Source: Klebsormidium nitens
Lineage: Eukaryota; Plantae; Klebsormidiophyceae
Assembly (NCBI GenBank): GCA_000708835.1
Contig: DF237154.1
Location: forward strand, 1-64,000
Length of the DNA: 64,000 nt
Direction: 5' to 3'
In this document: positions 1 through 64,000 of the stretch, piece after piece
Layout of the letters: every line of letters starts with the position of its first letter
Position numbering within the stretch: position 1 is the first letter of the stretch
The notes under the pieces: model-generated
The model's database searches: none
What the model saw: the letters and a program-made list of their open reading frames with translations, nothing else
Told to the model about the DNA's origin: nothing
Translations under genes and position numbers: made by a program

Positions 1-1361
1 TTGAGACCCGGGTTAGAAGACCCCCTTGGGGTCCCGAACCCATTGTTAAAAACTCGACTCGATTTGGTTAGGTTTGGACCATTCTATGACCCCAAACGTG
101 ACCAAGGGTTCTGCAGGCGGTTGAATGCCATACTTCTACCTTAAAACGTTTTAGTTGTTTTGCTGTGTTTAAAACAGGGATATTTTCAGCCTCATCTTGG
201 ACGCACATAGGCTTGCGGCCGTTTTGGTTGTTTTATTCTTTTTTAAAGTGGTTTTAAAATCGGAGGGGGGGTCCATTTCCAAAAATAAGGGGTGTTTTAG
301 GCACCTCTCGACGAGCTCTATCCGTTGGTTATAAATAAAACCTTAGCGCTATTCGTTTTATGCGGTTTTAAAAAAATAAGACGAATAAAACACAAGGTGT
401 TTTAAAACTTGAGTTGCCACCTCGTGGCCAGGCTGCAAAACGCACCCTTCGGAGGCAGACGAAGGCAGGCTTTAATACTGGAGAAATTAACTTTTCAAAG
501 AGACTGAAACCCGACTGAAAGCGAGGCGCTCAAAGAAAGCACTCAAAGCTGTAGCATGTAGTCCATGAGTCCATGTAGGGGGCGGCCACCGCGGCGCGAC
601 CCCGACAAAGTTGAAATTGCCGGCGGCTGGCCGCGGGCCGGCCCGCCCGGCCCGGGGCTCGGGATCGACGGCGCGGGCGGCCGGCCTGTGCGCCCGAAAC
701 CTCGCGTAACCGTTGAGCCTCGGGCAGATTCGAACTTGAATTTGCCGCAGGTTTCGTTGAAAGAGAACAGCAGAAAGCTACCGTACAGCAAAGCATGGCG
801 GCCCGGGCTGGCCTTCAGGCTTCAGCAGAACAAGGAGAGGAGCTCAGCTGCCATGAAGGCGATCTACTAGGTACCGTAGACGGTAGCAAATCTTGGTGGG
901 AAGAAGATATGGCAGTACTAGCAGGAATTGGTAGGCTGCGCCGGGCGCTTCTGGAGGTCTGCTGAACACTTTCGGCATGGTGAGAAACCTACCGACATTG
1001 TCAGATGTCAGATGGAAACTGCCGGTGCACCGCCGAGCATCACACTTCACGTCTAGCAGAGTGACACTTAAAAAGGAATTGTGTCAACAGAGAATCACAA
1101 TTCGGGTGGAAGTTGATCATGCTAATTTGCGTAACATTCCAGAAACAATCAACTCCCCGCAATTGGCTCTTTCTGATCAAATATTCACAACTGTTGTAGG
1201 TCTTGGAAGGTCTTTTGTCTCAGAGCAGCCTTGGAAGTTCATCAATCATTCCTCACCTCCTTGCAGGCACAACGATGATCAGGCCGTCAGCCAGTTTGCC
1301 CCTTTCGGCGGAGAACTCCAGCCTGGTTGAATGCTAAGCGACTTCTTGCTGTACCAAAAAG

Positions 1362-4300
1362 ATGGACTCAGAAAACAGCTCTGCTGAAGGGCATGGAAAG
1401 GCTGGATCAAGTGGAGCCGATGTTGCATCCAAGGCATCTGCGCCTTCATCAGAGCCTGCCCTTGGAGAGTCGCTAGGAGCAGCAAAGTGCAGAACACCCA
1501 TAGCATCTGCTAAGACACCGATAGCACATCGGAAAACCCCTTGGAATGTTACTCCTAGAACCACTGCAACCACCCCTTATGCCAAGTCCTTCCTTGCATT
1601 GAAATCGCCAAAGGTGGCTGAAGTCCTGCGGCAGGCAGATACCGCAAGGCTTGAGGCACGGTATCACCTCAAGGTTACAGAGTTGACGAAAGCTGATGCA
1701 GCCATCAAGAAGCTGACAGCAGAGGTGGCGGAGGCAGCGGTTTTCAAGCAGTTGCTTGCTGAGAAGGAGGAGGAGCTGAAAACTCTGAGGGAGGAGCAGA
1801 GAGCTCTGAGGGAGGAGCTGAGGGACTCAAAGCAGGAAACAGAAGAGCTCCAGGTAAGGAATCGTTTTTTAGGAGGTTGTGAACTGATGGAGAATTCTGA
1901 GCAGCAGTAGGACCCTCAACTATGCTTGTGCCTTTGACAGAAGGAAAGGACTTTGACAACTTGCCCTTATCAGACACAACTAGGTAGAGATAGGTGCTCT
2001 ACTTACAGAGATGAATCAAGATAGAGGAAAGCAGACTCACACGGTGGATGGGAGAGCAAAGCAAATCTGACTAGGATCCAACCATTTGTTAAAGATGAGG
2101 AAGCCAGAGAACTCTTCAATTCCGCAAACCAAAAGCCGGCCTCATTCAGCAATATTTGACAGGGCAGGAGGATAGCAGGTCTAGGACCTCTGGTCCAAGA
2201 GTTTGATATGGTGTGGATTTTGTCGGTTTACTGTGATGGGGGCCATATGAGCAAAGGCGGGCCTTGCAGCTTGTTGCAGCCTACTGATCTGAATCAGCTC
2301 TAAGATCAGACACTCAAGCAGGTGCACTAGAACCGAGCCTTTGATATAGACTAGTGTTGTTTCCACTTTGTGCATGATTGGATCACTTGGCCCTGCAAGG
2401 ACACTCTCCAGCCTGGCCAGCAAGAGCAGTCCACAAAGTACATCCAAGTGTCCTGCAGAAGCTACTGATGCACAGCGGCAATGCAATCAGCGGCTTTCTA
2501 ACCACGGTTCTCCCATCCTGGTGCAGAGGGATCACTCAGCGCTTGTGGAGAAGCATTCTTCCCTGGCCAGCGCCCATGCCGCAGCCCTGGAGTCTGCTGC
2601 ACAGAAGGAGCGCCTCTTGCTCAAGGACCAGCAGGCGGCCAGCAACCAGCGCATACGCGAGCAGAGCCTAAGCCTGCACACGATGACTGACATAATGTCG
2701 ATGACGCGGCGGGGTCTGGCGCTGGCGCAGACGATGCGGCGCACGCACTCAGTCAGCTCCCCAACGAACGTGCACAGCCTGAAGGAGAGCCTGATGACAA
2801 GGAGTGCAGCGGTGGGGGTGGGTGAGAGGGCCGAGGGGCGTTTTCGGGTTGAGAAGGGAACGGGGCTTGCAAGTGCTCTTGGTGAGACGAGCAAGGAGAG
2901 TCCTAGCACGGACGAGGGGAACACGTCAATTGACACTGCAGAAGGGGAGCTTCAGAGGGAGCCGTCGCTGATGAGCATCGCTGCCTCGTCCAACGTCCTG
3001 GAGGCCGCCATAGTTCATATCAGCCCGCTCTTCCTAACGGACGTTGCTGAGGCGAATGCCCCCACAACCAGTGGTTCAAACGTGGCGCACTCTGAGCTGA
3101 CCCGTGCTGCCCAAGAGGAGGAAGGGTTTGAACTAGAGCTGCCGATTCCAGGGGAGCTGAGCTTTGATGACGGGGAACTAGCAGGGGGGGACCTCGGGAG
3201 AGATGGAGCCTCGCGGAGAGCCTCTGAAACCGAGCGGAGAGAGTCTGACGTGACGGCAGGAGATGGGAGGGGGCCAGCTGACAGCGCGGGGACTCAAAGC
3301 AGCCCAGAGACGGACAGCCTGAAGCAAAGCTTGACTGGTCTGCAAGAGGAGGAAGACGAAAGGGGAGAAACCAGAGGAGTGTCAACGGAAGGGGCTGGAT
3401 CTGCTTCACTGACCATCTCCCAATGGAGTCCTCGGTCGTCCCCGCTTGTGCTGACGTCATCAGATCGGCGGAGAGAGAGCAGGACATCTGGCAAGGGCAA
3501 ACGAGGCGCCGAGGAATCGGGCATGCGGTCATCCCCCCGGAGTGCTCTAGCATCGATCCAGAACCTGGGGTTAGCCTCATCCTCCGTTTTGACTAACCCT
3601 CGCAAGCCAAAGTACGCCCCATCCCCCGACGTTGAGAACAAGACCCCGGACGCTCAGCTAACCCAGGGGGTTAAGGAGGGAATGCCAGTGGGCCGGCCGC
3701 TGTCAAGCAGCCTGGGCAAGCACTTCTCGCCGAAACGGTCTTCACTGGGTGCGGCTGAAAAGCCATCAGCTGTTTCTCATCTAACCTCTCCCCTGGTCCC
3801 CAAGCCTTCGAGCATCCTGAGCGGGAACTGCCACTTTGATCCCGGCGCGCTCGGAGGCAGGTCCCCAATCGTTGCGCGCTTTGCCGAGAAGAACTCCCCC
3901 CTCCTGCGAGGCTTCCGCCTCAGCCAGGCCTTTGCCAAGCCTGTCGACAGCCCCTCCCGCTTCCAGGATCCCAAGCCCGCACACTTTGGGGGGGTCGTGA
4001 CCCCCTTGGGAACCTCCCCCCCAACTGCACGAAGGCTGCTTGTCGACACCCCTCCGAAGGAACCGGTCAACCCAGAAAACCCCCCGGTCAAAACACCAGA
4101 GGTGGAGGCCGAATGCAAACCCCCTGTTGCGAGCCCATTCCTTGGCTGGCCGATGCCCGCACTCGCAGAGATCATGAATGCAGTCGCCCCTACTCCGAAA
4201 GCTCCCCTGCCTGCTTCTGGTGCGCAGCCCTCTCAGCTGCTCTCGCCTAAAGAGCCAGTCACACCAAAGGCGCTGCTAGCCCGGGCCGACTCTCTCGGGG

Positions 4301-7272
4301 GTTCGCCTTACTTTGCGGATCTGACAACGCCTGTCCAAAGCAGCGCTCCTTCCGAGCGGTCACTGGCCATATCAGGAAGCACAATGGACGGACAGGCAAA
4401 AGGGAGCGGGTTCACGTGGGGCCTCAAGGTGAGGATCGTAGGGTTTAGTTGTTCTGATCACTTCTGCTCCTCGAAGCTAGTAAAGGTTCCTGAGAAGAAG
4501 GTCAATTGTTCTTTGTGCGCTGTTTTTGAAGAGACGTTGGAGTTCCAAAATGTTCACTTTGACACATTGCCTGCTGAACAACCGCAGGAGAAGGATTGAT
4601 TCATTCAGCCGCTTCGTCAGCAAGCCTGCTCGATGCCAACTTTTCTTCCGGTAGACGAAAACTGCCACTCTAGATCCACTAGCATTTGCAACAAGCATGC
4701 CGACCGCTACCTGTCGTCCCTAAACGTGGTTACGCGCGTGCCTCCACTTGCAGGAGCCCTCTCCACAGTTGCCCAAGCTTCCCGGCCTCGCCCTCCCCCC
4801 CAAGCCGCTCCTCGACTACTCCGGTCCTTCCTCAAGGAAACGAACCAACTTCGGGGCCGCTGCCTTCGAGGGTTTCGGCGACGTGTCTGGCCCGAACAGG
4901 GACCTTCGGCTTGACGGCTTCGAAGGGTTAAGCAAGGGTTTGGGCGAGGTTCCGGCTGAGACCGTGCAAGGGTTTGACGCTCCCAGGAGAAGTTTGGCAG
5001 GGATTGCAGGTGAAGTAGAGTCTGAACCTCCAACAAGGAGCGGAGGGGCGACAGAGATTGAGGAGGAAGAGAGGGCGCCGTCGCAGGCGAAAGGGGTTGT
5101 GAGGCAGCGTGTCACAGCGTTCGAGCAGGGGACAATGACGTCAGCTGGGGGTCCGGTGCGGAGGCTGCGCCGGCAGGGCCGGCTCTCGAAGGAGCTGGGG
5201 AGGACACGTGGCAGCACCGCAGAAGGCGGAGAGCAGCCCGCAAAGGAATGGGCGGCCCACGGCGCTGGCGCTGAGCCGAACCGCCCTGTTCGAAACGTCA
5301 CGCTGAAAGACATCACGTCGAAGCGACGCGGCTCTGCCGACTCGGCCAGCGGATCGCTCCCCAGAACCCCCGAGATCGTCGAGTTCGCTCCCGTTTCCCC
5401 CCCATCCGGCGCCCCCCAGACCTCCTCGCCAGTCAACAATCCCCGAGCGCCCCACCCCGGGGGAGTGGGTGTATGCTCCGTGCTCGTGGTTCTGGAAGAA
5501 GGCAAGAAAGGCTCCGCTCGGAGCGCGCAGGAACCCCCGAACGTTATTGGTTGCATCGAGGTTCCGAAGACGACGACTCTGGCGGAACTGAGGGACCAGA
5601 TCCGAGGAGAGCTGGGGGCCAAGGGCCCCGAACGGTTCGCGTTTCTGCAGGCGGGGATTGGTGCCACGTGGCACGCGTTCAGTAGCGAGATCGAGGGTCT
5701 GGTGACCGCGTTAACACTCCCAGTCGCGGACGGGCCCTACCAGTACCTCGCAGGTGAGACGAGAACGTCTTGGCAACAAAGATGACCTCAACTTATATGC
5801 GGATGATGCAACATTTGAATGGGAACGCGGCCCAACTCCAGCTTTCCAGGAATTTTGCGGATTCGCGGTCTGACTTGCAATCAGGGCTAGTTCTGCGAGG
5901 AACACTTCCTCAGTCGTCGGCAGATAGAGCACTTGCAATCTTGGAGGCTTCGTCTGCTTGCGCACGATTTAGATAACATCGCATGCATAATTCTCGTGTC
6001 AAGGAGCTCGAACTTGCGGCTCCGCTTCTCTGGTATTGCATTACAAGAGCTTTGAGAGCTCCATGAACAGGTGAAAGGGGCACCAATGTTATTAGAAACT
6101 ACACGCGAATAATTATCAATGTCACCGCTCCACAGATGCCCCGCTGATATGGTACCTCAATCAATCGAATCTGGTATGGGGAACTCTGTACCTTGCTCCT
6201 TGATCCCCGATTCTGATCGCTGAACCTTTCGCACGGCCGTACAGCCACTCCGCGTGGCTTATAATGCCCAACCTTACTATTTCTGCGCATAACGGTCGAG
6301 AAAGGGCGGAAGTCAAGGTAGCCCAAGTTCAATTCTGATCTGATCACGAAAGAATTGTCTTTCAGGTGAGGCGGCAAATCCGCCCATCTCCGCGAGCCCT
6401 CCAGTTCCCAGCCCGACTCGGCACGCCGTCCGATTGGCAATCCTGCGGCCTCTCCCCGTGACGCGGACCCTGTATTCTGCGAACGGACCGAACGGAGTGG
6501 ACCGGAATGCGGCCGCCGCGACAAAGGACGGTGCAGGACGAGGCCTTGTTGGACGGCCGGCAGAACCCGGTGAGCTCAGAAGCTCTCTAGTTCACAGTTC
6601 TTCATGAAGGTTGAAAGTTTGCGCAAGTTTGGAAGGAGATAACAGAGAGAGACTTCGTGGAATATATCATTCAGGGTTGCTATCGCTGCAAGCATCTCGC
6701 GAGAGAATCTGAGGAACTCCCTTAAGTGAGCGCTTCAGCGGTCGAAGAGCGCTCTGCCTCCCAGGAGGATTTGGCGGGGCGCTGGTTTGGGACCTTTCCC
6801 ACCGCGAGGCGTACAGCTTCTCTTTGAACTCCTTGCAAGCACTGCCGTCCAAAGAAACTCTAGTCAAGCTACGAGTATCATGGTGTCGAAAAGAGGAATT
6901 GGTTGCCTCGTGAGCGGCTTTAGTTCCGATCCTCAAACATTGCAACTTCAGAGGTCGCTAAGAGTTAAGGCGATTTTGAGGACCTTGACTTTGCTTCTTT
7001 CGATCCATTTTTGGCGAAACGTCGCACTCCCCTGCCTCTTTGACTCTTCCCTTAGCTTCGCGAGTCTTCTTCTCCTTCCAGGGGAGGCCCTTTCGGGCCA
7101 AGGCACGCGCTCGCGTCTGCAGAACCAGGCGCCCAGATTCGCAGGCCCTTGGGCTGCAAGGCCCGCTCCAGCGCTGGCGGGGCTGAGCGTCCGCATGACG
7201 GGCGGGCTGCGCGAGGTGGCCATCGCGGACGCGGCCCGCCGCGAGAGCCGGCTGCGGTCCAGGGATAAATGA
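1362..7272 (+). CDS. Multi-exon ~1260-aa protein: N-terminal coiled coil, long Ser/Pro/acidic disordered region, C-terminal putative ubiquitin-like (beta-grasp) domain
   Basis: Exons 1362-1853, 2527-4428, 4754-5753, 6366-6569, 7082-7272 join in frame at GT-AG sites (phases 0,0,1,1), ending in TGA. Coiled-coil heptads at AAIKKLTAEVAEAAVFKQLLAEKEEELKTLREEQ. Segment IGCIEVPKTTTLAELRDQIRGELG..PERFAFLQ fits a beta-grasp pattern (inference). True start may lie in an upstream exon (~750-870). Confidence 0.7.
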
Positions 7273-8865
7273 AAGTTAGCCCTGGCTTGTTGTCGGTGGA
7301 GACCGTACTGAGAGGGAGGGGTCTGATGCAACTCGCCAGGGCGCATTCGAACGAGAGCTGTCGAAAGCTCTAAGCACTACAGATATTGACAAGAAGTCCT
7401 GGTCCTGGGACGCAATTTCGAGAGCTTAACGTTGTAGTTGCACAATCCTCATAACTGTAAGTCGAAGCTATATGTATCAAGGTCTGTACTCAGTAGACAG
7501 GGTAGCCAACAAGAGTCAGAAAATTTAGTGTCACTGCCTGCTATAAGCATATAGCCTTGTCCAGTAAGGTCGCCGTGAGGCAAACGACACAATATTTAGG
7601 GTTTTGATCCTCTTCTCAAACGGTGGAAGTGAAGCGATACATTTTGTACTGCATGATGGGTTGCCGGTAAATTGGATGCGCATAAGTATCTCTCGCACAT
7701 TATAGCAACGTCATGACCCGCCAGGGCATGCGTTTGAGTATGACGGTGCATGCATCTATCTTAGTGATGAGCCGCGCAGGATATAATTGTCGCACGTTCG
7801 GCTAAGAAGCCTCCTGGAGGAGGGGCCCCCCTCGGCGGCCGGGCCTGTTGTTGCCTTATTGAACCGTCGTGGCACTGTTAAAGTGGACGTACACAAGAAC
7901 GTTTCGTCTACCTATATATACTCATCATGCAATCTGGCCCACTCAAGTTTCGCCGCCCGCAATCATCCGGCCTTGATTGAATACCATTCACTGGACACGC
8001 GAGCTTCCTGCAAGCAAGCCGCATCATTGATAAGTTCCTCCGAGTCAAACAGCAGTTGCAATTCTTTGTGCAATCATTGGAGCCTGTACACGGCATGCAA
8101 GGCCGTCGATGATTGGTGTTTTTGAAGCTTATACATGTTCTAATATACTTGCAACCCGATCGGCAGGAGTGATGTGTCTTTCACATCTTTGTGCTGCTTA
8201 AGAAGCGCGCGTCGGCACATGCAAACAGGAGTCCATTGATCCATTGAACATGAATGACGGCCAGTGCCAGGCGCTCAACTTGAGGCCGCGCGGCCGGGAT
8301 CATGCAGACAAATATATTTGATACAATGATCGAGATTCAAGCCGTTGGCGGCTCCCCTCTATCATTGCCGAACAGGATGCATGGCTCGTGATCAACACCT
8401 TCCAATATCATGCGACTGCTTGAGCTAGTATTCAGTCACAGGTGATCGATCGACGCTCAGGCGCGATTGTGAGTTGCGTGCAACCACAGCTGCATAGCTC
8501 GTCCGGCCAGGCTCAGATGCCATGACTTCACAGTACACTGCTTTTGAAACAAGTATCCCGAGTATGGACCATCCAAGCAAAGCCACAGTTTCCTCACAGT
8601 ATACATCTATAGGGTATGAAGTTGATCTCGATCTGTGATTACCGAGTCATACAGTGTCTTATAGAACCGATCACTTCGAAAAGTCTTGAACACGTTGACT
8701 TGACCCCACTTCTAGAAGCCTCCAAGCCAAGGGAATGGCGCAAGAATCCTGTCAATATGTACAGTCCTTCTAACGCTAAAAATGTTTCATGTGGCTACGT
8801 CAACCATATGCGCAAGCAAGTGGTACGATGTCGTGGTCGTCGCTCCCCTTGGCTGCACACGTTTC

Positions 8866-11800
8866 CTAACAGCCGCTGGTCGCATTCGGCTGGGTGCCGC
8901 AGTTGGGCAGGCATATGCCGTCATATCCTTGCTGCAATACGGACGGTGAGGGAAGAGCGCCGCCGCAGCCACTGGCGCAATTGTACCCGGCGGAGCAGTT
9001 CCGGTCGGTGTTGCAGCCAGTGAGACAGCTGGCACAGTTTACGCCTGCCTTGGCAGACGGTCGAACCTGGCAGAGAGCAGCGATAGCTTGTCCAGAGTAT
9101 CTTCCGATAGCATGCGGACCCATCAACCGCAAAAATCGAATTCTTTCGCGGGATGTTGGTTGCTATTGACGTTTCTGCCCTGAGAAGCTCTTGCGTCACA
9201 TTAAGCAAGCATTTATTACTCAGACATCGATATTTGAATTCAAAAACGTCGGCGGAGTTATGAAGGCACTGCTCGCGGGAAAGGGGTGGGTTTGACTGAA
9301 TCCTGGGGATCCAGGGTGCGTATGGGTGCAAAGCAGCACAAAATTCACGTCAGGTTGCCGAAGTAGCTTCACGCTATCTCGACACGAAATTGGGTCGTCG
9401 AGACTTACCCGCCACAGCTGGGTTGCCGCCCACATAAGCGCCGCACGCACAAGTTGGGGCGCACTCGTTGCTCACTCCGTTCCCCAAATTGGTGCACCCC
9501 ACAAGAGGACCGATGGTCGGAGCTGCGAGCAGGCGGACCGTGACAGGGTTAGAAAAGATGACCGTCAACAGGACTCCTTCGATCCATAACAAGGCGTAAA
9601 TGAGAGCGGCCAGAGAAACGCGAGGCCCTTGACGTTGGATGAAAGGGCGGTAGCTAGGGCGTTTAATAATCTGGTCAACGGAGAGTTATTCTAAGTGGAT
9701 GCAAAGAAGAAAAACGTTTTTTCTGACGCGGCGCCTTTTTCCTTATCACGGCCAAAAAAGAGATGATCAATCGGTTTGTAGCGAGTTGACCCACTCCTCC
9801 TGAGCACGGAACACGTGGACGTAGGAACATGGACGCCAAAAAAGAAAATGGCCGTCAAAGGATGCAGCGAGCTTACTAGTTCAATACTTTAGTTTCTGAT
9901 TATCTTCCATTTCTCAGCAGGGAGGCTTGGCTTTCAAAGATCTTCGGAGATATAGCCCGCTGTATTTTGGGGGATTTTCGAAGCTGAGTGAACATCTGGA
10001 TTGCATCATCCGGTTTACGGTCAATGATTCACTGGTATGCACTTCCCAAAATTCGATCCGCAACCAAAGACACAAGCCTAGGGGACGAACCTCCGAGTAC
10101 AAGAGCTTCCGAGGTGTCGAGTAAGAACGGCTTTGAAAGTCTCTCATAGGCGCAACGCATCAATGAAAGCGACCGCTGGCAGAAAGATCGGCCGAAGGAA
10201 TCAAATCAGCACAAGTATCGGAAACCGGTTTTGCACCGACTTTCCACCAAATTAAGCTATCTCAACTTGCAAGAGCCAACAAGAAACGGTCTCATAGCGT
10301 GTGTTACTCACCAGTCAATGACGTGGGGATGGGAGTGGGCGAAGGAAGAGGGGGGATTGTTGGCTGCGGCACGGGTACAAGAGCGGCTGCAATACAGATA
10401 CCAGGCAATGAAAGTCATGGGCTCATTGCAGGCTTTCGTCTAATGCAAGCACGACACGCTCAGATTGCTAAAACTTTCTCCTCACCTTCTGAGGCTCGTC
10501 ATTGTCGGGCTCAATCACCCCCTTGATGGTTAGCACGAAACGGTCAAAGACACCTTCGACTGGCTCGAGCTTTGTCGGTTTTCTTCTAATCAGGTCTGAA
10601 CAAGAGACAATCCTTGTTGGAATGTAGTTGAGGACCGACAAGGGAGGCGGCGCGTGACTCTCGGGCCTTCAAAGCTAAAGTCTAGGACTTGCATGCTGTT
10701 CGCAATTTTCCATGGCCGATCATCCAAGATCGAGATTGGATTCGAGCTCTTAAGATGAACCTTTGAAAGTTCTTGACCTCACGGTCACTTAACCGAGTCG
10801 ATATATAGGAAGCGGCGGATGCGACAGTGATACATTTTCGTTTGCTTATGTAAAGGCCGCGCGCGATATATATATCAATCTCTCACCTCTTGATGCAGAT
10901 TTAGCAGGGTGATCCCCCGAGTGCAAATTGGCCCACACTAACTTATATCATCGGCAGCACATTTATCCACCCACTACTCATGCAAAAGCAACCGGCCTTC
11001 ATGTGACGAGAATGCTTTTCGCATGTGCCGTTCAAGAAAGCGCGGCAGCTGGTCCAAGGCGAAAGTCCTTAGCGAAACCAGTCAGAACTTTCCTTGACTC
11101 TTTGAAGCACAGGGGAACCCGGAATCAATCCATCATTGAACCTACTTGTTGCTCGGTACAACTTCTTCTTCCAGACATACTGGGTGACGAGATTGTCATT
11201 GGAGCCGCTAAGTTTGACACACGTCCAAAAACACGCAGCGACTTGCGAAAGTTGCGGGTGCTCACTGATGGGTGCCCATCCTTTCTCATTCAAACTGAAT
11301 AAAGGCTCTTAGTGTGCGGTTTTAGTCTGGGCGTCGTCAAAATACGCTTTTCGATCTCTAGTACTCCAACGAGCCATAGCAGATCCGGCAATGAGGGGAC
11401 TTACGAACCGTAAATCATATAAACTTAGAAATGGGCGGCAGCGCTGCAACGCTCTTAGTCTGGCACTGCCAAGTCCGAACTATTGCAGCCGACTCACCGG
11501 GACAGGCATAAAGAGGGGCAGTTGTGCCGTCCGGTAAGGTTATCACTTGCGGAATATGCTTTCCGGAGGGAAAGTCGTAGGGACACCATATCAACCTGGC
11601 ATAGGCGCTGTAGGCGCAACCGATAACCTGGGTTGTGTATGGAGTCAAGCCGGCGTACGCAACAGACGGACACGCGTTCCTCACGATTCTCAGATTGCCT
11701 GCAAGCGTCACCAACGATATGACGGGAACAATCACGTGCTTTGTTTGCACTGGACGGCAGACTGGAAATCATTCCATTGCTAGATTTGATCTGGAAAGAA

Positions 11801-12834
11801 AAGAATTGCCTGGATTTGTGGAGTCTGTCGGACCGACTCAGACGTCTTCCGATGCAGGAATGCACAAAAATCGCTCATGGTGATCATGGTACACTTCTCG
11901 CCTACTAAAAAGGCAAAGCAGCTTGAAGTTCAAGCGAGCCTCCTTTGTTTGAATACAGTACCTGTTGGATCAACCGCGTATGGGCATTGTGGACCGGTTG
12001 GATCCCCGTTTGTGTTTTAGAAACAATCGGCGTTGTCTGGAGGTGCCCCGAATGCACACCCAACCTGGACGAGAATGCCGTCCTCTCGGTATGGTCCAGC
12101 CATGGATGGACACCCTCCGACGGCTGGACGAAAGACAACAGAAACGGAGAGGGAGATTGTTAAAAAGCCGGATGACGTCAGCGATTGAGAATTGACTTTG
12201 AGGACCTTCACAAACATCAATGTGATAGAACGCCTTTATGATTAGCCAGACTCATTCTAGCTGAGTCAACTCCAGCACGGCGTTGAACCAGGCCGGTCAG
12301 CTCGACCCTTCTCCCATGAAAACTGCTGATCAAACCGCTTTTCTTAATTGAAAAGCGAATGTAGGACAAGCGTGAACTGATGAACGGGTATTCTTGAGGC
12401 AGCATCCCCTGCCAAACTTTCCACACATTGAAGAGACTGTTCTGGCTAGCTTGATACTTGCAATCATGACGCACTTTTTCGAAGTAGAAATGATTTTTTC
12501 CGTGTTCAGTCTGCAAGCAATAGATCATTCGAGAGATAAAGCAACGGGGAGATCGGCTACGCAATACCATAAAGCATGGGTGGTTTTTGGCGGTAAAGAT
12601 ATGACTCTTGAATGCAGTATCCCGGGTATGACCATAGAGCGGTCACTATGATCAAAACGTTTTGAACATTTGCGCGCTGAGAACTATTTCTGAGTACGGT
12701 CTCAAAGGGCCCTCTTGTCGAAAAGAGTGTCGCTTACATGCATACTCCGCAGACGTATCCCGCAAAGCCCCCAGCAGAGCCAGCAGTGCCAGCAGCATTC
12801 CCCGCGGAGTGGGCACCGGAACCGCCGCTGCCAT
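8866..12834 (-). pseudogene. Secreted modular Cys-rich protein, copy A (disrupted paralogue)
   Basis: Exons 12834-12738 (signal peptide MAAAVPVPTPRGMLLALLALLGALRDTSA), 12123-11962, 11698-11498, 10386-10312, 9522-9409, 9066-8866 are homologous to copies B and C. In-frame TAA at 12017-12019 where B and C have Tyr (C-H/F-Y-N/D-T-N-G). Last exon is 201 nt, one base longer than frame allows. Confidence 0.85.
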
Positions 12835-13254
12835 AATCACGTCAATTGCTTTGAGAGGGGTTGACGAAACCTTAACCTGCCTTGATGGAGGTTCACTCGC
12901 TGCTGCTTTGCAACTCTTGTTTTCGTTGAGGCTTCGACATAAATGCCGTCCGCTTGCTCTGCTTTTGTGGGAGAAGCGGTTTCTAGGTGAGAAGTTTGAA
13001 GTCCATCCTGTTCATTCCAACGCCCTTTAGAGTGAAAGATTGCAAGATCTAAGCCAGCTTAGCACTATGGCACTGGAGCAAGTCTATAAGTGGTTTGAAT
13101 GGAGCCAAGCTGACTTCACGCAGGAAGACATGCGTCAGGCTGACGTAGCTAGTGAGACGCACAGCGGACGAGAGAGCGTCCGTCGTTGGAGCAGCCTTCC
13201 TCCCTCGTTTGCCATCTTTGGGTAAGCGTCGTGCCCGGATAAGTCTGCCCGCAC

Positions 13255-13575
13255 CTCGGGGAGCGTCGAGGATAGCGCCGAGGATACTTTGGTGATTAGC
13301 TCCGAGGATACGCTAGAGATAAGCGTCGAGGATACTTTAAAAAACCGCGCCGACGAAAGTTTGGAAGATAACGCCCAAAATAGCGCCTCGGATACTGTCG
13401 AGAAGGGCGCCCGAAGATTGAAGATTAGCGCCGAGGATAGGATGGAAATCAGCGTCGAGGTTACTTTAGAAGATAGCGCCGATAATAGCGCCTAGGATGG
13501 GGTCGTGGAGGGCGCCGAGGATAATTTTTCCACAGCTAGCTTCGAGGATAGGGCCGAAAATAGCGTCGAGGATTG
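13255..13575 (+). repeat. Degenerate ~12-bp tandem array (consensus ~AGCGCCGAGGAT); inverted shorter copies at ~15040-15200 and ~20850-20990
   Basis: Repeated gcgccgaggata/gcgtcgaggata units; translates as SAED/SVED repeats in one frame. Confidence 0.7.
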
Positions 13576-14453
13576 CTTTGATCCGAGCGCCAATGACAGC
13601 CGCTGAGCGCCAAAAAGAGCGTCGACTAGGATAAAGCGCCGAGCGCCGGGGAAGAAAGTAGCGCTTCACGGCCAAGCCTTCTTCCGCTTGGCATGCCCAT
13701 CGTTCCGCTCCGGGTTTGAAAAGAAAGGATCCCGTCTCTAGTTTGCTGGTCCCGCTGCACTCCGCCCGGAGCCTTCCGCCAGAAGCCTGACGTTGGGCCC
13801 ATCCGTTGCGATCTTGTGCCGCCCCAATTTGTTTCAAATCTCAATGGGTGTCACTACTCTAAGGAAATAGGCGGCGGCCACGGTTCCGTTCCGCCGATAC
13901 TCAACCGGACCCTCGTTCCGCTGGTGCCAGTCAGCCGATTCTTTCCGCTCAGCTGGCGGCCGCCATCTTCATTACGATGGAACCGGGCCCACTTTCGCTG
14001 CAGCGCCGCGCCCCGGTCTGTCATTACACTGTGTGCCGAACCAGCCAAGCGGTCGGGGGTCGTGCGCGAGCCTTTATAACCAGTCCAGTCCGCTATTCGC
14101 AGGTACGTCATATCGGTCTAAAACTGGGTCGATTTCGATGCGACGCGCCCCGCCGCCGGCCACTCCGATGCACGGCCCCCCACGCCTTTCGATTGCGCGC
14201 GAGCCTGAACCGAACTGTTCCGCTAGCTCGCGGCACATTCCGGTGGCATTCAACATCGGTCACCGGGACAAGGAAGAGCGCCTAGCGCCAGCCCGGTTGG
14301 TCATTCTCCGCTCTGACCGGGTGTCAAGCGAGTTACCTTGCAGAGCGACTTTGACCTCCGGGGCACGCTCAAAAGAATCAGGGCCCTGTTCCGAAGCGAG
14401 ATGGCTTGCGAGCTGGCGGAACGGACCGGCTGAGGCTCGCGCGCAACGTAACG

Positions 14454-14633
14454 CACAGGGGTTTTTGGCCGTTGACCACAGTTGGTTACGGGCTGGTTCG
14501 AAGCTGGTTAACTGTTCAATGACCAGACTCGAGCAGTAACCAGGTTTTTAACGTGGCTATTTCGCGGTTATTGGTCAAAGAACCAGATTGAAGTTTGGTT
14601 ATCGAACCTGGTTAGCAACCAAACCTTCCTGTG
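14454..14633. mobile_element. 180-bp non-autonomous DNA transposon (MITE) with CACAG...CTGTG ends and 3-bp TSD (CACTA/CMC-like)
   Basis: Left end CACAGGGGTTTTTGG; right end reads CACAGGAAGGTTTGG on the other strand. Flanked by ACG on both sides (14451-53, 14634-36). Internal AACCAG/CTGGTT repeats in both orientations. The paralogous site in copy C (~20103-20125) lacks the insert. Confidence 0.8.
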
Positions 14634-15694
14634 ACGACCTGGCTGGGCTTGCAGCGGGACGGCCAATCGGGGGCATGCCGCGAAGCAACAGGTTCCCGGT
14701 CCGAAGCGGAATGGCCCCGAGCTGACGGAACGGACCGGTTGAGGCCCTGCGCGCATCGTGACGGCCTGGCTGGCCCGGCGGACAGCGGAATGACCAAGCG
14801 GGGCGCGTTACAGCGGAAGTGTCCGGGCCAATTCTACTGAAACTTAAGTGGCGGCCGCCCTCTAAAGTAGGGGGAACGGATTCGCTTATACTGGCCCCAG
14901 CGGAACGAGGGTCCGGTTGAGAACCGCGGAACGGACTTGTGGCCGCCAGCTTTGTTGGTCGACAGCGCCTTCAAATGTCTCCGATCGACGCTTGTTCCGA
15001 CAATATCTTTAACGCTCTCGTTGGCGCTCAGCCGCTTATCCGAAGCGCTCATCTCGACGCAATCCTCGGCTATCCTGGGCTATCGTTGTATGATCCTCGA
15101 GGCTGTTTCCGGCGTTACCATTCTCTGCGCTACCCTCGACTCTCAGAACCATTCTCGAAGCTACCCTTGGGGATATCTCGACGCTCCCGGAGGTATCTTG
15201 TCCGACCTATCTTAGTTCGACGCCCACATGAAGGGTACAAACAAGGGAGAAAGGCTGCTCTCTGCACGACGGGGCAGTCTTGTTTTCTGTGTGCGTCTTA
15301 GTACATCAGAAACCTGATTCCGTCCCAAGTAGGATTGACCAAGGAGCAGCCAGCATTTGGGCTTTGCAAGAAGTTTCCATACAAGGGGCTGGATACTTTT
15401 GCGTACTTCCTCTCTGACAACTGCAGTCTTCCTTTACCTCAAGCTTTAACCTTCTATCAGACCATCAACGGCGCTGGCGGTACGACAGACAAGCTAGCCC
15501 GAGCCCGCCGTAGCGACCACCTCGTGATCGCTCTATGAGAATAGAAAGAACAACCGCAAAGCACGGCATGCAGCGAACCCGTGAAAGACAAAGCCACAGC
15601 GGACCCGGCACGCGATAAGGCGGTGCAAAACCCGCTTGCTTTCACAGAGACAAGTCAAGGTCTCGGCGCTACCTCTGAGAGGATTGGCTTCACT

Positions 15695-18600
15695 ATGGCA
15701 ACGGCCTTCTTCCCGACTACTCCACTGAGAATGCTGCTGAAGATTCTCGCCCTATTGGGGGCCGCGCAGGGAGCGTTGGCGCAATATTCATGTAAGCCAC
15801 CTACTTTCTAATGAGAGGGCAATCCAGGTCGTGCTGAAAACCAGAGATGATGCACCGAGCTTTGAATCCATTTCACGCATCAATTTGCATGAAAGTTCGT
15901 TTCGACCCGAAATACTGCATCCAAGAACTTCGTAAGACAACCCTGAACCCGCCAATGCTAACTTAGGTGTTTACATTGAATATTTTAAGTGGTTGAGCAG
16001 ATTTCCCTGATATTGCTTCACTTTCCCAATGATGGCCCGCAACTCGGAAGCCGAGAACAATCTTTCCCCTATTTTCATTGTTGCACATGCTAGAAATGAT
16101 TCTCAGTGAAAGATTAGCTAAGCATCTTTCCCCGTTGTCGCAAACCACGTTCTGTTACAGGAACTTGGCAAGGAATGTTGTCTGAAGAAAAGCCGTCGAA
16201 GGGTTGGTTCCGTCTCACATTCGAGTTTTAGTAAACATGTTCAGTGAGCAATCTCTGTCAGAGTGGGGTAAAGACTTACCCACCTGTGTTGACGCCGTCC
16301 AGAACACTTCAAGAGATCATGAGTCAATCCTGCAACTTTCAATAAGGCTAATGCAATAAGCTTGAGGTGCTCGGACTTCATTTCCAACAACCAGATTGAA
16401 CGTTTAACAGTTGCGCGTTCGTTGTCTTTTCCAGCCGCTGGAGCATGTCCGTCTACAGCCCAAGACCCAGCCGTCCCTCTTGTCGAAGTCGTGTGCTCCG
16501 TCGGGACACCTCCGTACAATGACTACGAGTGCCATTACGACACAAATGGAGAATCCTTTTCTCTTTACATTGCGCTGAATTACCAGTGCCCAATATCGAC
16601 CAATCCAACAGGTAGTATACCCCAACCTTGAAGGCTCGCTTTGCATTTCGCTTTGCCTATCAGCAGGCGGAAGGTTGCAATTTGATCAGTGTACGATTCG
16701 TTTGTTCTTTCATAGAAACATGTCTGAAGCCGGTCAAAGAACCCCTACTTCGCGCCGCTTCGTTTGTTAACGTTTATGATAGCAGCCGCCTGATGGATTG
16801 GCTCAGGATACTCTCTCCACCAGTCTTCGTTTGCTGAGCGAAGCACGTGACTCGTTGCAGGCTCTAGCCTCTCTGACCGGAGACTCTCCGGAAACGCGTG
16901 CCCTTTGGTTGGATACGTCGCCTTGTCCCCACAAGCGCTCCGAAGGATTGCTTGTGTCTATGACATCCCAAACGCGAGCCCTTACAATATAGTCACGTGT
17001 GAATACGACGTCCGCTCCGGAAAAGTGATGGATCTCGGCGTCGAGCCCCTCTGTCCTGGTGAGGGATGCGCAGTAGCAAGGCGTGGTCATAAAACTCAAG
17101 AAAGATGATAATGAGCCAAGATAATTGTAAGCTCCGACTAAAACTAACAACCCTGACTCAAAAAAGTACCTGATCCGCACCCATACCCACCCTAACCACC
17201 AAACCAACCTTGCCCGTCCCAGTGCAGTTATGTTTTTATTGTCTCCGCTTATTAGTACTTTTTCGGGTTCAAGACCCTGGCTTGACAATTGGCCAATAAA
17301 GATTGCCGCGTACTTGCGGTTCAGTTCAGCTGACATTGGCTACAGGCTTTTACATGTGATCTGCGAGAGCTGGGTTCCTTTCGGAGATCAGGTGTCCAAA
17401 CGTGTCCTGACGACGCCAATGCCACATTTGTAGGCTCCACGTTTTTGGTTTGTTCTAGTTAGGACGGATGTGCACCGTCATCTTGGGGAGCAATAATTGC
17501 AAGGCATCTAGTGCACAAGCAGTGGACCTGCTGACACTCTTGAAAATCTGCCAGTTGTAGGTACACTGTTTGGGAGTTCAAAAGCGGTCATATATATCGA
17601 GTCATCATAAGAGTTTGCTGAGTCGCAAGCACTACCTAACGTTTCTGTTTGCGAAAGAAGTACGGCTTCTGATGATACTTATGATGATGATGATAACGAT
17701 ACTCAGCTGGCGCTCATTGCCCTCTTCAAAACATATCTGTTTAGAACTGGACTTCCGCCACTAACCAGGCTCACCTTAAAGAGTCCTGTGGTTTCACAAC
17801 AAGACATCTGTTTTGCAGACGCTCTCGTACCCTTCCCCAAACCAACGGCCCCCCTGCTTCCATCCCCTTCGCCCACTCCAACCTCTACGCTAGCAAATGG
17901 TGAAGCAAATCAACTTTGAGAAGAATTTCTTATCAGTCTCAGGTTGCAAAGTTCAAGATTCATTAAGACAGCTTGCTTCAGCCAAGGTGATTCTGTGCAA
18001 GGTCTCGATTCCTGATCCCTCTTCCGAGTCTCTTGAGGCCAGCAACCGACGCACTGATGCGTACCTATATTTTCAAGCTTCTGATGGCGGTGATTAGAAT
18101 TCTCGGTTAGTGAGTTGCACGTAGACTCGACGCAACTCAACTCCTCTCAAAGCCTTGCTTACGTGCCTTGCTTACGTGCCTTGCTTCTACTCAACAGGAG
18201 CCTCGTCTCCCTAACGGACACAAAAAGCTTGCACCTCACAGGGTGCGAATGTCTCCGTTAACGGCCTTATGTCTTAGCCCTGTCTAGCCATGTAACGGTA
18301 CTGTGAAGATGTTCTAACTTCAATGTGAAGGATTAACCCTTTTTCAACCTGTACGATCCGACAACTCGCAGCTTCAACCATTGGTGCTCTTGTCGGATGC
18401 ACCCCCGGGAATGGAACGAACTCCGGGTGCCCCGCCGGGTGTGCTTGCGGCCGTTACTTGGGTGACGCTTTGGCAGGTGATTATCACTACTAGACCCCAA
18501 TGTTGCATCCAGAGAATCTTATATCGATTGTTACCAAGACGATTTGGCGCGAATTGAAACGGGTACTCGAAAGTGTTTCTCCACCTCAAGGCCGAATGTG

Positions 18601-18871
18601 ATTCTCGCGCGCACGCCATGTCGGCATTCTGTGACGACACCTGAGCTCTGCTATCCCTACGTCTCTGCCAGGTCCGACCGTCTGTCAGGCAGGCGTGACC
18701 TGTGCCAGCTGTCTTACGGGCTGCGACACCAACTGGAACTGCTCCCCCGGTTACAACTGCGCCGGCGGGTGTGGCGGCGCTCCTCCCCCGACGTCCGTAC
18801 TGAAGCAAGGATTCAAAGGCATATGCCTGCCCAACTGCGGCACCCAGCCGAATGCTACTAGCGGCTGTTAG
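15695..18871 (+). CDS. Secreted modular Cys-rich protein, copy B (285 aa, intact)
   Basis: Exons 15695-15791, 16435-16611, 16861-17058, 17819-17899, 18372-18476, 18672-18871 total 858 nt, open frame, GT-AG, all introns phase 1. Signal peptide MATAFFPTTPLRMLLKILALLGAAQGALA, two 4-Cys modules, a Pro/Ser linker and a 14-Cys C-terminal region ending CGTQPNATSGC*. Confidence 0.88.
17081..17273. mobile_element. ~190-bp dispersed repeat inserted in intron 3 of copy B
   Basis: Absent at the homologous position of copy C (22861-22870). An inverted homologue sits at ~27793-27990. Weak terminal inverted similarity (GGTCATAAAACTCAAGAAA / GGTCTTGAACCCGAAAAA). Confidence 0.55.
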
Positions 18872-19999
18872 AAGAGTACATGTGTGGAGCGGCAGTGGAC
18901 TCATCACAGTCACTGATTTGCATGTGGCATTCGACGGAGCTACATGAAGAACTCTCGTTTTAAGAAGGGAGAAGAGGGAGTTAAGTGGCTTGAATGAAGT
19001 ACGTCTTATGGTTCTGGCTTTCCAATCGGGCCGAATAAGGGGTCGGATCGGACTCTTTAATGCAACGCCATTGAGAGGCCGGCAGAGTCTCTAAAACTTT
19101 GACCAGGCGTAACCTCCAAATATTAAAAACGTGGCCCTTCGTCCTGAAATGAAGTTGGGCTCCCTTTGGCCCGAACATGAAGTGTATCAATGAATAGACA
19201 GGAGACGTAACTGCAAACGTAAGCTCCAACTGTACGGGGCCGCCTTGGTTCAGGTCATCCGATTTCACCGCGGAGTGATCACATGCCACGAAACCCCACT
19301 AAAGTAGCACCTAAATTCGAGCTCTGCATAGAAGGCAGTGCAACTACACGTGCAGGTGTGGCCTCGTCACAGTCCCAGCTATATTCTGGTTTTTGAGTCG
19401 GTCAAATCCGGAGCCCTGCTCTCTGCAAATTGCGCTGTTGGGCCCCACGGTATACCTTGAGCTCAACGGCTGAGATGTAACAGTGGTATGATCTTCAAAA
19501 AACAGAAATAAGGAAAAGCAGCCAACTTCACCCCGAATAGGTTGATTCCAGTCCCTTTTTATTGGGTCATGCCTCATGCGTTACGGCTGACAGGTCCATA
19601 AGGATTCTAAGTGCAGAAGCGGCCGAACTTCAAAAAGAGAAGGCCATTCCTTTCGATTTCATACATGAAAGTCGCTTCGGGCCGGAAAATCCTTGGGCTC
19701 TTGTTGAGCGGCCGGGCAAGCTGCTGGCGTTCGTATTCTGGCGGCCACGTCTGAAAGGGAGTCGCTAGCGTTGACTGGTTGTGTGCTTCTGAATCCCAAG
19801 ACTTCTCACCGAACGTCGTTCGTTTCCGCGACTTAGTAGCTACTTTCGTTCCAGTAGACGTTGCAGTCGCAGCGAAACAATTGGCCGGGTGCATCGGCAA
19901 GCAGGGGTCCCGACTCGGGGCGGAGCGGTGCCGTTGGAAGCGCCGCGACAGTGCTGTAGTGAACAAAGCCCGCACCGGAACCACCGAACTGCCCCGTGC

Positions 20000-20420
20000 A
20001 GCGGATTTGCCGATCGGGGCGCGCCTAAGTGGAACCAGGGCCCGTTTCTGAAGCTATGGCTTGCGAGCTAGCGGAACGGACCGGCTGAGGCTCCTCGCGC
20101 GCAACGGAACGGCCTGGCGGGGCTTGCGACGGGACGGCAGACCGAGGCACGCTGAAGCGAAATGGGGCCCGTTTTCGGACCGGAAAGGCCCACGTCCTGA
20201 AGGAACGGACCTGCTGAGGCTCGCGCGCAATATGAAGAGTGCCTCGCTTGCAGCGTAACGGCCAATTGGGGGCACGCCGCGAAGCAACAGGGTCCCGTGC
20301 CGAAGCGGAATGGCCCCGAGCTGACGGAACGGACCGGTTAAGGCTTGCGCGCATCGTGACGGCCTGGCTGGCCTGGCCGATAGCGGAATAACCGACCGGA
20401 GCGCGCTGCAGCGGAATTGC
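20000..20420 (+). repeat. ~125-130-bp tandem unit x3 containing GGAACGGACC(G/T)G(C/T)T(G/A)AGGCT..GCGCGCA; two units at 14340-14800 and two inverted units at ~13990-14240
   Basis: Core motif starts at 20073, 20202 and 20326. In copy B it starts at ~14417 and ~14727, 127 bp apart once the MITE plus TSD is removed. Confidence 0.75.
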
Positions 20421-21335
20421 GCCCGGTTCCGTTGAAGTTTCAATGGCGGCCGCCATCTACAGTAGGCGGAACGGATTCGCTTACACTAGCCCCAGCGGAA
20501 CGAGGGTCCGGTTCGGAAGCGCGGAACGGACCCGTGACCGCCAGCTTTCGTAGGACCAGCACCTTGCAATGACTGGAACAATCTGAGGGCAAGATCAAGA
20601 AAAGAACCATGACCCAGCAGGGTCTCTGGCGGATCGCCTCGGTTCCGTACGCGGAGGCGTTAGCAGAGTTAGGAGTCGGTTCACCACTGAAGCGGAACGA
20701 ACATCGACGGAACGGCTTGGCCGTGGAGCGCTTTTCTCCGTACCTCGGCGCTTAGCGCGCCATCGCGGGAGTGAAGATTTTTCCGAAAATGCCTTCATTG
20801 CTCTCTTCGGCGCTCAGCCGCTTATCCGAAGCGCTCATATGAATGCACTTCGACGCTATCCTCGGCTAAGTCTTCGTATCATCCTCGATGCTGTTTGCGG
20901 CGTTACCATTCTCGGCGCTGTATATCCTCGACGCTCAAAGCTATTCTTGACGCTACCCTCGGCGCTATCCTCGGCGCTCCCCGAGGTATCTAATTGGCCT
21001 ATCTTTGATCGACGCTCACCTCAAGGAAACAAACAACGAGAAAGGCAGCTCTCTGCACGACGGAGCAGCTCTCCTTGTACTGTGTGCGTCTCAACAAAGC
21101 AGAAAGCATGATTTTGTCGCATGGAGCTTTGACCATTTTTTGGCGAGCAGCCAGCGTTTGAGCTTTGCGATATCTTGCCATACAAGGCGCTGGATACTTT
21201 CGCGTAGGTCCTCCCTCAAATTGCAATCTTCCTTTCCCTCAAGCCTTGACCTTCTTTCAGACCCTCAACGGCGCTGGCGGTACAACAGACAATCTAGCCC
21301 ATGAGCCCGCACTAGCGACCCCCTCGTGATCGCTC

Positions 21336-21340
21336 TATAA
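21336..21340 (+). promoter_or_regulatory. Putative TATA box of copy C (TATAA; TATGA at the homologous 15534 in copy B)
   Basis: CTCTATAAG ~160 bp upstream of the ATG, inside a block conserved between B and C. Function not demonstrable from sequence. Confidence 0.25.
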
Positions 21341-21498
21341 GGTTAAGAAGAACACACGCAGAGCAAAGAGGGCGGGCGAACACGTAAAAGACGAAGCCTC
21401 AGCGGACCTGGCACCCGATAAGGCGGTGCGAAGAAGCACGTACTTTCGTAGAGACAAGTAAAGGTCTCGGCGATACTTCTGGGAAGATTGGCATGACT

Positions 21499-24400
21499 AT
21501 GGTAGCGGCCTTCCTCATGGCCACTCCACTGAGAATGCTGCTGACGATTTTGGCCCTATTGGGGGCCGCGCAGGGAGCGGTTGCGCTATATCCATGTAAG
21601 CAACCTATCTTTCAATGAGAGGGCACTTCTAGGCTGAACTGGAGACCAGAGATGATGCATCGAGCTTTGAATCCAGTTTACACATCAGATTGCATGGAAG
21701 GTCGTTTTGAACCGATTATTGCATCCAAGAACTTCATAATACAACCCTGAACCCGACTGCGCTGATTTGTGAAGTGGTTCAGCGGATCCGAGTCTCCATT
21801 GCTTCACTTTCCAAATGATGGCCCATAACTTGGAACCCAAGAACAATCTTTTCCCTATTTTCATTGTTGCACATGCTAGAAATGAACCTCAGTGAAAGAT
21901 TAGCTAAGCATCTTTCCCCGTTGTCGCAAACCACGTTCTGTTACAAGGAATGTTGTCTGAAGAAAAGCCGTCGAAGGGTTGGTTTCGTCTTACATTCGCT
22001 TTTAGTAAACATGTTCGGTGAGCAATCTCTGTCAGAGTGGGCTAAAGACTTACCCACCTGTGTTGACGCCGTCCAGAACACTTCAAGATATCATGAGTCA
22101 ATCCTGCAACCATTCTATAAGGGGACATGCAATAGACTTGACGTGCTCGGAGTCCAGTTCCAACAACCAGTGTTGAACGTTTAACAGTTGCGCTTTCGTT
22201 GTCTTGTCCAGCCGTCGGAGGATGTCCTTCCACAGCCCTATATTCGGACGTCCCTCTTGTCCAAGTTGATTGCTCCATCAGGACATCTCCGGGAACTTCC
22301 TTCGACTGTCATTACAACACAAACGGAGATCCCATAATTATCGGTAGAACTCTCCCGTGCCGAATATCGACCGATCCAACAGGTAGTATACTCAAACCAC
22401 GGAGGCTCGTTTTGCACTTCGCTTTGCCTTGATCTAGCAGACGAAAGATTGCGATTAATGTAGTGCGGGAAACGTTTGAAATGTTCGTTATCCCACAGAA
22501 ACAAGTCTGAAGTTGAAGAGGAGTACTTCACGCCGCTTCGTTTGTTAACCCTTATGATAGCAACGGCCTGATAGAATCAGCTCAGGCTCCGCTGACTTTC
22601 ACTCTTCATTTCCTGAGGGAAGCACGTGAACGTTAACGACGATGTTATTGTTTGCAGGCTCCAACCGGACACTCTCCCGTAACGCGTGCCCGTTGGTTGG
22701 ATTCTTCGGCGGGTCCCCACAAGCTTTCCTGATATCGATGATAACTTGTGTCTATGAATTCCCGAATACGTTCCGATTCTTATGCTACTACGACGTTCGC
22801 TCCGGAGAAGTGTTACACCCTAGCTTCCAATTCCCCTGTCCTGGTGAGGGCTGCGCAGTAACACGGACCCTGGCTTGACGTTGGGCAATTGCCGCGTATT
22901 TGCCGTTCAATCCAGCTGACATTAAATGCGAGCTATAAACGCGATCTGCGAGTGCTGGGTTCTTTGTGGCCCGGCCGGAGATCAGGAGTCGATCCAAACG
23001 TGTCCTGACGACGCTAATACCACATTTGCAGACTTCACGTTTTTGAACTGTTCATTCAAAACATCATTCAGTGCATCCGTCAAGTAAGGACCGATGTGCC
23101 TAGTCATTTTGGGGAGCAATCATTGGATGGCGACTAGTGCACCAGCACCGGGACCTACTGACCTCTTCCAAGTCTGCCACCTGTTGGTACACTGATTGGA
23201 GGGTTTAAAACGGTCATCGAGTCATCATAAGAATCTGCTGAGTTGCAAGTACGTCCTAACCTTCGTTTTGTGGCAAGAGACACGGCTTTGCTGAATGATC
23301 TCATGCTCCTCCGAAACACGCAATGTTGCGCTCTTCAAACCAAGTCTGCTTAGAAGGAAGAACGGGACTTAACCAACAATAACCAGGTCCACTCAGAGTA
23401 GTCCTGTGTTTGTGGATTTCACTACCAGAGATCTGTTTTGCAGCGGCTCTCGTACCCGTGCCACAACCAACGGTCCCGCTTCTTCCTTCCCCCTCCCCTA
23501 CCAACGCATCAACGGTCCCCATTCTCCCTTCCCCTTCCCCCACCAACGCTTCGACGGTCCCCCTTTTACCTTCCCCTTCGCTCACTCCCTCTCCCCCGGG
23601 GATCCTTCTTCCCTCCCCAACGGTTCTCCCTCTGCCCTCCCTTCCGCCCACCCCTATCCTCACGCCACCGATTGGTGAGGCCAACACATACAGGCTGTCC
23701 GTCGTATTGAGCAGTTCTGGCAGCTTGAGACTGCTTGCTCGAAGTGATATCCTGTGCAGATCAAGCTTCATTCCCAACCCTTTCGCGCCCTTCTCCCTCG
23801 GCTCGCAACTTTCTGATGCCATTGATAACTTTGAGGTGACAGGGACGCATGACTCATCTGCCGCTAAATGCGTTGCACGTCGACTCGAAGCAATTTGCCT
23901 CAACTCAACTCATCGCCTGGGTCACGTGTCCTTCTTCTTTACAAGAGTCTTTTCTATTTAATTAGAAAAAAAGACTTGCATTGTCGCAACGGATATGAGA
24001 GACTCCGTTGACGACCTTTTCTTTTCAAACCTGTCACGGTCTGCCTTAACGCAGCTTCGGCCGCTAGCGTTCCTCTACAAGCGTGCACCAACCTGGGGAA
24101 TGGAACGAGCAACGAGTGCACCCGCGGGGCGTGTACGTGCGGCGCTTACGTCGGCGGTACGCTGCCAGGTAGAAACCGAACTTTTCCGACCCCCCAGAAT
24201 ATTTCGCAGCTAACCAAACTGGTTAGGGCGCTAACCAGGCCTGGTTACAGACCGGCCCTGATGGCGGTCTGGCCAGGGCTTAGTTAGCGGAACCTGGTGA
24301 TCAGCAAGAATTGGTTATCAGCAAAAATTTCCTGAAAAAACATACCTTGCCTCGGAATAGCCCCAGATCGACACACCTCTGCCAAGATGTCTCGATGCCG

Positions 24401-24984
24401 ATCGAGATACACGCCTCTCTCAAGGCCCTTAAGTGAGAAGAATTTTACGCTACTGGACAGCAATCTCCAAATATGGCATCCGGTGGCACGCGAACCCCGA
24501 ATTGACCCCACCCCGTCCTCGGCAGCGTCTTACTTCCCTCTTACCTCAACGGAGGGCTTTTCATCTTTTGATTCGATGCCACTTACTGAATAAGCAGACT
24601 AACTGCTTATTCTAGTGGTCAAATTCTCAGTAGCAAACCCAGACCCAGAGAGCACAAAACTTGCTTAATCCCAAAATTCTTTCCAAGAATAGAGCGGATT
24701 GAGTCCTGCCTCACGCCTTAGGAAAGATTGTATCTCCGCATGAAAGGTCCGCGTGCTGAAAAATACTTCTTCCCTCTTCTACCCGTCCTCTTTCAGGTCC
24801 GACCGTCTGCCAGGCCGCAAACGTGAAATGTGCCAGCTGTCTTACGCGCTGCAACTCCGATCAGAACTGCCCTTCCGGCTACAACTGCGCCGGCAATTGT
24901 GGCGGCACCCCTCTCCCGCAAGGATCCATTAACGGCACGTGCCTGCCCAATTGCGGCACCAGGCCGAATGCTAGCGGCTGTTAG
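21499..24984 (+). CDS. Secreted modular Cys-rich protein, copy C (328 aa, intact; alternative ATG at 21493)
   Basis: Exons 21499-21595, 22212-22382, 22658-22843, 23444-23674, 24055-24168, 24797-24984 total 987 nt, open frame, all introns phase 1. Same Cys skeleton as copy B with an expanded Pro/Ser linker. Confidence 0.88.
24193..24336. mobile_element. Degenerate MITE-like element in intron 5 of copy C, probably the same family as 14454-14633
   Basis: Imperfect ~23-bp TIR (CAGAATATTTCGCAGCTAACCAA vs CAGGAAATTTTTGCTGATAACCAA) and multiple TAACCA/TGGTTA repeats. No clear TSD. Confidence 0.5.
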
Positions 24985-26240
24985 ATAAACGTGTGAGCCC
25001 GAGAGACAGTGAGATATGAGTACAGACTCTGCTTGGTTTGTGCAGACGACGAAAGCCACAAGGAATGGCTTCCATAATCAGAAGGACTTGGAATAACGGG
25101 GTCAAAGTGCTAGCTGGAATAACTAGGTGCGTCGTTCCCCTTTGAGATTCTAGTCGGGCTGTATCTGAACGTCGGGTTCAAACCGACTGTGATCGCTTCT
25201 AGGACCTTAATTTCGAAGTTCATCTTAACTTCAACGTCAGACTTCGAATGTACATTGGGAGCTTCTTGCGTTTCTTTAGTTGCCTGGTTCTTTGGCACTC
25301 GATGTGGAGACGTCACTCGCGTGGGTGCAGAGTGCAAAAGCGTCGGCTCTTTAAGTCATAATCACATGTGCACGATTTCAGTCCATCGCGGCTGCAAGAT
25401 CTCTGTGCATATGAACACACTTTGCATATAAATAGACTTATACGTATGTACATACACAAAGTATATATAAACACGTTTTATTTCAATTCCTGTGCACCGC
25501 GCTTAGGCCCGCGCGGGCCCAGGGTCAAGCATGATGACGTGTTAGCTCGTCGTCCGTTAAATTAGCGACTTGGGCTCTCGTCAGTGTCGTCATGCGCAAA
25601 CCGAATGCGTCAACGCCCAGTCGGCTGGCTGGGTCCTCGATTGTTTCACTAAAATTTAAAGCGCGCCAATAACGCGCCCAGTGTCGATCCTAGTCGGGGA
25701 GCATCTGCACTCCATCAACCTCATGAGTCCACCTTGGTCCGTCCACTTTTGGCTGTCAGAGTCGCTTTTCACAAAATTATCGACTGCATGCTCGCCTTTA
25801 GCTTCAACAAGAACGTCGGGCCTTTGTGCGAAGACGTCTGCGCAGATCAATGTTCGATTTTCACGCACAGAATCGCGAGCTAGTGCAAAGCAACTGCACA
25901 GGCGTGCACTATGAAACGTACATGTCGTGGAATCCAATCATAGCATGCGGGAACAATCCTAAGTTCGTGCAGTTTGACAATCCCATCCTGTGCCCAAGCA
26001 CAGAAACAATCTTCGTCACAGATAAAGGTACGGGTCATGCATGAACCTTTCAGTTCCAGACGACGCGGCAATGGCCGCCTGCACCGAACAGATCGCTTCA
26101 CTAACCCAACTAACTTCCACATACCACTACTGTACAACCTCAATACCGCGCTTACCCCAGCGCTGACCGTGAGTTCCTCATTGTCTCTTCTTATCACAAA
26201 CTTTTACCTAAAGCAGCGCAGTACATTTCCGAACGCGCAG

Positions 26241-29200
26241 CTAAAGGGTATCATCGATAGGGACGCCGTGTTTCAAGAACCTATCAGCAGCCGACACCGC
26301 AGTGGTGCTGCATTCGACAACGCCGCTACAAAGATCGCCAGGCAGGACGGGCGTGTCCTGATGGGGAGACGATATGGAACCTGCAAACAATGGCAGACGC
26401 TAATCATGTAAGAACCGAGTTTGGTTGATCACAAGATTCACACCTGAAAATTTTTAAGCTGCCGCCTTGAGAAAACGTTTCAAAACTCCCGCAGGAAGGA
26501 GGGCAGCAAATGCCAGCCGACGGCGGTAGCAAGACACGCGAAACCAAGGCACAGCCAGAACGCTGAAAAAAGGTTTGTCAAGCGTGTACGTTCATCTCTC
26601 AGGAGCTGTCGTTGGCCGACAATTGAGCGCACGGTGTCTGACGCTTTACTTCCTTTCCAATTCTGCGGCTGAAATCGATGGAGGACCTTTCATACCAACT
26701 GAGAGCGAGAGAACAAGTGTCGCCGGCGGAAGCGAGATTGACCGGCACCAATCCGAATTCTCGCCCAGCTACTTTCATCCTTCCAAAAATAAAGCGTTCC
26801 GTTCAGCGTTGAGGGCTGACCTTTACTCGCAGCTTGAGTCGACCGAAATTTGGAAGGGAAGAGGCCTGATCAGAGGCATGATAAAGAACGGACGAAGAGC
26901 GCCAACAGAACCACTGCAAAAAGCTACCATTGCCGAAGCAAAAACGCAGAGTGGCAGAAGCGAATCAACTCAATCTTTAAAAGCCCACCTGCGGTTTGGC
27001 AGGCCCGCATCGTTTTGCAGTGCTCTCCCTCGTCATCCCTCACGTTTACAAACACATCGTACAAGTTCTCTGCGGATACGGAGAACGGGCGTCAGCAAAG
27101 TTGGAAGAAACTTTGAGTCGAGTCGGGACATTGACTTTGCGCACAGGAGTGCTGAGGAGCAGACCATCAACGGATTTGGAAAGCTGGGAAAACGAGGCCA
27201 AATGTGTCTTGAAGCATCTCCTCAAGAGCTTTAATCTGGGGTCGGTAACGAGAGGGACGTTCGGTGTCAGGTACTCGCAGCGTCGCCTGTCTTTTTAACT
27301 TTTCCTCAAAAGTTAGTCAGCCGGCCAGAGCAGGCGAAGTTTGTACAACGTCCAACTGACAAGGACCGAAATATTAACAATTCAGAGAAGGTCGCTCTTA
27401 TAGACGAACACTCGAGTTCACCAGAAAAGTACATGATTGGCAGAACGCACCGGATTTGGCAAAAGCAAAAGTACAGAAAGTTCAGATATGACATTGTCGG
27501 GGTTCCGGCAACAACAGAGCCTTCCTTTCTGGTTCGCTCGTCTCGTCTGAATCAAGTCAGACGAAGGCGAATCTCAAGTCTTTGACAAAGACGGTTCACA
27601 AGCAGAGCAGGCTTATCGGGATTGGTCCAATGCACGCCTGCCAGGTTATAGAAACGGCCGCCTATGAATTCCTCCCGATTTATCAACTGACCAACCGGCG
27701 GCATGAGCGGCTTACCTATTTTGGGTCGCCGGACGCCCGGTGTGGCGGCCGTCTGAAACTCGTCTGCAGAGAAAGAGACCTGGTGAGACTCTGTGTCGAA
27801 CTGAAGAAAAACTAATAATGAGCCGAAATAATACTAAGGTAACCGCACTGGGACGGGTAAGGTTAACTTTGGTGGTTAAGGTGGGTGATCGTGCGGAGCA
27901 GGTACCTTTTTGGGTTAGGGTTTTTGGAGTGAGTCGGAATTTGATATTATCTTGGCTTTTTAAGCTCTTTCTTGAGATTCGTAAAAAGCTGTGACGCTCT
28001 CCCCCTGCACGTGGATCTAAAGGATGTAACGCCCTTCATTGCGAGAACCAGGGTCGCAGACCGGTGTCGGAACAGGAGGAATGCATATCGAGCAGCAGTC
28101 TAGACGTCCAGTGATTTCACTGTGATGCCTTAAATTGACAACCAACGCTTGCCCCCAGAAAAAAGGTCGATTAAGATTCCGGTCAGATCAATCACGATCC
28201 GGAACAGACCCGACGACATTCGAGACTGCGGCGTTGGCTTGTCTTTTAACAGTTCAACACCTCCAACTGGGTTTTCCTTTTAGAACGGGGGCTCGATGGT
28301 GGAACCACACTACGAGATGCCCTCAAGCTCGCTCTTTGGATCTCACTTGATGCAAACGTTCCAACCGTTGCTCGCGCACTCAAGAATCTGCCCAAACGGG
28401 CCCAAGCCCGTGACAGCACCGAAAATTGCTGCCACCCGAGAAATCGTCCGGCGAATCTTAGGCGGCGCCTCTGCGAAAACGCCGCCGAATTTTCCAGCGA
28501 GGGAGGCTGCTAAAGCCCTTTACAAGCACGCTCACCAAACATGTACAGGTCTCCCTCGGTGTAATACTTGACGGCGACCTCCGGGGCCGGCTTCGTCTTA
28601 AGCTTGTCGCCGAAAGTTGCCAGGAACGAGTCGTACGTGTGGTACGCGTGCGTCTCGACGCACTCCATCAAGTGATCTGCACGGTGGCAACAAGCTCGTC
28701 AGAAAGAAGTGCTCTAACGTGCGAATACTGGAAAGAAGCAGGTAAACAGGGATCAACGGTCACTTGGCTCAGAAGTGTGAGATACGAGCAGATAAAAAGA
28801 GGCACTTATCTGGTTGGCACACGCAAAGAAGTGACAAAACGATAAGTTTCGAGAGTGCCGGACATACACGGGCCGTGGGGGATGAGAGCGCTTTGGAATC
28901 GCCCAAACGCAGAATGAAAACGGAGAGTGCGAGACAAAGCGGCAACCCCGCGCGAGCACTCTTCCTATCGTGTCACCTACGACAGAAGCACGACATGATG
29001 GACCCTGAAAGCTCAGATAGGGTTTCGTGACTCACACGCCATTCTCGGGCTGACCAGGTAGATGATGCAACACAGGAGGTAGTAGACGACTGCCACGTGT
29101 TGCGCCAGAAAGCGGTCGATCCACCGCCGGTCGCCTCCCAGCGACTCCATAATGAGCAGGTGATGCAGCTCGTTCCACGATTCAGCAAAGTGAACCTGCG

Positions 29201-32053
29201 GTGAAATAACAACGGGTTTTGAGTTGAGCGGCGGAGAGAAAGCACAAACAATCCGGTTTTACTTGCGCAGGAAATGAGATTCTGGAAGTCTGACGCCTCT
29301 GCTGAACACACGTGGTAAACGAGAGATCCGAAGGGAAGAAAAGCGAAGGGAGTGCCCGGAAGCGAACGACGCTTGCAGTAAAGCCGGAAGTGAAGGAGGT
29401 CCTTCTCTGCGTTTTCACTTTCAAACAGGCTCTGGAACGTGCAAATCGACGCCGATCACTTGCTGGGCTCACAATCGGCGTCACCTCCCTGGGGCAGTGG
29501 AGAAGTTTTCAGCTTGAAGAAGTAGGTAATGTATGCTGTGTACCGGCTTTCACTGGTCCATTCAGTAATTACCCCCACAAAGCCTATCTCAAACTAAGCG
29601 CAGCCGATGGCATAAGGTAGAACGCTACGTCACATGTAAAGCATTCCATTGAGAAGGCCCCGTTGGCAAGATGCCACGAAGAGACATTTGACCGACAACC
29701 TGCCGCTTCTGCCCTTATGCGAGCTCCGCGAGCTTCACAATCCGGAGCAACAGGTTGAATCCGGCAACTGCATTCTGAATCGTAGTGCCTCCAGTATATC
29801 AAGTCCAAGGCTCGTAGTGGTCCATGACTCCTGGGTCACAAAAGGTTGGCTTCGGCAGTTGCGTCCTAACACGACGTCTTTCAGCACATCAATAACAAAG
29901 CCCAAACTTGCCCTTGAGTTTCGGGGCGCAGCTGGTGCAGTGCGTGCTCACCTTGATGTAGTCTGCTCGCCGCCACCACCCAAAGCTCTCATACATATGT
30001 AAAACCGAAACATAAGCTGCAAACGGAGAGAAACAATTTGTCATTCTTGGGAATACACCCCATTTCCCACGCCATAAAAATGACCGCAGCCTTGCATTGA
30101 ACTTGATACGCAGAGCACTGCGTTGCGCTTCTGTCCGACCTGAAATCAAAGCCTCCCAAAGTGAGAAGGACCAAACACGCCCCGACTTCAGCAGCATAGA
30201 GCCTTGCGCCACTACGTTCATGCCGCTCTTTTGTCTGGGCTAGCTTCAAACGGGTGAGCGGCTTCAAAGCCGCAAAGTACTCGTTTCAAGGCTTCTCGAT
30301 GACGTCCATAGACTCCTCGCAAACTGCGGCCAATCCTCCGACCAGCCGCATGAACCATAGCTGAGATCGACGGGGATTGCCTACAGCTTTGCCTGGCAGC
30401 CTTCTGTAAGCTTCCAGCGATTGTGTGGCGGTTTCAGAAGTTCACTCCAGTTGACTGCTTCAAGTCGAAATTCCGAGCCACTCGAAGTTGAAGGGCCATT
30501 CAGTCTTTCATGTACGCCTGAGAGGGCTTGAGATAGCAGCGGTATCCAAGAGAGTAGTGAGATAGACGAACTTACAAAAATAAGGAACCCGAGCGATTGT
30601 TTCCAGGACGTAAAAGCGTGCGTAGTGCCTGTCCGCGTAGAACGCATCCAGAAGAATGACGACGAAATCCTGCAAGCAAGCGGAACCTGGTGAGCTGTAT
30701 CAAAGAAATGGACCGACATCACCAGTCAACAAGCTTGTTGACGGTCATAAGACGAGTTTTTTTCTCAAATGTTGAACATTTTTTCAATTGAAGCTGCTTC
30801 AAGCCTGGAAGAAAATCTTGCAACGGGAGGCGAACGACCCAACCGTACAGATGCTGCTGAAAAATCCAGTGTCCCCGTGAAACTGTCGTAGCACATGAAG
30901 CGTACCGGTTTTCGTGCAGCCTCTTAAAATCCTTTCATTAGCTCAGACCGGGACGATCTTCCTGCCCTCCCCCACTCACATTTCCATAACAACTAGGTTG
31001 GCGCGTAACAAGCCCTTTCCTTGGAGTGATCAGCACCTCGCTTCTGGTTTGCCATCAAATCGTCCTGCAAGCAATCAAGGCAAGTGACCAACTCACCGTT
31101 AGCGCGTGGTTTATTCTTCTCTCCACCCCAATCAACCCCGCCTCCCACCCGGTTGCAGAGTCCTCTGGAGGAGGCAAGTAGTCTTTACTCTTTGCTGGCG
31201 GAGCCGACACGGCCTTCATTGACCATCTGCATGAAGCAGACATGAATCTTTCTAGTTTGAAAAGAAGGACAATGTACGACAGCCTTCTTTTGAAGGCGCC
31301 CCACACGCCTTGCAACTTCACATGAAAACACTGGCTTCTGTACAGATCCTCAAGCACCATAAAAAGCGGGCGTATAAGGACGCTTTCCCGCCCAAGGATT
31401 GACGGCCAACCTTTGCCCTGGTACCAATTCAACTCCATGTGGCCGTCAGGAACGGAGTAAAACCCAGTTGTACAGTGAACAACTCATGTCAGCTCAAGCC
31501 ACAGAGACCCCTTCGTTGTTTGTTTCACTGGCGCTAGAAGGCCACTCTCAATGTTTCCGCCCCCTTGGAACACAAACAGCAACTGTTCACAAGTTCCAAA
31601 TGTGACTGGCCACTTTGGATGCAGAATCTTTGGAAGGCCTTGAAACAAGTTCCAAATTCACTAATCACTTTGGATGTGTCAAACTTGGAAAGCCATATAG
31701 TTGCAGCTTCGGTAGACCAATGTAATCAATCCAAGACGAAGCAACTTCCATTCAATGGATGCGACAGACACGTTCACTTGATTAGCGAAGGAAAGTAACA
31801 AGTACTAATCTGCGGGAACGTAGATGCTCCTAACATCATCTACTGAGTAAGCTGGAGTGTTCACTACGGACCTGCTGTTTCCACAGACAGGGTCGAAGGA
31901 CGGAACAATGCCAGGCACTTTCGAAAGGCCAACTTTCCGCCCCAAAACGCCCTTCCTCAGGTTCTGCTCTTGGCGTTTTGCAGAACCCTGGCACACACGC
32001 CTGCTAGAGGACAGCGGCGAGTCAGAACATGTTGTGCTCTGAATTGTGTCCAT
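26241..32053 (-). CDS. PTOX: Plastid terminal oxidase (IMMUTANS-type alternative oxidase family), 346 aa, 9 exons
   Basis: Exons 32053-31872, 31226-31097, 30669-30576, 30016-29952, 29195-29036, 28676-28536, 27763-27716, 27069-26989, 26380-26241 join in frame. Motifs RFYVLETIARVPYF, KVHFAESWNELHHLLIME, ECVETHAY, ENLYDVFVNVRDDEGEHCKTM carry all di-iron ligands. Transit-peptide-like N-terminus. An acceptor just before the ATG suggests a further 5' exon. Confidence 0.97.
27793..27990. mobile_element. Second (inverted) copy of the ~190-bp dispersed repeat, in a PTOX intron
   Basis: Shares gcactgggacggg(t/c)aaggtt..tttggtggtta(a/g)ggtgggt..gtgcgga..caggtac and attatcttggct..tctttcttgag with the reverse complement of 17095-17265. 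Confidence 0.55.
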
Positions 32054-33965
32054 GATCTGAGACGTCAGCAATTGTGCCAGTTGTAATACGGAGGTTCTCA
32101 ACCCAGAACAGAATGTTTTCAAGATTGAATCAGATCAGATTGTCACTTGCCCGACACTCAACTGTGCTTACTAAACAGGTCACATCCTGAATGTGTCCAC
32201 TTTCAAAAAGGATTTGCATTTACAGCACACGAATCCAAAGCTGCATAGATCCTGGATGCATAGCGACCACGACTGGAGTGCTCCGTTGAGCATTTCTGCC
32301 AAAGATGAAAAGCAGATTAGGTTTCATAACAATCACTCTTGTTTTGACTTCCCCACTTTGCATCAGAATTCGGATGAAGTGGCAATCACAAATAGACAAC
32401 AGCTAGTATAAGTACTTTGCAACAAAAGACAAAACTGCAGGCTCAAGCCCAGGGTCCCCGAAAAGCCCAGGGCAAAGATCCACCTACAAACCTCAGAGCG
32501 ACAGGGGCAAACCCTAAAAGATTGTTAGTGTAAAAGTAAGTGCATGCGGCAGTTTACGATAAGAGAATGTGCTGACAGTGGCTGGCAGATGAAACGCTCA
32601 ATCAACACCCACCTTGCTTGAAAGACGGGTTGCCCACTGGCCCCTGCTGCCCTTGAGGATCCTGCGGACTCATCTTGCCGATATGGCAAGACAGTTCTGC
32701 TTTGCAACTCTACTGAGAGAGCCATCTCGGGTTCCTCTACCCGGCTCCAACGCTGCGGTAAGCTTGCTCTTGAAAGCAGGTGTGATTGCACCCAGCTAAA
32801 TTCAGACGCTAAACCCTCTTAAACTGCAAGAATTCTCTGCGATTGAGTCTCTGATCCAGATTAGCTCATCAAAGGACAGCGTCGATTGCCCGCGCTAAAC
32901 GGCTTACTCGATTCTACAAGAACTCTTGACTCAATTGTGAGGCCCAGCTGAGTCAGAAAACCGGAAAGCTTGGCCGCTGTAGTGCCGCTTACTCCGAGAA
33001 GGCAGCAACTGGAACAAGAAAGGTTGAAAATGGGCGTCTTCACTGGACTATTAGTTATACAAAGAGACAAGAAGCTCAGAATTCTAGAGAAGCTAGCCGG
33101 AAACCAGCACACTGCACAGTACCTATTATACCTCCAGTGGACCATAGTTGGCAGCCGCCCACGTCTACTGTTGCTGGGGTCAGTTCCCGGCAACTTTAAC
33201 GGCACCCTTGATTGCTTTCTGACTGCCTTTATCGCAAGCCGTTACCGGTACAATCTTAACGCGCAGCAATAAACGGCAATGTGTCTTTGATATTTTTCCC
33301 ACGTGGCCTCTGAAATAGTTCCGGGCCGCCACTTCAAGTTCCGGCAGGGGCATGGAGATCGGAACGGACAGGAAGACCGGAACTTCTAAGGGATCACTAT
33401 ACTACGGCGATTCGGTACGTCAGCAAGTCGCTTCGGGACTAGCTTCTGAGCATCTCATCAGACGTCCGCATGCACGATCGTTTTTCAAGCTGCTGACGGC
33501 ATTTGATCTGGCAGACTCGCATGCCGCCGTCGCCAAGATTACTTTTGTGGGCCCGATTGCGCCAGCGTACCAGTGCACTGCCGACGGCCGGTCTGGTGCG
33601 CTGCTCTTATTGGCTTAATGCCAGCTTCTATGAAAGGCACCCGTAGGATTCCCGGGTTGGTTCTGATTCGTCACCACAGTCTGGAGGTGCCTCGCAACGC
33701 GGAAGGGTGACACCGTTTCTCTAAACCCAGCAAGGAATTAGCGCATTCCATGCACTGGACTTTGCCGCCCGGCCGCGGGCGCGAGAGCTGTTGTTTCAGC
33801 CACGAATCACGAGGGGCGGCTGTTTTCAGCGGAACTGGTGAACGGTTTGCCAACGAGCTTAAGTGCATGCAGGGGTTCACACCCTTCGGAGCCCGTTTGA
33901 GAGAGGGTCTGCAAAGATTGCACGATTTCTGACCCCTTCCGTGCTTCACCGGAGGTAAGCACCGA

Positions 33966-34164
33966 GCAGCCCTTTCTAACGCACGAAGAACGAACGTGGG
34001 CTAATTTTTATTGAAGGCTTGGAGATACGTACAGGATTGGGTTTGATGAATTCTCTTCGAAGCAGCCCTTTTAAAGGCACGAAGAGCGCACGTGGGCTAT
34101 TGTTTATTGAGAGCTTGGAGATAGAAGGGAGATAGAGGATTGGGTTTGCTGAAATTGTCTTCGA
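33966..34164 (+). repeat. ~96-100-bp tandem duplication upstream of COX6A
   Basis: gcagcccttt..gcacgaaga..acgtgggcta..ttattga..gcttggagata..aggattgggtttg.tgaa..tcttcga occurs at 33966-34061 and 34062-34164. Confidence 0.8.
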
Positions 34165-34391
34165 GATTCTGCTCGCACTGGCATAACAACAAGGGTACGT
34201 GTCAGTCGCTGAACAAGTTGTTTGTAACGATAGCTTTCCTTGGCTCACTTTCACGATGGAAATCAGACACCTTACTTCTTTTCGTGTAGGATTTGGCTTG
34301 TATCCGACTTTTCAAAAGCCCTTGTCATCTTTGTTTCAGGACACACTTTGTTCAGATTGTGGCCCCATTCTCTGGACAGGTTTGAGCCAGG

Positions 34392-36274
34392 ATGAGCTCA
34401 CGCAGACTGCTCGCGGTTCCCCGCTCCTCGACAGCTGTCCTAAAAAGGTTCTTTGCAAACCGGGGAAGGAGCCCGGTAAGTATTCCACCGGGGAGAGCTC
34501 CCCCTGAGCCGCCGCCCAACATGTTCCCGGAAGCCCACGCGAAGCAGGCAACCGGGGCAATATTTTCCGAGCACGAAAGACCGGTCGGCGACGGCTCGAA
34601 GCGCCCGGAATCGCAATACCCGGTCACGGAAACCGGAGGGAGGACGGAAGCCGGGCGCCAAGAGCAGGATTGCGTGTGGAAGTCGGCGACCGGACAGCGG
34701 GGGATAGCGGTGTCAAAGTCGCCCTTTGTCTTTGCTATTCTCCCCAGTGGTCAAAACCGGGCAGCTGGGGAGTCGGAGAGGAGCCCAGTGCCCGGGAGAA
34801 CCGCTGCGACGGAGAGATCGACGGTGGGAAGCGCGGAGACGGAGGAATCGACGGTGGTATACCACCCGGGGGATGAAGAATACGTGAACTGGGGCAGGAT
34901 CAAGCCCCCGGGGGAGCCCCCCGACGACGAGGAGCAGAGAGAGGCGGTGCACGAGATGCTCAAGTGGAAGCGGGTCACGTGAGGAACTTGGGAAGCTTTT
35001 CAGTTCGGCTTTTCAGATTGGTGCTCTAATATAGCTGTGATTGGCGTTTCCCCGCTTGATGGCTGCTCTGCACAGTGTTCGTTTTCTCAGAGTGTTCGCG
35101 TTTCGTTGTCTGAACCGCTCATAATATGACCGATATAAGATGGGTGAAGCGGAGAAGAATCTGATAAAATTAGACAGGCCAGGTCTGTCCTCGTTCTCAG
35201 TCTCTCTTTGTTACAGAGACGATGATGCCAACGCAAACTTCTTACTGCCACGTTCCGGTCAACGATCAGGTGCTTCTCAAGCAGAAAACTCTATTCGCAA
35301 ATCTTCTGGACGATCTGAGACCGTCTACGTGCGCAACCAGGTGCTTCTGTATCTCTTTTCTCACTCCGTTCCCCCGTGCCCGCAACATTTGTTTCATCGA
35401 ATATGCTCGAGGCCACCTTTTTCCCCGAATCTCTCGCTTCGAGAGCTACTTTTCCGCACCTCCTTATCAAGATACTTTTTCATTAGGAAAACGAGTTCAG
35501 ATCAAATCTCAAGGATAGGACGAGGGAAAACATGTCGCTATTTTTTTGTGCGTGCAGGGAGGCCGTCGGGGTCATCGTTTTGGTTAAGGCCTGCTACGAC
35601 CTAACCCACATCGAAAAACAACTCTCGTAAGCGAGGTGATTCAAACGACTCAACATAGGTTCATGTTTCGTTACGCGGGGTAAAGAGCAACCCGCTTTTT
35701 GTGCTCGCAGGCAAGCCGCGCTGGTCATCATATCGGTCAAGGCCCTCTAACTAAGACTCTTACGACTTACCCCACGTTGAGGAAGAAATTCTTCACAGAG
35801 CGACCATTTTCGACCGGTGGATACCACGTTACCCTTGTTACGAACATGGTCAAGAGCATACCCTACCTCTTTTTGCAGGCAGGACGCCCTGGTCATCATA
35901 TCGTTTAAGGCCCTGTACGGCTTAACCCAAATCGAGTAAGAGATTCTCCACTGGGCGACCATTTTTCAACCGGTGCATCCCGCGTCAAACCCTGGTTGCG
36001 GACAAGGTTAAGAGCAAATCCCACCTCTTCTTGCAGGCAGGCCGCCCTGGTCATCATCTCGGTCAAGGCCCTGTACGACTTAACCCACATCGAGGAAGAG
36101 ATCCACCGCCCGTTCCTGGACGCGCCGCGGCCGCGCTACCCGTACATGCGCATCCGGCACAAGGACTTTCCCTGGGGGCCGTGCGACTTACTGGACCTGG
36201 ACTGCTGGCGGGAGCGGAAGATGCAGAACCAACAGGAGGTGGAAGCGCTGCATAACCGGCGGCTCCGGGGTTAG
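34392..36274 (+). CDS. COX6A: Cytochrome c oxidase subunit 6a (exons 34392-34979 and 36037-36274)
   Basis: EAVHEMLKWKRVT joins in phase 2 to a hydrophobic segment QAALVIISVKALY, followed by YPYMRIRHKDFPWGPCDLLDLDCW, the characteristic COX6A YP.(L/M).IR.K.FPWG motif. The N-terminal part is unusually long, so the 5' model is uncertain. Confidence 0.85.
35540..36100 (+). repeat. Four tandem ~155-165-bp copies of the COX6A intron end plus first ~60-70 nt of exon 2 (three variant copies and the functional one)
   Basis: Acceptor-like ..GCAG|G at 35557, 35710, 35878 and 36036, each followed by variants of g(c/g)a(g/a)g(c/a)cg..ctggtcatc..t.ggtcaaggccctgtacgacttaacccacatcga. Confidence 0.9.
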
Positions 36275-39045
36275 GTTAAGCGGTCAAGCTTTAGGGCTTA
36301 GGTTCACGAACTTGTGTGGTTCGACACGGTTAGCAAGTGGACAACGAACTAGAGGGGGAGGTGAAACAGAGAGAACACCGGAGAGAACAGAATACTGGCT
36401 TGGTTGGAGTAGTAGCGTCTTAGGTTGCAAAAAGATATTAGTATAAAGGTTCGGTAATGCATCCACGATCTCGCACGTGGCACCTACGCTTCAGGTTTCA
36501 ACCAGACGGCCTGGGGCATTTTTCTGCGCCGGAGAAGGTCACTTTGTAGATGATGTTCCCGTCGAAGAACGCCTGTCCCAAGCGAATGGTTAGAGGAAAA
36601 CGAAGCTCAGTGTATCTGGTTCTCTTGAGTGACGAATGTCTCTTGCAGCCACCGAGACCCCAACAAATCAGGCTTCGATCACGTATATGATTATTCGGTG
36701 TACGTCTGAACGGCTTGGTATGACAGGGCGCTCGCGTCGTTCGAGATTCACTAGGTACATGTTCGTATCACCTACACTTGAGCGCTTTGCATGAAAGGGC
36801 GATGCGCTTATATGAGGCGCACTTGGCCGGATCTGCGGCAGACTGGCGGACCGCAACTCAGTCAATACAGTATTCTGCGAAGCGACTGGCACCCTATGAC
36901 TGATATCTTTGCTCTTCTGTTGAAATAGCAATCCTGGACTTAAATATTGACTTTAGGCCAAGGTGAAACGTGATGTGACCTCTGAAGAACTTCGACTCCA
37001 TCCTCGTGATTGAATGGATTCTCGTTACCCCTCTATGCCCCATGATAGGCTGAACGGGCGGAACGTCGACTCGCCCGACTCCACCAAGAAAATTAGTATC
37101 TATCAAGCTGAGACTTTCATTATGAGATGCTGTGCCGTCAGGGCGAAAAATGCTCCGCGCTTTTGCAGAACGAACCTGGCGGCCGGTCGGCGCTATATTA
37201 TGAGTTGCTCGGGCTTGGTTTCAATGTTTCTTGCGGCCAAGTTCAGTCAGTCGAACTCAAGAAATCCTTGTTTTGACTTAAATGGAAGGAGTTCGAAAGT
37301 CGGAACAGTTGCCTCCAATGGCCGCGTGTTGTCCGTCAAAGATGCGCGCGTATGTTGGATGTGAAGCAGAATGTCTGCTCGAATTGCTAGTGTAAGTACC
37401 AGTACATTCAGCTTGTTTGTCCACGAGAGGCCCTTAAGAGTCTCCTTGCCCGGGCTCTTTCGGCCCGATAACAGTCAGCAAACACCTATTTCCCTGGGTC
37501 CAAATTTCAGCCTCTCTACGAAAAGGAAAGCCAGCTCTTCGGATGTAGCAACAAGTTCTCCTCCTTGACTCGAGCACAGTACTGATTGCATGTACCTAAA
37601 GTATGGAAATTTTGGAAGCTATTTTTATTCTGACCCTCTGGGTCTCGTGGTGCCGCATAATCTGCAAACCGTGGGTCACTGCACCCCGGCTCTGTAGGGT
37701 CTATAAAAGGCCAGATTTCTTGTGTTTTGGTTCCCGGGGATTTGGTTCCCGGGGACGCCGTCCTTTAGGTGCGCAGAATCCGCTTTGATTAGGTAAAGCT
37801 TCTACAATCTGCAAACACTGGCAGGCGGTGTCGAACTTGGGCTCGGCCACGCTTCTGAGCCGTCCAGGCTTTGATGGAAGCGGCAAGTAACTTTAGGCTG
37901 TGGCTGTCGATGCCTCTTGCACGTACAAGAGCCAGTTGTGATACGGTTCTGTTGCTTTTCCAGGCTGCTTTTGTTCAGGTTAGTGGCCGGGAAAGGAGAA
38001 TAAACTCGTTGTGAAAGACAGATTTGAAGATTTTCACACAGCTTGCGGACATCCGCGTCAACTTCAGAAAATCCTAAACCCACACAAAAACCTTCGTGAG
38101 GATCTCTGATTCACAAACCGGAGTTTTAAAGGTAGCTTTGGGAGCCTGCTTGAACGTAGGAAGAAAAAGTGTTGAATCAGGGTCAGAACTCTCAGCAACT
38201 TGACGTTCTGCAGCAGATCGCAATCTACTGTTAGTTGAGGCCCGGACTCGAACAGCCGACGTCCAGATTCGATCACCTCCGGGGAAATCGTCCCACTGTG
38301 AGAATACTCATCCCACTCCACAAACCCAACCACGGTTGCGAGACAGTCGGTCTAAATCTATGTATTCTTGCAGCGAACCACTGGTAACGTCACCTTTCAT
38401 GAGTTTGGTCCGTTACCCGCGGAACGGAACGGAAACACCAAGCGGCCGGCGACGGAACAACAGCGCGCGCTGATGGACTCCTGTTGAAAGAGCCTTTTCA
38501 AACGTCAGAGCTCTTTGCGGTATGCCTCTGGCAACTTGAATCATAGGTAACCGATGCACCGAAGTATGTGATTATACTGGCGTGCTTGGTTCAGGAAGTG
38601 TCCCCAGGTCAGAACCTCTGACTGCCAATTTCACAAGCAGAGCAGAAGTCCAAGTCGCGACATTAGCGTATGGTACGACAGTTCTACAGTGTAAATAGTG
38701 ACTCCAGTACGGTTGCATCATATGATTCACGCTTCGACCACGAATCTAATAATGCCAAGGCGTATGCATCAGATTCATGATTCTGCATCAATGTTGTGAT
38801 CTGATTCCAATAGGCATTTGCAAAGGCAACCGGGCATGAGTTTGATATCATACTAAGGGGCGTTATAGTGCACATGAAGGTCCGATCAAATCAGGGACAG
38901 AACATCTGATACAACAACACCGGGAACTCTCGATCTGAACCCAAACCATTCTTTTGTTACGACGTCTTCATCACGACTCGTGGACGGGCGCCTCATTGCA
39001 AATACTCTTTCATTCGAAGTCAAGCTAGTATCGCGTCCTGAATTT

Positions 39046-41339
39046 CTATCCCGGCCTTGGCAGAACAGGACGCTTTTGTAAGGCAACCCATCTGCATAAA
39101 ATTCGACTTTGCAGTTCAATAGCTGCTAATCCGAATACTCTAAGCACGTCCGGTTCAACAACCGTCCGACTAGGTTCCCAGCCCCCAGGCTGCTCCCTGC
39201 GCCGTCTCCCGTACTTTATCTCATCCACCAACCACTTATATTTGTTGCACATCCAATGATTGCGGCGGACGTCGTCCCCCAAGACGTGCTTCAGCTTCGC
39301 GAACGTACCCGGCACCTGATAGCGTATCCACTGTATATCGTCCCGGTAGCTTCCGCCGAGGCACTCGAGCTCCGTCAACCGGGGGGCTTTAGCAAACAGC
39401 ACCAGCTGCCGCTCTGGGTCCAAGTCCTCGGTGTATTCCAACCCGAATTGCCCGGTGACCTTCTCTAAAGTTGGCGCCCACTTTTCGAGCGCGTACAACC
39501 AGTGCTCGGAAGACAGTTTCCCGTCCAGGAAAAGCTTGACTTCAGTCAGTTTTGGATGAGCGTCCGCAAAGCGCCTCAGCCAAGAACCATGCAGATCTTG
39601 GTATCCAATTGGGTCGTACTTCCGACCGATTGAAAGCCGAACGAGACGCGGGCAGTGATGACGTGTCAGCCCCTTGAACACGCCAACAACGGCTGCTGGC
39701 GTCAACGAAGCGGACAAGCTGCGAAACAAGCGAAACTCCTCCAGGAGCGGCGTCCGCTGAAAGATACCGATGACGTCGTCTTCCGTCAGACCCCCCAGGC
39801 CGGTCAGCCACAGCGTTCGCAGCGGCTCGAGCGGGAACATTGTCACCGGGATCCTTGCAGGGCGAGGCGGCTGCTTGCGTTTCCGCAGCTCACGCGCAGC
39901 CCCAGCTTTGTGCGCGTCGCCCAATATAAGAGTCCGGACGCTTTTACAGCCGTAGTTTTCAGCGACCAGCGAATCGTTTTCGGACTGAGCAAGGAAAGTG
40001 ATGCCGGGTGACAGCTCGAGCATCCGCAAGCAGTGTCCGAGGGAGGAGAGGGCGCTATGGAGGCCGGCCGAGGAGACGGGCGAATGGGCGATCGACAGGT
40101 GGCGGAGCGTGCCACGTTCGGCTGACGTCTTGATGATGGCGGGCAGCATGAAGGGATGTATCAGCTTGACCTGCAGAGGACCTGGGCAGTTATCAGCTTC
40201 ACTCGACATACGAGTTTGAAAAAGGACAGAACATGGTGGCTACTCGTGGAAGCCCTATTAATAAGACCTCCGGACAAAGTTGTCCTCGCAGATCCTCAGG
40301 ACGTCCAGAATCACGAGAAAGATTACTGTATAACCGTGTCGAAGTTTGCCTTTCTTGTGGCTTGCAGGATGGAAGTGGCCTCTTTCAAAAGTGAGCTTCA
40401 CCAGAAAACTGCTTGGCGGGAAACAGACATGAGAGCAATATTTTGGTGGTTTTTATTGAAGTTCTTGCAAGTAAGCGTACAATAAGTACATCATAAAGCA
40501 AACAGTATGGCAGATTTGATTAGAGCGGGATCAACGTTTTGATGCAGAATGGAGCTGCTTACTTTCACAGAGCAACTTTTGGCAGAAGAGAAATAGGGGT
40601 GGAAAGTGAATGGGGCTCGGCTGAAAGGCGTTTTGTAAAATGGGCGTCATGAAAAACGTTCAAGAAATTGGGTTAACTGTAGGATCGTCCTCGTCTGAAA
40701 GTCTGGCTAGAAAAGAAGAGCAGGTAGCACGATGCATGCGGCCCACATTCGAACATCTGCCGCTATCATTCTAATTGTTCAGAGAAGGCAGGTATGATGG
40801 TAAAAATAGAATCGAGATTCCTTCTTTAACTTTGTCTTGAACCTATTCAAATTCTCCAGTGGTTGTTTAATTTGATAAAAAGGAAGGTGGACCGCCCATG
40901 TTTGGAAATCTTTTCTCACCTCTACTAGACTAATTGACTCCCAGGCCTTAGCCCCTAAAGCCGCCACCAGCAGCTCGCAGTTCGCCTGCGTCATCCTGAC
41001 GCCACCTCCTCTGACTTTAACCTTTGTCACCCACTCCCAACGGGGCTCAGAGGTGATGAAGCGGATCACGGTCTGCAACTCATTGTTCAAGCGTTCTTTG
41101 TTGAGCTGCCACGTGCAAGGCGTGTGTGCAGCCTCGACAGCTGACTTGAAATGCTTGCTCACCAGCCTGCAACCTTTGAACCAATCTGAGGAAGCTTCTT
41201 GCAAGTAGTCGTTAAAGACGAGTTGCAGGGCTAGGAAGGGCGGGTAGTCAACTGGCACCTTGAGCTTTCTACGCGAGCCTTTGATGCCCTTAGCTGGTCG
41301 GTGGGCAGGTCCTTCATCATGCTTCAGCTTGCCTGCCAT
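39046..41339 (-). CDS. F-box/LRR (RNI-like) protein; internal and 3' exon structure uncertain
   Basis: Exon 41339-40920 has an F-box-like motif (YPPFLALQLVFNDYL..FKGCRLVSKHFKSAV). The large exon ~40170-39046 has LxxLxL repeats (LRHLSIA, LRMLELS, LRTLWLT, LEEFRLF, LVRLSIG, LTELECL). Coding-looking stretches at 38064-38333 and 38684-38875 may be further exons. Confidence 0.6.
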
Positions 41340-42317
41340 GATTGGCTACAATAAAGCATTCCCAGTTGAGCTGGCGTGATCCACCTTGTCGGTCGCGGCG
41401 CGCCTCAGACTCCTCTGAACAGATCTCTGTGATAGTAATCCCTTTGAATATGAACGCCCGTTTGAGAGATGCAGGGTTTTGCAGGCTGCTTGATTCGCAG
41501 GGTTGTGCAGGCTGCTTGATTCAGCCTCTGGGTATCATCATACAATCCTTAAATCTTCACAGGCCGCCCCAGCAGATCAGCCTTAGAGGTCTTCATGTAT
41601 TGTCGTCACGTCACCGTGAGCAGACGCGCCCGCGCCTGCGTTTCATATCCCAGATTCCCACTACCGCCAGGTAGGCCTACCGTGCACGGTCGGCCGCGGG
41701 CGGGCCAGCCAGTGCAGCGCGGCCGGGCGCTACCACGTGACTCAGGGTTTCGGACCTCAAACAGTGGCGGCGGCCGCGGAAGCGAGGCGGCGGTGACGTT
41801 CGGTGACGTCCGTGCTGCCAAGATGATGACGCATCCGAAGAGGATGTATGACAATATCCAACGGTTCAGACCAAAGGAAACAGCGGAGGCTACCATATCG
41901 ACGGCTGGGGTCACTTGGCTCTCTCCTGCTTCCTCGACAGGACGCACAGAGGGGTCGCTCAGAGTGCCGGCATAAAAGCGAAATCCAGAGCTCATTCGCA
42001 CAAACAAAACAAAAGCATTCCAGCAAACAAGCAATCCAGCTCTCATCAGCGCACACGCACAGGAAGAAGTAGAAGCTCTAAGGAAGCTCCAAAGAAGGCT
42101 CCTTCACAGCTACAAAGCAAGCTCCAAAGGCAGCTTCATAGATTTGTGAGAAGCAAACCTCCGAAGAGCTTTCAGTGATACACAACCTAAGGAAGCCTAT
42201 CTTGTCCAAGAGACAAAGCCGCGCAGGTTTCTTAGAGGCGCATTGAACGTACGCCATATCCCTTGAACAGAGGATCCCAAGAGAAGAACAAGGCAATCAC
42301 ACAACATAAAAGGAAAC

Positions 42318-45300
42318 ATGGCTAGTGTAGAGGACATGGTATTCAGGATGGCCGCTGTGCAGCTGATGACTGATGAGGAGGTGCAGGCGGTCCCGCAGGC
42401 GTATGAGGACGGGGAGGCAGGCTTTGGGGCGCTCAAGTCGGAGAGGGGGCTCTTCCCCCTGCGGTCTATCAAGGTTGGTATATGTCTCTGACGCTGTGCT
42501 TTTGATGACCCCCACTCGTTTCCCTCTATGTATTAGCCGTCTCAAAGCTGGCCTTCTTCAGGAGCCACCAGGTGATTTAATGGTGTGCCTTTTGTGATGG
42601 GAATTGAACAAACCCACTTGTACTTGCATGGAATAGTCCATCTTCGTCCTGGCCTTTCATAAAACGAGCTCCTTTTCAACGTGAATTTCAAATGGGTGAT
42701 GGAACTGCGTTAGAATCTTGCATGGAGACGTTTTTGTTCATTTAAGAATCAAATCTTTTCCTTCATATAAACGGCACAATTACATACTCCTCCTCACTCA
42801 ATAAAGATTACAGGTATTCAAAGCAGAAAGCTTGATTTTGTTGACGAGATCACGATGAGCTCGTGGAAAGGTCTCGCGAAGAATCATCTGAATGAGGAGA
42901 GGATAAGCTCTCCAACGGCTGCTTTCATATGGAGACGCTTCAGATCGATGTTGGAAGCTGTGGCAAACTCGCGTCCTTGTCCATTGTGAGAGCAGGCTTT
43001 GTTCAGATAACAGTCAGCAAAGCGAAGAAGGAGGACGTAAATCTACATAAATGCCTCAAATTTTGTTGCTAAGCACCAAATACTGCTGAAGGGCCCAGGA
43101 TGTCTCATGAAGGTTCACGGGAAGAGGGGCTTACGGTGGATACCTAGGCGTTCAGAGGCGAAGCCTGCGCCCCTGTCTTGCTCTCTGGCGTAGCATTCTT
43201 GACTATTTGATCTTTGAGGAAACACAGGGCAAGAGCGCAACGAGGTGATAAGCAAGGGGGCGAGTTTGTCTGTGAATCCAAGCTTTTTTAATAGTGCTGA
43301 ACAAAGCATTGACTTTGAACAAAACATTGGACGTTTCCTTCTCTCCTTCCTCTCGAAAAGTTATTTCCAAGTAACAAGCTTGAGTCCAACCACGCTAACA
43401 TGGTTAATGTTGCGTCATCCTGTCCAGGTCGCCGCCAAGGTCTCGTCCCTCTCCAGCCACATCACCCTGGAGCAGACTTTCCTGAACGCCTTCGACGCTC
43501 CCTTGGAGGCGACCTACATCTTCCCCCTCCCCAGCCGGGCAGCAGTGACGTCATTCCGGCTGGAGGTTAGGGACCGGGTTGTGGAGGGGGTTACCAAGGA
43601 GAGGGAGGAGGCCCGGCAAGGGTACACACAAGCGATTGCGCAGGGTCACCGCGCTGCCATTGCTGAGGAGGAACGGTCTGGGGTAAGAGAACATATGAAT
43701 ACGCCTTCATTCTTTTTTCCTTCTTGCTCTGCTTATGCAAATCAAGCCGTTCTCAGTCTGTGCGTCTCTTTATTCTGGCTGCTTTGTGAGGTACACACTT
43801 CGACACTCCCTTTGTAGTAAATATTATGTAAGGACGGCAAGCTGATCTGCTTGCCATACGAGTGGTCTTCGGCGACATTTTCCTCCAGGAATTCCACAGG
43901 TTCTTTTGAGACTGCAAATCCTTGCCGTATGACATGGTTCAACGCGGCTCAGTTGTGAAATGCAGCAAATGCAGACTTGATCGAGCTTCCGTCCTCTTCT
44001 GCTGCACCCCAATAACCACGCCTTGACTGAACGAAACCTCCTCTAAACCCGCAGGTGATCACCATCCGCGTCGGCAACATCGGCGCGGGCGAAGTCGCGG
44101 CGGTGCGCCTCACGATGGCCGCGCCTCTCCCCTTCACCGACGGCGAAGCGACGTTCCGCTTTCCGCTTCTTGTAGCGCCCCGGTACATTCCGGGCGTGAA
44201 GTTGGGCGGAACGGACGTTGGCAGCGGAACGGCTGAGGACACGGACATGACGCCGGACGCTTCGAGAATCAGCCCCCCGACGATGGTTACCCTGCCGGGT
44301 TTTCCGGACCCTGTTCAACTGAGCATTGAGGTAAGTTGAGAAAGATTGCTCTTACTTTTCGCAACGAAATCCAAAATCGAGTATGATTGTGAAAGTTTCC
44401 CCGTCTTGGGAGACACACGCAGCAACAAGCAGATGCTGACTATAGTACCAGACTGTAGGTACTTCTGAACTGGAGCACGAGAAACGAAGGTTAACGACAG
44501 AAACTTTGACGACTCCATCTCTGAACCTTCAAGATTTCATTTCTGCATCGACAATTTTAAAGGGAATAGAAAAGTTTCCGCCTTTGATACGCTGCAACTG
44601 AAAACCACGGGTTCCCTCTTTTGAGAAGTCAGCGGCAATGGGAATAACGGCTTACAAAGGTTCTCTTGCAAAATGCAGGTTGAGTTCGACGCCGCCTCGC
44701 TTCCGGTCTCCAACGTCCGCTCTAGCTTGCACACCGTCACGCTCACCGATGTCGAAGCGGACGGCCAGCAGGGTGCCACGTCACCCTCTGTCGCCATCCG
44801 ACGGCTCAAACTGGACCCCGAGGGAGACCGCCGTCTGAACCGAGACTTCATCCTCCGTTTCAACGTCACGACTCCGTCACTGATGACGGCATCGCTGGTG
44901 CTGTCAGACGACCAGGGCGGCGAGTCCCAGGAAGGCACGTGGCAGCTGACTCTGATCGCGCCGCAGGGGGGTGCAAGTGGCGGGGCAACGACCCCCCGGG
45001 ATGTGGCTTTCGTGCTCGACAGGTCGGGGTCAATGAGCGGCTGGAAGATGGTAGCAGCTAGGAGCGCCACCGCGCGTGTGGTAAGTCATATGTCCCAATT
45101 CTTCTCTTCGTTTTATTGCTTCTCTGAAGGGCAGCCAGCCAAAGACGTAACACTACAAGCTGGTATCTTCTCGCCGTCACTGCTCTTAGCAATGATGTTT
45201 CCGCTTCGAAACGGGTTGCACTGGGATTCTTTTTATCTAGGTCGTGGATGATTATGGTGGTTGGACGAGAGGCCTTTGGTGAGTTGAAAAAAAGTTTCTC

Positions 45301-47643
45301 ATGCGCACTATGTACGCAAAATTTTGGCTGCCAAACGTCGAAATGTACTTTCAGTTTAGAGAAGGTTCATCAACAAAAGATGGACTTACTTGAAGTTAAA
45401 GTATTGATTCTGTGCGCTTCGCACGAGAAGCTGTCAAACGGTAATCTCTGAACTTCCCTGCGCTTTCTCCTCTCACCAGGTTGACACTCTGACCGACGCC
45501 GACCGCTTCACGCTCCTCGCCTTCGACAATTCCATTGAGACCCCCCCGGGGCATTCGATTCACTCTCTGGTCGCCGCAACAGACTACAACCGCCAGTCTG
45601 TGGTCAACTATCTGTCGAAGCTGGAGGCCCGGGGGGGGACCGAGATGGCCGGGCCTTTGGAGCGCGCGGCCGACGCGCTCCAGGCACCGCGGGTTCAGGG
45701 TTCCGGAGGGTTTTGGCCGCCACGTGGCGCGGAGGCCGCGGCGGTTAGGGACCGGGTTTTGGTGCTGGTTACGGACGGGCAGGTTGGGGACGAGGACTGG
45801 ATCATGGGAGAGCTGGCGCCAAAATTACAGGTAGGTGCTTCGAACGCGTCCTTTGTCCAGTTACGTTGCGCATGAGAGTTGGTGCGGAGCGTTTTTCATG
45901 CTAGACAAGCCGCTGCAGAAATGCGTTCCGCAGCGACAGGAAACATTTAAGCTTGTTTTAGGCTTCTCAAAAAATACAAAAAGTCGATGTTACCCTCGCT
46001 GATCTCACGTGAGAGTGTCGTCTTTGAACGTGTCGAGACAAAAGTACGACCTTCCTGGCCATGAGGTAGTCACAGGTGAAAGCAAAGAGCTCTCAAACGC
46101 TCTCTTGTATCAGTCCTTCTAGAATTCACCAATAACAACTTCTCTCCGAGCACCACAAGAGATTTCAAAGAAGAAAGGGATAATCCGCAACGTCTTTGAA
46201 GGACCTTTTCAAAGCATACAGGCGTCAATCTACACGACACTTCCCTTGCATCTTCAATCCTTGCTCACCATTCCGTACCGTTCCAATATTACAGGGCGTT
46301 CGCATCTTCACCCTGGGCATCGACCAGTCCGTCAACGAGGGCTTCCTCACTCGCTTCGCCGCCCTTACTCCGGGGGGCGCCTGCGAGCTCGTCGAAAGCC
46401 AGGGCCGCCTCGAAAACGCTATGGACCGCATCCACCGGCTTATCGCCACCCCCGCGCTTATCGACGTCCAGATTGACGGCCCCCGAGGCTCCGGAATCGA
46501 GCCCATGCTTGACGCTACGTCGCCCGCGAAACTGGGGGCGGTCTTCACCGGCATACCGGCAGTTGTCAGCGGTAGGTACCGCAAGACCGCGGCGCAAAGT
46601 TTGGGCGCGGCCGCGGGAGGCGGCGGCCGCTTCGTGACCGTTTCGGCGAACTTGACCGCGGCCGGCGAAAACTGGAACGAAGCTGTTCCGGCGCAGCAAA
46701 CCCTGAACCCAGCGCTGGGCGCGCTCTGGGCGCGCGCGCGCTCATCCGCGAGCTCGACGACCGCTACACGATCGCGGCCGCGCCCCGCTACACCAGCTAC
46801 GGCGTCAAGGACTCAAACCCCGAGAAACCCGACGAGCTGCGCGCGCGCATCCTGGCGCTGTCGCTGCGCTTCAGCGTCCTCTGCCGCTTCAGCGCGTTCG
46901 TGGCCGCGGATCGCGCGGAGAAGGTCGAATCGGACGGCGCTCCGTTGACGCAAGTGACGCAGCCAGTGGAGGCCCCCGGGGGTTGGAAGCTGGGCGCTAT
47001 GGGCGGAAGGGGCGGAAGGGGCGGAATGCCCGGAGCGGCCCCCCAGGCGAGCTGCGGGGCGTCGAGGGGACTCGCCAAAAAGGAGAGAGGCAGCATCCGC
47101 ATTACGCGCCAGACTGCACGGCCCCAAGGAGGGTTGAAGGGATTGAGCCCGGGAGTCGTCCCGACAAGCGCGCCGTTTTACACCGGGGAAGGAATGGGCT
47201 GCGAAGAGAGTGCGGAATGCGACGCCGCCGCCCCCTATCGCGACCCGGTGTGGGAGTCAGCGATCTCGGGAGCCAGTGCGGGGAGCACACGTGGCGGGGC
47301 TGCGGCGCACAAGAAGGCCAAGAGAATCGGCACCGCCACGGGAGCTTCCGCGAAACCCTTAAACCCCGGCGATCAGCGCGCGGCGGTCGCGGGGTGTCTG
47401 GAGACGGTCCGCGCGCTACAGAGCCCGGGGCAGGTGGCGGACGGCGATCTGCTGAAGAAACTGGTGGAGGGTTTAAGGGAGGTTTTGGCGCGGGTCATGG
47501 AGCGCTGGCAGACTGCGGCGTCGTTCGATGTGGTGAGAAAGGCGGCGAAGGCGTTTGAGGCGGGCGGGGCACTCGACCGGACACTCTTGGGGGAGCTGCA
47601 GGCGGCACTGGAGAGGATCGAGCAGTCTTTGGGGTCGCCGTAA
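42318..47643 (+). CDS. VIT + von Willebrand factor A domain protein (inter-alpha-trypsin inhibitor family), bacterial-like; one frameshift at 46730-46740
   Basis: Exons 42318-42473, 43428-43682, 44055-44330, 44679-45080, 45480-45830, 46295-47643, all phase 0. VIT motifs LEATYIFPLP and FRFPLLVAPRYIPG. vWA MIDAS DRSGSMSG, GGTEM and LVLVTDGQVG. The reading frame shifts in a (CG)n run after LWARA. Confidence 0.9.
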
Positions 47644-49289
47644 AGCAGAGCTAGCGTCTTTTGAAAGAGATGAGAAGATCAGAGGCTTATAGGGGGAGGT
47701 CGATAACTCAGAAATGAGCAGGAGTGATGGGGAAACAGTCGCAGAAAGGTCCATTTGGGAGCGAGGTACATGAGAAAACAGAGAGTTTGATTCAAGCAGG
47801 AAGATCAGGGGGATCTGTCGAGTCGGACTGAAACCGGCGAAATGAAGCTCCAGTCAGATGAGGATAGGGTGCCAGTTTTGAATCAGACTCCGATGTTCCT
47901 TTCCACAAACTTTGCACGAAAAGCACATTTGCAACCCAAGTAGAAGAAAAGGGACCGTCTGTCATGGAGAAAAGAGTCGGGCGGCGTCCCTGGGCTTATG
48001 CTTCTGGGTCAGTGTAGAGCATTGCAATAATGATGTACAAAGAGACGGCTTGCAGAGTATCATGGGGTTACTGCTGGAAGTTACAAGGGCGAATGAACAT
48101 GTCTTGAGTGTAGTTAGTGGAGACATGCTATGATGGTGCTGAAACCATGACGGACTTTTGGGTTGTTCGTTGGTTATTTCAATAGCTGCATGGGACTCTT
48201 AAGGCGGGACCGTCCAGATGTCGAATCGATCGCGGGATTGTTTCAGTGTGTAAGAAGCCCCGGCTGACTTTTGTATATCTTCCACGAACTGGGATCTTTG
48301 AGGACAGAAGAAGCGTAGGTTAGAATGTAGGACGGTTTGGACAAATATTCACATTCAAGCGCAAGTATGAGTCCCGCGGTGTGACTCACGCCGACGATCT
48401 GCCGGATCGACAGGCTCCAGCTAGTATGTATCGATGAGAACTGTCGAAGCCCTTTCCATATAAAAGCGAGCTCTTGGTTGCATGCCACACTGTGCCCGCA
48501 GCATGCCGATACTCTTGCACAGGCCTACGCGCCCATCATTGTATGCACTGAGACTAATCCACACTACATGGGCGCCGAGACCGCCGGCCTGAAGAACGAA
48601 ACTGTCATAATTATAGTGGCTCAAATCGGATTCATGCTTCACAAGAAAGCTCGATCTGTAGGCCAACTTATGTGCATGCAGACTTCAGGACCAAACGGTC
48701 TACTTCCGAAGGTTTTTGTCCTTCATTGCAAATCGGTCTCAGTTGCACCAAAATTACCTTCTGCATGCCCCGCTCAGACAACCAGCCCCTCTCAATAAGC
48801 CGGCTCAGACATTAGCTCTAGTTACCAGTTAGTCCAATAATCAAATGAAAGTTGCTTAGGCACGTCCAACCTTTACGTTAACAACCATGTCTTAAAGTAA
48901 GCAACCGTCACCCATCCAATTGCATCCGTCAACACGCCTCAAGATCCTGTTCCTAGACTGCCTACTTTCCACGGAGTTGATGGTAGGCCTGCCTCAATTG
49001 AACATGCGTGCCTCGAGCTAGATTTCTTGGCGTTTCTCAGACCTTTTCCTAGATCTACTGAAGGAGTCAATTGAGTTCCTTGGCAATGCATTATGTACCA
49101 TCATATGGTCATTTATTGTCTACAAAAAAAGGTGAATGCTTAGACTTTTAGCTGCTTTTTTGCCTAGGTGTAGAACGTATCAACAGATTTGATCAAGAAA
49201 TTCTCACTTCGTTTCGAAGTTTATCAAACTTTGGCTCCATTTTGACTTCTTCTAAGCGTCAACGGCCGGCCTTTCGTTTCTTTTGCAGG

Positions 49290-52200
49290 ACCCAGAAGAT
49301 GCGCTTCTGAACATGCATGACATGCCCGACCTGATGGGCTACGACCACGTATGCCAATCATTGCAAAGCGCCCAGAAAGATCACCCCCGCGCTTTTTCCA
49401 CAGCCGGCAAGGTGCCCTGTTCCAACGACCCAAGCAGGCTCGCGCATCTGCACCACGTTTCTGCAGCCTTTCACACAGGCGGCCGGAACCCCCAGCTAGA
49501 AAACCCGAGCTGAAGCCGGTCCTGTCCCCTAGAGATCCCTAAATTCGCGGACGAGACGGTGAAGCAAAAGGTGCTCACGCTGGTTGCGGCAAGCCCCTCC
49601 TCACGGGTGAACGGAGCGTTTCTAGAAACCCTCGTAGAAACGCTCGACCCGACAGCGGGCGTTCGAGAAGCTCAAAAGAACAGACTGCCGGCCTTCTTCA
49701 CCCCGCTCGGGTCTTGTCGCCGCATCCAAGAGAACGGTCCAATCCTGCAAGACGGAACTAGACGGCCACATCCATACTCGGGGGAACAAGCAGGAGGTGA
49801 TTGGAATTACAAGCACGTCGCATATTAAGAACCACTCGGAGGAGTGCAGAGCGGAACGCGACCCCGAGCTTCTGGCGGATGTGCTCGCGGGCATTAGCCT
49901 CGAGACGCCCGAGCAAACCTGGAACCACGACTCTATACATCTAGCTTCGGATACGGGAATGAGTTTAGAGCTCTTCCTTTTCTCCGCGCGGCTTCGGACG
50001 CACAACGTGAACGAGAGCATCCGCGCGAAGCAGAAGCGGAGTCTCGAAAAAGTAGTTGCCGCGGGGATCCGTCGCGGGGGGCCGGACGTCCGGATCACGG
50101 AAGACCAGTACGGACGGTTCACGGTGGAAGCGATCGCTGCAGGGCCGCGGGCAGCCGCAGGCGCGGGGCAAGACGCGGGGCAGGTCGACGTGGTGGCCCC
50201 CGTCAAGCCGCCCACGCACGCGCCACGTGGCAGCCACCCGGGAGGCATCCAAGCGGGCGGTGCGTCTGAGAGTGAGGAGGCGACAGGGTGCAACGAGCCC
50301 GCCACCGACAGAGCCGCCCCGGTCAGCCCCTTCGACTCCGTGGCAGCAGCGCTGGAGGCTTTCGCCCACCTTCGGACAGTGTGCGGACAGCAGCGGTCCC
50401 CGGTGAATGCGTCCCGAGCAGTTGTCAGGCCCAGGAAGGTCGGACCGGGGCGGACGGTCGCCACGTCCTCGGGACCGGGGCGTACACCCGATTGGGTCTG
50501 TCGGGCTTTGCAGTGCCCGAAGCAGGTGAAGTCGACTGGGAGAATCTCCCTCTGGGGCTTGGCGCGGCGCTCCGGCGGGGAACGGCGGTGCCCGGTGATG
50601 ACGCCCCGGGCAGCAGGACACGGCGGATAGCGGACGGACGGGCGGTTGAGCGCGGAGCGGCGCTGCCCGATGATGAAGCCCTCGCACCCTGCGCAGACGA
50701 CGGAGTAGCCCTCAGGCGAGCGGCCGCACGTGGCGACCACGCCCCCGGCCGAACGGTGCGCCACGTGGCAGACAGTGGTGAAGCGGCGCTGACCAGTGCC
50801 AATGACGCCTCGATGGACGGCCGGTCGGCACGTGGAGGGCCGCTGCCTGATGAAGACGTCCTGGGCGCAGCCAGGCCATCAACGGTCCTTGTTGAGGACT
50901 TTCGGCGCCGGCTGCAGCCCTTGGAGGACAACCAAAACACTCCGCTTGAAGGTGAGGATGGCTTGCAGCTCCATTTTTCATCGTCTTTGTTGCCTCACAG
51001 ACTCTCGCTTCTGAAAATGAACCCCCGCACATCAATTTGAATTGATAACAGGAGGCTTATTCTAACAACTCTAGATGATCATTTCAATGCTTGTCAAACT
51101 TCATATTTCAGAGCGAGGGTCGTGTGACTTCAGTTTATGCAATTATGTGCACGTCAAAGATTGGATTTTTGTATTGCCCTCTTGCCAAAGTCGGTTTACT
51201 TCTTTACCCGCTACTTCTGACCAAAAAGGCAGCATGCTTTCTCTTGCTTTCCAAAGAGAGGATTTCACGTCATGAAGCTTTTGAAACAGAATTGCGTGCT
51301 AAGATTGTCCGTCTTCACTCTTCCATTCACTCTTCCGTTGTCAATGGAGCGCTATCACGAACTGCACAATATCCCTTCGGCAGGCCCTTTGATCGACTCG
51401 CCGCAGCAAGTCCGTCGACGTCCTCGCACCGGGAGGAGCCCGTTCTCGCCAGCCAGCAGCCAAACCGTCGCCCCAAAAGACGACCATGAATTCGGAGGGG
51501 GCCTAGACTTTTCCCAGCCCAACGAAGTCCCGAAGGTGCCTGGCAGGGGGTCTCTGCACACTCTGGCAGGCACCGTGCACAGTGAAACGAGGGTAGAGCG
51601 CGGCGCGCTGATGCCCGGTCGACAGGCAACCCCTTCCGGCTTCGCAGGCCACGTGGCAAACGGAACGACCTGGTTCGGGTGGGGTGCGGAGGAGCTGCTC
51701 GGTAATCAATTCCCAGGCGTGGACTCGATGCGCGGCGGAGCTGCTCAGTGGACAGCTCCTTGGTGGATGGGGCGCACCGGTGGTGCTCGACGGACAGGCT
51801 CGGGGTACAGTCTCAACCGGACGGGGCGCGGCGGGACTGCCCGGTAGACAGGCGTTGGACTCAATCGGGCGAAGCGCTGCGGAGGTGCGCGGTGGACAGC
51901 CCCAAAGCACGGACCAGTTCGAACGGGGAGCAGCGTAGTTGCCCGGTAGACAGCTTCCAGGCGCGGAATCAACCGGACGGGACAGAGCGGAGGTGCCCGG
52001 TGGACAGCTCCGGCCGGGTGGAGACCAGCTTGAACGCGCCGCGGCGGCGGTGCGCGGTCAACAGCCCCTTCGCGCGGACGCTGTTGGGCCACGCGCGGCG
52101 GGTATGCCCGGTGGACAGCCCCCGAGCGCACACTCGATCAGGAGGAGCGCCTCGGGGGTGCCCGGTAGACAGCCCTGGGTGCGGATGCGGTCGGACACGC

Positions 52201-54063
52201 CGCAGTGATCGTGCCCGGTGAAGAGGGCGCGGACTTCATCGCGCAGAGCACCACGAGGTGGCCCGGTGGGCAGCTCCCGGGCGCGAACGCGATCGATCGG
52301 GACACGCCGGTGGTGCCCGAAGGACAGGCCCCGGGCGAAAGCACCATCAGGTGCGAGGCTGTGGAGCTGCTCGGTGGACAGCTCCGTTTGGGCGGGGGCC
52401 AAAACTTGCGGGGCGCGGCGGGGGTGCGTGGTCGACCGTCGACCTTAGGCACAATGGCAACTGGGCAGAACGCGCCGGAGGAGCTCCCGGGCGCGCACTC
52501 CACCGGGCGAAGCGCCGCGGGCGTGCTCGGTAGACAGCCCCCTGGCGCAGCCTTCGCTGAACCGGGCACGGTCGAGGGCGGTCGATGCGGGGCGAGGGTG
52601 CCTGATGGACTGGCCCCCAGCTCGGAGTCAGTGCGGGGCTCGGCGCGGATTCCATCATTTTTGTCGAAGAGTTCCGGAGACGGCTGCAACCATTGGATGA
52701 CTTGGAAGAATCTGGGCAACATGAAAACGTGGCACCGTCACCACAAGGTACGTAACAAGATATTTGTCTGCCAACCATTCTTTCAACATCGAGGACAGAC
52801 CTCGGCTGTTTTTATAAGTTGTCCGTTGGAGCTTTCATACTTTGTAATGCAATCCGATTTCTTGCCGCCTGTCCAAGAATAGATTCACGAAGGCTTTGCT
52901 CAGCTTGATGCGTCTGCAATTTAGTATCTTGGCATGACTTTCTTGTCCGAAAGCTTCTAACGAGGATTGAAGATGTGCATCTCGTCGTAGGCTTTAATCT
53001 GCTCATGGCACGAAGCGACCAAGACCTTGCGCAATCAAAGCAGAGTAAAATAACGGTCGTGAACGTATCTGTTTTTTCCTACTAATCTTCGATCATGTTC
53101 TACTCATGGCCGCGATTGTCTTGGAACGAACTGATCTGAAGGTTTATCTTCTCCAGATTGGTGTAACAGCTTTCAAAATGCAATCTCTCTTGATCAGGAT
53201 CTTCCGCAGCTGAGTCGCCCCAACAAGTTCGACAACGGCCGCGCCTTGGGAGAAGCCCATTCTCCCCCGATGCCAGTCGAGACGACATTTTAGAAGTCTG
53301 CCGCGACCTTAGCCGCCCTTTCACAAACTTCTACCAGATGGATCCGCAAGGACAAGCCGCGTGGCGGGCTAACCGTAACCGAAAACATCCGGAGCGCTCA
53401 CCCATGAAGTCAAATAAACTCAGAACGGGGACTCGGAGTTCAGCTCGAGACGTTTCAGATCCCGATGATGAGGGAGAAGGGGGTCTTGAGCGCCCGGACT
53501 TTGTGGGCGAGTTGAGCCCTCGCATGGCGCAGATCGGTCAGCTTCTCGGGGGCACGTGGCCACTGTTCGAGGAGCACGCGCAGAGCGAGAGTCACCTGGG
53601 AACCGGTTTGAGCGGTCAATTGATGAGCCGGGAGCGCGGAACGGGGACCCGGGGTCTGGTAAGTGTACGAAGAGGCCTAAAAGCCCCGCCACCTGAGCTT
53701 CGAAGGACATCAGCGAGAGAAGCCGCAGCTGATGGAACTCAAAGGACCAGCGGGCCACTTTGGCGGCCAAACGAACCACGGCGGCCGGGCAACGACAATC
53801 TGGAAGCTGCGGAGGGCGCCCTTTCATTGAGGAAGAGTCCTCTGGGAGGATCGAGTACCGGCGACGCGCCGGCCGCAGCGAGTTCCGGAAACCCTTCGCA
53901 CGGTCCCAAGGCTTCCGGCTCAAGCCTCCCGGAAGGTGCCACGTGGCAGCTCGGAGTGGCGGAGGAGGGTTTCGATGCAGTAGTCGTGACAGCGCCTCTC
54001 GATCAAGGCCCTGACATAGACGTTGCTTCCATTATTGCCGCTTACAACTCTGGACGAGGGTAG
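49290..54063 (+). pseudogene. Long decayed gene of unknown family: globular-looking N-terminus, low-complexity and repeat-rich C-terminus
   Basis: Coding-like frames linked across lesions: TGA 49511-13, shift ~49795, 11-nt duplication ~50383-50400, shift ~51700-51750, TAG 51936-38 and shift ~52200. Splice-like sites at 49289, 50951 and 52748. Last open frame ~53200-54063. Confidence 0.55.
51690..52570 (+). repeat. Degenerate ~54-bp (48-57) coding minisatellite, ~15 units, peptide consensus PG(G/R)QxPGAxSxxRxAA(E/G)V
   Basis: c(c/g)cggt(g/a)gacagc recurs, for example at 51843, 51891, 51945, 51999 and 52056. Confidence 0.8.
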
Positions 54064-56321
54064 GGCCGCGCTTTGGAAGTCCCACGACATGAAGATGAAG
54101 TATTTTGTAACGTGGTGCAGCAACCAAGTGAGAGTTTTGTAATCTTCCACTTATTCAAGGATACAACTAATGTCAAAAGCCAGGTCATCGGCAAAGTAAC
54201 GAACTCCGATAAACTGTCTGGGAACGTTCATTTTGGTCAAGACGCCCATGGGAGGCCCAAAAGGTTCAAAATGGAACGGATTAATGGATGCGGCCCCATC
54301 AGATGCATCTTTTTGCCACTCTTCATATTGGTACGTACATGCATGACGATGCAGTCTTCATTTGAGTCCTATGACCGTATTTGTAGAATTGAATTGAGCG
54401 TGCTTGAACCTGTTTCTTTTTCGCAAGAAAACGAGATTTGATGAAAGACATCTGATGATGCAATAAAATGAAAGACTTGAGCTACTTAGTCGATTGGTTT
54501 GGCATATATGCAATTGATATATGCTCGGCGGCCAAGGTGCATTTGAAGTTGTGTAGTACGTCTTGCATATACCATGCCGTAATTTGCATGCATGCTATAG
54601 CATGTATACATCTGGCACCCGTCCTAGCATGCGCGCGGCTCACTGGCTGGTAGATTGCAGCCGCATGTTTGTAAGGCGTAATCAGGTCGTCACCACCACT
54701 AATTCTGGGCGAGTCATACCCAGTGACTTCACCGTTGTATAGCTTGCCCGGCCTTAGCCGGCAATCGTAAAATGGCATCAAAAGATCGTACACGTAGATG
54801 TACACGCTAGCTCGGTACAACAGCGGTGCGTCATAAGAATACATGCACACGTGATTCCGATCTTATTTAGACCATTGGTTGACGGGCATCCTGCTAAGCG
54901 GCCGTTGCAAGTGAATTGGTCATGCACGCAGGCGCCACGTCTATGTGGTCTGAATAGGAAGCAAGCAGAAACGAAATACAGTGTCAAGTATTCATGGGAG
55001 GCTCATACAGAGGCAAAGAGTCTGGTCCTGCCCTCACACCGTACAATCACGCGCACCAACCTCTGTTTTATGCTGCACCGTCAGACTTTCTGCAAAATCT
55101 AAAAGCGGTCATCCACAACTGGATTGCGATGCGGTCTTTCCGGTTGGCTCCTGTGAATCGACACTGTACCTTGACCAGAAACACTTGAATGACTTCAACT
55201 TACAACATGCTAACAACGTAGTACGTCCGGTGCGATGTACTTTGGCTGCTTATAACATCGAGTATCCCCATAGTTGGGAAAGCAACGTACCCGATACTAC
55301 CAGCTTGAAGCGGTTGCCTGTCAGCGCTTTCGTTCGAGCCGCTCACTCGACCGCAGACTGTCCAGATAACTTAAAATGGAACCCTACGAAATATTGTTAA
55401 CTACTGTACAGGTGCGCGTCCAGTTCCGCCGGTGCACTTCGAGTCCGCCCTCCATCTGCTGTCGGAATGGAAAGACGGACGGGGTCAGAAGGAACGTGAA
55501 TCGAAGAACCTTCAGAGATCGACTGCCCAGCAGATACAGCCAAGTCGTCGAGGGAGAAAGAAAGCGCTGTCAATGGCGTGGCGTTGTGATCCAGTGCGAG
55601 ATCGCTCAAGGAGCCGAATTGAGCGGGCGGGAAGGCGGGGAGCACCACGTGGCAAATGGCACCGTGGGCGGTTAACGACCTTCTTAAAGAAAGTGCAGCA
55701 TGTCCGCTCAGGAAGCATGGACGGCTCGAGAAAGACGACCGTTTGAAAAACCGAACTGAAAGACAGGGCGGCCACAAAACCGGCAGGCAAAGCATTCTCT
55801 TCGGATACCAAGGGCTCAACGCTATGGAAGGAATGGTGTGGCAACCTCACTTGCGATGGGTTTTCTTGGCAGGCCGCCCTTTACTGCCATTTTGGGAAAG
55901 GGAAAGAAAGCAAACGAAAAAAAGTACACAGTTTGCTACCTCCTCACCTTGCTTTCAAATTGCTGGTCTAGCGCTCTGTAACGCGCAATTGACAAACTGG
56001 CTCCGGGTTCGAGCCGTCAAACCAGCGTCGTCGTCCACTCTCGACGGAATCAGATACAGTTGAAACCTGCAAGGGATCAAACAGCGACGTTACTGGTAGT
56101 GACCTTCTCGTGTGAGCTGACTAAAAGGAGGTCATAACCTTTCTTTTCACACGGAATGAGGACTATTAGCAAAGACGTGGCAAACTACGCATCTTGTCAG
56201 TCCCCGCTCTTCTCTGAGGAGGACGCCAAGCAACGTGGTACGACAATTTCAAAAGGAACAAAAGGCTGCGCGCTCGATTAAGCCCAAACCTGCGTTAGTG
56301 CCGCACCTCACCTTGTTGCAA

Positions 56322-59300
56322 CTATTCCTGACCGGATAATAGCTTCATCAGCTTCGAGCGTTTCAATCGTTCTTTCACAATTGACCCCATCGAAAAAGAT
56401 GACACTTCCGCTTGCTGAAAAGTCGAAGGTTCGCTGCCCTTCCACCAGTCCTTACATTTTCGTTTGCCCCTTCCCCCTTTCGTCGCCCACGTGTTGCCCA
56501 TCACTGAGAGCAAGAAAAACCGAAGATTCTGTTTCCCTCACCTCGACGAGTCGCCGCCCGAGCTTTCGTTGCCCGAGCGGGCCCAACCTCGGCGTCGACG
56601 TGCCCTCGGAGCTCTTGCGGGAGGCCCCAGTCGGGTTCTCCTGGCTGCCTCCCAGCGGTGTTCCGGCCCCCCGGCTTTCGGTGAGGAACGCGGGGCGCTC
56701 AGCGGGGGGCTCCATCTCCGGACGTATTATACAATCTGCAACAAGTGAGTACAGTATGCAACGCGTGATTCGGGTTGTGAACTAGGTCCGTCCCTCGAGG
56801 AGAACACTTAAAAGAAAGAGAGAAGGAGCAGGAGGGTGACCATGTCCATTGAAGGGTCTGCCAATCGGGTATGACGCTTGTTAAGACTCCTTGCGGACGT
56901 GAATGCATCAAAGAGCAGGACGGCGTGTCAGATAGTGTTTGAGACATGGGCGCGGCAGAGCTGACTGTCAACTGGTCAAAGAAGCTTGGCACATTGACCA
57001 AGCCTGGAAATAGCTTAACTACAGGATCCGGGGTCCGAGAACGCCACCGGTTTACTGACCAGGTCACGCTTACCAGACGCGCATCGCAAAAGCTCTAGGA
57101 ACGTGGGCTGCGGCAGGAGGACACGTGGCAGGCACCAAAGCAGCGCGCGCTAGCTGCCATACCGCGCGCAGCGCCTCGAGCCGCCCCCTTCGGACTGACG
57201 ACCAGAGCGCGACTGCGTCGGTCCCGCTTTGCGCGAGGCGTTTGGAGGGGGATCCCACTGGCGACCCTTCGGAAGCGGCGGGGCTGCCAGGACGTCGACG
57301 AGCGTGGAAGAGAGAGTGGCCTGGAGGTTCTCTTCAACCCGCCGGAGCGCCGCACCAGGGACAGCACGAACCGGTCGGCTCCGAGGGCCTCCCAGTCATG
57401 CTTGTGTCCGCGCGCGGGCGACAAGAATGTGAATACTCCCTGGAACAATAGAGACTAATCAGAGGCTTCGAGGAGGTTGAGCAGAGAATAAGGAGGATTC
57501 ATGGAGACACCACAAACATATGCTACGCACACGTCATGCAGAGCTTGAGCAAAGATTAAGCGAAGAAGACGCATCGACTTAGCACTTGTGTGTTCATGGT
57601 CAAAATCTGAAGAAGTTGCACCACACAGACGGAAATGACGGCCAGAACTCCCTTCGAAAGGATTTTTACCAACCACAGCGCAATTCAAAACGATACTCAT
57701 AAGATAAGGACATGGAGAGGCACCGCACCACGGCCAAGCAGCTTTGGGGCCCCGGTGAGCTGGCGCAGCTCCCGGGTTCATGCACTCGTTGGGCCCTTGA
57801 AAATCGGGCGTTTGCTGCGTAGGGCTCCCCAGGATCCCGCCTGCCTCGTCCGGGGCGGCCTGCGCAGCACGTTTCGCCTCTGCTTCCAGCTCTTGGAGGC
57901 GCCGCCCGAGCGCCCTGGCGGCCGCGAAGCCCTCCTCGGTTGCTCGACGACCTTTCATCTCGACCTAGAGACCGAAAAAGGCGGGTCGGAGGCTTTCCAT
58001 TGATCGAAGCCCGCTCTCCGCCTTCCTTCACATATGAGATGCAAAAGCGGAAATGAGTACTACGGCGGCTTTGCTTCGTATACATTGGACGGGTTCAGAC
58101 AGAGATGTGAACTGCTAAGGCGATAGGGATTAAATCTACAGCCTCATGGCGACCAGCACTCTACTCATCTTGGCCTCCGGAAACGACGAGTCCAGCCTGC
58201 CAGGATAACACTTCTTCAACCGGGCACCACTCTCAGAAAGTTAAGCACCGCAAAAACATCTCACGACTTTGCTTAGCAGCTCAAGATGGTACAGCGGCTG
58301 ACCTGCCTCGAACGAAAAGCTACCCAAGCATCAGACCCAAAAGGCGTACGACAACCACACTAGGTCTGATCAAACCTGGCCCGCCTAACCCAAACCTAAT
58401 TCGATTGCAAACATTTGCCGGCTGCGCAGAGATTGGACCGGTTGACGACTTGGATGCCGATTACCGAAGGACCAAAGTCTGCGTCATGCATTTGGCGTCG
58501 GGAACAGTCAGGCGGAAAGGTTCAATCGACTGTGCGATAAGAATGGGAGTCCCCCGCGAGCCACTTCCCTACCTGGCCCGCAGCTGCTCGACTCCATTGG
58601 GCGAGCTGCCCCTCGAGCGCGTACTTCTCCTGCCGCGCAAACTGCAGCTCCCCCCGCCATCGCCCGCAGCTCTCTCTCTCCGACCACGCGCATCGCCTCC
58701 GCCGCGTCGGCCAATTGTCGGGCCCACGCCTCGGGGTTTGGACAAGTTGCTATTTTGGGGCCCGGGGGCCTGTCCCCACCCGGAGAGAGGGTTCGGTGTC
58801 GCGAGTGGGGGGAGAAAGGGGTCGGGGTTGGGGGGTGGTCGTGGTGGAAGGCGTGGTGCGCGAGCACTTGGAGGCGAGCCCTGAGGGAATGGACTTCGCG
58901 TTCTTTGAGTGCGCGGTACCTGTAGGAAAGTACGGTCGTCGGTCAGTGGACATTCAAGAGGAGGCGGCTTTAGAACAAGCATTCCTTTTACAGCGTGCAC
59001 ACTTGAAGCCTTCAAGAAGGAACGAGTCGGAAAAGCCAACAGAACGCGCTACAAGACTGGAAGGTTTTGGGAGGAGTTTAAGGACGCGACATCGACCAAG
59101 CGGGACGGAGATAATCGGATTCTAAGGCAGAAAAGCATACTGCTGAACTCATGAAGAGCAACACGCTCATAAGCAGAGGGTTTCGTTGAGAAGGAAGGGC
59201 AGCAGTCCCCGCACTTAGTGCACATCCTCCTCGAACTCCGCTACTTCGTCCACGGCACCCGTCCCGCTCGCAGTGATTCCGCTTCCTCACCTTTTGCTGG

Positions 59301-60350
59301 AATCGCGTCTCGTGGAGGACCACAAGCTCCTCGAGCTGTGTTAGTTTCCGGCGGCTCGTGGCCGCTCTTCCTGGGCGGCCGGCGCCGCCTGAAACAGGGC
59401 CTTTTGGTGGTCTGCTTCCAAAGTGTGCAGGGCCTTTGGGGCTGACCTCACGTGCTGGTGCGCCAGGTAGCACTCGGCGGTCTTGCTCTGGAGCTGGTCT
59501 TCGAGACTGCGAGGAGAAGGATTCGAGGTCGGGCAAGCATTGCATCCAATACGAAGTCTGGATTATTTGGGGTCCAAAGAGCATCGTAGCTGGTTTCCCT
59601 GTGACTTTTAAAGTTGATTAGGTCACGCTCTTGAAAAGCTGTGATCGCTATCCAGATCTCGACGTTCTTATCAATAAAGTAACCAGATCTCCGCACTGCT
59701 GACGTCATACACCCACTTCCAACGGCCTTGTGATCCTGTTCTCACCGTTGAAGTGGTTCCTTTCTCGATTGTATGCTCTATAGCAGCATATGTCCTTTCC
59801 GAGGCTGGTTGTATGTAAACTCTGGTTGCGTCCTCGTATACTGTCCACCATAATCCTATACATGCTGAGTTGAAGGGATCCTCACCTCCATTTTCGGCCC
59901 CCTTGGAGCACTAGTTCTTCGAGTTGTCTAAACGAGCTGTACTCTTGTGAATACCAATACTCAGTTGACTACGTAAGCATACAACTGGAGGAAGAAACTA
60001 ACTGTTCAGTGCCCACCTAGTAGCCTCCGTATCCAGCTCGGCCCCCACCCCGCGCGCCTTGTTAAGCGTCTGCCCCAGGATCCGCTGCACCGCAACGGCA
60101 CTCTTCTTCCAGCGCATCCATGCGCAGGGCCGCCGCCAGCTGCTTGCCCGCGGCCCCACATCCCAGTCCATCCGCATGCGCGCCCGCCAGCTCCCCCTCC
60201 AGCCGCTCAAACTCGTTCCTCGGTTTATTGACTTCTTCTAGAGCCGAGATGTGCACGGTCTGGTCCTTGGCGCTGTGTTCTCACGAGTAGGACGCTCGCG
60301 AGGACGAGTGTGAGCGGGCGCCCCCGATCACGATGACCTGCTGACCAACG
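56322..60350 (-). pseudogene. Decayed multi-exon coiled-coil protein gene
   Basis: Exon-like pieces: ALEEVNKPRNEFERLEGELAG / WMRWKKSAVAVQR (60.0-60.3 kb); LEDQLQSKTAECYL..LHTLEADHQKAL / RKLTQLEELVVLHETRFQQK (59.3-59.5 kb); YRALKEREVHSLRARLQ..ERELRAMAG / ELQFARQEKYALEGQLAQW (58919-58573); ARALGRRLQELEAEAKR (57.7-57.96 kb). They are joined only across frameshifts (~60121, ~59365, G6 at 58650-55) and a TGA at 60281-83. Confidence 0.55.
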
Positions 60351-61969
60351 AAAACAGCCTGATGGAACGCCCGTCCCTTGGAGAAAGACCACGAAGTATT
60401 TCATGAGGTATCCCGGCGGCAACAAAGTTTCGTCCCACAATTAGAATTGCGGGTTCCTTGAAAGTTGCATCAGCCCTGAAATTAGTTTGAAGGTGCCAAC
60501 CCAAGAACCTTCTTGAGTCAAGCACAGGATCACCATACTCTGACAAAGATAGAATTTGATTGAGACTGAAGTACTGTCTGATTCAAGCTTCAAACCTCTC
60601 ATGAGAGCCAAACTGTGCATCTGCCTTCATGTTGGGCAGGGTGGGCTAGGCTGGGTGCTGTATCTCTAGACCATCAAATTGAGCGCAGCATTGAAAGCTT
60701 GACCCACCACTCGGCGATAGAAGTAAGTCCACAAGCGCCGCTGACTTCGCAAGCGGCTTCCGCTCATTGACATTCCAAAACCTTTGATTGTCCCCCTTAT
60801 TTATCAGCCACTGTCCGAATGAGCCACTGGAGATGTACCTGGCCCTCTTTGAAAGTGATGGTCTCTTTGACAAACAAGCCTCTGGGGTGAGCTACATCTA
60901 CTCGAAGACAAAGATCCAGCCCTGAACACCAGAAGCCCTTTCTCCATTTCTCTGTAGCTTCATGTCCAACATCTTACCTTCTCAGGCAGGTCGTGCGTGA
61001 CGCCACGCTGTCTTCAGCCACGGAGTCTCAAAGCTTCTTTCAGGAAGTGTGCTGCTATGCAGCTCACGGCAGCAGTACGAGAATAATAAAGGAGAAGGGC
61101 TGGATTGGTCTTATCGAACGCTACAGCTTTCATTGATGGCCTGTAGCATCCGCGAGAGCTCATGCGAGTTGTCTTTGTAGCTTCTTTCAAACTGATGTCT
61201 CTAATTCAGCGCCAGAATCTTTTTAGTAGAGAGCTGGTGGTCAGAGGCTGCAATCCTAGCTTCCTAGTATCTATCATGCTCCGCCGGCGGTCCCTTCGCC
61301 GAAGCAATGCTATGAGGGGCACTTTTACAGTTTGGTCTCCGAGAGTCCAACCCCTGATCTTTGGCAAACTGCCTTTCGCAACAAGCTTTCTACCACATTG
61401 CAGAACAACACAAAGAGCACTTCTGCGCTATGCGGCCGCTCCATGCATGCAGCCGCCTTCTCAGTGCGACAGTGCCACCCTCGTGCCACCATGAGGGAGA
61501 GAGGATGATCCCTCAGTCTTTATAAGCTATAGTTACGGATGACCGGCTGCTGTCAGCTAGCTTGTATACGTATATTGAGAGTATACCGGTATAGGTACTT
61601 ACAAGCATGTAGAAATGTAGATCATTCCAATGCGTTGGTATACGGTACATTAAACTTAAAGTTCATGATATAAGGGCATACGGATAAGCGCTTTCTCGAG
61701 GCCGCCTCCATGGAGAAGACTGTGACGCTTCACAGCTTCTTGAAAGAGGAGCCAAGTCCAGGACTTTGCTCGACGATCTAGAGCGAAGTTGCAGACGAAT
61801 CCTGATAAAATTCTGCGCTATATATTTTATCATTCATCAATCATGCAGTGTCGTGCAAAAGAGTAGCCAAGGTAACTGAAGCCTAAGGTTAAAGTAGAAT
61901 TGAGGTCCACCACTCTTAAGCTTACATCTTACATTCATTCAGTCATCTGAGAGAGCACATTGGAAGGAG

Positions 61970-63900
61970 AGATCAGAAAGGAAGAGTCGAGCAATTGATG
62001 CTGCAATGACCGTGGCGCACGCGCCTCCTGAGAGACCTAAGATGCTTGCTTCTCCTCCAGCATGTGAGCGTGAGCTCCTTGCAGCACCCCAGCTTTCTCC
62101 CCCATAGCAGCTTCATTATGGGGACTGAACTCAAGAAACTGACAATGCTAGATGGATTGGAGCAGCGAGAAACCGAGCTCCTGGCCGATGTAGCCTGTAG
62201 TGAGAGCATTGGTCAGCTCAATCACTTGCTCCAAGAACTTTCCAAGCCGCCTTTGAACGGCGTCCATTTGAACGACTCCGGCAATACAGAGCAGCTTGTG
62301 ACCATTGCTGTGCTTGGGCCACCGTTGGAATCGATGCCGATCTGCTTGCAGGGTGCACAGCAGAGCAGGTGATTCCTGGTCTGCTGATATCTTTGAGAAG
62401 ACCACTGAAACTGCCTTGTGCCTTCTGCCTTGTGCCTTCTGTAATCAACTGATGATGTACCACCTCCTGCAGCCATCAGTCCACCGATGATGTGTCTCCT
62501 GCTCGTGTCCAAAGCCAACTATGTCTATGCTGGTAGGAAGAGCTAAACCTGGATAGGGCTAAGTGGTCTTTCAGCGAGCCTCTACCATCGGCCATTTCAT
62601 AGAGGAAGGACCTCAGGGTCTGTAGTCAAACCAAGGGCACCCTTGTTTGAGATGCTGAGGCGTCCGTTTGTGCTCAGTGATACTCAATCAAACCGCAATG
62701 ACCGTCCAGGTTAATCTGTAAGGTTAGCAGGCCTGTCCGGGCTCCGCACCAATGCAGTCATGCCATTCACTTAGACAGCAAAAGCACACATCAAATCTAT
62801 AGCATCTATCAAGTCTGGTCGGTTGGCGGTGCTAACTTCTCATCAACTGATGCAGAGGCAATATCCTCATGGTACTGGAGCCTTCTTGGCTGGAGAGGCG
62901 GCAAGTCAACCACAACGAGGAGGGGAATCCAGTTAACACCCAGCGTCTCTTCATCAGGAGAGCAGTCTCCTTCGATGGGGGTGGTGTTGCCCTTTTAGAG
63001 GACTTTGTGCCACCACGAAAGGTCACCTATTTGGCCAAATTATCACATGTTGACAGAGTAGGTCAGTGGTCGAATGCTCTATCTCAGGTTGGCAGCTTGA
63101 ATCGTCACTAGGCTTCGATTCTCAATGTTTATTGCAACCGCAGAGGCACCATCTCCTCGCTTCCTGCTTGAATCGCTGCAGAAACAGTCCAATCTGATGT
63201 TTCATTACCTCTCTCGTCTCTAAAATGTGCAGAGTCAGACTGATTCGCAAGGACCTAGGATGATGCCACCTGAACAATGAAGAGCTTAAGAGAGATAAAA
63301 CCTGCACTTTGCCCCAGCCTCATGTGCATAATCTTCTTCTCGCAGGTTTGGAAAATGCTTATGCCAGCCTTCTGGCCCCTGGGCTTGAGTGCGCGCTTGG
63401 CCCGTGCCATGCCCTCAATAAGCTCACCTCAAATACGCTACACTGGCATTCCTTGTTAACTCGAGACAGCGAGTTGGCGAATCCCCGGAGCATTACGTTC
63501 GCCACTGCACGATGCGCAGAGGCACAAAAGGTTGCTAGTGAGACGTCTGCCCAGGGCTGCCAGAGTGCTTCTTGCACACTGCCGCTTCTGGAACCCAAAG
63601 TGGATTTGAGCCCTATCAATGTTCAACAGTATGTCAGCCCCACCGCCCTTGAGATACTGCGAGCAATAATCTCAATTCGGGTCAATCTTTGACGTCAGTT
63701 ACTTGGCGCCTCGGTTTTTATGGCCGATTTGGGCTAAGGAAGAGGCCCATATTGCTTGTGGAATCTCACAATTTGACGAATCCTTGCCTCAGGAGTTTAC
63801 ACTGCCTGTCCTGTCCCCGTCCACACCCACAGATGAATGCAACACGTTCGAAACATCACCTGCTGACAATTCTGTACTTTAGGTGCTGTTGCGTGCAAGA
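61970..63900 (-). other. Heavily degraded coding-like relic, possibly a KDZ/Zisupton-type transposase
   Basis: Minus-strand fragments FICGCGRGQDRQCKLLRQGF..MGLFLSPNRP and ..SLATFCASAH, broken by many stops. Only a loose resemblance to CxC-type cysteine clusters. Confidence 0.2.
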
Positions 63901-64000
63901 AACCAGTTTGAAACCAGCTTGCGACTGATTTCATCTTGTTTGTAACCACTGAGCTCAAATGAAACGGTTGCTTCCATGGTCGGTTATCCTCTCCAGCGTT

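Follow-up and report, generated by a model that had tools for sequence, protein, structure and literature searches.

A Klebsormidium nitens gene family of probably secreted cysteine-rich modular proteins with fast-evolving heads and a conserved terminal module

The start of Klebsormidium nitens scaffold DF237154 raises the question of what its cysteine-rich genes encode and whether such proteins have been described before. We analysed its first 64,000 nt (hereafter the window). The first-pass annotation had claimed three paralogues here, one broken on the minus strand (A) and two intact on the plus strand (B and C), and the frames rebuilt from the sequence confirmed this. Genes B and C are intact and each has six exons, B with an open 285-aa frame and C encoding 328 aa, and both with 22 Cys. 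Each has five introns, all of them GT-AG and phase 1, and each internal exon is therefore a frame-symmetric module; the predicted coding junctions thus number five per gene instead of the six claimed. Gene A has the same six exons, interrupted by an in-frame TAA in exon 2 (12019-12017) and a one-base frameshift in exon 6 (near 9051). Because these are two separate lesions, A is more likely a pseudogene than an assembly error, and it was analysed with the breaks masked or left out. With the lesions ignored, its 22 Cys codons align with those of B and C, in agreement with the claimed positional conservation of all 22. Paralogy of the last exons was far above chance (blastn; A-B E = 6e-67, B-C E = 6e-35), and B and C share 78% identity across 2,150 nt, upstream DNA and introns included. 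The exons are as follows.

12738..12834, -, gene A exon 1, predicted signal peptide (75% aa identity to paralogues E and F)
11962..12123, -, gene A exon 2, 4-Cys head module I with in-frame stop
11498..11698, -, gene A exon 3, 4-Cys head module II
10312..10386, -, gene A exon 4, short Pro/Ser/Thr stalk
9409..9522, -, gene A exon 5, 4-Cys module (C-x9/10-C-x3/4-CxC)
8866..9066, -, gene A exon 6, 10-Cys terminal module with frameshift
15695..15791, +, gene B exon 1, predicted signal peptide, putative cleavage after residue 29
16435..16611, +, gene B exon 2, head module I, skipped in public model GAQ84761
16861..17058, +, gene B exon 3, head module II
17819..17899, +, gene B exon 4, stalk, 26 aa, 31% Pro, 27% Ser+Thr
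18372..18476, +, gene B exon 5, 4-Cys module, skipped in public model GAQ84761
18672..18871, +, gene B exon 6, conserved 10-Cys terminal module ending in Cys
21499..21595, +, gene C exon 1, predicted signal peptide
22212..22382, +, gene C exon 2, head module I
22658..22843, +, gene C exon 3, head module II
23444..23674, +, gene C exon 4, stalk, 76 aa, 34% Pro, with an internal 42-nt tandem repeat (23468-23579)
24055..24168, +, gene C exon 5, 4-Cys module
24797..24984, +, gene C exon 6, conserved 10-Cys terminal module

From exon 1 to exon 6, B and C carry 0, 4, 4, 0, 4, and 10 Cys, and exon 6 ends in Cys. The N-terminus is hydrophobic (KD15 1.75-1.99) and followed by an A-x-A type cleavage site in six paralogues, from which we infer that the proteins are probably secreted. 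No hydrophobic segment exists downstream of the signal peptide, and the sequence has neither a membrane nor a GPI segment. The head modules have 55-65 residues and 4 Cys each; two are present per gene (four in paralogue E, below), and modules I and II are homologous to one another (hhalign E = 9e-5). The stalks of B and C consist of 31-34% Pro and 26-27% Ser+Thr, with SP, TP, and VP dipeptides, and stalk length varies among paralogues (about 25-76 aa). The C-terminal part, previously taken as a single 14-Cys region, does end in Cys but is divided over two exons (4 Cys in exon 5 and 10 in exon 6), and paralogue D has the 10-Cys exon and lacks the 4-Cys exon 5. Similarly, the C-terminal sequon, which had been considered conserved, is present in A-E but gone in paralogue G. 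It lies no more than six residues from the C-terminus, where N-glycosylation is often inefficient; given this position and its loss in G, we regard it as weak evidence.

A head-module profile searched against 1.84 billion cluster representatives retrieved three real matches, all of them K. nitens hypothetical proteins (GAQ84761, GAQ88199, and GAQ91916), and no match from outside Klebsormidium. All three are unnamed family members and are mis-modelled, with foreign 5' or 3' parts and skipped exons, and we found no paper naming any of them. In GAQ84761, which represents gene B, exons 2 and 5 are missing and the 5' part is foreign, and no gene is called for A or C in the public annotation of DF237154. 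Our models thus correct that annotation, in which B is mis-spliced and A and C are missing. The three public models share many splice sites with ours, which is independent prediction and not RNA evidence. The loci of the other two proteins, on scaffolds DF237357 and DF237831, hold paralogues D to H.

DF237357, 12325-15123, paralogue D, stalk frameshifted, without exon 5
DF237357, 17896-22914, paralogue E, intact frame of 410 aa with 30 Cys, its four head modules arranged I-II-stalk-I-II
DF237357, 24968 to contig end, paralogue F
DF237831, 114-2964, paralogue G, starting from module II
DF237831, about 5180-5270, orphan signal exon H

The end of F and the start of G fall in the same intron at complementary positions (25736-25909 at the end of DF237357 and 1-113 at the start of DF237831). 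They are therefore probably one gene split by a scaffold gap, suggesting that the two scaffolds are adjacent. In total, the three scaffolds examined contain about seven genes and one relic in at least two clusters, so the three genes originally described stand for this locus but not for the whole family. Three of about eight copies are broken or relics (A, D, and H), and B, C, E, and G have intact frames with fixed Cys. In paralogue E, a stalk remnant and the exon-5 module lie in a single exon (DF237357, 22054-22185), implying an apparent frame-keeping deletion or intron loss.

Searches of Pfam, PHROGs, PDB, ESM Atlas, and predicted folds, made exon by exon or via public protein ids, gave nothing significant. 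Pfam was also blank on the public protein part covering exon 5 and half of exon 6. These results support the earlier view of an unrecognised, lineage-specific family, which so far appears to be confined to K. nitens and undescribed. The head Cys spacing may resemble the CP..CxY..CxY..G..CP repeat of secreted proteins in Agaricomycetes (mushroom-forming fungi); no fungal protein was among the matches at E <= 0.001 or at E <= 1.

The design itself is familiar. The presumed secreted head-stalk-base layout is like that of chimeric hydroxyproline-rich glycoproteins of plants and green algae (HRGPs; chimeric extensins, with volvocalean pherophorins and agglutinins as a design analogy), which combine a signal peptide and a Pro/Ser-rich rod with folded end domains. 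Unlike in those proteins, the K. nitens stalk is short, and the end domains match no Pfam family, pherophorin included. Classing a protein as an extensin or chimeric extensin requires at least two SPPP (Ser-Pro3-5) motifs (PMC4769139); B and C have none, and assignment to extensins or chimeric extensins was rejected. Pherophorin was rejected on the missing Pfam match and on module size (35-70 aa vs a domain of about 200 aa). Solanaceous (potato-type) lectins consist of hevein domains on an extensin-like linker, and the K. nitens proteins are like them in having a Pro/Ser-rich spacer flanked on either side by small disulfide modules and, possibly, a role in recognition. A hevein/CBM18 chimerolectin was nevertheless rejected, with no Pfam match at E <= 10, no CC/CCS motif, and a different Cys spacing. 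HyPRPs (PMC2216038) are secreted proteins and likewise form a fast-diversifying tandem family in which a Pro-rich segment precedes a conserved Cys-rich C-terminal domain. They differ in lacking N-terminal Cys modules, whereas the C-terminus here has 4 + 10 Cys; HyPRP/nsLTP 8CM was rejected because B and C have no adjacent CC, no Pfam match, and no eight-cysteine motif. Part of exon 6 shares the C-x5-C-xxGY-x-C spacing with WAP and ICK knottins, as weak matches: the WAP four-disulfide core (PF00095) scored 9.9 bits against a gathering score of 20.8 (E = 1.2, one of six members), and the best PDB match of the ICK type, heteropodatoxin-2, had E = 0.42, both scores being far below the cut-off. Both folds need an adjacent Cys-Cys pair, which is absent in all six exon-6 copies, and both were rejected. 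EGF, laminin-EGF, and TIL gave no Pfam match exon by exon and were rejected; only a CxC-xxY-xG look-alike was seen. The layout resembles that of chimeric Pro-rich wall glycoproteins, and the three disulfide modules are unnamed.

A check of the predicted junctions against RNA returned no transcript for either intact gene in the window. None of 24 same-species runs was shown to hold B (share 0.00), and no contig matched C at 80% likeness (3,901 letters) in four runs of four studies. As these data are assembled contigs, which drop rare transcripts, the result says only that the genes were not abundant in those cultures.

The contrast between a constrained tail and fast-evolving heads is solid. 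Under M0, dN/dS rose from 0.16 in exon 6 through 0.50 in exon 5 to 0.67 in head I and 0.76 in head II, and pooled pairwise estimates followed the same order (0.35, 0.41, 0.56, and 0.82). This matches the first-pass annotation, which had described variable N-terminal modules on a stalk with a conserved C-terminus. Between B and C, dN in the heads (0.33-0.34) was equal to or above the divergence of neighbouring introns (0.14-0.30). With all gap-free columns, site models supported a class with dN/dS > 1 in head I (M1a vs M2a, p = 5e-5; M8a vs M8, p = 4e-6) and head II (p = 0.011 and 0.004, respectively), and such a class was never favoured in exons 1, 5, or 6. When only Cys-anchored blocks were used, M1a vs M2a gave p = 0.29 for head I and 0.002 for head II; without the broken A and D, the values were 0.008 and 0.2. 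In null simulations for the anchored head II, the observed value was reached once in 91, and therefore p is about 0.02. These tests used our own codon-model implementation on only seven sequences with many indels, and recombination can inflate them. Swapping of heads and tails between paralogues was tested and not shown. In both heads, high-posterior sites occupy odd offsets around Cys2 and Cys3 (e.g., -3 from Cys2 and +1 from Cys3), and the Tyr at +2 after Cys3 is invariant. In an AlphaFold head model of moderate confidence (pLDDT 65), Cys2 and Cys3 fall on separate strands (28-34 and 43-49), and the candidate sites are predicted to form one face of a beta-hairpin; the tail model (pLDDT 46) was unusable. 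Overall, positive selection on the heads is likely but not proven, with moderate support that depends on the subset.

Our preferred reading, which we judge about as apt to be right as wrong, is that this is a tandemly duplicated family evolving by birth and death that encodes conditionally expressed, non-enzymatic binding proteins, secreted or wall-bound, in which a conserved anchor carries variable heads on a glycosylated stalk. The signal peptide would send the protein out of the cell, and the stalk, by analogy with plant and algal HRGPs, may become an extended rod through hydroxylation and O-glycosylation. At the other end, the conserved terminal modules would attach to a fixed self partner, either a wall polymer or each other. 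The heads would present one variable face of a disulfide-tied beta-hairpin, and this face may bind a changeable external ligand such as microbial surfaces or enzymes, the substrate, or other cells. Expression would probably be restricted to a condition or life stage outside the culture RNA-seq. In favour of this reading are the open frames and fixed Cys of B, C, E, and G, the contrast between tail and heads in dN/dS, the recurrence of the high-posterior sites on one predicted hairpin face, the missing hydrophobic segment after the signal peptide, and the glycoprotein framework that has been proposed for the wall of K. nitens NIES-2285 (PMC4927632). Glycosylation and a role in recognition, defence, or adhesion, both suggested in the first-pass annotation, are putative. 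The negative RNA result, the subset-dependent selection, the decay of A, D, and H, the limited confidence of the structure models, and searches that found neither a ligand nor a fold homologue count against this reading.

We consider it unlikely that the proteins are instead secreted, soluble antimicrobials or enzyme inhibitors with a defence role, in which every 4-Cys head would be an inhibitory unit whose contact residues diversify against proteases or wall-degrading enzymes of microbes. A fixed Cys scaffold with variable sites, built of two or four repeats of a small disulfide module, would suit such proteins, and multi-headed inhibitors of comparable kind are known (Kazal, Bowman-Birk, and Pin-II). 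The missing membrane anchor and the failure to detect the genes in culture RNA, as expected of an inducible gene, point the same way. However, no inhibitor was matched in Pfam, PDB, or fold searches, the WAP match being limited to one exon 6 below the cut-off. Moreover, the variable sites lie on a strand face and several loops and not on one reactive loop, and a stalk with a conserved base would suit a tethered protein more than an inhibitor that is free.

Structural wall or mucilage glycoproteins, that is, interchangeable coat proteins whose redundant heads vary under relaxed selection, seem similarly improbable. The M0 dN/dS of head II cannot be distinguished from 1 (p = 0.11), positive selection is lost in two of four robustness subsets, and several copies have decayed, all consistent with loose constraint. 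On the other hand, a class with dN/dS of 2.5-6 was favoured in four of six data sets at positions matching between the two head modules, the stalk is without Ser-Pro3+ or Tyr cross-linking blocks, and bulk wall proteins should abound in culture RNA, where none was seen. A recently silenced family, in which nothing is made today and B and C remain open only because disuse is recent, would account for the missing transcripts and the broken or relic A, D, and H, but is highly doubtful given that B, C, E, and the F/G halves keep all splice sites, frames, and Cys despite 13-28% divergence in alignable B-C introns, that the many exon indels all preserve the frame, and that exon 6 is so strongly constrained.

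Within the preferred reading of secreted binding proteins, a bolder version can be formulated, which we put forward only tentatively: an independently evolved, diversifying family of extracellular recognition proteins in a streptophyte alga. Its head would be a small beta-fold of a new kind, copied by duplication of symmetric exons and positively selected on one face; a conserved wall anchor would display it on a glycosylated stalk, and the genes would be expressed only during attachment, under microbial challenge, or in a rare life stage. If the heads turned out to be inducible modules that diversify for recognition, which we rather doubt, the family would deserve much more attention. As it stands, a probably secreted family that combines fast heads with a conserved base, and includes three unnamed disulfide modules, is a concrete candidate; its weight is limited by the negative RNA result and by its confinement to one genome so far.

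The duplicated unit extends beyond the coding exons, as two regions in the window indicate.

12835..15694, unstranded, two homologous upstream regions, back to back between the divergent A and B (12 inverted pairs; blastn)
20030..21498, +, counterpart upstream of C, with homologues before A, B, E, F, and H (blastn)

Those of A and B are about 1.4 kb each and contain GC-rich degenerate repeats and a 12-nt minisatellite. Since the divergent A and B flank two copies of this shared region, the duplicated unit comprises the gene and about 1.4 kb of upstream DNA. With 70-80% identity between copies, the region lies ahead of A, B, C, E, F, and H (other copies at DF237357 16363-17895 and 23712-24960, and DF237831 3834-4688) and, across the window and these two scaffolds, was found only before family genes. 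Possible explanations are a promoter duplicated along with the genes and a mobile element by which they were carried. In public models it is translated as spurious protein, at the N-terminus of GAQ84761 and the C-terminus of GAQ91916.

Some introns also differ between B and C. Intron 1 (15792-16434 vs 21596-22211) is 87% identical, more than the head exons (71-72%), possibly reflecting partial gene conversion or a constrained intronic element, and introns 4 and 5 are not alignable (53-55%). Intron 3 of B carries an insertion of ~200 bp (about 17070-17270) that is absent from C and has a 77% identical inverted copy 10 kb downstream (27806-27979), consistent with a small interspersed element. 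Elsewhere in the window, ORF pieces at 43245-47643 (+) read by eye, from their translations, like a VIT + von Willebrand A domain protein, and ORFs at 39046-41339 (-), including a long exon of 387 codons, like an F-box/LRR-type protein. The stretch at 49600-52900 is GC-rich (69% at most), has long ORFs that overlap on the two strands and ~100-nt degenerate repeats (51818-52541), and is possibly a mobile element.
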